64,000 nucleotides of DNA from Candidatus Omnitrophota bacterium (GCA_021108075.1 JAIORP010000029.1:10311-74310); one strand, 5' to 3'. Positions 1 through 64,000 are shown, counted from the stretch's first letter. Notes: a model not told the origin generated them from the letters alone. Numbers and translations: made by a program.

Positions 1-776
1 TCACTCCCGCAGAAGAGATTGAACTCGCCAAGAAAGTCCAGAAAGGCGATAAAAAGGCGCGTGATCGAATGATTCGGTCAAATTTGCGTTTGGTTATCAG
101 CATTGCCAAACGTTATGTCAATTTAGGTGTTCCCTTGAGTGATTTGATCGAAGAGGGGAATATCGGGTTGATGAAAAGTGTTGAAAAGTTTGATCCCGAT
201 AGAGGTTTCCGCTTCTCAACTTATGCTGCCTGGTGGATTAAGCAGGGCATTTCTCGGGCGATCATTGATCAGGGTAAAATGATCCGCGTCCCGGTCTACA
301 TGAATGAAGAAATCTTGAAATACAAGAAAGTTGTGGAGAAGTTAACTCATAAGCTTAACCGTAGACCACGGTTGGGTGAAGTGGCCAAGAAAATGAAAGT
401 GCCCGTTAATAAAATCCGTGAATTGGAAAATGCTATCGCGCGTATGTCTAGTCTCGATGCCCCGATCGGTGAAGATGGGGATGGCCAGGTTAAAGATATT
501 ATTGAAGATGAAAATATTATTGCCCCGGATGAAGAGTTAGAAGCCTTCTTTACCAAAGAAAGAGCGATGGGTTTTCTTGATATGCTCAATGAAAGGGAGC
601 GCAAAATTTTGGATATGCGTTATGGCTTATCCGACGGCGACTCACACACCTTGTCTGAGATCGCTAAAGTCCTGGGAATTTCCCGTGAGCGTGTCCGCCA
701 GATTGAAGCGGCCACAATTAAAAAGATTCGGCGCATTATTGAAGACCAAAAGAAAAATGAGCACGAAGACCTCTGA
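1..776 (+). CDS. RNA polymerase sigma-70 family factor, 5' partial (continues off the window start)
   Basis: In-frame translation from nt 3 gives TPAEEIELAKKVQKGDKKARDRMIRSNLRLVISIAKRYVNLGVPLSDLIEEGNIGLMKSVEKFD, the sigma-70 region 2 signature. The C-terminal HTH motif LSEIAKVLGISRERVRQIE matches region 4.2. Confidence 0.85.
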   Translation, partial: TPAEEIELAKKVQKGDKKARDRMIRSNLRLVISIAKRYVNLGVPLSDLIEEGNIGLMKSVEKFDPDRGFRFSTYAAWWIKQGISRAIIDQGKMIRVPVYMNEEILKYKKVVEKLTHKLNRRPRLGEVAKKMKVPVNKIRELENAIARMSSLDAPIGEDGDGQVKDIIEDENIIAPDEELEAFFTKERAMGFLDMLNERERKILDMRYGLSDGDSHTLSEIAKVLGISRERVRQIEAATIKKIRRIIEDQKKNEHEDL

Positions 777-847
777 TCTCTCAAAAGCCTTACTATATTA
801 TTTTTATCGCGACACTTTCTTTAAATATTAATCACTCTTAATTTAGG

Positions 848-1390
848 ATGTTTCTAATGGTCGAAACGATTAAAAAAAGTGAATTGAAAAATTATATTCG
901 GGATATTCGTGACTTTCCAAAAGAAGGAATTCTTTTTAAAGATATCACAACCCTGTTGAAAGATAAGGACGCTTTTAAAAAGGCTGTCGACCTGATGGCC
1001 AAGAAATATAAAAAAGCAGGCGTCGATTATGTCGTTGGGGTTGAAGCCCGTGGTTTCATTTTTGGCGCTGCGGTTGCCTATAAACTCGGCGTGGGATTTG
1101 TGCCTGTCCGCAAGAAAGGCAAATTGCCGGCCAGAATAAGCGCGATCACGTATGATTTAGAATATGGCACAGACACTCTGGAAATTCATGAAGATGCCAT
1201 CCCGGCTAAGTCCAAGGTTCTTATTGTGGACGACCTTTTAGCAACTGGCGGCACGATTCGGGCTGTAGCCGATTTATTGAAAAATTTAAAAGCGGATACC
1301 ATTGGGGCAGCGTTTTTAATTGAATTGCGTTTTCTGAAAGGAAAAAAGAAACTGCAAGACTTAAATCTTTTTTCGTTATTGAAATACTGA
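848..1390 (+). CDS. apt: adenine phosphoribosyltransferase
   Basis: Contains the PRTase motif VLIVDDLLATGGT and GVEARGFIFGAAVAYKLGVGFVPVRKKGKLP. Length 180 aa is typical of Apt. Confidence 0.9.
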   Translation: MFLMVETIKKSELKNYIRDIRDFPKEGILFKDITTLLKDKDAFKKAVDLMAKKYKKAGVDYVVGVEARGFIFGAAVAYKLGVGFVPVRKKGKLPARISAITYDLEYGTDTLEIHEDAIPAKSKVLIVDDLLATGGTIRAVADLLKNLKADTIGAAFLIELRFLKGKKKLQDLNLFSLLKY

Positions 1391-1476
1391 TACCAAAACC
1401 GATTTTATTTTTTTGACGCTAATGTAAAAATATCAGAATTGAGATAGAACAATTCATTAATGGATCTGGTATGATG
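1386..1476 (+). repeat. Copy A of a conserved intergenic element with terminal inverted repeats (MITE-like / promoter cassette)
   Basis: taccaaaaccgatttt...aatatcagaattgagatagaacaattcattaatggatctggtatgat; near-identical copies at 18784, 32810, 44257 and 57296 (reverse). Confidence 0.6.
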
Positions 1477-1648
1477 TGATCTCAGTGTCAAATGGATGCC
1501 GTTTATTGACGGAATAAATTCTCAATCACATTTTTTTTTGTCTGAGATCGGGTGTGAGTTGTAAAGATTGTTTTTTTATTGTTTTATGTTTGCCAGAAAT
1601 TCCTTCCATCCGTCGGCTGTTAAACAACCAAAAAGTATTTGATACAAA

Positions 1649-4063
1649 ATGCGTTTAAGACAAAATCACATTATTTGTTTTTTTATATTGATCATTACTT
1701 TTTTCGCTTTTCTGCCCGCCTTGAGCGGTGAATTCCTGCTTTGGGATGATGATACCCATGTTTTGAATAATCGTTACGTGTCCTCTTTGTCGTTTGACAG
1801 TGTGAAGGGGATGTTCACAAGCCGCGTGAATGATATTTATATCCCATTAACGACGTTTGTTTTCGCGCTGGAATATCATTTCGCTCAATTTAATCCCATC
1901 GTTTTTCATTGTGTGAATCTTTTTCTGCATCTAGGTGTTTGTGTTCTTGTTTTCTGGTTGGCTTTGCGATTAAGGCTTTCTACCGTCGGGGCCTGTGTCG
2001 CCACTCTGATTTTTGCCGTGCATCCGATGCGGGTTGAATCTGTCGTGTGGATCACAGAGCTTAAAGATGTGCTCTACGCGTTTTTTTATTTGGCCGCGGT
2101 CCATGCGTATCTCAATTATTTGCGATATCCTTTTCAGGATAAAAAACTGAAGCCCAAACCGGCAATGGGTTGGTTGGTCTGGACGATTGTGTTTGGGAGT
2201 TTGAGTGTTTTGGCCAAGCCAATGGCTTTAAGCTTACCCTTAATTTTGTTGTTGCTGGATTGGTTTTTAGAGCGGGATCTCAGCCGCCGTTATTTTTTCG
2301 AGAAGATATGGGTGGCCATACCTGTCTGGGGGATCACATTGTGCACGTATTTAGCGCATGCCCGGTTGCCGTCTGAAACCAGTTTTCCCGGGGGCCTGAT
2401 CTGGATCTGGTCCTTTGTTTTTTACTGGACGCAGTTTTTTATCCCGGTCTACAACGTGCCGATTTATGAACTGCCCCAACCGATCGACCTTGGTGTTTAT
2501 GAGTACTACATTTCCGTGATGGCTTTTATACTTATTTTGTATTCTTTCTGGCGTTTCCGTCGGAACAAATGGTATATCTTTGCGGTCGGGTATTTCTTTT
2601 TCTCGATTTTCTTTTTGCTGCGATGGGACGCGGGCTACGACACCAATATGATCGCTGACCGTTTTATGTATTTGCCGGGTCTGGGATTTTGTCTCTTGCT
2701 TGGCAAATGGCTGGACGAGTTCTGGTATGAACGAAGACGAAGAAAGACTGCTTTGGTTCTGAGCGTTTGCGTTGTCGGCTTTTTATTTGCGCGCACCAAT
2801 CAACTCAGCCGGGTTTGGCGGACCAGTGAGTCCCTGTGGGACCATGAGTTAAAATATTATCCGACCCAACACGTCGCATTGACCAATAAGGCTAATGTTT
2901 TGTTAGAGCAGGAAGCGTATCAAGGCGCCTTGCGCGAGTCGCGTGATATCTTCGCCCGGCAGGCCCGGGGCGAGTTGAAGGATCTTGATCCTGAGCAGCG
3001 TCAGGTGCTTGGGAAAGTTTATTATCTGCGCCATCTTTATCGCTCCGCCATTAAAAGCAATCCGGAGTCTTATGACGCGAAATACAATCTGGCCCATTTG
3101 TACCGGGAGATGGGAAAGAACAGCAAGGCCATTGATCTTTACCGAAACATTATCGAAAAAAGTCCCGCCTATGAAGACGCTTATTTTGCTCTGGGGGATA
3201 TGTACCTGGTTGCGAATCGTGTGGAAGAGGCGTTAGGTATTTATCAACGGATTCTGTCACTTTGGAAGAAAGAGGAACGGTTTTATGTCGCTGTGGTCCT
3301 GGCCTTGAGTGAGCAGAGACATTTAGAAAATAAAGACAAACATCTGGTGCAGGCCATGCGCCTTGAGGTGCTTGAAAATTATATCGCCTTGATCAATGCC
3401 AAGCCGATCCAGACCGAATCGTATAAAAAATTAGGACTGATTTACCTCAGTGTAGGGGAAGACAACAGAGCGGTTTCAGCCCTGCAGGCTGTGCTGGATG
3501 AAAGACCGCGGGATATCGATGCGTTAATGTATCTCGGGCAGGTTTTTCGTAATCAGGGCCGGTTCAGGGATGCCTTGGGAACTTTTAAAAAGGTTTATGC
3601 CCTTGATCCTCAGCACATCGACGCCTTGTTCCAGCAGGGTGTCACTTATTTCCGCATGAATGATTTTGACCAGGCCCAGAAAATTTTTTTGGAGGTGACA
3701 GGCCTTCAGCCGGACCATGGCCGGGCCTATTATAATTTGGGGTATATTGCTGAAAAGACCAGCGCGCTCAAGGATGCCATGCAGTGGTATCAGAAGGCTG
3801 TCGAGCATGATCCGCGCAATCCAGAGGCCTATTACAATTTAGGGAATGTTTACGCTGTCCTGGAAATGCATTCTAAATCCAGGTTCTATTACCGACAGGC
3901 ACTGGATATGAATCCCGGGTATACGGACGCTGCGGTAAATTTATCCACGATTTATTATCTGGACGGTGATTTTACCCGGGCCTTGCAATATTTGGATGAG
4001 GCCGTTAAACTAGGGTATCAGCCCCCGGCTGAATACTTACAAATTTTAACCCCCTATCGGTAG
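1649..4063 (+). CDS. Membrane protein with N-terminal multi-pass GT39/PMT-like domain and C-terminal TPR repeats
   Basis: About 10 predicted TM helices in the first 400 aa, followed by repeated TPR-like A..Y..G/A...Y motifs (AYFALGDMY, AYYNLGYI, AYYNLGNVY). Confidence 0.7.
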   Translation: MRLRQNHIICFFILIITFFAFLPALSGEFLLWDDDTHVLNNRYVSSLSFDSVKGMFTSRVNDIYIPLTTFVFALEYHFAQFNPIVFHCVNLFLHLGVCVLVFWLALRLRLSTVGACVATLIFAVHPMRVESVVWITELKDVLYAFFYLAAVHAYLNYLRYPFQDKKLKPKPAMGWLVWTIVFGSLSVLAKPMALSLPLILLLLDWFLERDLSRRYFFEKIWVAIPVWGITLCTYLAHARLPSETSFPGGLIWIWSFVFYWTQFFIPVYNVPIYELPQPIDLGVYEYYISVMAFILILYSFWRFRRNKWYIFAVGYFFFSIFFLLRWDAGYDTNMIADRFMYLPGLGFCLLLGKWLDEFWYERRRRKTALVLSVCVVGFLFARTNQLSRVWRTSESLWDHELKYYPTQHVALTNKANVLLEQEAYQGALRESRDIFARQARGELKDLDPEQRQVLGKVYYLRHLYRSAIKSNPESYDAKYNLAHLYREMGKNSKAIDLYRNIIEKSPAYEDAYFALGDMYLVANRVEEALGIYQRILSLWKKEERFYVAVVLALSEQRHLENKDKHLVQAMRLEVLENYIALINAKPIQTESYKKLGLIYLSVGEDNRAVSALQAVLDERPRDIDALMYLGQVFRNQGRFRDALGTFKKVYALDPQHIDALFQQGVTYFRMNDFDQAQKIFLEVTGLQPDHGRAYYNLGYIAEKTSALKDAMQWYQKAVEHDPRNPEAYYNLGNVYAVLEMHSKSRFYYRQALDMNPGYTDAAVNLSTIYYLDGDFTRALQYLDEAVKLGYQPPAEYLQILTPYR

Positions 4064-4083
4064 ATGTTGTTTTTCCACTTAAT

Positions 4084-4157
4084 GCGCCTATAGCTCAGAT
4101 GGATAGAGCGCGGCCCTCCTAAGGCCGGCGTGGGAGGTTCGAGTCCTCCTAGGCGCA
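4084..4157 (+). tRNA. tRNA-Arg (anticodon CCT)
   Basis: Cloverleaf readable: acceptor GCGCCTA/TAGGCGC, D-arm GCTCAGATGGATAGAGC, anticodon stem CGGCC/GGCCG with loop CTCCTAA, T-arm GGAGGTTCGAGTCCTCC. Confidence 0.85.
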
Positions 4158-4780
4158 TTCTTTTTTCATGAAGGTTCCGCGGCTTTAGCGAAGCAGTACA
4201 AAGCTTTGTTCATATCGCCTACGCGAAGCGGAATTTGTTCCCGCGTCGCTTCAGGCATTAACCCGGAAGCGACACAAAATTATTACCCGCTGTATTCCTG
4301 ACATATCAGGCTGAATGAGAACAGAATTTGTCAGAGGTGATCTTCATGCCAATTTCAGTCCTGGATTGAAGATTTCCTGTCGGCCTGTTGGACTTGAATT
4401 TTGAATTCGCGTAGAGCACGAAAAAGAGAATTCTCTGGCACCTGTATTCGGCATGGATCCCGATTGTATTCAGTCGTTTAATGGAGTGAATTCCTCTGAG
4501 CTCTGCTCCGAGGAGATTCACTTTTGATGAATTTGAGTGAAATTATCGACTGGAAACCGGAAAAACGCGAAAAATTGTCGATTTTGGTCTGTGAGCTTAT
4601 ACAAAGAGGATACGGGATCTTAACTGGACATTAATTACGATAATCGTATATACTTCAAGTATTTATAGGAATTCAGTTATATTGTTTTTTTCAGGAAAAC
4701 CCTTTCCCGACGAGGTAAAATTTAGAAAAATGCCTGTTGTTAGGCTGATTAGTCCATTATAAAAATAATCTTAATAATTG

Positions 4781-4809
4781 TTGACACTGGAAGGCTCATG
4801 TGTAAAAAT
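4781..4809 (+). promoter_or_regulatory. Candidate sigma-70 promoter upstream of the first porin-like gene
   Basis: TTGACA, 17-nt spacer, then TGtAAAAAT (extended -10-like). It would give a ~180-nt leader. Confidence 0.3.
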
Positions 4810-4990
4810 GTGTCGTATTTTTACATAATCCAGAGATGATTCTAATTAGACTCAGAAAGGGGGGAGGAAAATTTAAGGTCGGGGTCATCAAGAAACTGGC
4901 ATAGTTTCGAAAGTAACCGGGATAGTTGAGTTGTTTTATCTTGGCCTATATAGATTTATAAAGCAAAATTTTTACTTTAAGGAGAATCAA

Positions 4991-6406
4991 ATGAGAAAAA
5001 GTATACTTTTGGCAATGATCATGGTCGCCTTTGTGGCCATGCCGGCATTTGCTAGTGTACAAAACATTAAAATCAGTGGTGGGGTTGATTCCTACTGGGC
5101 ATACCGTGAAGACTTCGATTTCGGTTATGAAGCAACCACAATCGGTGGGGACAAAATTCAAAACATATTCTTCACCATCACGAGCTTACAAGTCGATGCG
5201 GACTTAACCGACAACGTGACAGCAACAATCGCGTTAGTTAATGAAAGGGCCTGGGGTAATGATACTGATGCTACTCGAGGGCTTTCAAATTCAGGGGCTC
5301 AAACTGACGTTGAAATTGACCTCGCGTTTGTCACACTAAGAGAAATGCTTTATTCACCATTAACACTGGTTATCGGTCGTCAAAGATTACCAAAGTACGG
5401 TAATGGTTTAATCGTATCCAAGGGTACAGGCGTCGGCAATTCAAATTTAACCGATGTCGTCCAGGACTACCGTGGGATCAAGGCTATGGACGCCATCCGC
5501 GCTATTCTGGATTATGATCCGTTAACCGTTGAAATCATCTATGGTAAATTCGATTCTAACACAGTCGCGGGTGCTTCTGAGGAAGACGATGATGTCGATC
5601 TTTACGGCATCCAGACCGCTTATGAATTAGGCGATGACATGAACACATTGGTCGAAGCTTATTTCTGGGCAAAAATCAACAAAGAAACAACACAAGCAGC
5701 TGCAAATTGTGATCTTAAACCTGACACAGTTTATACACCTGGTTTACGCGCCAGCACAACCCCGATCGAAGGTTTAACCGTGTCCGGGGAAATCGCGATG
5801 CAATCAGGAACCAAAGTTATCAGTACCGCAAGAGATGCAGAAAATCAAAAACGAAAAGCCATGGCCGCTGAATTCATGGCCACGTATCAAGTTCCTGTGG
5901 CTGAAGATTATAATCCGGTTGTTTCTTATGATTATATTTATGCTTCAGGGGATAGCAACCCAGCAGATGAAACATCATCAGGTGAAGTTTCCAGAAATAA
6001 ATGGACGGCCTGGGATCCAATGCTTGAAGGCACATTAGGCGGAAGCAAGATTTTCAACGCCTTGTTCAGCTTAACAAACGTGCATGTTCATTCTTTTTCA
6101 TTGCAAGCCAATCCGATGGAAGACGTGACTTCTAAGGTCGTTTTTTCAAAATATTGGTTAGATAAAGAAACAGACGGAACAGCATGGACATTAAACCGAA
6201 CAGATACTTCAGGTGCAGAAGTTGTCGGCGCGCAAGACGATGAAACAGACCTGGGTTATGCTGTTGATCTCTACACAACTTATGACTACACAGAAGATGT
6301 TTCTATCGGAGCATTAATGTCATGGTTCGTGCCAGGCGATGTCTTTAGTAAAGACAATCAAGACGCAGCTTCACAAGTTATGGTTGATGTTAATGTTGAT
6401 TTTTAA
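4991..6406 (+). CDS. Porin-like outer-membrane beta-barrel protein, paralog 1 (ORF track start 4931; ATG 4991 with RBS AAGGAG preferred)
   Basis: Signal peptide MRKSILLAMIMVAFVAMPAFA; alternating amphipathic beta-strand pattern; C-terminal ...VNVDF ending in an aromatic residue, as in OM beta-barrels. It is a clear paralog of 6813-8210. Confidence 0.6.
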   Translation: MRKSILLAMIMVAFVAMPAFASVQNIKISGGVDSYWAYREDFDFGYEATTIGGDKIQNIFFTITSLQVDADLTDNVTATIALVNERAWGNDTDATRGLSNSGAQTDVEIDLAFVTLREMLYSPLTLVIGRQRLPKYGNGLIVSKGTGVGNSNLTDVVQDYRGIKAMDAIRAILDYDPLTVEIIYGKFDSNTVAGASEEDDDVDLYGIQTAYELGDDMNTLVEAYFWAKINKETTQAAANCDLKPDTVYTPGLRASTTPIEGLTVSGEIAMQSGTKVISTARDAENQKRKAMAAEFMATYQVPVAEDYNPVVSYDYIYASGDSNPADETSSGEVSRNKWTAWDPMLEGTLGGSKIFNALFSLTNVHVHSFSLQANPMEDVTSKVVFSKYWLDKETDGTAWTLNRTDTSGAEVVGAQDDETDLGYAVDLYTTYDYTEDVSIGALMSWFVPGDVFSKDNQDAASQVMVDVNVDF

Positions 6407-6438
6407 TTAACGTTCATCCGTATTTGTTTATGTTTAAT

Positions 6439-6472
6439 CCCCTGTTGCCTTTGGGCAGCAGGGGATTTTTTT
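6439..6472 (+). terminator. Rho-independent terminator after porin paralog 1
   Basis: CCCCTGTTGCC-tttg-GGCAGCAGGGG hairpin followed by ATTTTTTTG. Confidence 0.7.
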
Positions 6473-6812
6473 GTCCTCCTTCAGGCTCGTTCAGATTTTT
6501 CTGAACAACAAGTCTTTACTTTTCAACATGCCCATAGTTTGCGTATGTAATAAACGGTATAAGGTTGTAGGACTCTCTTAAGTGAGATAAGTATAAATGT
6601 ATTTAAACATTTGCGTTGTTTCCGTCGAGTCATGTATTAACGAAAAATAAATTGAAAAAATTCACAAAATTTATTGACCGCTTTTTATATGTATGCAAGA
6701 ATTCATGAAGTAATCAATTTATTTAAAGAAGCGTATTATTTTGATACAGATGTTGCTTGTCTTTCATATATATGTCAATAATTCAAATTGTATCTTCGGA
6801 GGAAAAACACAG

Positions 6813-8210
6813 ATGAAAAAAATTGGTTTAACAATTCTTATGTTGGCCGTAGCATCTACCTCAGCCTTTGCCGCTGTGCAAAATTTGAAAGTCAGTGGAA
6901 GTGTCCGCTCAACCTTTATTCATCGGGAAAATTTTGATCTGGGGAAAGCCCCGACAGGTGATGAAATCCAGGACATCTTCATTACCAATACCCATTTGCG
7001 GCTCGACGCCGACTTGACCGACAAAGTCTCGGCGACGATCGATTTGTTAAATGAACGGGCATGGGGTAATGACACGGCAAGCGCGGGGCTGGAGACCGGC
7101 GTGAAGATCAATCTGGCCTATGTGACCTTGCGTGAGATGCTTTATTCGCCATTGACGATTGTCGTCGGACGGCAGTTGCTCAGGTATGGTAACCAATTTG
7201 TTTTAGGGGAAAGCAAAGAACCTGTTTTTCCGCCGGGATCAAGCAATCTCAGTTTTGTGGCCTTTGATCAAAGTGACGTGGAATCCTTTGACGCGGTGAA
7301 GTTTATATTAGACTATCAACCTTTAACGATTGATATCTTCTATGCCAAGATAGATTCCAATACGGTCGCCGGGGCCTCTGAAGACGATGATGATATCGAC
7401 TTTTATGGGATCTATTCCGTGTATGATTTTGAGAATGTGGCCAAGACCAAGATTGACGCCTATTTTCTGGCTAAGATTGATAAGTATGTCGCGAATAACG
7501 CATCTCCAGCGCCGGCAACAGGTATTAAACCGGATACAATTTACATGCCGGGTTTTCGGGTCAGCAGCGGTTTAGCCGAAGGCTTGTGGACCTCGCTTGA
7601 GGTTGTCTGGGAAAGGGGGAATAAAGTTTTGAACAGTGCTACTCCGGCGGAGAACCAAAGGCGCGAGGCCTTTGCGACACAGTTATTGACTTTTTACCAG
7701 CTGCCGGTCCTGAAAGACTATAAACCCGCCCTTATCCATGAATTTACATATACAACCGGGGATAGTAATAAAACGGATACCGCTTATTCCGGAGAAGTTT
7801 CAAGAAATGTCTTCACCGCCTGGGACCGTCTGTACGAAGATCAGGATAATGGTTCGATCTTGAACACGATTGTTTCTTTATCGAACGCAGTGGCGCACAC
7901 CGTTGCCTTTCAGTTTTATCCTGTGGAAGAGTTAAAGACGGTTATCGCCTGGACCGGTCTATGGACGAACACGCCGATTTATTCCGCTTCAGAAATCATT
8001 GCCCAGCCTGACGGCTTTAACGTCGTGACGTTGACCCCGGGTCAACGTGAGATCGGTTATGAAATCGATTTGTTCATGTATTATCAATACACCGAAGATG
8101 TGGAATTTAATCTTTCGCTTGGTTGGGTCATCCTTGGTGATGCTGTCAATGATACGGCTAATCCGAACGGGCCGTTCCAGGTCCTGGCCGGGACGAAAGT
8201 TAATTTTTAG
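6813..8210 (+). CDS. Porin-like outer-membrane beta-barrel protein, paralog 2 (ORF track start 6741; ATG 6813 with RBS GGAGGA preferred)
   Basis: Signal peptide MKKIGLTILMLAVASTSAFA. Shares long blocks with paralog 1 (LTD.V.ATI.L.NERAWGNDT, LAYVTLREMLYSPLT.V.GRQ, NTVAGASE.DDD.D.YGI). C-terminal ...KVNF. Confidence 0.6.
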   Translation: MKKIGLTILMLAVASTSAFAAVQNLKVSGSVRSTFIHRENFDLGKAPTGDEIQDIFITNTHLRLDADLTDKVSATIDLLNERAWGNDTASAGLETGVKINLAYVTLREMLYSPLTIVVGRQLLRYGNQFVLGESKEPVFPPGSSNLSFVAFDQSDVESFDAVKFILDYQPLTIDIFYAKIDSNTVAGASEDDDDIDFYGIYSVYDFENVAKTKIDAYFLAKIDKYVANNASPAPATGIKPDTIYMPGFRVSSGLAEGLWTSLEVVWERGNKVLNSATPAENQRREAFATQLLTFYQLPVLKDYKPALIHEFTYTTGDSNKTDTAYSGEVSRNVFTAWDRLYEDQDNGSILNTIVSLSNAVAHTVAFQFYPVEELKTVIAWTGLWTNTPIYSASEIIAQPDGFNVVTLTPGQREIGYEIDLFMYYQYTEDVEFNLSLGWVILGDAVNDTANPNGPFQVLAGTKVNF

Positions 8211-8264
8211 TAAAATTTTAACTTGTTGATATTTAAAGGTTTAAACCTTTAATAAAATAGCACA

Positions 8265-8299
8265 AAAGCATAAACGATTTAGCGTTTATGCTTTTGTTG
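8265..8299 (+). terminator. Rho-independent terminator after porin paralog 2
   Basis: AAAAGCATAAACG-atttag-CGTTTATGCTTTT, then a GTTGT T-rich tail. Confidence 0.7.
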
Positions 8300-8536
8300 T
8301 GTCTGGCCCTGCTGTCCGGGAAGTGTCCTGAAGTTTTTCATATTTTCGCAATTAACCTTTCTGGTCGGGATATTAAATTTTATTTTTTGTTTCTCGTCGA
8401 CAAAGTCATTTTTTTATGGCTAAAAAAATATGAAAATATGTTTTATTATGTATTTTAATTTGTTAAGATACACATAATAAGGATTAAAATAACATAAATA
8501 GCGAAACTAAGCATAAAAACGAGAGAGTTAGAACCC

Positions 8537-9124
8537 GTGTCCGATAAAATGAATAGAGATGAAATTTATGATCATTTAGCCCAGGTATATTTGGGTAAAA
8601 GAAAAGACGCGGATGTTAAGAGTAAAAAACAATATGATGTTTGGCTTCTGATTAACATTTTTATTATGGTCATTATTTTTGCCAGCGCAACGTATGGGTT
8701 GACAGCCTTTTTAACCCAAAAGAGGCCTGAGTTGCGCAGCAAAGTTATTTATACCCTCTATCAGGGGCCAATCCAAATTATGTACAACTTTAGGAATAGT
8801 GAGAACCCAACTAAAGAATTTACATTATCTGTTAAAAATATCGATGCGACGAAATACAAGAAATTAGTTTTTCACGCCCGCGCAAGAGAAGAAGGATCCC
8901 CGGGCATTGTCAAGGTTGTCTTAAGCAATCGAAGGAATGAAACCGCGCATTTTTATATCAGAGGTGTCGACCTGAAGTGGAAAAGTTATACGATCCCGTT
9001 TGAGGACTTTAAAGAAATTACGGATTGGAAAGGGTTGCAGAATATTTCCTTTGTGCTTGAAAGCTGGAATGTTGAGAAAGACAAAGGTGTCGTTCTCATT
9101 GAAGACATCGAATTTTCAGGGTGA
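8537..9124 (+). CDS. Hypothetical membrane-anchored protein with a CBM11/CIA30-like beta-sandwich domain
   Basis: Single TM helix (WLLINIFIMVIIFASATYGLTAFL). The C-terminal 130 aa follow a pattern typical of CBM/CIA30-like domains (KWKSYTIPFEDF...ISFVLES...GVVLIEDIEFSG). Confidence 0.45.
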   Translation: MSDKMNRDEIYDHLAQVYLGKRKDADVKSKKQYDVWLLINIFIMVIIFASATYGLTAFLTQKRPELRSKVIYTLYQGPIQIMYNFRNSENPTKEFTLSVKNIDATKYKKLVFHARAREEGSPGIVKVVLSNRRNETAHFYIRGVDLKWKSYTIPFEDFKEITDWKGLQNISFVLESWNVEKDKGVVLIEDIEFSG

Positions 9125-9226
9125 TAAATATTAATACGAAATTTCGTGTTAAATAGAATATTTATGATAGACAATTTAATAAAACGTGCGTGATTAACGT
9201 GCGCTGAAAAAAGGGGGCTCAGAAAG

Positions 9227-10360
9227 ATGAAGATTATATCAGTTGCTAATCAAAAAGGGGGTTGTGGGAAAACAACATCAGCCATTAATTTAGCATCTGC
9301 GTTAGGTCAAAACGGAAAACGCGTTTTATTGGTCGATTTGGATCCGCAAGCCCACGCTTCTTTAGGACTCAACATTGAAAGTCAAGACAGCATGTATAAT
9401 GTTATATCAAAATTAACCCCTAGAAAACTGAAGATAACAGATATTATTCATCGCGTTGAGGATTGTTTTGACATTGTGCCCTCCAATATCCTGGTCGGAA
9501 CTTTGGAGCAGGAACTCGCTGATGAAATTGGCCGTGAGTTGAAATTAACCGAAATCATGAAGCCCATGCGGGAACTTTATGATTATATCCTTATTGACTG
9601 TCCTCCGAGTTTAGGCATTTTGACGGTCAATTCGATCCGCGTCAGCGATGAGATCATTATTCCTGTTGAAACATCCCGTTTCTCCATGCAGGGAGTTGAT
9701 CACATTATGGATATCGTGAAGTTAGTCCGTGACCGTTTGAACCATGCCGTTAAATGCCGTATTTTGATTACCATGTTTGATTCCCGTCTGCGTCATTCGT
9801 TTTCCATGCTGGATACCTTCAGGCAGAAGTTTAAAGATTTATTGTTCGACACGATCGTTCATACCAATGTTAAGTTGAAAGAATCCGCTGTGATGGGGCA
9901 AACTGTTTCTTGTTTTGACAAGTACTGCCGGGGCTCTAAAGACTATTACACATTGTCTAAAGAAATTATCAGCTTAGAGCGCCAGGAAAAAGAACAAGAA
10001 GCCCGTACGGTTTTCCGTTCATTGTCCTCTCGGATGCAAAAGATGATCGAGAAAGAAACACGACAGGTCATCAGAGACACAAAGTTTGCCATCAAAGCGC
10101 CCGGGGCAAAAGCCGTTTATGTGACCGGATCATTCAATGACTGGTCTTTGGATGATTCCTGCCGCCTGCGTGAAGCTTCAATGGGGCAATGGGAAATCGA
10201 TATTCCATTAAAAGCTGGCCAATACGAATATCAGTTTATCGTTGACGGAGTATGGAAAGAAGATCCCAGCAATCCGGCGCAGGAACGCAATGTGTATGGT
10301 GACAATAATTCTGTGATGGATGTTAAATCTGAAGCGCAGCCTGTCTTTGAGAGGTTATAA
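9227..10360 (+). CDS. ParA/MinD-family ATPase fused to a C-terminal AMPK-beta-type glycogen-binding domain (CBM48)
   Basis: Deviant Walker A KGGCGKTT and ParA core (LLVDLDPQAHAS, DCPPSLGILTVNS). The C-terminal AKAVYVTGSFNDWS...GQYEYQFIVDGVWKEDPSNP...GDNNSVMDV aligns closely with the AMPK beta GBD (VYLSGSFNNWS...EHQYKFFVDGQWTHDPSEP...GTVNNIIQV). Confidence 0.8.
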   Translation: MKIISVANQKGGCGKTTSAINLASALGQNGKRVLLVDLDPQAHASLGLNIESQDSMYNVISKLTPRKLKITDIIHRVEDCFDIVPSNILVGTLEQELADEIGRELKLTEIMKPMRELYDYILIDCPPSLGILTVNSIRVSDEIIIPVETSRFSMQGVDHIMDIVKLVRDRLNHAVKCRILITMFDSRLRHSFSMLDTFRQKFKDLLFDTIVHTNVKLKESAVMGQTVSCFDKYCRGSKDYYTLSKEIISLERQEKEQEARTVFRSLSSRMQKMIEKETRQVIRDTKFAIKAPGAKAVYVTGSFNDWSLDDSCRLREASMGQWEIDIPLKAGQYEYQFIVDGVWKEDPSNPAQERNVYGDNNSVMDVKSEAQPVFERL

Positions 10361-10567
10361 TCACTGATTTCATTGATTCAAATGGGGGATTTTATTTTTA
10401 TTGAGACGTGTTTTATTTTTCCCTTGTGCCCTGTCGAGTTCGTTGTCCTGTCATGCTTTCATGTCTAAATGCCGGGCCGTAGATTTCTTTGGGGATAAGT
10501 TTTCGCGATAGTAAGGCGTGAAATGAAATTATCTCAGTGAGATACAAAAATAATTTATTCAGTTATA

Positions 10568-11326
10568 ATGTCATTATTTGAAAAAATATTAAGCGGGCTG
10601 AAAAGCCTGGTTGATTTATTTCCTCGTAGAAAAAAGAAATACAATCGTAATATTCCAAAAGTCCGGCGCACACCGCCTGCCGATAGAAAGAAACCGCAAT
10701 CACGCTCGACAAGGGCTTTCGGCGCGAGACCAAAAAAGAAGCAGACCTCAGCACGATCAACAAAACGCAGACAAACGGGCTCTTCTGCGAAGGCCTCCGC
10801 AAGCAAGATTTCTCCCTCAAAAAAACAGACCGGAAAAAAAACGGAGCCTCGTTATGGAAAAGAGACAATTGTAAAGAAGGCATCCGGGACACCAAAGAAG
10901 GCGCTTGCGGAAACACCGAAAGCCACCCGCCGCAAAGATTCGAAATCTTCAGCGAAGACGCCAGGGAAACAGCGGCCGGGCTCCCGGCGCAAGGCCAGGC
11001 TGATGGAGCGATCGCCTTCAAAAAGGCGAACTCAGCCCAGAGGAAAAATTCAATCAGGAAAACTGAATTCGTTGGATGAGGAAAAATACATTGGAGCCAT
11101 CACCCATTATTTCTCCCGGATAAATGTCGTGGTCTTAAAAATGGAGAATGGCCCATTGCGTCTGGGAGATGATATACATATCAGGGGCAGGAAAACGAAC
11201 TTTAAGCAACCCGTCGAATCTTTACAAGTCGAAAGTTTTGATGTTAAAAAAGCCGAGAAAAATCAATTGGTTGGACTGAAAGTCCTCAAGCCGGTGACGG
11301 TCGGTGATCAGGTCTTTAAAATTTAA
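10568..11326 (+). CDS. Highly basic low-complexity protein (K/R/S/T-rich N-terminal 170 aa) with a C-terminal EF-Tu-domain-2-like beta-barrel
   Basis: The N-terminus is about 35% Lys+Arg (RRKKKYNRNIPKVRRTPPADRKKPQSRSTRAFGARPKKKQ...). The C-terminus GAITHYFSRINVVVLKMENGPLRLGDDIHIRG...LVGLKVLKPVTVGDQVFKI resembles a translation-protein beta-barrel. The overlapping ORFs 10555-11021(-) and 10611-10874(+) are composition artefacts. Confidence 0.55.
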   Translation: MSLFEKILSGLKSLVDLFPRRKKKYNRNIPKVRRTPPADRKKPQSRSTRAFGARPKKKQTSARSTKRRQTGSSAKASASKISPSKKQTGKKTEPRYGKETIVKKASGTPKKALAETPKATRRKDSKSSAKTPGKQRPGSRRKARLMERSPSKRRTQPRGKIQSGKLNSLDEEKYIGAITHYFSRINVVVLKMENGPLRLGDDIHIRGRKTNFKQPVESLQVESFDVKKAEKNQLVGLKVLKPVTVGDQVFKI

Positions 11327-11643
11327 TGGAGTGAATTCCTCGTAGCTCTGCTGCGAGGAGAAGCACTCCCGGCGGGAATTTTCCACCTTTATTTAAGGCG
11401 GGGATAAGAGTCCGCTCCAGCGGCTTTATCGCTGGACAACGTCTTGCGCCGGGAGCGCTTGAAGCAGAATGCCCCACGGGTGTGAACCCGCGGGATCTAT
11501 TGGATATGGGTGGAATGAATGATCGTGAGAAATTTTATGCCGACATTGTCATCGGCGCACTGGCCTGCTTTTTTAATTAAGGCCTGGCAAAAATATCAGG
11601 ACAGTTTAAACCATTAACGCAAAAATTAGGGAAAGAGGAGTAT

Positions 11644-12078
11644 ATGCCGAAAAAAAAGGAAGTAGGGGCAAAAGAAAAGAATCTCATGCGCCGGTATCTC
11701 ATCTGGTGCTACAAAACCACAAAAGAAGATCTCGACCGCATTGAACGCTATTTTACACAACGTGTTGTCGATGAACAGTTGTTAAAATGTTTACAAAAGG
11801 ATCCTGCGATCAAGAAAGGAGCAGATAAAGACCTCGTTAAGGCGGTTGATGATTTTCAACAGTACATGAATATTAAACTTGAAAAGGCGGTCAGGCAAAA
11901 GTTTGCAGACCAGGATCAGGCGGTTTTTCATCCAGAGTATCATTATTTGAAACTGCGGTTTGAGGCCATCGAGAAGACCGTTGTGCATTTTTTTGGTAAG
12001 GTCGAGTTGAGCCATATTGAGGCTTTATATGAAACGGAGATGACGCGCCGGATATTAGAGGCGCGGGAGCACACATAA
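11644..12078 (+). CDS. hypothetical protein
   Basis: 144-aa ORF preceded by the RBS AAAGAGGAG. No recognisable motif. Confidence 0.45.
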   Translation: MPKKKEVGAKEKNLMRRYLIWCYKTTKEDLDRIERYFTQRVVDEQLLKCLQKDPAIKKGADKDLVKAVDDFQQYMNIKLEKAVRQKFADQDQAVFHPEYHYLKLRFEAIEKTVVHFFGKVELSHIEALYETEMTRRILEAREHT

Positions 12079-12205
12079 TGAACTGTGCGCGTCGCCGTTC
12101 TCATTATTCTATGACCAACAGGCATGCTAAACGTTTATTTCTTATTGATAGGAACATTGTGTGGGCGGGGTTTGGATTGCTGTGGTTGCCTCAGGGAGAC
12201 AAATA

Positions 12206-12490
12206 TTATTTGCGACGCATATAACGGTAGTCTTTCATGCGTTGTTTTTGACGCTCCATATAATCTTTATATTGTTCACGGACTTCACGCATGCGGTCCT
12301 CTTGTGTTTTTTGGGTGAGGGCTTGCTTTTCTTCGTTATCTTTGACGGCTTTTTCCTTAGGGGGTTCTTCGATCGAAGTCTCAGGTTTAAGGAGCCCAAA
12401 GCTCAAACCAATGGAATGCATCGCGCCTAAAAACATGACGCCACTATAAAGGACAGCCGCTATTATAATTGCTCCAAACCAGCTTTTCAT
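12206..12490 (-). CDS. Small secreted or membrane-anchored charged protein (hypothetical)
   Basis: N-terminal hydrophobic segment MKSWFGAIIIAAVLYSGVMFLGA, followed by a K/E/R-rich tail. Confidence 0.4.
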   Translation of the reverse strand: MKSWFGAIIIAAVLYSGVMFLGAMHSIGLSFGLLKPETSIEEPPKEKAVKDNEEKQALTQKTQEDRMREVREQYKDYMERQKQRMKDYRYMRRK

Positions 12491-12777
12491 ACTATAATTA
12501 TATAATATTTTAAAATATCAATCAATGTTTGTAAGGGTTTAATCTGGCAACTTAAATACCATTTAATGGATTTTCATTTTATGGTGCATGCGTCCTATTA
12601 AAAGACAAAAGATATCGGCAACACATTAAGCCTTTTCCATACAGAGGAACATTATTTTAAGACAATTACAGTGAATATGCAATATCAGATGTAAATTTTC
12701 GTAAAATATTGATGTTTTGGTCAAATGATTGATATAATAACAAACAATTTAGGGGTTCATGAAAAAGGGGAGAAGCA

Positions 12778-13218
12778 ATGGAAAAAAAATCAAAAAAGAA
12801 AACAGAGCAAGAACCAAAACAATTTGATTTAAGCAAAGAGTGGGAGATGACAAAGAAACACTTGCGTGTTTTTAGCAAGGAAGCGGTTGAACTTGCCAAG
12901 AAAGGAGAAAAAGAGCTGATTAAATTTTCCAAGATTGGAAAATTGCATGTTGATAATACAGCGGTATCCATTAAGAAAGAAAAATTGTATTATCAGATCG
13001 GTAAAGAATACGTGAAGTCTAAAGGAGAACCGCAGAAGAACGAAGAGTTAAAGAAACTTGTCGACGCCTTAAAGAATTTAGATAAAGAGCAAACCGTCAT
13101 CAAATCCAGAATTAAAAAGGGTCAACCAGAAAGTCCCGCTCCGGACAAAAAAACGTCCACCAAGAAAAAGACAATCAAAAAGAAAACGGTCAAGAAAAAA
13201 GTGGTTGATAGTGAATAA
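12778..13218 (+). CDS. Lysine-rich coiled-coil protein with histone-H1-like C-terminal tail (phasin/PhaF-like architecture)
   Basis: RBS AAAGGGGAG; K/E-rich helical N-terminal region; C-terminal KKTSTKKKTIKKKTVKKKVV tail. Confidence 0.5.
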   Translation: MEKKSKKKTEQEPKQFDLSKEWEMTKKHLRVFSKEAVELAKKGEKELIKFSKIGKLHVDNTAVSIKKEKLYYQIGKEYVKSKGEPQKNEELKKLVDALKNLDKEQTVIKSRIKKGQPESPAPDKKTSTKKKTIKKKTVKKKVVDSE

Positions 13219-13249
13219 TTGGGTGGCTATTTTTAGATATGAATATGAT

Positions 13250-13291
13250 ACAGGTGTTAGCAGCGTATGTTTGTCTAACACCTGTTTTTTT
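13250..13291 (+). terminator. rho-independent terminator
   Basis: ACAGGTGTTAG-cagcgtatgtttgt-CTAACACCTGT followed by TTTTTTT. Confidence 0.7.
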
Positions 13292-13355
13292 GTCCGTCAG
13301 ATATCTCTTTGTCAGATGCTGTCAGGTTGAAAGCGGATGTATTCGGTAGAAAAAA

Positions 13356-14108
13356 ATGGATAATTATTTTATTAACAATCCGATATTTTTAAAATATAAG
13401 AAGACCTTTAACTTTTCGAAATTCCGCAGGGAAAAATGTTTGAAGTCGGTTTTCGTTAATGAAAGGATCGTTGAACTGCCATTTGTGTTGCAGGCGCTGA
13501 GCGCTTTGCCGCAAAGGAGTTGTGTCCTTGATGTCGGCTGCAACGAGAGTCCGCTGGCTTTACAATTGGCCTGTTTGGGGTATCGGGTGACAGGATATGA
13601 TTTCCGCGGCTACCCGTATAAACACCCTAACTTGGATGCTTTGAAGGGTGATATATTGAACATGCCGTTTCAAGATGATTATTATGATGCGGTAACCGCC
13701 GTTTCCACGGTCGAACATCTTGGTCTGGGTTTTTATGATGACCCCCTGATGGCTGAAGAGTCTGACCGACGGGCCATTCAGGAAATAAAACGGGTCCTAA
13801 AGAAAGATGGCTTATTGCTTCTCACTGTTCCTTATGGCCGGAAGTCGATCAGTGAACAGCAACGCATCTACAACCAGGGCAGTTTGCGATGCTTATTGCA
13901 AGATTTTGAAGTTGAGGTTATATCTTTTTTTAAGAATGTCTTTGTCGATCCTGAAAAGTTGAACACCTGGGTGCAAACGTCCCAGTCGGATATCAGTCAA
14001 GTCGCTTCTGCTCAGACGACCAATGGTGTTTGCCTGGTTAAGGCGAGAAATAAAAAGAAAAAAGGCAAAATGGAAGCAGGGAATAAGTTTGGACGAGGAC
14101 ATGATTAA
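13356..14108 (+). CDS. class I SAM-dependent methyltransferase
   Basis: Motif I VLDVGCNESPLALQLACLGYRVTGYD, with an acidic loop after it. Confidence 0.7.
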   Translation: MDNYFINNPIFLKYKKTFNFSKFRREKCLKSVFVNERIVELPFVLQALSALPQRSCVLDVGCNESPLALQLACLGYRVTGYDFRGYPYKHPNLDALKGDILNMPFQDDYYDAVTAVSTVEHLGLGFYDDPLMAEESDRRAIQEIKRVLKKDGLLLLTVPYGRKSISEQQRIYNQGSLRCLLQDFEVEVISFFKNVFVDPEKLNTWVQTSQSDISQVASAQTTNGVCLVKARNKKKKGKMEAGNKFGRGHD

Positions 14109-14303
14109 GAATCGCGGATCAACACACCTGCTGACTCAGCCAGGGATATAGACTTGATGTGCACGGATGCGTTGGTAAGAAAAGGAAAAGAGTTGTTGAT
14201 CGATAGCGGAGTTAACACATAAAACCGAGGGATCAAAGATTGGTCGAGAGGGTGTGTATCGCGATAATTTGTACTCTTTGATGAAGAAAAAGTCGAAAGG
14301 AAT

Positions 14304-16040
14304 ATGCGGATATCCATGAAGAAAGACGGACTCACACGCTGGCTTGATTTCATTCTGCTCAGCTGTGTGATTGTATTTATAACCTGGCAGCCGTTTTATT
14401 TGCACGGTACGCTTAATACGTTTGAGCATGGACTGTATTTGCCAGGGATTCAGGGGATCCTTGATGGGAAAATGCCTTATCGGGATTTTATGTATTTGCG
14501 TGGACCATTTGAATTGTATGTGCCCGCATTCATGATGATGGTTGCCGGTCGAAATGTTGCCGTCCTAGCGACTTATTTTTATGCCGGTACCGTCTTAACA
14601 TTATTAATGTGCCTTTTGATTGCCAGAGAGGTTCTCGATAGGCGCTGGTTGTTGGCGCTCTTTGTTTTTGTCCTCACCGCGCGCACTTTTCCGCGCGTGG
14701 TTTTTACGTATTGGGGTGGGTTGCGCTACGTCTGGGGGCTGTTATCCGTCTGGTTCTTGATAAAATTTTTTAAAAGTTATAAGAAATCATGGTTGTTTTT
14801 CTGTGGGATAACGACGGCGATTGCGTTCTGGACAAGTATCGAAATGGGCTTTTGCTCAGGCATGATGGCGGGGCTGAGCTTGGTGATCATCGCCGGTCTA
14901 TCCAGGTTAAAGGAATCGGATCATAAACCGAAGATACCGCTGATCTCTGGGTTCGTTGTTTTTGGAGGAGCCGTTTTGGTGCTCAGTGTGCCCTACGCGA
15001 TATATTTAATGGCCAACGGGGCTTTGATACCTTTTATCGATAATGTGCTGACCATTGTCACACGCCTAAACCAAACCTTTCCACAAACGGATCTTGTTCC
15101 ATTGAACCTCGGTGATGTGCTGCTTGGGATGCTAAGCCCTGCCAGTAAGAATTTTCGTCATTTAACGCCTATCTACACCTATCTGATCATGGCGGGTTAT
15201 CTGTACATCCGGGCGCGTTTGCGGCGTTGGCAAACACAGGATTCCTGCGTGCTGGTAATTTGGATCTATGGGGCCTTGCTCTATGCGACGTCTTTTCGTA
15301 ATCTTTGGGCTTCCCAGTTTGAGATGGCCTTGCAACCAGAGAAAATTTTGTTGTTCTGTTTGATTCACCTTTTAATTGACTTTTTGTTGCGCTGTCGCGA
15401 CGATTTGAGAACGAATTTGCAACCGGAACAGGTCAGCCGGCTTAATTGGTGGAAAAAGCGTTTGGGCCTAGGGCTGATTTATTTTTACCTTGTCAGTGTC
15501 ATTATGTCTTCAATCATTTACCCTTTTGTGCGTTTTTCCAGGCGATTTACCAGCATTAAATATGTTTTTTGCCTGCTGAAGGGGGAAGATCCCGCGCAAT
15601 TGTCTCCGCTCAGGGATCAACAGCAGAAGAAATTAGCCATTCCCCCTCTAAAGGGGCTGACTGTTCCTGCCTGGCAGGCGGATGATTTTTATGAAATCTA
15701 TGACTTTGTCCAAAAAAATGTGCCGGTTGATGAGCCCGTATTGTTTTATCCGGAGATGGCCGCTTACTATTTTATTGTTGACCGACCTTATTTAAGCCGT
15801 TTTCCCATGGGGACTTTTCCCTGGTTTAATGAGCGTTGGTACGGGGACTTTAAATGCGCCCTCATTGGGCAAAAACCACGTTACGCTATCTTCCCCAAGG
15901 AGTTACCGGATTATTTTGACAAGCAACATTTTACTGTCGAAGCCAATCGGGTCAAATATAGCGAAACGATGGATTTTATCAGGACAAATTATAAACCGAT
16001 TAAGAAGACACATTCATTTGTTATTTGGGAGAATATATAG
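14304..16040 (+). CDS. Large polytopic membrane protein (putative membrane glycosyltransferase-like; hypothetical)
   Basis: More than 10 predicted TM segments across 578 aa. No soluble catalytic motif was recognised. Confidence 0.45.
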   Translation: MRISMKKDGLTRWLDFILLSCVIVFITWQPFYLHGTLNTFEHGLYLPGIQGILDGKMPYRDFMYLRGPFELYVPAFMMMVAGRNVAVLATYFYAGTVLTLLMCLLIAREVLDRRWLLALFVFVLTARTFPRVVFTYWGGLRYVWGLLSVWFLIKFFKSYKKSWLFFCGITTAIAFWTSIEMGFCSGMMAGLSLVIIAGLSRLKESDHKPKIPLISGFVVFGGAVLVLSVPYAIYLMANGALIPFIDNVLTIVTRLNQTFPQTDLVPLNLGDVLLGMLSPASKNFRHLTPIYTYLIMAGYLYIRARLRRWQTQDSCVLVIWIYGALLYATSFRNLWASQFEMALQPEKILLFCLIHLLIDFLLRCRDDLRTNLQPEQVSRLNWWKKRLGLGLIYFYLVSVIMSSIIYPFVRFSRRFTSIKYVFCLLKGEDPAQLSPLRDQQQKKLAIPPLKGLTVPAWQADDFYEIYDFVQKNVPVDEPVLFYPEMAAYYFIVDRPYLSRFPMGTFPWFNERWYGDFKCALIGQKPRYAIFPKELPDYFDKQHFTVEANRVKYSETMDFIRTNYKPIKKTHSFVIWENI

Positions 16041-16145
16041 TATTATTGTATTTCATTTGTCAATGAATGATGTCCGTTTACATCTGTGAGTCATAAAATA
16101 GTAGTATACTTATAAATTATAATAACCTCGACTGCGATTTAACCC

Positions 16146-16174
16146 TTGACTATCAGATAGGGCGATAGTATAAT
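16146..16174 (+). promoter_or_regulatory. sigma-70 promoter for rpsO-pnp
   Basis: TTGACT (16146-16151), exactly 17-nt spacer, TATAAT (16169-16174). Confidence 0.55.
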
Positions 16175-16267
16175 ACCGCACTTGTGTATTTATTGTTTTT
16201 TAAATTCGAAAAAAGTTCGAGAAATTTTTTAATATTTGATTTTTAACATGTTTAAGGAGGTAGGAAA

Positions 16268-16537
16268 TTGGTTTTACTGAAGAATGAAAAAACAGCTATC
16301 ATTGATGATTTTAAGGTTCATGCTAAGGATACGGGGTCCCCTGAAGTACAGGCTGCATTGTTGACGAAAAAGATTGAGTATTTAGCCGGACACTTAAAAG
16401 CCCACAAAAAAGACTTCCATTCACGTCGGGGTCTCTTGAAAATGATTGGGAAAAGACGTCGCCTTCTCGATTATTTGAAGAAAAAGGATGCGCAAAAATA
16501 TCAAGATACGATTGCACGGTTGAAGTTACGCAAATAA
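16268..16537 (+). CDS. rpsO: 30S ribosomal protein S15 (TTG start)
   Basis: [53 protein letters not shown] is the canonical S15 sequence. AAGGAGG RBS lies 7 nt upstream of TTG. Confidence 0.9.
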
Positions 16538-16616
16538 TTTAAAAGAATTAAGAAACCGCAAAAGCCTGTCGTCAATCAGATGGTGAGAGTGCATAGTGTA
16601 GGTTTAAGGAGGTAGT

Positions 16617-18767
16617 ATGAATATCGGAAAAATGAGTATTCCCTATGGGGATCAAACATTAACGATTGAGACAGGAAAATTAGCCAAGCAGGCCAATGCG
16701 GCCGTTACAGTTTCGCTTGGGGGTACAGTTGTTCTCGTGACAGCTTGTATGGCTAAGAAACCGCGAGAAAATATAGATTTTTTCCCTTTAATGGTTGAAT
16801 ATCAAGAGAAAACGTATTCATCCGGGCGAATCCCCGGAGGGTTTTTTAAACGTGAAGGACGCCCAACTCAAAAAGAAATTTTAACATCCCGTCTGATCGA
16901 CCGTCCCATCCGCCCACTTTTTCCTGAGGGATGCTTTAACGACGTCCAGGTTGTCGCGACGGTCTTAAGTAGTGACGGTGAATATGACTCAGATATCCTT
17001 GCCATTATTGGCGCGTCATGCGCTTTGACGATTTCGAATATTCCTTTTGATGGTCCGATCGGAGCTGTTCGTTTGGGTCTGATCGGTGAGGAATTTGTTT
17101 TAAACCCTACTTTTGAGCAACGCGCTGAAAGTTCTATGGAGCTTATCGTCGTTGGTCACTCTGATGGGATTGTCATGATTGAAGGCGAGGCAGATCAGGT
17201 TCCGGAAGCCAAGGTCGCTGAGGCCCTGCAACAAAGTTTTGAACAACTACAATCGATTCGTGAAGCACAATCTAAATTCCGCCAGGAAGTGGGGCAAGAG
17301 AAATCGGACGTTGAGTTGTTTAATCCTCATCCGGATTTAAAAGGAAAAGTTGCTGAAATGTGCCAAGGCCGTTTGGCAGAAATATATCAGATTGCAGATA
17401 AAGGTCAACGGGAAGAAGGTTTATCTCTGTTGTTATCTGAAATCGTTTCAGATATGAGTGTTTTTGAAGCCTATACCGTGAAAGAGCGGGAAGTGAGCGC
17501 CGGTACGATTAAAAAGCTGTTTGACCAGATTGAATATGAAGAAGTCCGTCGTTTGATTTTTGAAGACGGCAAGCGGGCTGACGGGCGAGGTCTGGATGTT
17601 GTCCGTGATATATCTTGCGACGTCGAGGTCTTACCACGCACACACGGCTCAGCATTATTTACGCGGGGTCAAACACAAAGTTTAGCTGTCGTTACGTTAG
17701 GCACTAAGAAAGACGAGCAGCTTATAGAGGCGTTGGATGGGGTGACTTACAATAATTTTATGCTGCATTATAATTTCCCTTCTTTTAGTGTTGGTGAAAC
17801 CCGTCCGATGCGCGGACCAGGCCGTCGTGAAATAGGCCACGGCGCGTTAGCGGCCAAGGCTTTAAAGGCGATCCTCCCCGGGCGCGAAAAATTTCCTTAT
17901 ACGATTCGTATCGTTTCAGAAATTTTAGAATCCAATGGATCATCAAGTATGGCCAGCGTCTGTGCCGGTTGTTTGAGCTTGATGGACGCCGGGGTTCCCA
18001 TTTCAGCTCCTGTTGCCGGTATCTCTGTCGGAATTGTTACCAAAGAAGATGATTACCGTCTCCTTACAGATATTATGGGGCTAGAAGATCATTTCGGGGA
18101 TATGGACTTTAAAGTGGCGGGCACGCGTCAAGGCGTGACAGCCATCCAGCTAGATCTTAAAGTCAAAGGACTTTCTGTTGAGATCCTTATGAAAGGCATG
18201 GAGCAATCCAAGATTGCCCGAGATTTGATCCTCGATAAAATGCAAGCAACCATTGCTGTTCCAAAGGATGATATTTCTTTGTACGCTCCGCGTATTATCA
18301 CCACGCAAGTTCCAGTTGAGAAAATCGGTGAAGTGATAGGTCCGGGTGGCAAGGTCATCAAGAAAATTATTGAAGAGACCGGGGTGGAATCCATCGACAT
18401 TGAAGATGATGGCCGTGTCTTAATCGCGTCCTTAAATAAGGAATCTGCGATGAAGGCCCTGGCATACGTCAATGGGTTGGTGGAACTGCCGGTCGTTGGG
18501 AAGATTTACGATGCCGAGGTTGCCAAAGTTGCTAATTTCGGGGCATTCTGCGAATTTTTACCAGGAAGGCAGGGACTTGTACATGTTTCTGAATTTTCAT
18601 CCACCTTTATTAAAGATTTATCAAAGGTTGTGAAAGTGGGAGATAAATTTAAAGTCAAATTGGTTGAAATTGATGCCCAAAAACGGATGAACTTGAGCAA
18701 GAAACAAGCGGAAGCTAAGCCCGAAGGGGAGCAAGACACGCAAAAAGATCAAGAAGACGTTAAATAA
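16617..18767 (+). CDS. pnp: polyribonucleotide nucleotidyltransferase (PNPase)
   Basis: Two RNase PH domains, then KH and S1 domains (GPGGKVIKKIIEETG; VGKIYDAEVAKVANFGAFCEF), in 716 aa. Confidence 0.95.
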   Translation: MNIGKMSIPYGDQTLTIETGKLAKQANAAVTVSLGGTVVLVTACMAKKPRENIDFFPLMVEYQEKTYSSGRIPGGFFKREGRPTQKEILTSRLIDRPIRPLFPEGCFNDVQVVATVLSSDGEYDSDILAIIGASCALTISNIPFDGPIGAVRLGLIGEEFVLNPTFEQRAESSMELIVVGHSDGIVMIEGEADQVPEAKVAEALQQSFEQLQSIREAQSKFRQEVGQEKSDVELFNPHPDLKGKVAEMCQGRLAEIYQIADKGQREEGLSLLLSEIVSDMSVFEAYTVKEREVSAGTIKKLFDQIEYEEVRRLIFEDGKRADGRGLDVVRDISCDVEVLPRTHGSALFTRGQTQSLAVVTLGTKKDEQLIEALDGVTYNNFMLHYNFPSFSVGETRPMRGPGRREIGHGALAAKALKAILPGREKFPYTIRIVSEILESNGSSSMASVCAGCLSLMDAGVPISAPVAGISVGIVTKEDDYRLLTDIMGLEDHFGDMDFKVAGTRQGVTAIQLDLKVKGLSVEILMKGMEQSKIARDLILDKMQATIAVPKDDISLYAPRIITTQVPVEKIGEVIGPGGKVIKKIIEETGVESIDIEDDGRVLIASLNKESAMKALAYVNGLVELPVVGKIYDAEVAKVANFGAFCEFLPGRQGLVHVSEFSSTFIKDLSKVVKVGDKFKVKLVEIDAQKRMNLSKKQAEAKPEGEQDTQKDQEDVK

Positions 18768-18783
18768 TACCAATTTTATAAAA

Positions 18784-18874
18784 TAATTACCAAAACCGAT
18801 TTTGTTTTTTTCGACTCTTTAGTCGAGAATATCAGAATTGAAATAGAACAATTCATTAATGGATTTGGTATAAG
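18784..18874 (+). repeat. Copy B of the conserved intergenic element
   Basis: ttaccaaaaccgattttgtttttttcgactctttagtcgagaatatcagaattgaaatagaacaattcattaatggatttggtataag. Confidence 0.6.
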
Positions 18875-19015
18875 ATATAATTTTTTTTGCGGTTCTTTGG
18901 CTCGACGTAAATTTTCTTTTCCAGCCGGATTTTCATCGAGTTGTGTTACAATAAGTAGCCATTAACAACAAACATCGACTATAAACAAATAGAGAACCTC
19001 TATATAGATTATTAT

Positions 19016-21304
19016 ATGAAGGAAGAGCATGTTAGTGAAATAAAGGCCATCGTTATCTTAGCGCTTGGCCTGATTTTGTTTGCTAGTCTGATTTCATTTG
19101 TACCTGAAGACCTGTCATGGTACACCTCATCGCCAAACGTCCCTGCCAGAAATCTAATACGTATTACCGGTGCTTACATTGCCGGGGTGACGTTATTTGT
19201 CTTTGGATACAGTTCCCATTTTCTTGTCATTTTTCTGTTGTTTTGGAGCTGGAACAAATTTGCCCTTCGTGAGATCGAATTTTCCATTTCAAAATTAATC
19301 AGTTCACTTGTTTTATTTGCCGTGGTCAGTTCATTTTTTAGCATAACGGGATCGCAGGATATTGTCGCGCGTTTTGGCCGATCCGGAATTGTAGGTCTAT
19401 TGTTTTCTGATTTTCTTTTGACGTATTTAGGCCGTATGGGCACGTATATCGTTTTGATAACGTTAGGAGTATTATCGCTGATTCTAACTGGTGAATTCCT
19501 TGTGGCACCGTTGTTTTTAGGTTTAGTTGAACGGGCGTCTGAATGGTTGGAATATTACAGAGAACAGCACGCTGAAGCGGAAAAGGAAATAAGAAAGAAG
19601 GCCAAATTAAAGCCGGTTCCAAAACCGCGCATCAATATCGCTGGCGCGCAGAAGAAAAAGAAAGGGAAAGCGACCGTCGAGCCCGAGGAAGAGGATGAGG
19701 AGGAAGAATACGAGTATGTTTATGAAGAGGAGGAAGACCCCGTTGTAGGACGCGGGAAAAAACCACAGATTAAAATTGCCCCGACCGGTGCAAAGAAGGA
19801 AAAACCGAAACAAGAGGACCAGATTGTCGGTGAATACACAATGCCTTCTTTGGATTTATTAGAAGATCCCCCGGAAATTCCGACAAGTAAAATTGAAAGT
19901 GGTCTGATGACGGGCGCTAAGATGTTAGAAGAAACTTTAGCCCAATTCGGTGTTATTGCTAAAGTCAAAGACATTGAACGTGGACCGGCCATCACCCGTT
20001 ATGAACTTGAGCCGGCTCCGGGGATGAAAGTGCAGCGATTTGTAACATTATCTGATGATATTGCTTTAGCCATGAAAGCTTCGGTTGTCCGGGTTGTGGC
20101 GCCGATTCCAGGTAAGAAAAGAGTGGGTGTTGAGGTCCCGAACGCAACCTCGGCGACAGTTTTCTTGAAAGATGTTTTATCGACGGAGGAATTTCAGAAT
20201 AAGTCCTCTAAACTGACACTGTCTTTAGGCAAGGATATTTCCGGTATGCCAATGGTTGCTGACTTAGCCGTTATGCCGCATATGTTAATTGCCGGAACGA
20301 CGGGTGCGGGTAAGACGGTCTGTGTGAATGGTATTATTATGTCCATGCTTTTGAATGCAGGCCCGGATGAAGTAAAATTTGTCATGATAGACCCAAAGAT
20401 GGTAGAATTAGCACAATATAATGATATCCCGCACTTGCTTTGCCCGACTGTGACAGATCCCAAAAAGGCTGCGGCTGTTCTGCATTGGGTTGTCGGGGAG
20501 ATGGAATCGCGCTACAGAAAGCTCTCCAAAGAGGGAGTCCGCAATATCAAGGGGTATAATCAAAAAGGGCATTACATGCCTTACATTGTTGTGATCGTTG
20601 ATGAGTTGGCGGATTTGATGCAGGTGTCGGCCAAAGCGGTGGAGAGTTCAATTACGCGTTTAGCACAATTGTCACGCGCTGTTGGTATTCATTTGATTCT
20701 AGCGACACAACGGCCGTCTGTTGATGTTATTACCGGGGTCATAAAAGCGAATTTCCCCGCAAGGGTGTCATTCAAAGTCGCGTCTAAGGTTGATTCCCGT
20801 ACGGTGCTGGACATGAACGGAGCTGAAGCGTTGCTGGGTAAAGGGGATATGTTGTTCATTCAACCGGGTGATGCCAAGCCGACACGCGGTCAATGTAGTT
20901 TTGTCAGAGATGATGAGATTGCCCGGGTGATTTCATTTATCAAAGATCAGCAAGGACCGGTTTATAACGAAGGCATTTTAAAACAACAAAAAACAGGTGT
21001 CATGTCAGGTAGCGGTAAGAAGGATGAGTATTACGATGAAGCTGTTCAGCTTGTTGTCGAAACAGGTCAGGCGTCTGTGTCTATCCTGCAGCGCCGTATG
21101 CGATTGGGTTACACCCGCGCAGCACGTTTAATTGATATGATGGAACAAGAGGGTATCGTTGGGCCATATTGTGGAAGCAAAGCGCGAGATATTCTTGTTG
21201 ATCGGGAACAATGGTTGCTTGAGAACATGAATGAGAATGAGGACGAAGGCGGTAAAGAATACGAGGAGGAGTATGAATATGAAGAAGAGGAAGAAGAGGT
21301 ATAG
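19016..21304 (+). CDS. ftsK: DNA translocase FtsK/SpoIIIE
   Basis: N-terminal TM helices; Walker A GTTGAGKT; FtsK alpha/beta motor; gamma-like C-terminus. Unusual poly-Glu/Tyr acidic tracts at the linker and the C-terminus. Confidence 0.9.
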   Translation: MKEEHVSEIKAIVILALGLILFASLISFVPEDLSWYTSSPNVPARNLIRITGAYIAGVTLFVFGYSSHFLVIFLLFWSWNKFALREIEFSISKLISSLVLFAVVSSFFSITGSQDIVARFGRSGIVGLLFSDFLLTYLGRMGTYIVLITLGVLSLILTGEFLVAPLFLGLVERASEWLEYYREQHAEAEKEIRKKAKLKPVPKPRINIAGAQKKKKGKATVEPEEEDEEEEYEYVYEEEEDPVVGRGKKPQIKIAPTGAKKEKPKQEDQIVGEYTMPSLDLLEDPPEIPTSKIESGLMTGAKMLEETLAQFGVIAKVKDIERGPAITRYELEPAPGMKVQRFVTLSDDIALAMKASVVRVVAPIPGKKRVGVEVPNATSATVFLKDVLSTEEFQNKSSKLTLSLGKDISGMPMVADLAVMPHMLIAGTTGAGKTVCVNGIIMSMLLNAGPDEVKFVMIDPKMVELAQYNDIPHLLCPTVTDPKKAAAVLHWVVGEMESRYRKLSKEGVRNIKGYNQKGHYMPYIVVIVDELADLMQVSAKAVESSITRLAQLSRAVGIHLILATQRPSVDVITGVIKANFPARVSFKVASKVDSRTVLDMNGAEALLGKGDMLFIQPGDAKPTRGQCSFVRDDEIARVISFIKDQQGPVYNEGILKQQKTGVMSGSGKKDEYYDEAVQLVVETGQASVSILQRRMRLGYTRAARLIDMMEQEGIVGPYCGSKARDILVDREQWLLENMNENEDEGGKEYEEEYEYEEEEEEV

Positions 21305-21391
21305 AAAGACATTTAGTTTTTTTGCAAAGGGATTTTATTTCAGTGATCATGCGAGATGATGGAGAATCGTTAGCTATTTGGCGTTGATTAA

Positions 21392-22426
21392 TTGATTATG
21401 AGTGAAAAAGATAACAAAAAGAAAAAAGAAATAAAAAGTCAGAAGAAAACGGAGAAAACCCATCCGTCTTTCAGCCCGGCTCCTGAAGAGGAATCTGTCA
21501 AAAAAAGGGAACAAAAGATCAGGCGGACAAAGAAAGCGCGTCCAACAGACCAGGGTGACCATGGTTACAACGGGCGTTTGCTGCAGCAAAAACGCATGGA
21601 CCGGGGGTTGTCTTTAGAAGCTGTTCATGAATCGACCAAGATTCCATTAGACGTTCTGAACGCCATTGAAGAAGGCTACAATATCCGCACGCTGGCTCCT
21701 TTTTATTTAAAGGCTTTTGTGAAGAAATACGCCGCTTACCTTGAAGTTGATGTGAAAGAAATTGTCACGGACTATCATAAGGAAAGTTTGCCAAAATATA
21801 TTCGTCAGGATGTTAATGCCGTTGTTGCACACCCCAAATTGATGAACATTCTATCCCACCGTCAAAAACAGCTTTTGATTCTTTTTCTAGCGGGGGTCGT
21901 CGCTTTGTTTCTATTTTTTAAATTTATTGGCTGGGTGGCGAATTTATCAATATTTAAACCCCGCCCAAACACAAAACAAACACAACAAAAGAAAAAGGAA
22001 AAGGTCAAGAAAACTGAGAAGAAAGAAAATATTTCAGATAAAAAAGATCCGGTTAAAGCCTCTGTCCAGAAAGCCCAACCTAATAAAAGTTCTCAAACAA
22101 CTGCAAGAGCTAATGCCGTGTCGACCGCGAAACCAACGCCTGTTTCAGTCATAAGCAATATTAAAAGAAATATTGTTCTAACCGTCAGGGCTAAAAAAAG
22201 CAGTTGGCTGCGAGTCGAAACGGACGGGAATGTTGTCTTTCAATCAACATTGAGACGTGGGTCGGTCGAGACATGGCTGGCCGATGATAAAATTATTATT
22301 TCCGGGAAAAATATCAATCAATTGGAATTTGAACTAAACGGAAAGATGATCGGCGCCTTAGGCCGGGAAGATAGCCGCGCGAAGAAAGTGATTATTACAA
22401 AAGATGGCTTGTCCGTCACGAAATGA
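21392..22426 (+). CDS. rodZ: RodZ-like cytoskeleton protein (HTH, TM helix, C-terminal DUF4115-like)
   Basis: XRE-type HTH GRLLQQKRMDRGLSLEAVHESTKIPLDVLNAIEEG, a single TM helix, and a K-rich linker. The true start is possibly the ATG at 21398. Confidence 0.55.
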   Translation: MIMSEKDNKKKKEIKSQKKTEKTHPSFSPAPEEESVKKREQKIRRTKKARPTDQGDHGYNGRLLQQKRMDRGLSLEAVHESTKIPLDVLNAIEEGYNIRTLAPFYLKAFVKKYAAYLEVDVKEIVTDYHKESLPKYIRQDVNAVVAHPKLMNILSHRQKQLLILFLAGVVALFLFFKFIGWVANLSIFKPRPNTKQTQQKKKEKVKKTEKKENISDKKDPVKASVQKAQPNKSSQTTARANAVSTAKPTPVSVISNIKRNIVLTVRAKKSSWLRVETDGNVVFQSTLRRGSVETWLADDKIIISGKNINQLEFELNGKMIGALGREDSRAKKVIITKDGLSVTK

Positions 22427-22504
22427 TGGAGATGACCGAACCCCAATTTTTCCTCCATTCTTAATATTTTCGTTGAAAAGATTTTTAGGGGAATATGCTG
22501 ACTC

Positions 22505-23758
22505 ATGAAATTTCATGTCATCAATTTAGGTTGTGTCCGTAATTTAGTCGACGCCCAGAATTTGATCACCTGTTTGAAAGAAAAGAAAAATAAATTGGTC
22601 GATCTTGAGCAGGCCCAAGCGGTGATTATCAATACGTGCGGATTTATCGAAGACGCGAAAAAAGAGTCTATTGACACCATTCTCGACGTTATTGACCTGA
22701 AGAAGCAGGGGAAAGTTGACAAAGTCATTATCGCTGGCTGTTTGGCTCAGCGTTATCATGAAGAACTGTCCGAGGAATTCCATTCTGAGATTGATGCTAT
22801 TATGGGCGTGCCAGAATTCGAGCAGTGGTCAACCGGGAAGACACATGCCTTAAGTCCCAAACATTACCGGTATGTTAAAATTTGTGAAGGGTGTTATCAC
22901 TGCTGCAGCTTTTGTGCGATCCCGCGGATTAAGGGTTCTCTGCGGTCCCGTCCGATGGATTCCATCCTTAATGAGATCCGTTCGTTAGATGGGCAGGGCG
23001 TTAAAGAAGTTATTTTGATTGGACAAGATATCACGGCTTATGGCTTAGATTTGTACAAGCAGAAAAGATTAGCTTTTCTGTTGCGTCAGATCATTAAGGA
23101 AATAAGAAATATCAGATGGGTGCGGCTGCTGTATACGTTCCCTTCGCATATTACGGATGATTTGCTTGATTTGATCGCCGAGGATAATCTTATTTGCCGC
23201 TATCTGGATGTCCCCCTGCAGCATATCAATTCGCATGTATTAAAACGGATGAATCGTCCGCTCACGAAACGTTCAACAGTGGCATTGATCAAAAAAATCC
23301 GGAAAAAAATACCTCGGGTTGCTGTGCGGACAAGTTTTATCGTCGGGTTTCCCGGAGAGACAGCCGCTATCTTTGAGGAGCTTGTTTCTTATGTTCAAGA
23401 CACGCGTTTCGATAAGGTGGGTGTCTTTACCTACTCAAAAGAAGAAAATACCCCGGCGTTTAAATACCGTTCCAACATAACCAAGCCGGTTATGACAAGG
23501 CGCTACAATAAGTTGATGCGTGTTCAGCAGAAGATATCTCGAGAGAAACTGCGGGAATTCGTCGGGAAAAAAGTTGATGTTATTATTGATGAAAAGGACA
23601 AAGAAGCGGAGAATATGTATGTTGGGCGCACAGAATATGATGCCCCGGAGGTTGATGGATTGGTCTATGTCCATTCCCGGAGGAAATTGCCGGCAGGAAA
23701 AATTGTGCCGGTCTTGATCACTGATACCCTGGAATACGATTTGATGGGAGAATATTGA
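22505..23758 (+). CDS. rimO: Radical-SAM methylthiotransferase, RimO/MiaB family
   Basis: MTTase N-domain cysteines; radical SAM CxxxCxxC (CYHCCSFCAIP); C-terminal TRAM-like domain. Confidence 0.8.
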   Translation: MKFHVINLGCVRNLVDAQNLITCLKEKKNKLVDLEQAQAVIINTCGFIEDAKKESIDTILDVIDLKKQGKVDKVIIAGCLAQRYHEELSEEFHSEIDAIMGVPEFEQWSTGKTHALSPKHYRYVKICEGCYHCCSFCAIPRIKGSLRSRPMDSILNEIRSLDGQGVKEVILIGQDITAYGLDLYKQKRLAFLLRQIIKEIRNIRWVRLLYTFPSHITDDLLDLIAEDNLICRYLDVPLQHINSHVLKRMNRPLTKRSTVALIKKIRKKIPRVAVRTSFIVGFPGETAAIFEELVSYVQDTRFDKVGVFTYSKEENTPAFKYRSNITKPVMTRRYNKLMRVQQKISREKLREFVGKKVDVIIDEKDKEAENMYVGRTEYDAPEVDGLVYVHSRRKLPAGKIVPVLITDTLEYDLMGEY

Positions 23759-24387
23759 GGATGTGGCAGAAACAAGTTCCTAATGTGTTGACGGTTTCGC
23801 GCATTATTTTTTCATTTCTATTTGTGGTTTTTTTTCTGCAGCAGGATGTTACCGCTAAGGTTATCGCGGCGGTCTTCTTTCTGTTCGCGTCGATTACGGA
23901 TTTCTTTGATGGTTATTACGCTAGAAAATATCAATTGATTTCGAACTTTGGAAAAATTATGGACCCGATAGCGGATAAATGCCTGATGCTGTCTGCTTTT
24001 TGGGTTTTTTGTTTGAATCAACTTGTGCAGCCATGGATGTTTGTTGTTATCTTTATCCGGGAGGTGAGCGTTACCCTTTTTCGTCTGGTCGCCATCAAAA
24101 AAGGCGTTTACCAGGCGGCGGAAAAGTCCGGAAAAGTAAAAACCGTGGCCCAGATCGTGGTCGTTTACGTGATGCTCTTTTTTGTCCTGTATCATGTTTT
24201 TAGTGGCCATTACCGTCCAGGTTGGCAGCCGGAAGGTCGAGGGTTACAGTTCATTCATCTGTTGATGTATGTCGCCGTTGGATTAACCGTTTATTCCGGC
24301 GGGGAGTATGTCTGGCTGAATATTATTAAGCCGATTCAATCGGGTGGATGGATAGAATCATTGTTTTGTGTTTCTAAAAAAAAGTAG
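23755..24387 (+). CDS. pgsA: CDP-diacylglycerol--glycerol-3-phosphate 3-phosphatidyltransferase
   Basis: CDP-alcohol phosphatidyltransferase motif DGYYARKYQLISNFGKIMDPIADK. Confidence 0.8.
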   Translation: MRMWQKQVPNVLTVSRIIFSFLFVVFFLQQDVTAKVIAAVFFLFASITDFFDGYYARKYQLISNFGKIMDPIADKCLMLSAFWVFCLNQLVQPWMFVVIFIREVSVTLFRLVAIKKGVYQAAEKSGKVKTVAQIVVVYVMLFFVLYHVFSGHYRPGWQPEGRGLQFIHLLMYVAVGLTVYSGGEYVWLNIIKPIQSGGWIESLFCVSKKK

Positions 24388-24489
24388 TCCCTCTGGACTG
24401 TTACTTTCGTTTGGGAGATAATTTGTTGTTCGCGATACTAGTAAAATTATTTCTTCATAATTTGAAAGATTTATATATAATATTATTCT

Positions 24490-24945
24490 ATGCAAGATAA
24501 ACAGATAAGATTATTTTCAACATTTTTTTATATTGGTTTTTTTCCTTACGGCCCCGGAACAATGGCTAGCCTGGCTGGGGCCATCCTTGCCTTGCTTCTG
24601 GTCAAACTGCCCTTGCTGTATATTATACTGACTTTAGTTATCACGCGTTTGGGATTTGTGGTGAGTGGGGAAATGGAAAAAATAATGGACCAGAAAGACC
24701 CGGGTTGTGTTGTTATTGATGAAGTTGCCGGCATTCTGGTCGCTTTCTTTTTGTTGCCGATGACGCCTGCCGTTTTTTTCACAGCATTTTTTTTATTCAG
24801 AGCATTCGATATGTTTAAGATTTATCCGGAGAATGTCCTGGAAGATAAAGGTGGTTCAACCGGGATTATGATGGATGATATTATGGCAGGGGTGTATACC
24901 AATATTACGATGCAGGTCGCAATCCGTTTAGCGCATATTGTTTAG
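24490..24945 (+). CDS. pgpA: phosphatidylglycerophosphatase A
   Basis: PgpA-like GFFPYGPGTMASLAG and DQKDPGCVVIDEVAG motifs. Confidence 0.8.
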   Translation: MQDKQIRLFSTFFYIGFFPYGPGTMASLAGAILALLLVKLPLLYIILTLVITRLGFVVSGEMEKIMDQKDPGCVVIDEVAGILVAFFLLPMTPAVFFTAFFLFRAFDMFKIYPENVLEDKGGSTGIMMDDIMAGVYTNITMQVAIRLAHIV

Positions 24946-25100
24946 ATAAATTTATGTTTCTTTAGGGAAGCGCACATGGTCTGCCCAAATATATGGAATG
25001 GTATTGCTCGTTCGGCTTAATGGTAACTCTTGTGTGGTTATATATCGAGATGTTGAAGTTATGGGCCAGACTTAGAGACAGACGTTAATATGGAGGAAAC

Positions 25101-26531
25101 GTGAACACAGAAGATCAATTATACATTGAAAGTAAAAAAGAATATTTTGATTCTGTCGCAGAAAAAAGAGGATATTGGCGCAAGAAAAATCACTATTACC
25201 ATGATGAGTTAATGCGGTATTTACGGTTTTTAATCCCTGAGAACTCTTCTGTGTTAGAGATTGGTTGCTATGCCGGGGAGAAACTCGCCGCCCTTAACCC
25301 CAAAAAGGGTGTCGGCGTTTGTTTTAGCAAGAAGATGATTGATGTTGCTAAAGAAAAGCATCCCCATCTGGATTTTCATTTTTGTGATATTGACCATAAG
25401 TTGAATATTGAAGAGAAATTTGACTATATTATCGTCAGCAATACCGTTGGTTACGCCTATGACCTGCAAAGCACATTTCATGAACTAAAGAAGGTCTGCC
25501 ATCCCGGCACAAAAATTATTTTATTTTATCATAGTCATTTTTGGAAATATTTATTGAAGCTCGCAGAAGTTTTGCGTATGCGTATGGTCTGGCCGAATCA
25601 GCACTGGCTCACGAAAGAAGATTTGGTGAACTTGTTTTATTTAAATGATTTCAGCCTGATCCGTTCAAGTGAGCAGATGATCATTCCTTTTTATATCCCT
25701 TTGATTTCCGCGATATTCAATCGTTTTATCGCTCATCTGCCTGTTATCAGGGGATTCGCGTTAAATAATATTATGATTTTTCAACCCCTTGGTCAACGCA
25801 AAGATCCAAAGGAGGTAACCTGCTCGGTCATCATTCCTTGCCGGAACGAAAAGGGTAATATTGAACCCGCGATACAAAGAACGCCAATGTTAGGGGCGCA
25901 TACCGAATTTATTTTTGTTGAGGGGCACTCTCAGGATGGGACATTAGAAGAATGCCAGCGGGTGAAAGAGAAGTATCCCCAGCATGATATCAAGGTGTTT
26001 TCCCAAACGGGCAAAGGCAAAGGGAATGCCGTCCGGGAAGGCTTTGCGGCTGCTACCGGTGATGTCTTGATGATTCTCGACGCAGACTTAACCACTCCTC
26101 CTGAGGATATGCCGAAGTTTTTTGAAGCGATTGCAACAGGTAAGGGTGAGTTTATTAACGGGACAAGGTTGGTTTACCAAATGGAAAAGAATGCGATGCG
26201 TTTTTTGAATATGTTGGCGAATAAATTTTTCAGTGTCGCATTAACCTATTTACTCGGGCAGTATTTAAAAGACACATTATGTGGAACGAAAGTGCTGTGG
26301 CGTGAGGACTATTTTAAAATTGAGCAAGGGCGCAGTTACTTTGGGGACTTCGATCCTTTTGGCGATTTTGATTTGTTGTTTGGGGCCGCTAAATTGAATT
26401 TGAAAATTATTGAAATTCCGGTCCAATACAAAGCCCGCACTTATGGTGAGACGCAAATCAGCCGGTTCAAGCATGGCTGGTTGTTAATAAAAATGACAGT
26501 TTTCGCGATGAGGAAAATTAAGTTTATCTAA
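25101..26531 (+). CDS. Fusion protein: N-terminal class I SAM methyltransferase plus C-terminal GT2 glycosyltransferase (dolichyl-phosphate sugar transferase-like); GTG start
   Basis: Methyltransferase motif I VLEIGCYAGEKL. The GT2 half has CSVIIPCRNEKGNI and LDADLTTPPEDM (DxD-like). Confidence 0.65.
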   Translation: MNTEDQLYIESKKEYFDSVAEKRGYWRKKNHYYHDELMRYLRFLIPENSSVLEIGCYAGEKLAALNPKKGVGVCFSKKMIDVAKEKHPHLDFHFCDIDHKLNIEEKFDYIIVSNTVGYAYDLQSTFHELKKVCHPGTKIILFYHSHFWKYLLKLAEVLRMRMVWPNQHWLTKEDLVNLFYLNDFSLIRSSEQMIIPFYIPLISAIFNRFIAHLPVIRGFALNNIMIFQPLGQRKDPKEVTCSVIIPCRNEKGNIEPAIQRTPMLGAHTEFIFVEGHSQDGTLEECQRVKEKYPQHDIKVFSQTGKGKGNAVREGFAAATGDVLMILDADLTTPPEDMPKFFEAIATGKGEFINGTRLVYQMEKNAMRFLNMLANKFFSVALTYLLGQYLKDTLCGTKVLWREDYFKIEQGRSYFGDFDPFGDFDLLFGAAKLNLKIIEIPVQYKARTYGETQISRFKHGWLLIKMTVFAMRKIKFI

Positions 26532-26556
26532 CCGTTTAGAATTCTCGGGATACGCT

Positions 26557-27336
26557 ATGGGAAAACTTATGGATGCGTTAAGGTTGCCGGAATTAGAAGG
26601 TGTCGATGACCTGGATGATGCTTCGACGACGGAATTACATCGAGAAATTATTCTTAAGAAAGGTTTTTTAAAGAAGATTTATGTCGATCTTTATCAGCAA
26701 TATAATGATGTTATCCGGGAGTATGATGAGCATGGTTTGTTTGTTGAATTAGGCAGCGGTGGGGGGTTTGTTAAATCCAAATTGCCCGGAGTCATCACGT
26801 CTGATATTTTATCTTTATCCCATATTGATATCTGTTTTAACGCAGAGGCCATCCCCTTCAGGGACCATTCCGTTGACGCTTTTTTTATGATTGATGTCCT
26901 TCATCACATTAAGAATCCGGCTAAAATTATCCAGGAAATGAATCGTTGTTTAAAAAAAGGGGGTCGGGTGTTAATGACCGAGCCGGCCAATACAGCCTGG
27001 AGTCGATTTATTTATCAAAATTTTCACCATGAAAATTTTGACCCGACGAGCGGCTGGCTTATCGAGGGTACAGGCCCCATGTCTTCCGCAAATGGGGCAT
27101 TGCTTTGGATTATATTTTTTAGAGACGTTGAAAAGTTTAACAATGATTTTCCCTCGTTAAACATTACAAAGAAGATGAATCATACGCCGTTTAGATATTT
27201 GGTGAGTGGAGGGGTTTCGATGAAACAGTTGCTGCCAACATGGACGTATGGTTTCTTTAAAGGTTTTGAATGGATCTTAACACCGTTCAGTAATCTGCTG
27301 GGGATGTTTTGTACCGTTGAACTGAAAAAGAAATAA
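26557..27336 (+). CDS. SAM-dependent methyltransferase
   Basis: Motif I FVELGSGGG; the post-I HIKNP-type region fits a methyltransferase type 11/12 fold. Confidence 0.6.
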   Translation: MGKLMDALRLPELEGVDDLDDASTTELHREIILKKGFLKKIYVDLYQQYNDVIREYDEHGLFVELGSGGGFVKSKLPGVITSDILSLSHIDICFNAEAIPFRDHSVDAFFMIDVLHHIKNPAKIIQEMNRCLKKGGRVLMTEPANTAWSRFIYQNFHHENFDPTSGWLIEGTGPMSSANGALLWIIFFRDVEKFNNDFPSLNITKKMNHTPFRYLVSGGVSMKQLLPTWTYGFFKGFEWILTPFSNLLGMFCTVELKKK

Positions 27337-27365
27337 ATTTTTAAAGAAAGACTTTTTTATATTTT

Positions 27366-28103
27366 ATGAAAACAGACGCAAGAGTAGAACGTGAGATTGA
27401 ACATAGCAAGAAATTAAAGGATAGCTGGGAAGGGGCCTATTATTATTGGGAAACGCCGGCAGGTAAGAAACGCTATGAGCGGCGGTTGGCGATGATTTCC
27501 TCTCATATTACCCCGGAAATGTCTGTGCTGGAAATTGGCTGTGGTACGGGATGTTTTACCCTTCAGTTCGCGGAAACCAAAGCCCATATAACGGCGATTG
27601 ATGTTTCACCTGATTTTTTAGATATCGCCAGGAAAAAAGTAATCGCAAGCAATGTTTCATTTAAGATTGATAATGCTTATGCTTTGAGCTTTGAAGACAG
27701 TTCTTTTGATACGATTGTTGGTAGCTCCGTCCTTCACCACTTAGATATTGATCAGGCCTTGAAGGAGTTTCTTCGGGTTTTAAAGCCCGGGGGGACGATA
27801 TTTTTCGCTGAGCCGAATATGCTGAACCCGCAAATATTTATTGAGAGGAACGTTGGATTCGTTAAGTCTTATTTGCACGTTAGTCCGGATGAAACCGCTT
27901 TTGTCCGCGGCCCCTTAAGAAAGAAAATTTTTCAATATGGATTTGAAGACGTGACAGTTGCGCCCTTTGATTTTCTTCATCCGCTCATTTTCCCCCCATT
28001 AGTTCCATTTTTTCAGTGTTTTTCTTTGTGTATTGAAAAGGTCCCTTTGCTGAAAGAGATCGCCGGATCTCTTTTTATTCAGGCGAAAAAACCGTCCCAA
28101 TAA
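27366..28103 (+). CDS. class I SAM-dependent methyltransferase
   Basis: VLEIGCGTGCFTLQFAE, DTIVGSSVLHHL, LKPGGTIFFAEPN. Confidence 0.7.
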   Translation: MKTDARVEREIEHSKKLKDSWEGAYYYWETPAGKKRYERRLAMISSHITPEMSVLEIGCGTGCFTLQFAETKAHITAIDVSPDFLDIARKKVIASNVSFKIDNAYALSFEDSSFDTIVGSSVLHHLDIDQALKEFLRVLKPGGTIFFAEPNMLNPQIFIERNVGFVKSYLHVSPDETAFVRGPLRKKIFQYGFEDVTVAPFDFLHPLIFPPLVPFFQCFSLCIEKVPLLKEIAGSLFIQAKKPSQ

Positions 28104-28127
28104 TTTTTTATAAAGACTTCGTAGAAA

Positions 28128-29555
28128 TTATTTTTCACAGGACGCATTTTTGTTTTTGTTTGAAAAATTCAACAAAATAATAACAGCCGTGATGATGGGG
28201 AAGAAATGCAGGATGCCTCTTGAGAGGGATGTCTCAGTCTGACTGATCCAGAAGAAGTGCTGCGTGAAAGAATATCCACAGATATAAACGCCAAAATACA
28301 TCAGCAGCGCAAGCAATAACAATTTTGTCTCGGTCTGTATTTTTTTGTTTATCAGGTGAATGAATGATATGAAGAATATCAACCATGTCAGGTTCCAATT
28401 GTTGGAATAGAACATGTTTGTGAGGATGCGTGTGATAACGATCCAGATTTTCTGAAATGTTTCCATTGATAAATGAAGTTTAAGGTTGTATAGGTCAAAA
28501 TGTTTTGATTCTGTGGATGTTTCGAGGCGTAAGGTTTGTCGTATTCGATAGAATTTGAAGAAATGAAACGGTAAACAGATGAGCAGACCGGGGATTGTAA
28601 AAGTAAAGAACAGTCCAATTCTCTTTTTGAGGGAATCATTTTTCCGCAGGAACAGCATATAGGCAAATATCATTATGTGGATGAACAAATACCCTGTGCC
28701 TTCCAATTTAACAAATGATGTTAATCCAGAAAAGATGGCTGCAACGATCAAGAAATCCGTTCGATGATTCTTAAACCATAGAATGAGCAATAGGAGTGCC
28801 GTGTAATTGTAATACATTATTGTGAAATCTCTGTAAGCAATCGATGAGTGATAGAGAAAGAAGTTTGAGGAAAGCAGGAAGACGCTTCCTAAAAGCGCCC
28901 AGCATTTGTTGGTAAAATTTTTTAGAAAATGGTGCTGAATAATGATGATCGACAGGGCGTAGATAGGAAAAAAAATTTTGATGACTTGATCATCCCATTC
29001 TCCCAGGGTGATGTTTAACCACGCTTCGATAAAAGGAACGTGTAGCGGATAAGTGTTATGAGGCAATGTGTCATAATAGATGAATGATTTTTCAAAATAA
29101 AAAACTTTTGCGTTAAATGAATGCGTTGATAATGTGTCCCAACTATAGACGGGTATACTTAAAGCGATTGAAAAGGTAGCGAGCAGGTTTATTCCGATAA
29201 AGTATAAAAAAAGAATTGTGAGATATTTTTCCAGTGTTGATAAAGGTTCTGTCTGGCAGGTGACTTCTTTATAGAGCGCCACGTTTCCCTTATTATTTTT
29301 TTTTGATCGGGAGTTGAGCATGAACAGCACAAAGGCGGTGAATAACAGCGGAAGATTGATCGCCGGGCTTGTCATGGGAACATTGAAGATCCCGAGAAAC
29401 AACATATGCAAAGAAATCATTCCCAGCCCAAGGCCATAGGCAAGCGCAGCCTTAAATGTCACGGAATAATTTTTTCCTCTTGATATAAAGTTGATCAATT
29501 GAAAACCTGAAAAGACGGGAATAAACAGAATGGATAATGATTTTAAAATGAGCAT
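28128..29555 (-). CDS. Polytopic membrane protein, very AT-rich (putative surface-glycan polymerase/transferase-like; hypothetical)
   Basis: 475 aa with about 12 hydrophobic segments and a strongly F/I/L/N/Y-biased composition. Confidence 0.45.
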   Translation of the reverse strand: MLILKSLSILFIPVFSGFQLINFISRGKNYSVTFKAALAYGLGLGMISLHMLFLGIFNVPMTSPAINLPLLFTAFVLFMLNSRSKKNNKGNVALYKEVTCQTEPLSTLEKYLTILFLYFIGINLLATFSIALSIPVYSWDTLSTHSFNAKVFYFEKSFIYYDTLPHNTYPLHVPFIEAWLNITLGEWDDQVIKIFFPIYALSIIIIQHHFLKNFTNKCWALLGSVFLLSSNFFLYHSSIAYRDFTIMYYNYTALLLLILWFKNHRTDFLIVAAIFSGLTSFVKLEGTGYLFIHIMIFAYMLFLRKNDSLKKRIGLFFTFTIPGLLICLPFHFFKFYRIRQTLRLETSTESKHFDLYNLKLHLSMETFQKIWIVITRILTNMFYSNNWNLTWLIFFISFIHLINKKIQTETKLLLLALLMYFGVYICGYSFTQHFFWISQTETSLSRGILHFFPIITAVIILLNFSNKNKNASCEK

Positions 29556-30301
29556 TATTCTCCTCGTACCGCTATTATATGTGATTTGCCATGAACATAT
29601 AGGGGAACATACCCTTCAGGGATATGATCAATAGCATTGTTTTTGTGAAATAAAATATAGCAATTTGCTTCTTTTCCTTTTATGTGCCGCAGGTCGAGGG
29701 GATAGAGGTGGAATGAGATGAACCGATGGATGTACATGCCCGGGTCGACGGAGAGATCATAGTCTGTTAGTAATTCAGGGATATGCGTTTCGGTCAGACG
29801 TTTTTTGCCTTCGAGTAAGAACCGATAATCATCATAAGTTGTTTTAAGAGGGAGATCCTGGTCGTAGGTGCTGTCGATTAAAATTTGGGCGTTTTTGAAT
29901 TCCGCTGACTGGCCGAAATATTGAAATAATTTGTTTAAATGAAATACATGCAGGCTTAAAAGCTGAAAACAACAAAAAGATGCGAACAGGATCATGAGTG
30001 GATTTACAAAAAGGAAAGCCAGGTTCCTGTGGTGAACCTTGAATGCCCCCAGGAATCTGGATATGAATAAAATGAGTAAAGTTGACAAATATGTAAAGTA
30101 AAAGTATTTGTAGAATTCGTGGCCGTTAATAACAGGCGCCAAGATGATATTATTACCGGGGACATATAAATTGAACAATAATAAATCAGGCAGAGACACT
30201 TTTGTCCGAAGAAAATACAGGGTGATGACGGTAAATATAAAGACGATAGAGAAGATGGTCAGTATGCCTATTCTTCGATTGTTTGACCTGGGGTCAGGCA
30301 T
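29555..30301 (-). CDS. hypothetical membrane-anchored protein
   Basis: N-terminal TM helix (ILTIFSIVFIFTVITLYFL) and further hydrophobic segments. The start overlaps the stop of the downstream gene by 1 nt (operon). Confidence 0.4.
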   Translation of the reverse strand: MPDPRSNNRRIGILTIFSIVFIFTVITLYFLRTKVSLPDLLLFNLYVPGNNIILAPVINGHEFYKYFYFTYLSTLLILFISRFLGAFKVHHRNLAFLFVNPLMILFASFCCFQLLSLHVFHLNKLFQYFGQSAEFKNAQILIDSTYDQDLPLKTTYDDYRFLLEGKKRLTETHIPELLTDYDLSVDPGMYIHRFISFHLYPLDLRHIKGKEANCYILFHKNNAIDHIPEGYVPLYVHGKSHIIAVRGE

Positions 30302-30875
30302 TGTTTGGTCCTAAACTGATCTGTGCTAACTTTTCATAAATAGGACCGGTAGGGGTTAATGTGCTTTTGAAAAGGATCAATTCGTTGATTTTGAGGATTA
30401 AGTCGGAAGGAATCTGCGTCGATTGAATTTTTTGTGATAATTGAAAAATGCTTTTTTGCGACTTGACTCTTCCGATCGTCACATGTGGTTGAAAGGGACG
30501 TTCATTCGTCGGATACCCAATCATATTCAGTAAAAAATCAACTGTATCCGCTAAATCTTTAAGGGCGTGATCGATGTCTTTCATTCCCAGCCATATGATC
30601 CGGGGTTGCTTGAAACTAGGGAATACCCCCGTCTTGTCCAGGTGAAACGTGTTTTTTTCAAATTTGAAGTAAAGGGATTTGAGTTGCCGGATAACGGATT
30701 CTGTTTGTTCTTCGGTTATATTCCCAATAAATTTAATTGTCAGATGTGCGTCAGAGGGGGTAACCCATTTGACGTCACAATCAATTTTTTTCAGTTCAGA
30801 TTGAACCTGATGGATGAAATCACGGATTTCTTTATTAAGATCAATGGCGATAAAAGTACGGACGGTTGATGACAT
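30294..30875 (-). CDS. thpR: RNA 2',3'-cyclic phosphodiesterase (2H / LigT family)
   Basis: Two H-x-T-x motifs (HLTIKFIG and HVTIGR), characteristic of the 2H phosphoesterase family. Confidence 0.75.
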   Translation of the reverse strand: MSSTVRTFIAIDLNKEIRDFIHQVQSELKKIDCDVKWVTPSDAHLTIKFIGNITEEQTESVIRQLKSLYFKFEKNTFHLDKTGVFPSFKQPRIIWLGMKDIDHALKDLADTVDFLLNMIGYPTNERPFQPHVTIGRVKSQKSIFQLSQKIQSTQIPSDLILKINELILFKSTLTPTGPIYEKLAQISLGPNNA

Positions 30876-30886
30876 AATTGTAATTT

Positions 30887-31354
30887 TTAGTCTAAAAATT
30901 CTTTTATTAATTTTAAAGCCTGTTGTGTCGCGAAGCGTTTAACTTCAGCACGTGTTCCCGTAAAGATACATTCCAGACATAATGATTCTTCGCCTATGGA
31001 TACGGCAATAAATGTTAAGCCTATCGGTTTTTTTTTTGTTCCACCGCTTGGGCCGGCAATGCCTGTGATTCCGACACCAAAATCTGTTTTAAATAATTTA
31101 AGGCATCCTTTGGCCATGGCAATAGCTGTATCAGCGCTGACGGCACCCTTACGTTTCAATGTTTCCTCAGAAACACCGAGTAATCCGGATTTAATATCAT
31201 TGCTGTAGGCAACAATGCTGCCAATAAATGTTTGGGAACTGCCTGGAACATTGGTTAAACGATGACTCAGCAGGCCCCCTGTACATGATTCAGCGATAGA
31301 AATACGGTATTTTTTAGCGATAAGATCTGTTATTATTTTTTTTTCTATAAGCAT
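30887..31354 (-). CDS. pncC: CinA C-terminal domain protein / nicotinamide-nucleotide amidohydrolase
   Basis: IAESCTGGLLSHRLTNVPGSS and SGGTKKKPIGLTFIA match the CinA_C domain. Confidence 0.8.
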   Translation of the reverse strand: MLIEKKIITDLIAKKYRISIAESCTGGLLSHRLTNVPGSSQTFIGSIVAYSNDIKSGLLGVSEETLKRKGAVSADTAIAMAKGCLKLFKTDFGVGITGIAGPSGGTKKKPIGLTFIAVSIGEESLCLECIFTGTRAEVKRFATQQALKLIKEFLD

Positions 31355-31403
31355 GATATTATGTATAATAATACGATTGAGTATTATAACATCTATAAAT
31401 ATC

Positions 31404-31432
31404 TTGACAATGATTTATATTTAGAATATATT
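31404..31432 (+). promoter_or_regulatory. Candidate sigma-70 promoter for the riboflavin operon
   Basis: TTGACA, 17 nt, TATATT. The AT-rich leader shows no FMN riboswitch signature. Confidence 0.35.
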
Positions 31433-31523
31433 ACAACAATCTAAATTGACATATAATGTTGATATCTATCATCTTTCAGCTATATACACATTATTAATTT
31501 ATAAATGAGGAGTGAGGGCCGAT

Positions 31524-32723
31524 ATGTTTAACACAATTAAGGAAATTTTGAAAGATTTGCAAAACGGAAAGTTGGTCGTTGTCATGGATGATGAAGGCCG
31601 GGAAAATGAAGGGGATTTATTGTGTGCGGCAGAGTTTATAACCCCTGACATTGTTAATTTTATGGCCAAAGAAGCTCGCGGTCTCATTTGTGTTCCTATG
31701 GAAGCCAAACGCTTAGATGCATTGGATTTGCACCCGATGAAGGTTCATGTGAGCCATAAACATCAGGAATGTGACACTGCTTGGTCTATTTCCGTGGACG
31801 CTGCTCAGGGTATCACCACCGGCATTTCAGCGTATGATCGATCTTATACTGTAAAGGTATTGATTAATGACGAATCGAAACCATCTGATTTTATTACCCC
31901 GGGACATTTATTCCCTTTAAGGGCTGTTCCTGGCGGCGTTCTTGTACGTGCAGGTCATACAGAGGCATCCGTGGATTTAACTCGTTTGGCTGGACTATTC
32001 CCTGCCGGGGTCATATGTGAGATTATGAATGACGATGGAACGATGGCACGGACAGACCAATTAAAGAATTTTGCTAGTAAGCATGGTTTGAAAATTTGTA
32101 CGATTGACAGTTTAATTGAATATTTGAGACGGTCTGAGAAATTGATATTCAAAGAAGTTGAAGTGAACTTGCCTACAATTTATGGTGATTTTCGAATGCG
32201 CGCTTACCGATCGGCGATTGACGGACAAGAGCATTTAGCGATATATATGGGCGATTTCATAGATAAAAAAGACGTTCTGGTTCGCGTACAGTCCGAATGT
32301 TTAACCGGTGATGTTTTTAGCTCGATGCGATGTGATTGCCGCCAGCAATTAGAATCGTCTATGAAGGCCATCGCCAAAGAAGGCTGCGGTGTCATCCTCT
32401 ACATGCGACAGGAAGGTCGCGGAATTGGGCTCATTAATAAGCTTAAGGCCTATCAATTGCAGGATGAGGGCATGGACACGGTTGAAGCGAATGAGGCCCT
32501 GGGTTTTAAGCCTGATTTGCGTCACTATGGTTTGGGGGCTCAAATTCTAGTTGATTTAGGGGTCAAAAATTTGCGTATTTTAACCAATAACCCACGAAAA
32601 TTGGTCGGGTTAGATGGTTATGGTCTGAAAGTGGTCGAGCGAGTCCCACTTAAAATTCCTCACAACCCAAAGAACGAGAAATACTTACAAACGAAAAAGG
32701 ATAAGTTGGGTCATTTGCTTTAA
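31524..32723 (+). CDS. ribBA: Bifunctional 3,4-dihydroxy-2-butanone-4-phosphate synthase / GTP cyclohydrolase II
   Basis: DHBP synthase block [16 protein letters not shown] cyclohydrolase II block with the zinc-binding cysteines [14 protein letters not shown] and [11 protein letters not shown]. Start preferred at ATG 31524, after the RBS GAGGAG (ORF track 31512). Confidence 0.9.
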
Positions 32724-32809
32724 TCCTGCTTGTAGGGATAGACCGAATATTTTTTTGTGTTGAGGAACGTCTTCGCCCGATGAAGTTTTATAAATAAAAT
32801 TATGCATTA

Positions 32810-32894
32810 ATACCAATTCCATTAAATAATGACTAAAACTAATTCTGCTTTTCAGAATTAAGATAGAACAATTTGTTAATGGATTTGGTATAAT
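32810..32894 (+). repeat. Copy C of the conserved intergenic element
   Basis: ataccaattccattaaataatgactaaaactaattctgcttttcagaattaagatagaacaatttgttaatggatttggtataat; the two ends form inverted repeats (ataccaattccattaa / ttaatggatttggtat). Confidence 0.6.
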
Positions 32895-32919
32895 TTGTCT
32901 TTTTAGTGAAAAATATGTT

Positions 32920-33384
32920 ATGGTTAAGATTATAGAAGCAAAAGTTAAAGGACGGGGCGTAAGGGTTGCTATTGTCGTGTCCCGTTTCAACAAGTTCATA
33001 ACAGAGAAGTTATTAAACGGTTGTGTGAATGAACTTGTCCGCTGTGGCGTCCGTAAAGGTGATATTGTCGTTGCCTGGACACCGGGTGCTTTTGAGGTCC
33101 CTTTAGTGGCCAAGAGATTTGCTCGAAAGAAAACAGTTGACGTTGTCATCGCTCTTGGAGCTGTGATACGGGGTGAAACTTATCATTTTGAAATGGTCGC
33201 GCAGGGAGCAACGCAAGGTATCATGCAGGTTAGTCTGGATACGATGAAACCGGTTATTTTTGGTGTCTTGACAACTGAAACCCTTGATCAGGCGTATAAA
33301 CGGTCAGAAGAAGATGGTGATAATAAAGGTAAGGATGCGGCTCAAGCAGCTATTGAAATGGCCTGTTTATTGGAAAAGATATAA
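32920..33384 (+). CDS. ribH: 6,7-dimethyl-8-ribityllumazine synthase
   Basis: RVAIVVSRFN, GAFEVP and ALGAVIRGET are typical RibH blocks. Confidence 0.9.
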   Translation: MVKIIEAKVKGRGVRVAIVVSRFNKFITEKLLNGCVNELVRCGVRKGDIVVAWTPGAFEVPLVAKRFARKKTVDVVIALGAVIRGETYHFEMVAQGATQGIMQVSLDTMKPVIFGVLTTETLDQAYKRSEEDGDNKGKDAAQAAIEMACLLEKI

Positions 33385-33471
33385 CGCCGATTTATTTAAA
33401 AGCCATATACTGACAAACCGGCAGAGCGAAACACGCATTTGACATACTGATCTTTACAGAAAGTTGTTATC

Positions 33472-33894
33472 ATGAGAAAGCGAACAAGAGGTCGAGAGCT
33501 AGCATTAAAAATATTATATCAGGCTGAAATTATTAGACGTGAGATCGGCTTGATGACAGACACCTTTTGGTCGGAATTAACCCGGGTTGATCCAACCGTT
33601 AAGGATTTTGCCACAAAGCTCACCTTGGGGGTTAAAAACAACCTCACTCTGATTGATGAAAAGATTTCATTTTATGCGACGAACTGGCAGTTAAAAAGAA
33701 TGGCTATCATTGACCGCAATATTTTACGACTGGGAACATTTGAGTTGATTTTTCTCCCGGAGATTCCTCCTAAAGTTTCCATTAATGAGTATGTTGAGTT
33801 AGCCAAGAAGTTCGGTGATATTGACTCGAGTAAATTTGTTAATGGTATTCTTGATAAGATCCACAAGATTGAAATAGTTTCAAAGAACGATTAA
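33472..33894 (+). CDS. nusB: transcription antitermination factor NusB
   Basis: RTRGRELALKILYQAE N-terminus, and a DRNILRLG..E-type block. Confidence 0.85.
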   Translation: MRKRTRGRELALKILYQAEIIRREIGLMTDTFWSELTRVDPTVKDFATKLTLGVKNNLTLIDEKISFYATNWQLKRMAIIDRNILRLGTFELIFLPEIPPKVSINEYVELAKKFGDIDSSKFVNGILDKIHKIEIVSKND

Positions 33895-33910
33895 CCTGAA
33901 AGGCTTCATT

Positions 33911-34747
33911 TTGTCTCCAAGTCGTCTTAATGCGGATCTTCATATCCATACGCATTTTTCAGATAGCTCATTATCTCCTCAAGATGTTGTCACTCAAGCT
34001 TATCAAAATGATATCCATTGTTTAGCGATCACTGATCATGACACGGTTGCGGGCATAGCCCCGACGATGGAGTTAGCAAAAGAATATGATATTGAAGTGA
34101 TCCCTGCCATTGAACTTTCTTCATGCTATCATAATAAAGATATTCATATCCTCGGGTATGGTTTTGATTATGAAAATATTGATATTATTGAACAATTCAA
34201 TGTTATGCAAAGAGAGCGTGTGACCCGAATGGCGTTGATGATTGAAAAGTTAAAAGCCGTTGGCATTGACAATATCACGCTTGATGAAGTTCGCTCATTG
34301 GCTTGTTCCGATTCTGTTGGCCGGCCGCATCTAGCACGCATTTTGAAGCGGAAAAAATGGGTGAAGAGTTTAAAAGAAGCCTTCATACGATTTCTAGACG
34401 AACAAGGCATTGCGTATGTGCCGAAATATAAACTTTCGCCAAAGGAGGCCATCGATTTAATTCGCAAAGCGAATGGGGTCGCTGTCTTAGCGCATCCCAT
34501 GATCACCAGAGTGGACGAACTGATCCCGCGATTCGTTGAAGATGGCTTGGACGGATTGGAAGTTTACTATCCGAATATTTCAAATACAATTATTAGACAT
34601 TACACGAAAATTACGCAGAAATATGGTATGATTTTAACCGGTGGTTCAGATGCCCACGGAGAGGGCAAGGACACAACTTTTATAGGTAAGATTAAGCTTC
34701 CATATGAAAATGTGGTACAATTAAAAAACAGAATAAGTCAGCGTTAA
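33911..34747 (+). CDS. PHP-domain phosphoesterase
   Basis: DLHIHTHFSD, AITDHDT and GGSDAHG are the PHP metal-binding motifs. Confidence 0.7.
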   Translation: MSPSRLNADLHIHTHFSDSSLSPQDVVTQAYQNDIHCLAITDHDTVAGIAPTMELAKEYDIEVIPAIELSSCYHNKDIHILGYGFDYENIDIIEQFNVMQRERVTRMALMIEKLKAVGIDNITLDEVRSLACSDSVGRPHLARILKRKKWVKSLKEAFIRFLDEQGIAYVPKYKLSPKEAIDLIRKANGVAVLAHPMITRVDELIPRFVEDGLDGLEVYYPNISNTIIRHYTKITQKYGMILTGGSDAHGEGKDTTFIGKIKLPYENVVQLKNRISQR

Positions 34748-34771
34748 GTTAACCTTTTATTTATATTCATT

Positions 34772-35902
34772 ATGCGAATAGACATTCAGTCGGGAAAAGA
34801 CGAACATAATATGTGGCAGGCCTTGCGGCTCGCTTATTTAGGGAAAGGTACTACCGCCCCAAATCCCATGGTTGGGGCAGTGATAATCAAAAATAAAAAA
34901 GTTGTCGGTACGGGTTATCATCGCAGGTGTGGCGGTGACCATGCTGAAATAATCGCCCTTAAGAAGGCTGGTGATCTTGCCAGAGGCGCGACCCTTTATA
35001 TCAATCTTGAACCTTGTCATCATGTCGGACATACACCACCATGTGTTGATCAAGTGATCCAGGCGGGAATAAAAGAAGTTTTCATCGCGATGAAAGATCC
35101 CAACCCGTTAACGAACGGCAAATCGATTCGAAGAATGCGTAAAGCCGGCATAGCGGTGCATGTCGGATTACTGCAAAAGCAGGCACTGAAATTCAATGAA
35201 ATTTTTGTGACGTATACGACAAAGAACCGGCCATTTATTACCGCCAAGATCGCACAGACATTGGATGGTAAGATTGCCGGGCGGACCGGTCAGTCCAAAT
35301 GGATTACGTCTGAGATGTCGCGGCGGTTTGCGCGACAATATCGGGACTCTTTTGATGCTATCATGGTCGGAGGCAATACTGTGAAGAGTGATAATCCCGG
35401 ATTGAATGGCAATAAAAAAAAATTGATTAAGATTGTCCTGGACTCTCATCTGGCGATTTCTAATCGTGCTAAGTTATTTGAACAGACGGAGCCTTCAAAT
35501 TGTATTCTTGCGACAACACAATTTGCCCCTGAGAAAAAAAAGAAGATGTTTCAAAACAAAGGTGTCCATGTTCTTATCCCGCCCACTCGAACTCGGTATG
35601 TTCCTTTACCCTGGTTGTTTCAGGAATTAGCAAAGAGAGAGATAACAAACGTTTTATTAGAGGGCGGGGCGCATGTTATCGGGTCTGCGTTAAAAGAACG
35701 TCTGGTCGATAAAATGATGATTTATATCGCTCCCAAATTCTTGGGTGATCAAAATGCCCTGTCTTCCATTGTCGGCTTGAACATCGAGAATGTTCAGGAT
35801 GCTTTTTATTTAGAGGATATTTTTTTTCATTATGCTTCAAGAGACGAAGACATTATCCTGGAAGGGTATCCGCGTTATTTAGATGACGACGAAAAAAAGT
35901 AA
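34772..35902 (+). CDS. ribD: Bifunctional diaminohydroxyphosphoribosylaminopyrimidine deaminase / 5-amino-6-(5-phosphoribosylamino)uracil reductase
   Basis: CMP/dCMP deaminase zinc motif HAEIIAL...PCHHVGHTPPC, plus a C-terminal RibD reductase domain. Confidence 0.85.
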   Translation: MRIDIQSGKDEHNMWQALRLAYLGKGTTAPNPMVGAVIIKNKKVVGTGYHRRCGGDHAEIIALKKAGDLARGATLYINLEPCHHVGHTPPCVDQVIQAGIKEVFIAMKDPNPLTNGKSIRRMRKAGIAVHVGLLQKQALKFNEIFVTYTTKNRPFITAKIAQTLDGKIAGRTGQSKWITSEMSRRFARQYRDSFDAIMVGGNTVKSDNPGLNGNKKKLIKIVLDSHLAISNRAKLFEQTEPSNCILATTQFAPEKKKKMFQNKGVHVLIPPTRTRYVPLPWLFQELAKREITNVLLEGGAHVIGSALKERLVDKMMIYIAPKFLGDQNALSSIVGLNIENVQDAFYLEDIFFHYASRDEDIILEGYPRYLDDDEKK

Positions 35903-35934
35903 CCTGAAGCAATTATTTTAAAAAAGGACTAAGC

Positions 35935-36552
35935 ATGTTTTCTGGTATTGTTGAAGAAACAGGTTCCATCGTTGGAATAACGCATAAAAAAAATTTATGT
36001 GTTTTAGATATCCAGGCCCAGAACGCGGGTAAGGGCACAAAGCAGGGTGACAGCGTTTCTGTCAACGGAGTCTGCCTGACCGTGACGAAAGTTCTAAAAA
36101 AAGTTTTGTCTTTTGATTTGATGCTGGAAACCCTTGAGAAAACGTCCTTGGGGCAATTATCTAAGGGTGATAAAGTTAATCTTGAGCGCGCCTTAAAAAT
36201 GAGCGACAGGATTAGTGGGCATTTCGTCACAGGTCATGTTGATGATATGGGCACAGTAAAGAAGATAATAACCGATACAAATTATACAGAGATCCAGATA
36301 TCCTTAAAAGTGAACTTGATGAAGTATATTGTGGCAAAAGGTTCGGTTAGTTTAGATGGTGTGAGCCTCACGATAGGTGACGTTAGAAAAAGAGATTTTT
36401 CTGTTTATTTAATTCCGTTTACCCTTGAAGTCACGAACTTGGGATTGAAGCAAAAAGGCGATAAAGTGAATGTCGAAACAGATATTTTAGCTAAATATAT
36501 ATTAAGCAAGGGAATCTATTCGGAATCCCCGTATGCATACAAGAAAGAATAA
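35935..36552 (+). CDS. ribE: riboflavin synthase alpha chain
   Basis: MFSGIVEETG start, and the duplicated lumazine-binding repeat (VNGVCLTV ... LDGVSLTI). Confidence 0.85.
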   Translation: MFSGIVEETGSIVGITHKKNLCVLDIQAQNAGKGTKQGDSVSVNGVCLTVTKVLKKVLSFDLMLETLEKTSLGQLSKGDKVNLERALKMSDRISGHFVTGHVDDMGTVKKIITDTNYTEIQISLKVNLMKYIVAKGSVSLDGVSLTIGDVRKRDFSVYLIPFTLEVTNLGLKQKGDKVNVETDILAKYILSKGIYSESPYAYKKE

Positions 36553-36560
36553 TCGTCCTT

Positions 36561-37799
36561 GTGAAAAAGAGAGTTGTCATAACAGGATTGGGCGTTCTCG
36601 CCAGTAATGGTGAGGGGAAAGACGCTTATTGGGAGTCCTTAGAAAAAGGCCAAGTCGGATATAAGCCGATCACCCTGTTCGATGCAGAGCCGTACCTCGT
36701 TAAGCAAGCCGGGGAGATTCGTGATTTTGACCCAAAGCAATACGTCGGGAAGAAAGGTTTGCGTTCATTAGATCGCAGCACAAAACTTTTAATATCCGTC
36801 GCGCGTTTAGCGATTGATGATAGCCATTTGGTCATTACGGACAACAATACCGATGAGGTTGGTGTGGCTGTCGGATCGACATTGGGCAGTTTGAAAAGCA
36901 TTAGTGATTTTGATGTCGTTACTTTGAAAGAAGGTCCACGATATACCAATCCTGCGCATTTTCCGAACACGGTCATCAATTCTCCCGCCAGCCAGGTCTC
37001 CATTTGGAATAATATTCAAGGGTTTAATACAACGATTTCAACAGGATTCACGGCGAGCCTCGACGCATTGACTTACGCGTATGATTTTATTCAGATGGAC
37101 CGGGCCAAGGTCGTTTTGGCTGGAGGGGTTGAAGAATTGTGTCGTGAGACGTTTCATGGGTTTTACCAGTTGAATTTCTTGTCAGGATCGATTCAGGACC
37201 AAGAGTTTATTAATTGTCCGTTTGACGCTCGTCGGAACGGGATCACCTTTGGGGAGGGTGCTTGCTTGATGCTCTTAGAAGATTATTCCCATGCTGTTGA
37301 TCGACGGGCCGCGGTTCTTGCGGAGGTCGCTGGTTTCGGTTATTATTTTGACCCCTACCGAATCAATAAATATAATCCTAAAGGTACAGGGATGATTCAA
37401 TCCATGAAGCGGGCTTTATTCTCCGCTCAAATGATCCCGGAAGATATCGATTGTATTTTTGCGAATGCCAACTCAACACAAGCGGCAGACTTAGTCGAAA
37501 CAGAAGCCATTAAAGATGTTTTTTCTAAATGGGCTTATAACGTGCCGGTCACGTCAATTAAGTCGATGGTCGGAGAGTGTTTTAGTGTTTCCGGGGCTTT
37601 ATCTGTTGCTGCAAGTCTGGGTAGCATTCAACGAAATTTTATCCCTGCCACGGTCGGCTATGAGACAGCTGATCCAGATTGCGATCTTGATTATACGCCT
37701 TGTCTCTCAACAACCGTAAAGCTCAACAATATCATGATTACGAATTTTAGCCCTTCAGGTAGTCATACTTGTTTGATCTTGAAACGTTTTCAAGCTTAA
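36561..37799 (+). CDS. Beta-ketoacyl-ACP synthase (KAS I/II, FabF-like) homologue lacking the Cys-His-His catalytic triad (predicted non-catalytic)
   Basis: 412 aa, collinear with FabF. The active-site Cys position reads STGFTAS (Cys to Phe). The first His block reads FANANSTQAAD (His to Asn). The second reads KSMVGECFSVSGA (His to Glu, Lys retained). Confidence 0.75.
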   Translation: MKKRVVITGLGVLASNGEGKDAYWESLEKGQVGYKPITLFDAEPYLVKQAGEIRDFDPKQYVGKKGLRSLDRSTKLLISVARLAIDDSHLVITDNNTDEVGVAVGSTLGSLKSISDFDVVTLKEGPRYTNPAHFPNTVINSPASQVSIWNNIQGFNTTISTGFTASLDALTYAYDFIQMDRAKVVLAGGVEELCRETFHGFYQLNFLSGSIQDQEFINCPFDARRNGITFGEGACLMLLEDYSHAVDRRAAVLAEVAGFGYYFDPYRINKYNPKGTGMIQSMKRALFSAQMIPEDIDCIFANANSTQAADLVETEAIKDVFSKWAYNVPVTSIKSMVGECFSVSGALSVAASLGSIQRNFIPATVGYETADPDCDLDYTPCLSTTVKLNNIMITNFSPSGSHTCLILKRFQA

Positions 37800-37826
37800 T
37801 CCTATTGATCTAGTAAGGAGACCGTC

Positions 37827-38579
37827 ATGAGCAATTCAAATGCTAAAGTTGCGATCATTACCGGTGGCGCGCGCGGAATCGGTCGTGCGATCGTTTTGGA
37901 ATTAGCGTCTCAGGGTTACAGTGTCGCTTTTAATTTTAAATCAAGCCATAAGGTCGCCGCTGAATTAGAGCAAGAGGTTCAAGCGCTGAACGCCACGGCA
38001 AAAGGATATGCCGTTGATATAGGAGATGGTGAGGCCGTTAAACAATGGATCGAGCGAGTCAAACAGGATTTTCGACGCATTGATGTGCTCGTGAATAATG
38101 CCGGGATTATTAGGGATAAAGCGCTGATGATGATGACGTTTGAGGACTGGCAAAGTGTTTTAGACACGAATTTGAATGGGATGTTTTATGCTGCACGAGC
38201 TTGTATTGTGAGTTTTCTGAAGCAGAAATCAGGTAAGATTTTAAATATTTCATCTGTTAGTGGCGTTTCTGGAATGGCACGCCAAACGAATTATTCTGCG
38301 TCAAAAGGGGGCATGAATGCTTTCACCAGGTCTTTAGCAAAAGAGGTTGCGGCCTACGGGATAACTGTGAATGCTCTTTGTCCGGGATTCATTGAAACGG
38401 ACATGTTGAGGGGTTTAAACGAAAAGCAAAGACAGGAATTTCAAGCAAGGATTCCTTTGGCTCGTTTTGGGAATGTCGATGATGTCGCGAAAACAGCAGC
38501 ATTTTTATTGTCGGAAGAAGCCGCATATATTACGGGCCAAATCATTCAGGTCGATGGTGGCTTGAATATGCGGTTTTAG
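37827..38579 (+). CDS. fabG: 3-oxoacyl-ACP reductase (SDR family)
   Basis: TGGARGIGRAI cofactor motif, NNAG, and the catalytic YSASKGG block. Confidence 0.8.
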   Translation: MSNSNAKVAIITGGARGIGRAIVLELASQGYSVAFNFKSSHKVAAELEQEVQALNATAKGYAVDIGDGEAVKQWIERVKQDFRRIDVLVNNAGIIRDKALMMMTFEDWQSVLDTNLNGMFYAARACIVSFLKQKSGKILNISSVSGVSGMARQTNYSASKGGMNAFTRSLAKEVAAYGITVNALCPGFIETDMLRGLNEKQRQEFQARIPLARFGNVDDVAKTAAFLLSEEAAYITGQIIQVDGGLNMRF

Positions 38580-38629
38580 TATTAAATATCTTTATCTGTA
38601 AAGAACTTTGATTAAAGAAAGGATATAAT

Positions 38630-39073
38630 ATGATTATAGACATAGCACAAATACAGAAGATCATTCCTCATCGATTCCCTTTTTTATTGATTGACCGCGT
38701 TATTGAATGTGAACCGAACGAAAAACTGGTTGCCATTAAGAATGTCTCGGTTAATGAGCCTTTTTTTGTCGGGCATTTCCCCGAGGAAAAAGTTATGCCA
38801 GGGGTTCTTATCGTTGAGGCCATGGCACAGGCCGGGTGCATTTATTATTATTATAGTAAAAATTTGCAGACAACCCATAATGACCTGGTCTTCTACTTGG
38901 CGAAGATAACAGCTAAGTTTAAAGCCCCGGTTATTCCAGGGGACCAGCTGCGCATAGAAGTCCGCTCGGTTAAACTATTATCAAAGGTTGGGTTTTTTAA
39001 AGCAGTTGGCTATGTCGGCGATAGGATAGTGGCGGAAGCTGAGATCGGTTTTAGTGTTAATACCCGGAAATAA
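38630..39073 (+). CDS. fabZ: 3-hydroxyacyl-ACP dehydratase
   Basis: HRFPFLLIDRV...HFP..PVMPGVLIVEAMAQ is the FabZ hotdog signature. Confidence 0.85.
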   Translation: MIIDIAQIQKIIPHRFPFLLIDRVIECEPNEKLVAIKNVSVNEPFFVGHFPEEKVMPGVLIVEAMAQAGCIYYYYSKNLQTTHNDLVFYLAKITAKFKAPVIPGDQLRIEVRSVKLLSKVGFFKAVGYVGDRIVAEAEIGFSVNTRK

Positions 39074-39129
39074 AAATGGCCGGCCCATCAACCTGATTCG
39101 TTTGGAGTGGCTTTTGAGTTAACATAAAA

Positions 39130-39597
39130 TTGAACGTTAGTTTTATCAGCCATGAAGGATATATGAAAGAAGATGAGATATTAAAAGGTTTGATTCCTTG
39201 GACGATTGATGAATTTAAGGACGTTAATGCTCATTTGTATCACCTGCTTCAGAGACCTAAGGACGATTGGGATTTTGCGGATATCAATCTGCCCATTGAT
39301 GTGTATGAACCGATCGGGCAAATCGCGCAATATATGAAAAAGAAATATGACGATGACAGCTTTTTTAAGGCTCATTTTATACGTTACAATAATATCTTGC
39401 GGTTTTTGAGGGAGTATAAAGGAAAATTAATCCATTCAGGTTTTTTAGAAGACGGGGCGATTCCCTTGATTAAAGATCAATTGTTAAAGTGCCTTTGCGT
39501 GATGCCATTTAGCGAACTGAGATTAACGGATGAAGGATTTATGGATTATTGTTTTGATTTGAACGAGGTGATTCTCAAGACCAAAGAAATGATGTGA
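39130..39597 (+). CDS. hypothetical protein
   Basis: 155-aa ORF co-directional with the fab-like trio. No motif recognised. Confidence 0.4.
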   Translation: MNVSFISHEGYMKEDEILKGLIPWTIDEFKDVNAHLYHLLQRPKDDWDFADINLPIDVYEPIGQIAQYMKKKYDDDSFFKAHFIRYNNILRFLREYKGKLIHSGFLEDGAIPLIKDQLLKCLCVMPFSELRLTDEGFMDYCFDLNEVILKTKEMM

Positions 39598-39758
39598 TCT
39601 GTTGGGATTCATGACTTGAATGGTGTTCTTTGTCGTGTTCTATGGTTGTGGCTTTAGGATGTCGTTTGTTGTCATTGATGGCTGTCCGTCCCATATTGAC
39701 GAACAAAGTCTGAAATGATAGACTATTTTTTTGTTATTGTTGACTACGGAAATGTAAC

Positions 39759-39832
39759 CGGGGCGTAGCGCAGCCGGCTAGCGCGCAACGTTCGGGACGT
39801 TGAGGTCGACGGTTCGAATCCGTCCGCCCCGA
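39759..39832 (+). tRNA. tRNA-Pro (anticodon CGG)
   Basis: Acceptor CGGGGCG/CGCCCCG, anticodon stem CAACG/CGTTG with loop TTCGGGA, T-arm GACGGTTCGAATCCGTC. TTGACT lies about 25 nt upstream. Confidence 0.85.
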
Positions 39833-39864
39833 TTATTTTAGACATCAACCTATCTTATCAAGAG

Positions 39865-40350
39865 GTGACCATGCGAAGCAGAGTCGCTCCGATCATTTTT
39901 TTTGTTATTTTTGCTATTGCTGGTGGAATTGTCACTAAAATAGGTTTTGGGATTTATCAAAATGCTAAAAAAAGCATGGAATGGCCAACCGTGAATGGTG
40001 CTGTCACATCATCAGAGATAGAACGCAACCATAGTTCTGGATCAGGTTCATCTTCGACAACATATGGGGCAGACATCGCCTATGACTATCAAATCAAGGG
40101 GGAAACATATTCTGCGAACAAAGTGTCGTTTGGGGAATACAGTTCAAGTGATATCGGTCATGCCCGAAAAATTGTTAATAAATATCCCGTTGGCAAAGTC
40201 GTGAACGTTTATTATAATCCGGATGATCTTTATATTGCTGTGTTGGAACCGGGAATTTTTTGGAGTAGCTATATAGTCTTCGTTCTAGGCCTTATTTTTT
40301 TTTCAGTCGGTTTTTTTGGCGCGATAGGCACATTGCTTTTTGGCCATTAA
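39865..40350 (+). CDS. hypothetical membrane protein
   Basis: N-terminal and C-terminal TM helices flank a Ser/Gly-rich soluble domain. Confidence 0.45.
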   Translation: MTMRSRVAPIIFFVIFAIAGGIVTKIGFGIYQNAKKSMEWPTVNGAVTSSEIERNHSSGSGSSSTTYGADIAYDYQIKGETYSANKVSFGEYSSSDIGHARKIVNKYPVGKVVNVYYNPDDLYIAVLEPGIFWSSYIVFVLGLIFFSVGFFGAIGTLLFGH

Positions 40351-40363
40351 ATTATTTTAAACC

Positions 40364-41143
40364 ATGGAGGGCACAATGGCGGATGTAATCGATTTTAAAA
40401 TATTTGGGGATGATATGCAGATGGTTGAAATTGAGTTAGATCCCGCTGAAGGGATTCGTGCCGAAGCTGGGGCGATGATGTACATGGAAGATGGGATTGA
40501 AATGCAAACGTCAACGGGTGGCGGTCTTTTTAAAGGTTTTAAACGTATGATTACCGGGGAGAGTTTTTTTATTACGACATATTTGAATAGTGGTCAGGGA
40601 AAAGGACACGTTGCCTTTGGCGCGCCTTATCCAGGAAAGATTATACCGTTAGATTTGAGTCAAGTTGGGGGGACGTTTATTTGTCAAAAAGATGCTTTTC
40701 TGTGCGCGGCAAACGGAACGGACATTGATATCGCATTTACGAAGCGTTTTGGTGCTGGTTTATTCGGGGGTGAAGGTTTTATTTTGCAGAAATTGACGGG
40801 AGACGGCTATGCGTTTATTCATGCCGGTGGGGCTGTTATAAAAAAGGAATTGTCTGTGGGGGAGCGTTTGCGCATCGATACCGGCTGCCTGGTTGGGCTT
40901 GCGCCGACGGTTGATTATGATATCAAATTCATCGGAGGGTTTAAAAATGCTTTGTTCGGCGGAGAAGGGCTTTTCTTGGCGACCTTAACCGGACCGGGTT
41001 TAGTGTATTTACAGAGTTTGCCGTTTTCCCGACTGGCTGACAGGATACTCGCCGCTGCAAGTTTCCGTCGAACTGGCGAGAAAAAGGGGCTGGGGGGAGT
41101 CGGCGGTTCGGTCTTGGGAAATTTATTACAGGGTGATGGATAA
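40364..41143 (+). CDS. AIM24/TIGR00266-family protein (DUF124)
   Basis: Repeated G-rich beta-strand motifs ([20 protein letters not shown]...[17 protein letters not shown]), typical of this family. Confidence 0.55.
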
Positions 41144-41154
41144 ATTCGTCATAG

Positions 41155-41421
41155 ATGAAAGCGCATATTTTATATTCAGGGTTAGTGCAGGGTGTTGGAT
41201 TTCGTTACATGACTCAACGATACGCGAGTCAACGGGGCTTGACCGGGTGGGTTAAAAATTTAGTCGATGGCTCAGTTGAAGTTTTGGCCGAGGGGCCAAA
41301 GGCAGATATCTTGGGACTGTGTCAGGATGTTGAGGGGCATTTTGGAAATTATGTCAAAGATAAAAAAGTAGCATGGGAAGACACCTCCCATCAATTCGCT
41401 GATTTTAAGATTACTTATTGA
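41155..41421 (+). CDS. acyP: acylphosphatase
   Basis: [34 protein letters not shown] is the acylphosphatase signature. Confidence 0.8.
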
Positions 41422-41476
41422 CGATGAGTGGGCGATTTTTTTCGTCCCGTTCAGCAAAATCTTTGGGCTTAGTGCC

Positions 41477-42232
41477 TTGATTGTTCCACAAAATTTTTTT
41501 CATACCATGAAATACGCCATAATTTCAGATATCCATAATAATTTTGAAGCCTTGACCAATGTTCTTAGCGCCTGTCGGCTACACAGGGTAGAACAAATTT
41601 ATTGCGCTGGGGATATTGTGGGTTACGCGGCAAATCCAATCGAATGCCTGCAGCTTGTCCGGGAAACAAATATAATGTGTGTCGCCGGGAACCATGATTG
41701 GGCCGTTTGCGGTCGGTTGGACGCGATGTATTTTAACGAGTGGGGAAAAGTCGGCATTGAATATACTCGGAACAATCTGTCATTATCTGATTTTGAGTTT
41801 TTGGCCAATCTGGAATTGTCCTATGCCAATCCGGATTTAGTGATTGTGCACGGGACCCTCAATCAGCCGGAAGCTTTTCAATATCTAGATGATATTACAA
41901 AAGTTCCTGACACCTGTTCTTTGATGAAAGCCCCTGTTTGTTTTGTCGGGCATACGCATGAACCTAAAATATATATCAAAAAAGGTAACAATATCTATTA
42001 TTCTGATGTCCTCGATGTCGAGATGAAAGACGATGCGCAATATATTATTAATGTTGGTAGCGTTGGACAGCCTCGGGATGGAAATCCATTGGCAAGTTTT
42101 TGTGTATATGATTCTGTTGATAGGTCGGTAACGATTCACCGAATTCCTTATGATATTCAAGCTGCGCAAGAGAAGATTATCGCAGCCGGTTTACCGGAAT
42201 ATGTCGCCCACCGTTTATCCCTTGGGCAATGA
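41477..42232 (+). CDS. metallophosphoesterase (calcineurin-like)
   Basis: ISDIHNN, GDIVGYAANP, GNHD and GHTHEP metal-binding blocks. Confidence 0.7.
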   Translation: MIVPQNFFHTMKYAIISDIHNNFEALTNVLSACRLHRVEQIYCAGDIVGYAANPIECLQLVRETNIMCVAGNHDWAVCGRLDAMYFNEWGKVGIEYTRNNLSLSDFEFLANLELSYANPDLVIVHGTLNQPEAFQYLDDITKVPDTCSLMKAPVCFVGHTHEPKIYIKKGNNIYYSDVLDVEMKDDAQYIINVGSVGQPRDGNPLASFCVYDSVDRSVTIHRIPYDIQAAQEKIIAAGLPEYVAHRLSLGQ

Positions 42233-42235
42233 TGA

Positions 42236-44254
<2,019 letters not shown>

Positions 44255-44256
44255 TT

Positions 44257-44365
44257 ATACTAATCCCATTAAATAATCGCCAAAACCGGTTTTGTTTTTC
44301 TTGACGTTAAGGCAAGAATATCAAAATTGAAATAGAACAATTAATTAATGGATTTAGTATTATTG
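44257..44365 (+). repeat. Copy D of the conserved intergenic element
   Basis: atactaatcccattaaataatcgccaaaaccggttttgtttttcttgacgttaaggcaagaatatcaaaattgaaatagaacaattaattaatggatttagtattatt; terminal inverted repeats atactaatcccattaa / ttaatggatttagtat; internal hairpin TTCTTG-N9-CAAGAA. Confidence 0.6.
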
Positions 44366-44369
44366 AATT

Positions 44370-44933
44370 TTGTTATTAAAAGGAGTCTATATGGTTTTGA
44401 GATCTGTGGAAAAACATAAATTCTGGGTTTTAGGGATATGCTTTTTCCTTGTTGCAATGAGTTTGAGTGGATGTTCTTCTTTGAGAAAGAAATTTGTGCG
44501 ACAAAAAAAGAAAGGCAAGCAAGTTGAGAAAGAATTTATCCCGGTGCTTGATCCCAGGGATTATGAGCCGATTGTTTTTATGGCGGAAGAAAAGTATCGG
44601 CATCATTACAACCTTTGGAAAGTGTGGGAGAAATCTTTGAATCAAGCGGTTATGGAGAATGAAGGGGAGAAAAGACTATTATATTCTATTAACCAGTTGT
44701 TGGTGCATGTGTGTGAAATGCGAAAAAGGATTGTCGGCGAAAAACATCACATGTTTGATGATATTATCGAAGGTTATGAAAAAATTCAGAAAGGTTTTCA
44801 AAACCCTGATCCGATTGGTTTGTCAAGCCGGGTTGAACGTCAGTTACGGAGGCTGGAGAAAAAAACGCGCAATGGACTGCATCCCGATAAGGTCAAAGAA
44901 TATTACGTCATGCAACAGGAAATCATATATTAA
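44370..44933 (+). CDS. Putative lipoprotein (hypothetical)
   Basis: Signal peptide with lipobox LSGC. The true start is probably the internal Met at 44391. Confidence 0.5.
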   Translation: MLLKGVYMVLRSVEKHKFWVLGICFFLVAMSLSGCSSLRKKFVRQKKKGKQVEKEFIPVLDPRDYEPIVFMAEEKYRHHYNLWKVWEKSLNQAVMENEGEKRLLYSINQLLVHVCEMRKRIVGEKHHMFDDIIEGYEKIQKGFQNPDPIGLSSRVERQLRRLEKKTRNGLHPDKVKEYYVMQQEIIY

Positions 44934-44942
44934 GGATGAACT

Positions 44943-45839
44943 ATGACCGACCATGAAGCAACGATTGAACAATTTATGGATTACCTGGTCATTGAGCGGG
45001 GCCTGGCTGAAAATACGATTTTGGCCTATCGACGGGATTTGATTAAATATTTGCACTTCATGATAATAAAATTGGGTCGTTCATTGACAAGTATTCAAAG
45101 AGATGATATTACCCGTTTTATGTTGGATGAAAAGGATAAGGGCTTATCGGCGAATTCCATCAGCCGGGCGTTGGCGGCGATTAAAATGTTTCATCGTTTT
45201 CTTGTCCGCGAAAGAATCAGCAAACAGGATCCCTCCACACTGGTTGAAACCCCGAAGTTATGGAAAAAAGTTCCAGATGTTTTGAGTGTGGAAGAAATCG
45301 AAAAGATGATCCATGCTTCAAAGGGTAAACACTGGCAAGCCATCCGTGATAATGCCATATTGGAATTATTTTATGCCAGCGGAGTCCGTGTATCGGAGTT
45401 GACACATCTAAAACTAGAAAATATTAACTTGGAAATAGGGTATATTCGCTGTATCGGCAAGGGGCGCAAGGAAAGGCTGATCCCCATCGGAAAGAGAGCC
45501 AGAGTTGCCTTGCAGAAGTATTGTGATTTAGTCCGTCGGGGATTACTGAAAGATCAGACGATACAGACTGTTTTTTTGAGTCGGTTGGGAAAGAAAATAA
45601 GTCGGCAAAGCATTTGGAAGCTTATTAAGCAATACGCCCAGAAAGCGGGCATAAAGAAAACTATCAAACCGCATACCTTGCGGCATAGTTTTGCCACGCA
45701 TTTATTGGAACATGGCGCAGATTTAAGGGCTGTTCAGGAGATGTTAGGGCACTCCGACATATCTACTACACAGATATACACACATGTTGACAAAGAACGG
45801 TTAAGATCAATTCATAAACAGTATCATCCAAGGGGATGA
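44943..45839 (+). CDS. xerD: Tyrosine site-specific recombinase XerD/XerC
   Basis: N-terminal LAENTILAYRRDL, and catalytic R...HxxR...Y residues (LRHSFATHLLEHGADLRAVQEMLGHSDISTTQIYTHV). Confidence 0.8.
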   Translation: MTDHEATIEQFMDYLVIERGLAENTILAYRRDLIKYLHFMIIKLGRSLTSIQRDDITRFMLDEKDKGLSANSISRALAAIKMFHRFLVRERISKQDPSTLVETPKLWKKVPDVLSVEEIEKMIHASKGKHWQAIRDNAILELFYASGVRVSELTHLKLENINLEIGYIRCIGKGRKERLIPIGKRARVALQKYCDLVRRGLLKDQTIQTVFLSRLGKKISRQSIWKLIKQYAQKAGIKKTIKPHTLRHSFATHLLEHGADLRAVQEMLGHSDISTTQIYTHVDKERLRSIHKQYHPRG

Positions 45840-45866
45840 TGTTAGAAAAATGATGGAATGTAAGGC

Positions 45867-47138
45867 GTGAACGATTATTTAAAACAACTACCGGGACCTT
45901 TATTAAAAATTATACGGGAAATTGGCCAGGTTTCTGACGATTTGAATCTTGTTGCGTTTTTGGTCGGTGGTATTGTCAGAGATTGTATCCTCGAACGCAG
46001 TAATTTTGATGTTGACATTGTTGTGGAGGGGAAGGCCCGTGTTCTGGCAAAAGCATTAGCTGGACGATGGAATTGCCGGATTGTTTTGCACAAACAGTTT
46101 CAGACGGCAACATTGTTTTATAAGAATTTTTTGATAGACATTTCATCCGCCAGAAATGAAACGTATGATAAGCCCGGGGCATTGCCGATTGTTCAACCAG
46201 GTACAGTAGCAGAGGACCTGTTCCGGCGGGACTTTACGATCAACGCGTTAGCTGTATGTCTGAATAAACGGCACAATGGGCAATTGCTTGATCCCCTGGG
46301 AGGGTTCAGTGATTTGATCAAAGGCAAAATTAGAATCATGCATGATCACAGTTTTTTAGATGATCCAACCCGTATATTACGCGCCGTTCGGTTTCAGAAA
46401 AGGTATAAATTTTCTCTATCAGACCGGACGCGACAATGTCTTAAGTTGGCCATACGGTCAAATTGTGAACGGACGGTGACTTCGCAACGACTTTTTGTGG
46501 AGTTCAAGAAGATTATGAAAGAGGCCGACCCGTTGCCGGCCTTAAAAATGTTGAATCGGACCAGGTTTTTGCGATTTATTAAACCTCAGGCGACATTTAA
46601 TTATCATCTTGTCCGCAGTGTTCAGCATTTTTATGATTCAAATCCTCGTTTATCCGTGCTATTTGAGGATGAGGACTTCCGCTGGTTAAGTTATTTCTTA
46701 GCTTTCATCTCCTTTTTTGACGCGGATGCCCGCAATGCATTGGTGAGAAGATTTCATTTCACAAAACATGAAAAAAAAAGTATCATAGATGCTCTGTATA
46801 AAGAGCGTTCGGGGAAAATCCTTTCATCCAGGAATATAAAAAAGAGCAGAATATTTAAAGAGCTAAAGAAGTTTAATGTTCCGACCCTGATTTTCTTTCG
46901 ATGCGCCATGCCGTCTCAAGATCGAAAAGAGGGTATCCAGTGGTATTTGGATAAGGGGCGTTATTTTCAATTATCCCTGACAGGTGAAGATTTGAAGGAA
47001 ATGGGTGTTTCTCCGGGGCATCGGATGGGAGAAATTTTAAGTAATGTTTTGGACCACAAAATCGACTACAATTTGAAGTCCAGAAAGGCGGAATTGCTCG
47101 TGGCAAAAAAGTTTATTGGATCAATTGAGTCGCCCTAA
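45867..47138 (+). CDS. cca: tRNA nucleotidyltransferase (CCA-adding) / poly(A) polymerase family protein
   Basis: Pol-beta head GGIVRDCIL..DVDIVV and the RRDFTINA motif. Confidence 0.7.
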   Translation: MNDYLKQLPGPLLKIIREIGQVSDDLNLVAFLVGGIVRDCILERSNFDVDIVVEGKARVLAKALAGRWNCRIVLHKQFQTATLFYKNFLIDISSARNETYDKPGALPIVQPGTVAEDLFRRDFTINALAVCLNKRHNGQLLDPLGGFSDLIKGKIRIMHDHSFLDDPTRILRAVRFQKRYKFSLSDRTRQCLKLAIRSNCERTVTSQRLFVEFKKIMKEADPLPALKMLNRTRFLRFIKPQATFNYHLVRSVQHFYDSNPRLSVLFEDEDFRWLSYFLAFISFFDADARNALVRRFHFTKHEKKSIIDALYKERSGKILSSRNIKKSRIFKELKKFNVPTLIFFRCAMPSQDRKEGIQWYLDKGRYFQLSLTGEDLKEMGVSPGHRMGEILSNVLDHKIDYNLKSRKAELLVAKKFIGSIESP

Positions 47139-47164
47139 ATCATTAAAAGGCTTGGAGTTCATCA

Positions 47165-47515
47165 ATGGGACGAATAGAGAAAGTCAATCAGCAATTAAAA
47201 AAAGACATCAGCCGAATTATTCGCAAGGAACTGAGTGATCCCCGGTTTACTTTTATTACGATTACGCATGTTGAAACAAGCAAGGACTTAAGGCAGGCCA
47301 AAGTCTTTTTTTCTTTGTTAGGGGAAACAGACCAGATAGAGGGCATATTGTCGAGCCTGGATCGCGTTAGAGGCATCATCCGAAAATATGTTGGCAAATG
47401 TATCACGATGCGTTATACTCCAGAGTTGCATTTTTTTTATGATAGTTCCATCAAAGAAAGCGCGCGTCTAGAGGAGACATTTAAGGAGATTCACAATGAG
47501 TTGGGAGAAAGTTAA
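47165..47515 (+). CDS. rbfA: ribosome-binding factor A
   Basis: RIEKVNQQLKKDISRII...DPRF.FITITHVE..DLR.AKVFFS are the RbfA KH-like blocks. Confidence 0.85.
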   Translation: MGRIEKVNQQLKKDISRIIRKELSDPRFTFITITHVETSKDLRQAKVFFSLLGETDQIEGILSSLDRVRGIIRKYVGKCITMRYTPELHFFYDSSIKESARLEETFKEIHNELGES

Positions 47516-48464
47516 ATCTCTGATAAAGAGCAAGAATGATTTTGTTATTACGACCCATTTAAATCCTGATCCGGACGCTTTGTGTTCTGAGTTGGCGTTG
47601 CACACCGGGCTTAAGAAGCTCGGTAAAAAAGTTCAGATTATCAATGACGAACCACTTCCGGATAGATTCTCTTTTTTGCCCTCTGCGAACAAAATCAAAG
47701 GTTTCCAACCTTATATGAAACTCGCTGATCGTGTTTTGATCGTGCTGGATTGTGGAGAGTTAAATCGTATTGGAAAAGTTGAACAATTGGTTACCGATGA
47801 TGCCATGATCATTAATATTGATCATCATGTGACCAATGATGATTTCGGAAGCGTTAATGTTGTCGATCATCTCGCCTCATCAACGGCACAAATGATTTAT
47901 GAGATGCACCAGGTTTTAAAGGTTTCTTTAACGCGGGATAGCGCATTATGCCTCTACACAGGAATTATGGCTGACACAGGTTCTTTTGTTTATGACAATA
48001 CGACAGCGCAAACCCACGCGATTGTCGCTCATCTGATGGGATTTGATTTTTCCGCCTATGACGTATATCGCCAATTGTATGAACAAGTTCCCCTCGAGGA
48101 TTTGAAATCGTTGAACAAGATCGTCAGCCGGTTTGATGCCTTGTATGATGATAAGGTGATCGTTGTTGATTTAAAGAAAAGGATATTCAAAAAGTTTTCT
48201 GAGAATTTTGATTTACGGGATAAAATTTTTAAAACTTTGCGTACAATACGCGGGTCGGAAATTTATGTGATTTTTTCTGAAGAGAAAAGGAATAAGACCC
48301 AAGTCAATTTTAGGTCGTCGGGTAAAGTCGATGTTGCCAGTCTCGCGAGATGTTACGGGGGGGGCGGTCATAAAAAAGCAAGTGGATGCACGTTGGATCA
48401 AGATTTTAAAACAACAAAGGCTATTGTTCTAAAGCAAGTCCAGAAACTGGTAAGTGAATTATGA
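47496..48464 (+). CDS. nrnA: DHH-family phosphoesterase (NrnA-like oligoribonuclease/pAp phosphatase)
   Basis: DHH motifs (HLNPDPDALCS; IDHH) and a DHHA1 GGGH block (GGGGHKKASG). Confidence 0.7.
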   Translation: MSWEKVKSLIKSKNDFVITTHLNPDPDALCSELALHTGLKKLGKKVQIINDEPLPDRFSFLPSANKIKGFQPYMKLADRVLIVLDCGELNRIGKVEQLVTDDAMIINIDHHVTNDDFGSVNVVDHLASSTAQMIYEMHQVLKVSLTRDSALCLYTGIMADTGSFVYDNTTAQTHAIVAHLMGFDFSAYDVYRQLYEQVPLEDLKSLNKIVSRFDALYDDKVIVVDLKKRIFKKFSENFDLRDKIFKTLRTIRGSEIYVIFSEEKRNKTQVNFRSSGKVDVASLARCYGGGGHKKASGCTLDQDFKTTKAIVLKQVQKLVSEL

Positions 48465-49159
48465 TGAATTCGGAAGCGACGAAGAAAGAAACATCCATGC
48501 AAGGGATCATCGTTGTAAATAAATCCCAAGGGATGACGTCTCATGATGTTGTTATGAAGATGCGCAGAAAATTTAAGATTCAGAGAGTTGGGCACGCCGG
48601 AACATTAGACCCCTTAGCGACTGGTGTTTTAGTCGTTTTATTTGGAAAGGCGACAAAATTGTTTTCAAAGTTTGTCTCTTTTGATAAGGCTTACCGGGCG
48701 ACGTTGAAACTCGGGACCACAACAGATTCGGCTGATACAGAAGGAAAGATTTTAAAAGAGTCGAGTTATGATCACATCACGCTGGAAGATCTTGAAGCGG
48801 CGATGAAGAAGTTTTCTGGTCCGATTAAACAGATCCCGCCGATGGTTTCGGCTATTAAACATAAAGGGAAAAAATTATATCAGCTGGCCCGCAAAGGCAT
48901 CTCCGTTGAGCGAAAACCGAGAGATGTTGTCATTTATGATCTGCATATCGTAGATTTTTCACCTCCCCATGTTAAGTTTTACTTAGAATGTTCCAAGGGA
49001 ACATATGTGCGGCAAATCGCGGATGATATCGGCACAGAGTTGGGTTGTGGTGCCTGTATCACGCAGATTGAACGGATTAAAGTCGGTCCCTTTCAGATAG
49101 AAGATGCGCATCAAATAGAGGGTATAAATGAAAGTTATTTACGGAATTGGGAAGGTTAA
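48461..49159 (+). CDS. truB: tRNA pseudouridine(55) synthase
   Basis: GIIVVNKSQGMTSHDVV and HAGTLDPLATGVL, with the catalytic Asp. Confidence 0.9.
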   Translation: MMNSEATKKETSMQGIIVVNKSQGMTSHDVVMKMRRKFKIQRVGHAGTLDPLATGVLVVLFGKATKLFSKFVSFDKAYRATLKLGTTTDSADTEGKILKESSYDHITLEDLEAAMKKFSGPIKQIPPMVSAIKHKGKKLYQLARKGISVERKPRDVVIYDLHIVDFSPPHVKFYLECSKGTYVRQIADDIGTELGCGACITQIERIKVGPFQIEDAHQIEGINESYLRNWEG

Positions 49160-50132
49160 GGAAAAGTTTCGAAATCCAATTCTAACAGTCGGTGTTTTTG
49201 ATGGTGTTCATCGGGGGCATCAAAAATTGATTAAGCATGCTGTCCGGCGGGCAAAAAAAATTAACGGCACGCCGATGTTGATGACATTTTATCCTCATCC
49301 CGTCAAAGTTATGCGTCCAGAAAAATATCTTCCGTACATTATTTCCTTGCCATACCGATTAACATTAATTGAGTCCCTGGGAATAAGGGTCTGTATCGTT
49401 TTGAAATTTACGAAGAAGATGGCAGCCATTGCTCCAACCAGATTTATCCAGCATTATTTAGAACGCCTGATCGCTCCAAAGGAAATCATCGTCGGTGAAG
49501 ATTTTTCTTTTGGCTTTAATCGACGGGGGACTGTTGATTTTTTGAAAAGTCAATCAAAGGAATATGCGTTTTCTGTCAAATCATTGAAACCTGTTTTAGT
49601 AAAGAGTCCATCCAGATATTCTGGCGGCCTTGCTAAGATCGGCAGCACGCTTATCCGTTATTTGATTGCTGAAGGACGATTGAAAGAAGCCAGGGCTTAC
49701 CTGGGCCGAAACGTTTCTGTGTTGGGGAAGGTCATGAAAGGCGACGCCCGTGGCAGGATTTTGGGTTTTCCGACGATCAATATTTATCCTGCAGAAGAAG
49801 TCGTCCCGCCAAAAGGGGTTTATGCGATCTTGATCACAATTGGTTCTCGGAAGTATGAAGGAATGGCGAATATCGGCGTCAAGCCTACCTTTAAACCGTT
49901 CAATCGTCAAATTAATATTGAAGCGCATATTTTCAGTTGGCACAAAAATATTTATGGTGAGCATGTCATTCTGGAATTTATTAAAAAAATGAGAGAAGAG
50001 GAGATCTTCGCTTCCCGCAAACACTTGATCCGGCAGCTGCAAAAAGATAAATCAAAAGCGACCGGTATTTTGTCCTCTTCAACATCGTCTTCGTTTTCAT
50101 CCCTGTCTGTTTCAGCCTTCAGGGCGCTGTGA
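49128..50132 (+). CDS. ribF: Bifunctional riboflavin kinase / FAD synthetase
   Basis: FAD synthetase GVFDGVHRGHQ, and riboflavin kinase GFPTINI...GVY...NIGVKPTF. Unusual Ser-rich C-terminal tail. Confidence 0.9.
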   Translation: MKVIYGIGKVKEKFRNPILTVGVFDGVHRGHQKLIKHAVRRAKKINGTPMLMTFYPHPVKVMRPEKYLPYIISLPYRLTLIESLGIRVCIVLKFTKKMAAIAPTRFIQHYLERLIAPKEIIVGEDFSFGFNRRGTVDFLKSQSKEYAFSVKSLKPVLVKSPSRYSGGLAKIGSTLIRYLIAEGRLKEARAYLGRNVSVLGKVMKGDARGRILGFPTINIYPAEEVVPPKGVYAILITIGSRKYEGMANIGVKPTFKPFNRQINIEAHIFSWHKNIYGEHVILEFIKKMREEEIFASRKHLIRQLQKDKSKATGILSSSTSSSFSSLSVSAFRAL

Positions 50133-50407
50133 TATTTCTTCTTATGATTTTTATACTCCAGCCATGATCATCCCCTCTTTTTTTGTTTTCTATCCAAAAA
50201 TATCTGCGGTAATCATCAAACCTGCCATCTCTAACTGTTTGTAACAGGGAGAGAAAAGACAGTTATTCCCCTAAATGTGCATAAATAATGAAATTTTTCT
50301 GGTTTTTTGTGTAAATAGATTGTCTACCATATATGGTGTGTTATTGAGCGATATAGTACAAGATATTGTATGGCAACAAGATGCAATAAGTGGACGCTAT
50401 TTAATGG

Positions 50408-50436
50408 TTGACAAAATCGTAAAATTTCTGTATATT
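50408..50436 (+). promoter_or_regulatory. Pmra-like sigma-70 promoter of the dcw cluster
   Basis: TTGACA (50408-50413), 17-nt spacer, TATATT (50431-50436). Confidence 0.55.
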
Positions 50437-50446
50437 AGACGCAAAG

Positions 50447-50472
50447 GTGGGGCGAAGTGGAGAGAAGTGGTA
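50447..50472 (+). promoter_or_regulatory. Putative MraZ operator: three GTGG(G/A/T) direct repeats at 10-bp spacing
   Basis: GTGGGgcgaaGTGGAgagaaGTGGTa, immediately downstream of the -10 box. Confidence 0.5.
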
Positions 50473-50517
50473 AATTCGCCAAACACACCATTTATTTTTC
50501 CATCCTAAGGGACAAAC

Positions 50518-50955
50518 ATGTTTTATGGTGAATTTAAACACAGCATTGATGTTAAAGGAAGACTCATCTTACCGTCTAAATTCCGTGAAGTTAGTAAAGA
50601 ATATGGTATAGAGCGTTTTTTTCTTACCCGTGGGCTCGACAAATGTATTTTCATGTTCTCTGAAAATGAATGGCGTATTCAGGAACAAAAATTCAAAAAT
50701 ATGCCTTTTACTAAACAGCAAGCCCGACATTTTAATCGATTGTTTTTCTCTGGAGCTATTGATGTTATCCCGGATAAGCAGGGTCGTTTTATTATCCCAC
50801 CCTATTTAAAGGATTATGCGCACATCAATAAAGATACGGTTGTTATTGGCATTTCTAATCGTATTGAGATTTGGGACTCTAAAGGTTGGGCTAATTTTTA
50901 TGATAACTCAAACTCATCATTTGAAAAAATAGCTGAGGATGTTTTAGATCTTTGA
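50518..50955 (+). CDS. mraZ: transcriptional regulator MraZ
   Basis: MFYGEFKHSIDVKGRLILP, and a second DUF-MraZ repeat RFIIPPYLK. Confidence 0.9.
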   Translation: MFYGEFKHSIDVKGRLILPSKFREVSKEYGIERFFLTRGLDKCIFMFSENEWRIQEQKFKNMPFTKQQARHFNRLFFSGAIDVIPDKQGRFIIPPYLKDYAHINKDTVVIGISNRIEIWDSKGWANFYDNSNSSFEKIAEDVLDL

Positions 50956-51026
50956 TAAAGATAGACACATTTTCATAATAGCCCCTATAGATTGATTCGA
51001 ATCATATAAATAATGGAAATTATAAA

Positions 51027-51947
51027 ATGAATATTGAGCCTCATGAGGCAAGGGATAATGGTCCGTCACATGCCCCGGTCATGTTGCAAGAGGCCTTAAC
51101 CTATTTGAATCCCCAACCAGAAGGTATTTTCGTTGATGGGACATTAGGTTTAGGGGGTCATTCAAGAGCCATTTTACAACAGATTGGTCCTAAAGGGCGG
51201 TTGATCGGGCTGGATTGCGATGCTTCGGCGATAGAGATTGCAAAGAAGAATTTAATAGATTTTAATAATCAGTGTTTATTTATTCATAGCAATTACCGTG
51301 ATTTGTGCAAACAATTGCAGGCCCGTCAAATTAAACAAATTGATGGTCTTTTAGTTGATTTAGGTTTATCAAGTTTTCAGATAGACGACCCGGAGCGCGG
51401 TTTTAGCTTAAGGTCCATGGGGCCGTTAGATATGCGGATGGATCAATCAGAACAGTTTTCAGCTTTTGATCTTATCCATTCATTATCTGAAAAGGAATTG
51501 GACTCGATCTTAGATAATTTTGGACAAGAACGCTGGCATCATCGAATCGCACGTTTACTTGTTGCTCAGAGATCGAAACAGCCTATTGAGACGACACAGG
51601 ATTTGACACGGATTGTATTAAGCGCGCTACCCGCTAAGCGAAACCGTCAGAAAATACATCCGGCTACGCGAACATTTCAGGCTATTCGCATAGCTGTGAA
51701 CAGAGAATTAGAGTCGTTAGAAGCATTATTGAAGGAATCAGAATTTTTATTGAAAAAAGGTGGCCGTATCGCGGTTATTTCTTTTCATTCATTAGAAGAT
51801 CGAATTGTCAAGAATGTATTTAGAGATTGGGGAAAAGAAGGAAAATATCAAGTGCTTTTAAAGAAACCCCTCCGTCCGACAGAAGAGGAAGTCAAACAGA
51901 ACCCTCGGGCGAGAAGCGCCAGATTAAGAGCAGTCGAAAGGATATAA
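51027..51947 (+). CDS. rsmH: 16S rRNA (cytosine1402-N4)-methyltransferase
   Basis: HAPVMLQEALTYL, FVDGTLGLGGHS, DLGLSSFQID. Confidence 0.9.
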   Translation: MNIEPHEARDNGPSHAPVMLQEALTYLNPQPEGIFVDGTLGLGGHSRAILQQIGPKGRLIGLDCDASAIEIAKKNLIDFNNQCLFIHSNYRDLCKQLQARQIKQIDGLLVDLGLSSFQIDDPERGFSLRSMGPLDMRMDQSEQFSAFDLIHSLSEKELDSILDNFGQERWHHRIARLLVAQRSKQPIETTQDLTRIVLSALPAKRNRQKIHPATRTFQAIRIAVNRELESLEALLKESEFLLKKGGRIAVISFHSLEDRIVKNVFRDWGKEGKYQVLLKKPLRPTEEEVKQNPRARSARLRAVERI

Positions 51948-51950
51948 AAT

Positions 51951-52319
51951 ATGCTCATTAAGTTTACGAAAATAATTTTCATCTTTACAACTCTGGCTGT
52001 TGTCTATATCAATATGCAGATGAAAATTATCAATCTGGCCTATGAAGGAAAAGATAAAGAGAATGTCATCCGTCAGCTCATTGAAGACAATGGTAATATT
52101 ACTTTTGATATTTTAACCCTTAAATCCGCTAATCATATTGGGATTAAAATGCTTAGGGAAGATTCTGAGATGAAGTTTGTTGATCCGGAAAATATTGTAC
52201 GAATATCGACAGAGGAAGAAACCGCTCCTGTTGGAATGATGGAGACTTCAGACTCTAAGAACAACCCTTTATTAAGCCTATTGTCTTTCGGCACTCAGGC
52301 TGAAGCACGGCAACCATGA
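51951..52319 (+). CDS. ftsL: Cell-division protein FtsL-like (small bitopic membrane protein)
   Basis: 122 aa with a single N-terminal TM helix. Assigned by position between rsmH and ftsI. Confidence 0.5.
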   Translation: MLIKFTKIIFIFTTLAVVYINMQMKIINLAYEGKDKENVIRQLIEDNGNITFDILTLKSANHIGIKMLREDSEMKFVDPENIVRISTEEETAPVGMMETSDSKNNPLLSLLSFGTQAEARQP

Positions 52320-52686
52320 ACGTGTCGCATACTTTGCTGACTACATCAACTTGATAGCAATTAATTCTTTAGCAAAAACAACAGGACGGTCGCTATAGAG
52401 TTTAAGCCTGCTGGCCAATGGTATGCGATACGCTCATTTGATTTTTTTTATTTCATACAGTCGTTTTGTGTTGTTCCAACGAGCATATCGCAGTCCGGTT
52501 ATTTTTATTTTGAAGAGAGTTTTCCTTCTGCATCTTCAGGACGTATCGTAACTCCTCATCCCGTAGAGCAACATATTCATAACTTAATTGAAGATTGAGC
52601 TTTTAAAAGCATATAATATTTATTAACAGCAGGGGTGGGTGCTTTTGCTGATTACCAACCGATTTTAACCAATACATTGAAAAAAA

Positions 52687-54363
52687 GTGTTAATTCGTAA
52701 GCACGTATTAAGGTTTATTTTTATATACGTTGGCTTGATCGCTTTCTTGATTTTTTTTGGGATTAAGCTGGCCTTAATACAGGTGTTTCATGCCGAACAT
52801 CTAGCAATTATAGCAAAGAAACAACACAATCATTTTATCGAAATCGAACCGATCCGAGGAAGCATCCTCGACAGGAACTCCCGTTTATTAGCGTTTAATG
52901 TCTCCGTCTATTCCCTGTTTGCTAACCCGAGAATGATGAGTGCGCAAGATAAGCAGAAAATGCTTGAAGTTCTTCCGGGGACATTGAATATCAGTCCCCG
53001 GCATATTCAACAGCGATTAAATAAAGATAAATTGTTTGTTTGGATCAAAAGAAAGTTGAGTGTGGACATTGTTGACCGAATTAAGTCTTTTAATATTAAG
53101 AAATTGGGTTTTAGAAAGGAAAGCAAGCGCTTCTATCCTAATGGGCAATTAGCCGCTCACATTATAGGTTTTGCGGGTATTGACAATCAAGGGTTAGAAG
53201 GTTTGGAACTGAGTTACAATAGCCAGCTTGAGGGAGAATCTGGTTGGGTTAATTTTTTGCGTGATGCCCATCAAAAAGAGTTATTGCTGGATAATAACTT
53301 TTTACCTCCCCGGCATGGATTTCATCTTGTGTTGACTATTGATGAAACCATTCAATATTTAGCTGAGAAATCTTTAAAAGCAGTTTTTGAGAAATACAAG
53401 GCGATTGCAGCGAGCATTGTCGTGATTGACGTAAAGACCGGCGAGATTTTAGCCCTAGCCAACGAACCAACATATGACTTGCAGAATGTTAGAACGAGTG
53501 AATTGGCGCATCGGACGAACCGGGCGGTTAGTTTTGTATATGAACCGGGTTCTGTTTTCAAGTTTGTGGCCGCCGCTGCTGCTTTAGAAGAGAGGATTTT
53601 TTCCGAAACAGATAAAATATATTGTGAAAATGGGAAATACCGCGTTGGTAATCATATTTTACATGATCATCGGCCGCATGCTACGCTAACGTTTCGGGAA
53701 GTGATCGAAGTCTCAAGTAATATCGGCGTCACGAAAATAGCAGAAAAGATCGGTCCGAATATCTTTTATAAATACGCGAAACGTTTTCGGTTTGGCCAAA
53801 AAACAAATATCGACTTGCTCGGGGAAGTGGGCGGAAATTTAAAACCTCCGGCTCGTTGGTCAAAAACATCCATCGGCGCAATCCCCATCGGGCACGAAGT
53901 GACTGTGACGCCATTGCAATTGGCCTGCGCGTTGGGCGCGGTCGCAAATGACGGCTTGCTCATGAAACCCTATATTGTAAAATATATTAAAGACAATCAA
54001 GACCAAATTATCAAAGGGAATAAACCTCAAGTTGTCGGCCGTGTCATTAGTTCAGATACAGCCCGCCGTTTAAGGGCTATTTTAACTGGTGTTGTGGACG
54101 AGGGGACAGGGAAAAATGCCCGGATCGATGGCGTTAAAGTTGCGGGGAAGACCGGAACAGCCCAGAAGGTCATTGATAAGAAATATTCTCATAGTAAATT
54201 TGTAGCGTCCTTCATTGGATTTGCTCCGTCGGACAATCCACGTATTGCCGCTGTTGTTATGGTTGATGAACCACGTCCCCAATATTACGGAGGAACCGTG
54301 GCTGCCCCGGTTTTTAAAGAAGTTGTTGAGAACACATTAAAATATTTAGAGTTAAATCGCTGA
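52687..54363 (+). CDS. ftsI: peptidoglycan D,D-transpeptidase FtsI (PBP3), GTG start
   Basis: TM anchor; transpeptidase SxxK (SVFK), SSN and KTGT motifs. Confidence 0.85.
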   Translation: MLIRKHVLRFIFIYVGLIAFLIFFGIKLALIQVFHAEHLAIIAKKQHNHFIEIEPIRGSILDRNSRLLAFNVSVYSLFANPRMMSAQDKQKMLEVLPGTLNISPRHIQQRLNKDKLFVWIKRKLSVDIVDRIKSFNIKKLGFRKESKRFYPNGQLAAHIIGFAGIDNQGLEGLELSYNSQLEGESGWVNFLRDAHQKELLLDNNFLPPRHGFHLVLTIDETIQYLAEKSLKAVFEKYKAIAASIVVIDVKTGEILALANEPTYDLQNVRTSELAHRTNRAVSFVYEPGSVFKFVAAAAALEERIFSETDKIYCENGKYRVGNHILHDHRPHATLTFREVIEVSSNIGVTKIAEKIGPNIFYKYAKRFRFGQKTNIDLLGEVGGNLKPPARWSKTSIGAIPIGHEVTVTPLQLACALGAVANDGLLMKPYIVKYIKDNQDQIIKGNKPQVVGRVISSDTARRLRAILTGVVDEGTGKNARIDGVKVAGKTGTAQKVIDKKYSHSKFVASFIGFAPSDNPRIAAVVMVDEPRPQYYGGTVAAPVFKEVVENTLKYLELNR

Positions 54364-55841
54364 TGAAACTGAATCAAGTCTTGAAGAAAACTCCGTGGGA
54401 ACACATCCCTCATCCATATACGGATTGGGATATTCCCGGCATCAAATGTGACTCCCGCCAGGTTCAGTCCGGGGACCTATTTGTTGCATTGATCGGTCGT
54501 CATCTAGACGGCCACAAGTTTATTCAACAGGCCCTCAGCAAGGGGGCGCGCGTGATTATTTTATCAGACAGGAAGGCGGGGATGTATCAGTCGCAAGGGG
54601 ATGTTTTATTTCTCGGGGCTCCTGATCCTCGTCCATATCTGGGGATGATTGCGAATAATTTTTATCAAACGTCTACCCAAAACATTAAAGTGATCGGTGT
54701 AACGGGAACAAACGGCAAGACAACAATCACATATCTCATTGAATCCATATTAAGAGCGTATGGTCAAGAAGCCGGCCTGATCGGAACGATCAAACATAAG
54801 ATCGGAGCGAATGAGTTTGTCGCCCGCAACACAACCCCGGGGGTGCTGGAAAACCATCATTATTTGAGTTTATTGTCTCAACAAAAAGTGCCGTATTGTT
54901 TAATGGAGGTTTCGTCGCACGCTTTGGATCAGGGCCGTGTTGATCAAATAGATTTTGATACGGCGGTATACACAAATTTAACGAGCGAACACCTGGATTA
55001 TCACGCAGATATGGATGCTTATTTTGAAGCGAAGGCAAAATTGTTTCAGCAATTAAGCCCGGACAGTTTTGCCGTGATCAATAAAGATGATGACTATTCC
55101 GCCCGGATGTTAAAGGAGACACAAGCGCAGGTTTTTACGTATGGGTGTCATCGCCAGGCAGATTTTCAGGCTCAAGACATTGAGTTGGATGTCAGCGGGA
55201 TATCGTTTCAGTTAAAGACCGATAAGGGGTTGGTCTCCTTCCGGTCGTCATTGTTTGGATCTTTCAACGTTTATAATATCCTTGCGGCGATAGCTGTTGG
55301 CCTTATTGAAGGAGTGTCGATGGATTTGATTGTTCAATCGATTCGTCAAGTCGAAGGCATTCCCGGCCGAATGCAGCGCGTGCAACATGACCGGGATTTT
55401 TTTATTTTTATTGATTATGCCCATACACAGGACGCGTTAAGGAATGTGCTAGAGAATATTCGAAGGGTCTGCAAGCGGCGCATTATCCTTGTTTTTGGAT
55501 GTGGCGGTGACCGGGACCGGTCAAAACGCGCTCCCATGGGAACGGTGGCTAGCCGTTTGGCTGATTATGTTTATGTTACGAATGATAATCCGCGCACGGA
55601 AGACCCAGAAAAAATTATCCGGGATATTATTCCAGGGCTTGAAAATGATGACTATGAAATAGTCATTGATCGAAAACAAGCGATTGAAAAGGCTTTGTGC
55701 GAGGCAAAGAAGGATGATGTGCTTCTTATTGCCGGCAAAGGTCATGAAACATATCAAATTGTTCATCAAGAATACCGGGAATTTAATGAATCAAAAATTA
55801 TTCAGGATATATTAGAAAAGACGAATGCCCCAGAAATGTGA
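54363..55841 (+). CDS. murE: UDP-N-acetylmuramoyl-L-alanyl-D-glutamate--2,6-diaminopimelate ligase
   Basis: Mur ligase P-loop GVTGTNGKTT, and DNPR near the C-terminus (the meso-DAP specificity region). Confidence 0.9.
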   Translation: MKLNQVLKKTPWEHIPHPYTDWDIPGIKCDSRQVQSGDLFVALIGRHLDGHKFIQQALSKGARVIILSDRKAGMYQSQGDVLFLGAPDPRPYLGMIANNFYQTSTQNIKVIGVTGTNGKTTITYLIESILRAYGQEAGLIGTIKHKIGANEFVARNTTPGVLENHHYLSLLSQQKVPYCLMEVSSHALDQGRVDQIDFDTAVYTNLTSEHLDYHADMDAYFEAKAKLFQQLSPDSFAVINKDDDYSARMLKETQAQVFTYGCHRQADFQAQDIELDVSGISFQLKTDKGLVSFRSSLFGSFNVYNILAAIAVGLIEGVSMDLIVQSIRQVEGIPGRMQRVQHDRDFFIFIDYAHTQDALRNVLENIRRVCKRRIILVFGCGGDRDRSKRAPMGTVASRLADYVYVTNDNPRTEDPEKIIRDIIPGLENDDYEIVIDRKQAIEKALCEAKKDDVLLIAGKGHETYQIVHQEYREFNESKIIQDILEKTNAPEM

Positions 55842-57237
55842 GGAGTTTGTTGTGTTGACATTGCGTGTTGATACGATAGCTAAAATTGTAAAAGGTCAAT
55901 TGACTGCGGGATCCGGTCCCGAATGCCCCGAAGGCATTTCGATCAACACACGAACAATCAAAAAGGGTGAAATTTTTATTGCTGTTCCAGGTAAACGATA
56001 TGATGGCCATCGATTTATTTATCAGGCGATCGAAAAGGGGGCCAGCGCATTGATTGTTCATAAAAGGATCAAGAAAAAATCCTGCAAGATTCCTGTTGTG
56101 ACAGTTGATAATACTGTTGCGGCTTTAGGGCATTTAGCCGCGTATTACAGACGGCAATTTCAGATCCCTATTATCGCAGTCACAGGCAGCGCAGGTAAAA
56201 CAAGTACAAAGGAGTTGATCGCCAGTGTTTTAAGTCAGAAATTTAATGTTTTAAAGAATGAAAGATCAGAAAATAATCATTTTGGTGTTCCTTTAACATT
56301 ATTAAAATTGACCCACAAACATCACGTGGCCGTGCTCGAAGTCGGTACCAGCCAGAAAGGCGATATCTCTTGCCTGGGTCAAATTATCAAACCGGATATG
56401 CTTGTTTTTACGAATATCGGGGCATCCCATCTGGAAGGATTAGGTTCGATCAGAGGGGTGTTTAATGAGAAGAAAAGTCTAATAAAATTTTTAACCAAAA
56501 AAGGGCAGATGATACTCAATTTAGATGACATGTATCTTAAGAAATTGGTGGGGCAGGCGCCTTCCGTATCGAAAATGACCTATGCTGTTCAACAAAAGGC
56601 CGATTTTCAAGCCAAGAATTTAAATTTTGACAATAACAACCGTATCCAGTTTAAAGTCAATCGAGAGTTGTTTACCTTGCCGACACCGGCCTATCATCAG
56701 GTTTATAACGCATTGGCTGCGATTGCTGTCGGCCGTCATTTTGGTTTGACGTTATCTGATATCAATAAGGGATTGAAGACGTCGCTGCATTGTTCTGGAC
56801 GCCAGAAGATACAATCTATTGGAGGAGTTACGATCATTGATGATACGTATAACTCCAATCCCCTTTCCTTCAGGAGCTCCATCAATTCCTTGAACACGAT
56901 CCATGCAAAGGGCAAGAAAATTTTAGTCGGTGGAGATATGCTGGAGTTAGGAGAATTATCTGAAAAGTGGCATAGGCAGATCGGCAAGGACATTCTCCAC
57001 TCATCGATTGATGTCTTCATCGGTTTTGGGAGAAATGCGCGCTTTATCTATGATGAATGTTGCCGTGACGGAGATAAAGTGCTGGCAAAATCATTTGTTT
57101 ACCTGCATTATTTACATCGTTTTTTAGCTAAAATTATTCAGCCCGGGGACATTGTCCTCATTAAAGGTTCGCGGGGAATGCATTTGGAAAGGACTGTTAA
57201 CTTCTTGGAAGAGAATTTGTCTCAATCACGAAAATGA
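55825..57237 (+). CDS. murF: UDP-N-acetylmuramoyl-tripeptide--D-alanyl-D-alanine ligase
   Basis: GSAGKTSTKE P-loop and Mur ligase middle/C domains. Overlaps murE by 17 nt. Confidence 0.85.
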   Translation: MPQKCEEFVVLTLRVDTIAKIVKGQLTAGSGPECPEGISINTRTIKKGEIFIAVPGKRYDGHRFIYQAIEKGASALIVHKRIKKKSCKIPVVTVDNTVAALGHLAAYYRRQFQIPIIAVTGSAGKTSTKELIASVLSQKFNVLKNERSENNHFGVPLTLLKLTHKHHVAVLEVGTSQKGDISCLGQIIKPDMLVFTNIGASHLEGLGSIRGVFNEKKSLIKFLTKKGQMILNLDDMYLKKLVGQAPSVSKMTYAVQQKADFQAKNLNFDNNNRIQFKVNRELFTLPTPAYHQVYNALAAIAVGRHFGLTLSDINKGLKTSLHCSGRQKIQSIGGVTIIDDTYNSNPLSFRSSINSLNTIHAKGKKILVGGDMLELGELSEKWHRQIGKDILHSSIDVFIGFGRNARFIYDECCRDGDKVLAKSFVYLHYLHRFLAKIIQPGDIVLIKGSRGMHLERTVNFLEENLSQSRK

Positions 57238-57295
57238 TGGGTTTATGATTTTATTTTAGAATATGCGTGAGTTCATATTCGGCTAATTATATAAT

Positions 57296-57364
57296 AAATT
57301 ATACTAAATCCAATAATGAATTGTTCTATTTCAATTCTGAAAAGCAGAATCGGTTTTGGTATGA
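57296..57364 (-). repeat. Copy E (inverted, shorter) of the conserved intergenic element, between murF and mraY
   Basis: Reverse complement reads ataccaaaaccgattctgcttttcagaattgaaatagaacaattcattattggatttagtataat. Confidence 0.6.
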
Positions 57365-57384
57365 CATATACGAAGTGAGGATAA

Positions 57385-58473
57385 ATGTTTTACTATTTAG
57401 CAGAATTTAAAGATTTTTTCTTTGGATTTAATGTTTTTCGATACATTACCTTTCGCGCCGGCATGGCTGCTGTGACAACGTTTCTTTGCTGTGTCATATT
57501 AGGTCCTTTTTTTATAAGAAAATTACGAAAATGGAATATCGGTGAGAACGCAAAACGAGATGATTGTCCGACCCTCAATTCTTTTCATGATACGAAAGAG
57601 GGCACGCCGACCATGGGCGGGATTCTGATCGTCAGTAGCATTTTGTTTTCTGTCCTGCTTTGGGCCCAGTTAAATAATCGATATATCATTCTGACGATGA
57701 TCACATGTTTGTTCCTGGCGATTCTGGGATTTATTGATGATTATGTGAAACTTAATCCGCGGTTTGAGAAAAGGGGGCTCAGCAAAAAAACGAAACTTAT
57801 TTGGCAAGTCTTGATCGGTTGTTTTATTGGTTCCTATGTCTTTTTTAACCCGGATACATCTCCAGAGCTGCGGTTTCCTTTTATGAAAAACTTAGTTGTA
57901 AATTTGTGGATTTTTTATATCCCTTTTGTGGCTGTGATCGTCATCGGCACGTCTAATGCCGTCAATTTGACAGACGGGCTGGACGGCCTGGCCATCGGCT
58001 GTGTGTTGATCGTGAGCCTGACATTAGCCATCATAAGCTACATAACGGGTCATCTGCATTTTAGCCAATATCTTTTTATCCCGTATGTTCCCGGCACAGG
58101 GGAATTATCGATTTTTTGCATGGCGATTGTCGGAGCGAGTCTGGGCTTTCTTTGGTTCAATTGTCACCCGGCTTCTGTTTTTATGGGGGATGTCGGTTCC
58201 TTGTCCTTAGGTGGTACGTTAGGTGTTATTGCCGTCTTTACTAAAAAAGAATTATTGCTGGTTCTTTTAGGCGGCATATTTGTGATTGAAGCATTATCTG
58301 TCATCATGCAGGTCGCTTCTTTTAAACTGAGGGGGAAGCGTATTTTCAAGATGTCTCCATTGCATCATCATCTTCAATTATCCGGATGGAAAGAATCTAA
58401 AATTATTATCCGATTTTGGATTATTGCCATTATATTAGCCCTCCTGACCTTAACAACATTAAAAATTAGGTGA
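57385..58473 (+). CDS. mraY: phospho-N-acetylmuramoyl-pentapeptide transferase
   Basis: GTPTMGG, NAVNLTDGLDGLA, and about 10 TM helices. Confidence 0.95.
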   Translation: MFYYLAEFKDFFFGFNVFRYITFRAGMAAVTTFLCCVILGPFFIRKLRKWNIGENAKRDDCPTLNSFHDTKEGTPTMGGILIVSSILFSVLLWAQLNNRYIILTMITCLFLAILGFIDDYVKLNPRFEKRGLSKKTKLIWQVLIGCFIGSYVFFNPDTSPELRFPFMKNLVVNLWIFYIPFVAVIVIGTSNAVNLTDGLDGLAIGCVLIVSLTLAIISYITGHLHFSQYLFIPYVPGTGELSIFCMAIVGASLGFLWFNCHPASVFMGDVGSLSLGGTLGVIAVFTKKELLLVLLGGIFVIEALSVIMQVASFKLRGKRIFKMSPLHHHLQLSGWKESKIIIRFWIIAIILALLTLTTLKIR

Positions 58474-59819
58474 GACAGTACGTTTTTATATTTTGTAGGA
58501 TGGATATTAAAGGAAAGAAAATTACAATCATTGGTGGGAAGCGAAGCGGTCAAGCTGTGGCCCGTTTGATTATTGCTCAGGAGGGGATTGTTTTTTTGAG
58601 CGACCAACAGGGTATGACGGCCTATACGAAAGATTTCATCACTTGGGCACAATCGCATGATGTGACTTTTGATATGGAGGGTCATGACAAGTCTATGATC
58701 CAGAAAAGTGATGTGGTCGTTTTAAGTCCAGGTGTTCCCGTAAATGCCGTGGTTGTTGATTGGGCCCGGCAGGCGGATATCCCTGTTTTAGGTGAGATAG
58801 AGTTTTCTTATCAATTTTGTCGAGCCCCGGTGATTGCTGTCACGGGGAGCAATGGCAAAACAACTGTGTCGACGTTGACTTATCAAGTCCTTAAGTCTTC
58901 CGGTTATAACGTGCAGCTTTGCGGAAATATTGGCGCGCCGTTCGCTGATTATGTCGGGCAGAGTTCAAAGTTGGACTATGTTGTTTTAGAACTCAGTTCT
59001 TTTCAATTGGAATCTTTATTAAACGCTGATTCTAAGTATTTTTATCCTGCTGGTTATAAGGGGCTTTCATTTAAAGGTTTTTGTCCGCATATTGCCGTTT
59101 TTTTAAATTTTAGCCAAAATCATTTGGACCGCCATAAAGATTTAGCGGAATATTTTGATGCAAAAAGAAAGATATTCAGGAATCAGACAAAGGAGCAATT
59201 TGCTGTGCTCAATGCTCAGGATGGGAGTAGCGGGCGGTTAAGCGGATGTCTTTCCTCAACGATCAGATATTTTAATCATTCTTCATCGAAGAAAGAATCG
59301 GACATGAAGAATCCTAACTTCCGGACTGTCAGAGTGGTTGCGGATATCGTTGGGATCAATCATGAACGGTGCCTGGATGTTTTTAGGCGCTTTAAAGGGG
59401 TCGAGCATCGGATGGAATTTGTTCGGGAAAGAAACGGAGTGAAATACATTAATGATTCTAAGGCGACCACCGTCGCTTCAGGGCGATGGGCTCTTAACAA
59501 TATTCATGCTCCCATCATTATGATTTGTGGGGGTAAAGATAAGAATTTAGATTTTACCGTTATTAAAGTAGATATCGCTCGTCAGGTAAAGAAAATTTAT
59601 GTGATTGGAGAGGCGAAAGACAAAATCAGGCGTGCATATAAAGATATCCTCAATGTTGTTTCGTGCTCTTCTTTGGAAGAAGCCGTTTCTTTGGCCAGCC
59701 AGACCGCAAGGGAAGGGGATTATGTCCTTTTTTGTCCCATGTGTGCGAGCTTTGATATGTTTGATAATTTTGAACACCGTGGAAAAGTTTATAAGAAGAT
59801 TGTGACGCAATTAAAATGA
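58470..59819 (+). CDS. murD: UDP-N-acetylmuramoylalanine--D-glutamate ligase (probable true start ATG 58500, MDIKGKKITIIGG)
   Basis: Rossmann N-domain GGKRSGQA and P-loop GSNGKTT. Confidence 0.9.
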   Translation: MRQYVFIFCRMDIKGKKITIIGGKRSGQAVARLIIAQEGIVFLSDQQGMTAYTKDFITWAQSHDVTFDMEGHDKSMIQKSDVVVLSPGVPVNAVVVDWARQADIPVLGEIEFSYQFCRAPVIAVTGSNGKTTVSTLTYQVLKSSGYNVQLCGNIGAPFADYVGQSSKLDYVVLELSSFQLESLLNADSKYFYPAGYKGLSFKGFCPHIAVFLNFSQNHLDRHKDLAEYFDAKRKIFRNQTKEQFAVLNAQDGSSGRLSGCLSSTIRYFNHSSSKKESDMKNPNFRTVRVVADIVGINHERCLDVFRRFKGVEHRMEFVRERNGVKYINDSKATTVASGRWALNNIHAPIIMICGGKDKNLDFTVIKVDIARQVKKIYVIGEAKDKIRRAYKDILNVVSCSSLEEAVSLASQTAREGDYVLFCPMCASFDMFDNFEHRGKVYKKIVTQLK

Positions 59820-59852
59820 CCGTCGACCCGTAACTAATCTGAAAAAAAATTT

Positions 59853-60941
59853 ATGAAAAATATAAGAATTTCCATTGCTGCTATAACCATGATGCTTATT
59901 AGTTTTGGGATTATTATGGTTTATAGTTCAAGCGGTGTGTATGCCTTAAAATATTTTCAGGATGCGTCGTATTTTTTGAACCGTCATTTGTTTTTTTTAT
60001 TTGTCGGCAGTGTGTTGAGTTTATTTATTCTGGCCGTTGATTATCATCGGTTAAGAAATTTTGCTAAGCCTTTGATGATTTGTACGATTGTTATGCTGGT
60101 GCTTGTCCTGGTTCCTGGTATCGGCCGTGCTAGCTTTGGTGCCCGTCGGTGGTTCAAGTTTGGACCGGTTAATTTCCAGCCGTCAGAGTTTGCGAAGATA
60201 ACACTCACGATTTATTTATCTGACTTTCTTGCGCGCAAGAAGGGGCGGATTATTAGTTTCTGGAATGGTTTTCTACCGGCAATTCTTGTTGTCGGTCTGG
60301 TTTGTCTGTTAGTCGTGAAGCAACCTGATCTGGGGAATTCTTTACTGCTAGGTAGTATTGCCATGATTCTTCTATTTGTTTCCGGGGCACGGATAAGACA
60401 TATATCGACCTTAATTCTGATGGCTCTACCTGTCTTGTATTTTTTGGTTGTCCGGGTTCCCTATCGTATGCGCCGGATTACGGCATTTATTGACCCGTGG
60501 CAAGACAGCCAGGGGGCGGGCTTTCAGCTTTCTCAGTCGCAGATTGCCCTTGGTTCAGGCGGTATTTTTGGTGTGGGATTAGGCAGGAGTGTTCAGAAAA
60601 TGTTTTATTTACCGGCTGCTCATACAGATTTTATCTTATCGATTATTGGAGAAGAACTGGGTTTGGTCGGCACTTTAGTGGTCGTTTTGCTGTTCATTGC
60701 TTTGATTCTTCAGGGGGCAAGAATCATTAAGCGGACGCGGGACCCTTTTGGATATTACCTGGCTTGTGGCATTATAGCGATGATCGGGTTGCAGGCCCTG
60801 GTCAATATCGGTGTCAGCATCGGGGCGTTGCCGACCAAAGGATTGCCATTACCGTTTATCAGTTATGGGGGATCGGCCCTGGTTTTCAATATGATGGCCA
60901 TTGCCCTATTATTAAATATTTCCCGGATGGAAGACACGTGA
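59853..60941 (+). CDS. ftsW: peptidoglycan glycosyltransferase FtsW (SEDS family)
   Basis: 10 TM helices, and SEDS blocks (QPSEFAKI, TDFI). Confidence 0.9.
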   Translation: MKNIRISIAAITMMLISFGIIMVYSSSGVYALKYFQDASYFLNRHLFFLFVGSVLSLFILAVDYHRLRNFAKPLMICTIVMLVLVLVPGIGRASFGARRWFKFGPVNFQPSEFAKITLTIYLSDFLARKKGRIISFWNGFLPAILVVGLVCLLVVKQPDLGNSLLLGSIAMILLFVSGARIRHISTLILMALPVLYFLVVRVPYRMRRITAFIDPWQDSQGAGFQLSQSQIALGSGGIFGVGLGRSVQKMFYLPAAHTDFILSIIGEELGLVGTLVVVLLFIALILQGARIIKRTRDPFGYYLACGIIAMIGLQALVNIGVSIGALPTKGLPLPFISYGGSALVFNMMAIALLLNISRMEDT

Positions 60942-60978
60942 TGATCATTAATAGACAAAGTCAGAAAGACATAAATGC

Positions 60979-62070
60979 ATGAAGATTGTTATCGGCGCCG
61001 GTGGAACAGGCGGACATCTGATCCCCGCAATAGTATTAGCCAAACATTTGAGACGTTTAGGGCATGATATTTCCTTTGTTGGGGCGGCAAAATCAGATGG
61101 ATCCTTAATCACAAAGAGTGGTTTTATTTATTACCGGGTCGCGGGGGAAGGCTTTCAGTCCCGGCGTTGGTTGAATAGAACTTATGTCGTGTTCACTCTT
61201 TTCAAAGGGCTATTGTCCTCTGTATCGATTTTGCGCCATCTTAAGCCGCAGGTTCTGATCGGATTTGGGGGCTATGGTTCCATCCCTGCTGTTTTAGGGG
61301 GGCGGTTGTTAAGAATTCCTTGTATGATCCATGAACAAAATGTGATTCCTGGAAAGGCCAACCGGCTTTTAGTTAAGTTTGTTCAAGGGATCGCAATCAG
61401 CTTTGCGCAAACGGCAGAGCATATTAACGGGGCAAAGGTCATTGTGACGGGTTGTCCGTGCCATGCGGATGAATGCGATGGGGTCTCAGACAAAAAAGGG
61501 TTATATCAATTCTTCAAGTTATCACCGGATAAGCCTACGATTCTGGTCTTTGGGGGTAGTCAAGGCAGTCACTTTATCAACAAAATGTTTTTAGAAACAA
61601 TAGCCGATGTCCACAAAGAAAAAGGTGTTCAAGTCATTCATATTTCTGGAACGGACGACTATCCCTGGTTGAAGAAGGCTTATGATGAAAATGGAATTCC
61701 AGTTGCTTTATTCTCATTCTTCGATAAAATGAATGATGCTTATGGCGTTGCCGATGTCATTGTTGCCAGAGCGGGTGCAGTTACTGTTTCAGAGATCTTA
61801 AGTTTTAATAAATCCGCGCTTCTTATCCCGTATCCTTATGCTGCCGAAGGACATCAGAAAATGAATGGATTAGTCCTGGAACGTAAGGGGCTGGGAAAAG
61901 TTTTAGAAGAAAAAGATATAACGGAAGAATCTTTTAAAGAACATCTCTTCGTTTTGCTAGACAAACACGTTCAAAGGGAAATTTCTGATGTCAATCAAGG
62001 GTTTAACACCCGTCATCCGGTCGAATTATTATCGACAGCATTATTATCACTGGTAAAAAGTAAATCATAA
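60979..62070 (+). CDS. murG: Undecaprenyldiphospho-muramoylpentapeptide beta-N-acetylglucosaminyltransferase
   Basis: GGTGGHLIPA, GGSQGS, and the AGA.TVSEIL C-terminal block. Confidence 0.9.
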   Translation: MKIVIGAGGTGGHLIPAIVLAKHLRRLGHDISFVGAAKSDGSLITKSGFIYYRVAGEGFQSRRWLNRTYVVFTLFKGLLSSVSILRHLKPQVLIGFGGYGSIPAVLGGRLLRIPCMIHEQNVIPGKANRLLVKFVQGIAISFAQTAEHINGAKVIVTGCPCHADECDGVSDKKGLYQFFKLSPDKPTILVFGGSQGSHFINKMFLETIADVHKEKGVQVIHISGTDDYPWLKKAYDENGIPVALFSFFDKMNDAYGVADVIVARAGAVTVSEILSFNKSALLIPYPYAAEGHQKMNGLVLERKGLGKVLEEKDITEESFKEHLFVLLDKHVQREISDVNQGFNTRHPVELLSTALLSLVKSKS

Positions 62071-62865
62071 ATGAAATATAAAAATTTATTACTATTAATA
62101 ATATTTAATTTTTACTTTATTACTGCTTCTAGTATTACATGGAGCCTGGAGGCAAAGAAGTGGACTGAGCACAAGAGCGAGCATTTTATTATTTATTACA
62201 GAACTGCACCAAAAGATTTTGTTAAGACGGTTGAGAAGTCAGCTGAAATATATTACAAAGAGATTACAAGGAATTTGGGTTTTAACCGTTTTCATAGCTG
62301 GACCTGGGACCGTCGCGCTAAGATATATATTTATGACGATAAGGAGGATTATCACCAATCCGGAAAATTTGAATGGTCTCATGGTGTGGCTTTTTCAAGG
62401 GCCAAAGTTATTGAAACGTATCCATCCGCACACGGTTTTTTTGACACCATCCTGCCCCATGAAATCGGGCATATTATTTTTAGGGAGTTTGTTGGTTTTC
62501 GGGCAAGAATTCCAACCTGGTTCGAAGAAGGTGTTGCCATGAATCAAGAAAAAGCCAAAAGATGGGGAGCAGACAAAGTCGTTGCTAAGGCGATTGCTGA
62601 TGAGACGTTTATTCCTTTGACGGACTTGAGTCAAGTCCACCTTAACCGGTTTACGAGTAAAGACACCGTTAAATTGTTTTATGCGGAGTCTGCTTCAATT
62701 GTCAGTTTTATGATCAATAAAGGCGGCAAACATAAATTTGTCCGTTTTTGTCGAAAATTGAAAGATGGTGACCCTTTTGAATGGGTCTTTGAGAAAGTTT
62801 ATTTGCAATATCGTTCAATAGAAAGATTGAATAAATCTTGGGTAAAATATTTACAGGATCAATAA
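62071..62865 (+). CDS. Secreted HExxH (peptidase-MA-like) protein inserted between murG and murC
   Basis: Signal peptide; LPHEIGHIIF zinc-binding motif with a downstream Glu (WFEEGVA). Confidence 0.5.
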   Translation: MKYKNLLLLIIFNFYFITASSITWSLEAKKWTEHKSEHFIIYYRTAPKDFVKTVEKSAEIYYKEITRNLGFNRFHSWTWDRRAKIYIYDDKEDYHQSGKFEWSHGVAFSRAKVIETYPSAHGFFDTILPHEIGHIIFREFVGFRARIPTWFEEGVAMNQEKAKRWGADKVVAKAIADETFIPLTDLSQVHLNRFTSKDTVKLFYAESASIVSFMINKGGKHKFVRFCRKLKDGDPFEWVFEKVYLQYRSIERLNKSWVKYLQDQ

Positions 62866-64000
62866 ATGAAGAAACATTATCATTTTGTCGGTATCGGTGG
62901 TGTCGGTATGGGCGCGATAGCGAAACTGTTGCTTGCAAAAGGTCAGCACGTTAGCGGTTCAGATATCAGATGGAATAAAATTACCAATGAATTAAAAGTC
63001 AAAGGTGCGAAAATATACAGAGGGCATGATTATTTTAACTTGGAAGGAGTAGACTGTGTTGTCGTCTCTACGGCGATTCATCAAGATAACCCGGAATTAT
63101 TAGCCGCGCGCCAAAAAAAAATCCCGATTTATCATCGGGCTGAGTTGCTGGCCGAAATTATGAAGCAATATACATCCATCGCTGTATCCGGAGCGCATGG
63201 TAAAACCACAACATCCGCGATGATTGCGAACGCGCTTTGTGCCGTGGGGTGTGATCCTCAGGTTGTTATTGGCGGGATTGTTGATAACAAAGAATCTTTG
63301 GCCAGGTCAGGTAAAGGCAAATATTTTGTCGCGGAACTCGACGAGAGTGACGGTTCTTTTCTTCAGTTTTATCCAATGTATTCCATTATTACGAACATCG
63401 ACTTGGAACATCTGGATTTTTATAAAGACTGGGATCACGTCATTAAAGTGTACCGGATGTTTGTTCATCAGACGCAACCAGGGGGTTTGGTTATTGCAAA
63501 CGGCGATGACAAAAAATTAAGGCAGATACTGCAAAAGAGTGATGTAACATTTGTCACCTATGGATTTAATCCGTATAATCAAGTGACGGCAAAGAATATC
63601 AAATTTGATAACTTTCAAAGCAGTTTTGACTGTTTTGTCCAGGGCGAGAATAAGGGCCGTGTCGTTCTGAATGTTCCCGGTCAATATAACATTTCAAATG
63701 CCTTGGCTTGTTTAACGTTTACGACATCATTGTCTCTGGATTTCAATAAGGTGAGTGAAAGTTTGGCCAATTATAAGGGCGTTCAACGTCGTTTTCAATT
63801 GATTGGAAAGGTTGAGGATGTTGTGATCGTCGATGACTATGCGCATCATCCGACGGAAATCAGAGCAACCCTCGAAGCAGTTAAACGGTTCCAGCGCAAA
63901 AGAGCGATTATTCTCTTTCAGCCGCATCGTTATTCCCGTTTTCACTTATTATTTAATGATTTTGCAGAAAGTCTCAGCGATTGTGATTATCTCATTGTAA
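62866..64000 (+). CDS. murC: UDP-N-acetylmuramate--L-alanine ligase, 3' partial (runs off the window end)
   Basis: MKKHYHFVGIGGVGMGAIA N-terminus; P-loop GAHGKTTTS; frame 1 stays open to nt 64000. Absent from the ORF track because it has no stop in the window. Confidence 0.9.
   Translation, partial: MKKHYHFVGIGGVGMGAIAKLLLAKGQHVSGSDIRWNKITNELKVKGAKIYRGHDYFNLEGVDCVVVSTAIHQDNPELLAARQKKIPIYHRAELLAEIMKQYTSIAVSGAHGKTTTSAMIANALCAVGCDPQVVIGGIVDNKESLARSGKGKYFVAELDESDGSFLQFYPMYSIITNIDLEHLDFYKDWDHVIKVYRMFVHQTQPGGLVIANGDDKKLRQILQKSDVTFVTYGFNPYNQVTAKNIKFDNFQSSFDCFVQGENKGRVVLNVPGQYNISNALACLTFTTSLSLDFNKVSESLANYKGVQRRFQLIGKVEDVVIVDDYAHHPTEIRATLEAVKRFQRKRAIILFQPHRYSRFHLLFNDFAESLSDCDYLIV

Follow-up and report, generated by a model that had tools for sequence, protein, structure and literature searches.

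A gene of the window (the whole 64,000-nucleotide stretch of DNA analysed here) encodes a ketosynthase homologue, KSmut, which is probably the catalytically silent member, comparable to a chain length factor, of an elongating beta-ketoacyl-ACP synthase made up of two different subunits. A partner subunit of this kind had been named in the original prediction, and it is the best reading given the homology of KSmut to amxFabF-mut of anammox bacteria. The two-protein design has been known so far only from ladderane-making anammox bacteria, and it most likely occurs here among apparent core lipid genes of Omnitrophota, an uncultured phylum. A literature search on fatty-acid synthesis in Omnitrophota or Velamenicoccus returned nothing on this topic. 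The gene and the sites discussed below are as follows.

36561..37799, plus strand: KSmut, GTG start, 412 aa, a KAS II-fold protein without the catalytic triad
36960..36974, plus strand: FPNTV motif (residues 134-138) in the helix-loop-helix segment of KSmut, located by alignment
37047..37049, plus strand: Phe163 codon (checked), replacing the nucleophilic Cys of KAS II; STGFTAS opposite VTACATG in 4ls5
37464..37466, plus strand: Asn302 codon (checked), replacing the first catalytic His; FANANST opposite NAHGTST in 4ls5
37560..37577, plus strand: Lys334, kept, and Glu339, replacing the second catalytic His (codons checked); KSMVGEC opposite KSMTGHL

The predicted collinearity of the 412-aa protein with KAS II is borne out by the reading frame, by the presence of both ketosynthase domains of Pfam (PF00109 and PF02801), and by the alignment to Bacillus subtilis FabF (PDB code: 4ls5); identity to canonical FabF is 36%. 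On the NCBIfam FabF equivalog TIGR03150, KSmut scores 332.9 bits, which is below the cut-off of 493.75, as compared with 650.8 bits for the genuine FabF of locus L151. The best database match to the protein is 68% identical. Genes of this type are automatically annotated as ‘beta-ketoacyl-ACP synthase family protein’ or even ‘synthase II’, names that would mislead metabolic reconstructions. Affiliations with aryl-polyene (ApeI/ApeP, FlxB) and cispentacin (AmcF/AmcE) proteins were dropped since the scores were far under the curated cut-offs.

In a residue-by-residue HMMER alignment of KSmut with 4ls5, no indels are found close to the three catalytic sites, so the Cys, His, and His are not present in a shifted position; in KAS II numbering the changes are Cys163 to Phe, His303 to Asn, and His340 to Glu. 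Conservation was assessed in the 120 closest database homologues, which are 59-68% identical to KSmut. The Phe, Lys, and Glu are present in all of them (121/121 with the window protein), and the position of Asn302 is occupied by Asn in 116/120 (117/121 with the window protein), by Asp in three, and by Gly in one. The claims that all three catalytic residues are replaced and that the structural Lys (Lys334) is retained are thus confirmed, the latter in 120/120 homologues. The AF2 monomer of KSmut (pLDDT 84.5) superimposes on B. subtilis FabF (4ls5/4ls8) with a TM of 0.91. Compared with canonical KAS II, KSmut is collinear over its full length and has the same fold, but other residues stand in place of the whole catalytic triad and of the gate Phe, and the prediction is that KSmut does not act as a homodimeric enzyme.

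The loss of three catalytic residues, together with the score under the FabF equivalog cut-off, could be taken as the mark of a decaying fabF pseudogene, or of an annotation or alignment artefact. The probability of this is negligible, as the reading frame is intact and of full length, the fold is predicted with confidence, synteny is conserved, and 435 relatives are found among species genomes. Because the substitutions are fixed in the 120 closest homologues (Asn in 116) at 59-68% identity, KSmut cannot be a pseudogene or the product of a shifted alignment, and the conservation data rule this explanation out.

The closest solved relative of KSmut is amxFabF-mut of Brocadia fulgida (9s5h_C; E 9e-112, about 45% identity), which obtained 377 bits in the PDB search versus 256 for the best FabF (E 4e-75 for any FabF). 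A 2026 preprint showed that amxFabF-mut is inactive and plays the part of a chain length factor in a heterodimer whose active ketosynthase is amxFabF2; the two proteins co-purify and are active only together, the dead subunit supplying tunnel residues, and amxFabF-mut alone has no activity (10.64898/2026.05.19.726425). The reactions seen in vitro with the anammox heterodimer were limited to the decarboxylation of malonyl-ACP and the formation of acetoacetyl-ACP, elongation not being shown (10.64898/2026.05.19.726425). In a neighbour-joining tree of triad-less and other KAS homologues, KSmut groups with amxFabF-mut and with the C-terminal halves of natural fusions in a clade of dead ketosynthases (87% bootstrap), within which it has no specific sister relationship to the anammox proteins.

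KSmut and amxFabF-mut (KustE3606/Broful02170; PDB codes: 9s5h/9s5i) are both 412 aa long and share the same fold, Asn and Glu at the two His positions, the retained Lys, the K-S-M-x-G-E sequence, and the FPNTV tunnel motif; moreover, relatives of KSmut are linked to an amxFabF2-type ketosynthase, ACP, and FabZ. They differ in the Cys position, which is Phe in KSmut and Val or Thr in the anammox proteins, and in phylum, since KSmut comes from Omnitrophota, for which no ladderanes are known. In addition, KSmut in the window lies apart from FabF2 and ACP, after the riboflavin operon and before FabG; its neighbourhood lacks both a CrtI-like desaturase and a B12-radical-SAM gene, and the context points to core lipid synthesis more than to a specialised branch.

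Two other kinds of protein resemble this arrangement. The chain length factors of type II PKS (KS-beta; ActI-ORF2 1tqy_B, ishigamide Iga12, aryl-polyene ApeC) are likewise paralogues with a ketosynthase fold that lack the nucleophile and form a heterodimer with an active ketosynthase, shaping the acyl or polyketide tunnel, as KSmut is presumed to do. However, they are distant in sequence (E 1.4e-35 for 1tqy_B, weaker than all FabFs at 4e-75), their Cys position is Gln instead of the Phe163 of KSmut, and KSmut in the window is not translationally coupled to a KS-alpha and lies with FabG and FabZ, enzymes of a fully reducing chemistry of the FAS type. PUFA synthases contain a KS-CLF didomain. 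Natural fusions of about 800 aa consist of an active ketosynthase N-half (C-H-K-H) and a dead, FPNTV-type C-half, which clusters with KSmut, but KSmut is a separate polypeptide and the fusions, from other taxa, are only 25-34% identical.

The FPNTV motif of KSmut aligns with Phe135, Thr138, and Val139 of amxFabF-mut, residues that form the lining of the acyl tunnel at the active site of the partner (10.64898/2026.05.19.726425). In alignment A3 all five residues of the motif are invariant; in the broader A1 this holds for F134 and T137. Only residues 109-139 of the AF2 monomer are of low confidence; in amxFabF-mut, helix-loop-helix residues 110-130 are disordered in the homodimer crystal and ordered in the heterodimer (10.64898/2026.05.19.726425), and the low confidence in the KSmut model would be consistent with heterodimer formation. 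Since the Foldseek PDB library is older than 9s5h, the comparison made there confirms the KAS II fold only. Electrostatic complementarity has been reported for the anammox pair (10.64898/2026.05.19.726425); it was not reproduced by a simple net-charge count of the helix-loop-helix and the partner helix, in which the reference amxFabF-mut itself was not positive.

The probable mechanism can be described as follows. KSmut would retain the KAS II fold and dimer interface, and its invariant FPNTV helix-loop-helix would form part of the wall of the acyl tunnel in a catalytic subunit, an amxFabF2-type ketosynthase with intact Cys-His-His encoded outside the window. By this contribution KSmut may stabilise the active subunit and set its chain-length preference, and it would itself neither bind acyl groups covalently nor decarboxylate malonyl-ACP. 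The 3-ketoacyl-ACP released by the heterodimer would then be reduced by the adjoining FabG and dehydrated by FabZ.

It is very unlikely that KSmut acts without a ketosynthase partner, as a homodimeric pseudoenzyme that serves as an acyl-ACP or lipid-binding scaffold, regulates FabG and FabZ, or has a new, non-Claisen activity using Lys334 and Glu339. The invariance of these two residues could mean a residual chemical role, S. brodae amxFabF-mut was crystallised as a homodimer (10.64898/2026.05.19.726425), and no partner is encoded nearby in 61 of the 80 best loci of the genome survey described below. Nevertheless, amxFabF-mut is inactive alone, with its helix-loop-helix disordered in the homodimer, and with Phe, Asn, and Glu in the triad positions the established KAS mechanism allows neither acyl transfer nor decarboxylation. 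Furthermore, conservation is highest in the motif lining the tunnel of the partner, and linkage to FabF2 genes and natural fusions of active with dead ketosynthases are pervasive.

The genes around KSmut in the window are listed below.

31512..36552, plus strand: ribBA, ribH, nusB, PHP-domain protein, ribD, and ribE, co-oriented upstream genes (reading frames and family searches)
37827..38579, plus strand: FabG-type 3-oxoacyl-ACP reductase of the kind found in KSmut cassettes; active-site motifs TGGARGIG and YSASK intact
38630..39073, plus strand: FabZ 3-hydroxyacyl-ACP dehydratase; catalytic His (GHFP) and Glu (VEAMAQ) present in the alignment

The reductase scores 296.5 on TIGR01830 versus a cut-off of 297.75 and 254.6 on PRK12826.1-2 versus 222; among the reductases of L151, the cassette FabG is closer to it (58% identity) than the canonical FabG (42%). 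The dehydratase passes both NCBIfam FabZ equivalogs (169 versus 113 and 168 versus 155). Its top PDB matches are anammox amxFabZ structures (7qv0, 8ayb, 8ayc, and 8ayi), with a marginal lead over ordinary FabZ that is too small for a specific relationship to amxFabZ to be claimed.

The ribE gene (35935-36552) is followed after 8 nt by KSmut, after a further 27 nt by FabG, and after 50 nt by FabZ. The order from the rib genes to KSmut is the same in L001, L003, L005, and L089 and in 61 of the 80 best GTDB loci. The upstream rib genes probably share a transcription unit with the trio and would stand outside its lipid function. A promoter and terminator scan of 31.3-41.5 kb gave nothing above shuffled expectation, and the operon therefore rests on spacing and conserved synteny; the predicted position directly after the riboflavin genes stands, and the operon itself has the support of this arrangement and not of the scan. 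A promoter-like site with an 11/12 match occurs at 31404-31432, in a scan that as a whole is not above chance. As had been claimed, no active ketosynthase or ACP is encoded alongside: tblastn of the whole 64-kb window found no other ketosynthase, no ACP, and no FabF2, CrtI-like, or reductase gene, and there are no tailoring genes beside the trio.

The FPNTV motif proved specific enough for retrieval from GTDB, which yielded relatives in 435 of 185,579 species genomes, and neighbourhoods were taken from the best 80 loci, all of Omnitrophota type. The order KSmut-FabG-ACP-FabZ-FabF2 is found in 12 of these loci and ACP-KSmut-hotdog-FabF2 in five, so that an active ketosynthase of amxFabF2 type adjoins in 17/80. 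Conversely, a KSmut-type gene lies within 4 kb in 44 of 51 metagenomic FabF2-type loci. No partner ketosynthase or ACP occurs within ±10 kb in any of the 61 loci with the layout of the window (ribE-KSmut-FabG-FabZ). OY759724.1 and GCA_040960315.1 are examples of Omnitrophota genomes with this layout, and Velamenicoccus archaeovorus (CP019384) carries the complete cassette.

The partner genes adjoining KSmut in the relatives are 50-56% identical to Brocadia amxFabF2, and the Omnitrophota FabF2-like ketosynthases are sister to anammox amxFabF2 in the neighbour-joining tree (97% bootstrap). They keep C-H-K-H and the gate Phe in 120/120 sequences and fail the NCBIfam FabF equivalog cut-off. A search with the Brocadia amxFabF2 protein gave anammox proteins only among the 120 matches listed; the Omnitrophota FabF2s were found through the GTDB loci and a search seeded with an Omnitrophota FabF2.

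Both genes are present, 125 kb apart, on contig JBFOMO010000179.1, which has the layout of the window: rib-KSmut-FabG-FabZ lies at 33-46 kb and rpmF-plsX-fabH-fabD-hotdog-FabF2 at 157-178 kb. The FabF2 locus is arranged in the same way, at the end of the rpmF-plsX-fabH-fabD operon, in L092, L172, and L173, and this is where the partner of KSmut would be expected in relatives of the same layout. Because there is no partner in the 64 kb of the window or within ±10 kb in the 61 loci, we infer the partner of the window protein from its relatives only. From the cassette linkage and the intact FabF2 at the end of the rpmF-plsX-fabH-fabD operon, it is most likely a dedicated FabF2-type ketosynthase encoded outside the window and not a canonical FabF. 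The suggestion that the host's housekeeping KAS serves as heterodimer partner is therefore not upheld, the adjoining partners in relatives being of amxFabF2 type; L151, the one locus with both a canonical FabF and a FabF2-type ketosynthase, agrees, as its dead ketosynthase sits in the FabF2 cassette.

KSmut, FabG, and FabZ of the window would thus represent part of a cassette of wide occurrence (KSmut, FabG, ACP, FabZ, and FabF2), moved beside the riboflavin operon in this lineage, and it appears as if the cassette serves as, or has merged with, the main type II fatty-acid synthase of the organism. On contig k141_250831 the order is rpmF-plsX-fabH-fabD-fabG-ACP-KSmut-hotdog-..-FabF2, with KSmut at the usual position of fabF. 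Five contigs from the clade of the window (L087, L088, L092, L172, and L173) have cassette genes in place of fabG-acpP-fabF after fabD, and no canonical FabF was seen on these contigs; one may be encoded elsewhere in the genome of the window. Since the dead ketosynthase and FabF2 of relatives take the place of fabF in the rpmF-plsX-fabH-fabD operon, the trio resembles a displaced part of the core FAS II operon more than it does an accessory module.

One tentative scheme, which we consider possible but hardly secure, is that in the window's Omnitrophota lineage KSmut and FabF2 displaced the canonical homodimeric FabF and became the main or sole elongating enzyme of primary fatty-acid synthesis, the anammox core being a derived copy of an older cassette that is widespread beyond anammox bacteria. 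With the same reserve, the FabG, ACP, and FabZ of the cassette may have replaced canonical fabG-acpP-fabF and been scattered into the rib and rpmF-plsX operons. By an equally tentative extension, the ladderane core (ACP-FabZ-FabF2-FabFmut with a CrtI-like desaturase) might not be a ladderane-specific invention. Should elongation in these bacteria depend mainly on the pair, no heterodimeric KS/CLF would have been known before in primary fatty-acid synthesis. The role of KSmut as a partner subunit accounts for the presence of a conserved, catalytically dead fabF gene among the core genes of many Omnitrophota genomes.

L151 carries the cassette side by side with a full canonical rpmF-plsX-fabH-fabD-fabG-acpP-fabF operon, and therefore the cassette is a second, parallel system in some organisms. 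This locus favours the rather unlikely alternative that KSmut-FabG-FabZ is an accessory module for specialised lipids (for example hydroxy-fatty acids, fatty alcohols, ether lipids, or a polyene-like product) beside a canonical FAS II, with KSmut pairing with a dedicated or housekeeping ketosynthase. Further points in its favour are that cassette ACPs fail the AcpP equivalog cut-off (59.9 versus 70.45), that no enoyl reductase was seen in any cassette, that a gene of the NAD_binding_4 thioester-reductase-like kind, one for a CrtI-family desaturase, or both often come after the cassette, as they do in anammox bacteria, and that the anammox pair and amxFabZ favour short C6-C8 chains. However, in the five contigs of the window's clade the cassette genes stand at the fabG-acpP-fabF position with no canonical FabF seen, the window FabZ is over both equivalog cut-offs, and the window FabG, just below its own, passes the FabG subfamily model. 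Moreover, KSmut is near-universal and strongly conserved in the phylum, among core genes and without adjoining tailoring genes, and pairing with a housekeeping FabF in particular is contradicted by L151, where KSmut lies beside FabF2. The specialised lipid module that had been proposed for the trio is therefore doubtful, although a specialised product is possible, and a relocated piece of core fatty-acid synthesis is the preferred reading.

The putative ladderane clusters (‘Cluster I’) of anammox bacteria, for which L090 and L091 were used as reference, contain contiguous genes for amxACP, amxFabZ, amxFabF2, amxFabF-mut, a phytoene-desaturase homologue, and a B12-radical-SAM protein. The window has only KSmut and FabZ of this set, plus a FabG that is absent from the anammox cluster. 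A single radical-SAM protein was seen in the window, at 22505-23758; its domains are UPF0004 and TRAM, and it has no B12-binding domain. The B12-radical-SAM gene is the only part of the anammox cluster that was not seen beside any of the non-anammox cassettes examined; in Omnitrophota and other metagenomic lineages, the ketosynthase pair is accompanied by ACP and FabZ and frequently also by a CrtI-like desaturase. The widespread occurrence of the pair outside anammox bacteria narrows what can be ladderane-specific in their cluster and offers further systems in which the pair can be studied.

The three genes under study share one orientation, with gaps of 27 nt and 50 nt between them, and the first begins 8 nt after the end of ribE (riboflavin synthase, 35935-36552).

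36561-37799, plus strand: ketosynthase (KS)-fold protein, here called KSmut (ORF call, 412 aa, GTG start), with both ketoacyl-synthase domains
37827-38579, plus strand: FabG-type reductase (SDR, 250 aa), which scores 296.5 on TIGR01830 (cut-off 297.75) and passes a FabG subfamily model
38630-39073, plus strand: FabZ hot-dog protein (147 aa), above both FabZ equivalog cut-offs

The motifs TGGARGIG and YSASK are intact in FabG, and FabZ has both the catalytic His and Glu. No tailoring genes were found near the trio among the gene families of the window, and the 64 kb contain no other KS and no ACP; outside the trio the window is made up of core chromosomal genes (sigma factor, PNPase, FtsK, RodZ, pgsA, pgpA, ligA, xerC, and the dcw cluster). 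Relative to most relatives, a 155-aa ORF (39130-39597, plus strand) with neither a Pfam nor an NCBIfam match, a DUF3592 protein, and an AIM24-family protein form an insertion between FabZ and the acylphosphatase gene.

On TIGR03150, the FabF equivalog (cut-off 494), KSmut reaches 333 bits. In its HMMER alignment to Bacillus subtilis FabF (PDB code: 4ls5), all three catalytic sites lie in stretches free of indels: Phe163 stands at the position of the nucleophilic Cys, Asn302 at that of the first His, and Glu339 at that of the second His, while Lys334 is the structural Lys. Phe, Lys, and Glu are shared by all of the 120 nearest homologues in the database (59-68% identity) and Asn by 116; the KAS gate Phe is also gone, with Pro in its place in 110 of them and Val in the remaining 10. 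The replacement of the triad with retention of the Lys, as originally predicted, is thus confirmed. The AlphaFold2 monomer (pLDDT 84.5, pTM 0.89) superposes on B. subtilis FabF with a TM of 0.91. Since the substitutions are real and fixed in homologues and the fold model is confident, the gene encodes a conserved pseudoenzyme, and both a decaying gene and an alignment artefact are ruled out.

The best match of KSmut among solved structures is chain C of 9s5h (E 9e-112, about 45% identity), with the best active FabF far behind (4e-75). This entry is the Brocadia fulgida amxFabF2/amxFabF-mut complex from anammox bacteria, whose two paralogues co-purify and, only when combined, decarboxylate malonyl-ACP and form acetoacetyl-ACP, with a reported preference for C6-C8 chains (bioRxiv 10.64898/2026.05.19.726425). 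Phe135, Thr138, and Val139 in a helix-loop-helix of amxFabF-mut line the active subunit's acyl tunnel, and mutants at these residues have a shifted chain-length preference; in the crystal of the S. brodae amxFabF-mut homodimer residues 110-130 of the helix-loop-helix are disordered, whereas they are ordered in the heterodimer (bioRxiv 10.64898/2026.05.19.726425). The three residues align with FPNTV (134-138) of KSmut, which is invariant in the narrower of two alignments, Phe134 and Thr137 being invariant in the broader one as well. The motif is highly specific: in 185,579 species genomes the pattern FP[NK]TV[IML]N[SA]P matched 456 stretches, and 435 of these stretches belong to relatives. Residues 109-139 are the sole low-confidence stretch of the KSmut monomer model. 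The suggestion that the dead KS is a chain-length-factor-like subunit or pseudoenzyme is supported; KSmut belongs to the recently described amxFabF-mut kind, and what is new is the phylum and the split, core-operon context.

Neighbour-joining (403 columns, 100 bootstraps) placed all dead KS proteins, comprising those of Omnitrophota, other stand-alone forms, anammox amxFabF-mut, and the C-terminal halves of fusions, in one clade (87%) and the active partners resembling amxFabF2 (FabF2-type KS) from Omnitrophota and anammox bacteria in a separate one (97%) apart from canonical FabF. Stand-alone triad-less KS with FPNTV and K...E made up dozens of the clusters (50% identity) recovered by an exhaustive HMMER search of cluster representatives. 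The search also recovered many KS fusions, about 800 aa long, that join an intact (C-H-K-H) N-terminal KS to a dead FPNTV-type KS at the C-terminus (P0242, P0246, P0250, P0255, and about 50 further representatives). These natural fusions are Rosetta-stone evidence that a dead KS of this type works with an active KS. Members of the fusion clusters include one labelled as a Helarchaeota MAG and a Moorella 'chain length factor'.

The best 80 GTDB loci from relatives with the FPNTV pattern were classified by layout, two being too truncated. By synteny all are Omnitrophota-type; their labels are Omnitrophota (50), 'uncultured Planctomycetales/Planctomycetia' (29), and 'uncultured bacterium' (1), and the complete genome of Ca. 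Velamenicoccus archaeovorus is among them.

Gene layouts among the 80 loci
Layout A (that of the window), 61 loci: ribE-KSmut-FabG-FabZ
Layout B, 12 loci: KSmut-FabG-ACP-FabZ-FabF2
Layout C, 5 loci: (FabG)-ACP-KSmut-hotdog-FabF2

KS and ACP are absent within 10 kb on either side in layout A. The FabF2-type KS is 49-56% identical to Brocadia amxFabF2 but only about 39-41% to B. subtilis FabF, and scores below the FabF equivalog cut-off (421-448 against 494); all 120 of its sequences that were compared retain both C-H-K-H and the gate Phe. Of 51 metagenomic contigs that carry a FabF2-type KS with usable flanks, 44 have a KSmut-type gene within 4 kb. JBFOMO010000179.1 (230 kb) bears the layout of the window at 33-46 kb (ribBA-ribH-nusB-PHP-ribD-ribE-KSmut-FabG-...-FabZ-acylphosphatase-ligA) and, about 125 kb away, recG-rsmD-coaD-yceD-rpmF-plsX-fabH-fabD-hotdog-FabF2, a locus also present in three further contigs (L092, L172, L173). 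Contig k141_250831 reads yceD-rpmF-plsX-fabH-fabD-fabG-ACP-KSmut-hotdog-[two inserted genes]-FabF2; therefore, KSmut there holds the usual place of fabF after acpP. Given this split arrangement in relatives, the window's KSmut most likely has as its partner a dedicated KS of the FabF2 type that is encoded beyond the window, where the plsX operon ends, and the housekeeping KAS proposed originally is probably the wrong partner for this lineage. KSmut would then form a heterodimer and may help to set chain length.

Two loci of layout B have a third KS-like ORF directly after FabF2 (L076:14048-15361, L075:8093-8320), which is very divergent (437 aa, about 26% identity to B. subtilis FabF). ORFs just upstream of KSmut in V. 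archaeovorus (L085:8565-9505) and L076:8479-9503 resemble, by eye at their N-termini, octanoyl/lipoyl transferase (LipB) and a small lipoyl-/biotinyl-domain protein, which deserves mention because of the C6-C8 preference of the anammox pair.

Whether these genes serve core or accessory fatty-acid synthesis may differ between organisms. The metagenomic locus L151 carries first a cassette (KSmut-FabG-ACP-FabZ-FabF2, alpha/beta hydrolase, CrtI-family desaturase) and then a complete canonical operon (rpmF-plsX-fabH-fabD-fabG-acpP-fabF), so that the cassette is a second system in some organisms. Its canonical FabF scores 650.8 on TIGR03150 (cut-off 493.75) and its canonical AcpP 123.6 on TIGR00517 (cut-off 70.45), against 59.9 for the cassette ACP. 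The FabG of the window is of cassette type (58% identity to the cassette FabG of L151 against 42% to the canonical one), as are the ACP and FabG of k141_250831. In five contigs of the window's clade (k141_250831, L088, L092, L172, L173), cassette genes occupy the usual fabG-acpP-fabF place, from which the canonical block is missing. This replacement speaks for the main FAS II having been taken over by, or merged with, the heterodimer system, although canonical genes may lie elsewhere in these genomes, and the specialised lipid module originally proposed is probably wrong for this lineage. If the heterodimer model holds, a core role is somewhat the likelier, and the KSmut system would carry out primary fatty-acid synthesis.

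Cluster I of anammox bacteria has the order ACP-FabZ-FabF2-FabFmut-CrtI-like desaturase-B12 radical SAM. Its first four genes are shared with the cassettes of Omnitrophota and other metagenomic cassettes; therefore, the KS pair is not specific to ladderane producers. The desaturase also occurs in some non-anammox cassettes, whose CrtI-family (phytoene-desaturase-like) genes (L151:12063-13559, L048:14715-16169, L086:16024-17466) are the counterpart of 'PDH' in the anammox ladderane cluster. The best PDB matches of the window's FabZ are amxFabZ entries, but by a slight margin over ordinary FabZ. The non-anammox cassettes add FabG, and the B12-radical-SAM gene adjoined none of those examined, being seen in anammox loci only.

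Other genes recur around the cassettes. A FabZ-like hot-dog gene directly upstream of FabF2 (L088:9562-10008, L092:8890-9330, L087:7453-7860, L048:7838-8335) encodes a protein below the FabZ cut-offs that lacks the catalytic His (GHFP being GQ.., GD.. or similar) and keeps the Glu, whereas the FabZ of the window is intact; together with the dead KS system, this protein could act as another pseudoenzyme or as part of a heteromeric dehydratase. All three layouts conserve a protein of about 325-365 aa that is encoded directly downstream of FabF2 (L172:9306-10346, L173:9246-10223, L085:13967-15064, L048:9757-10836) or a few genes away (L086:14391-15434). It is thioester-reductase-like (Pfam NAD_binding_4/Epimerase) in L086, L172, and L173, was assigned by N-terminal sequence only in L085 and L048, and hints at a route to fatty aldehydes or alcohols, or at a reductase step that has escaped recognition. 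Its gene is usually followed by that of a large HisKA_7TM membrane sensor. Multiple small 23S_rRNA_IVP/bAvd-like four-helix-bundle genes (L172:6142-6510, L172:12615-12977, L173:4304-4660, L088:15224-15583) are dotted through the plsX-fabH-fabD-FabF2 operons and their surroundings in relatives, and can even separate fabH from fabD. In L086 and L173, AAA_14/DUF4143 genes interrupt the series of cassette genes.

Elsewhere in the window, a PHP-domain (phosphoesterase) gene (33911-34747, plus strand) lies between nusB and ribD in the riboflavin operon, a position kept across Omnitrophota loci; we presume that its product could be the often unassigned dephosphorylation step of riboflavin synthesis. 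Two ORFs on the minus strand (28128-29555, 475 aa; 29555-30301, 248 aa) have no Pfam match. On the plus strand, 4931-6406 and 6741-8210 are tandem Alginate_exp-type outer-membrane porin paralogues, and 9227-10360 encodes a ParA/MinD-like ATPase fused to an AMPK1_CBM/CBM48 glycogen-binding domain.
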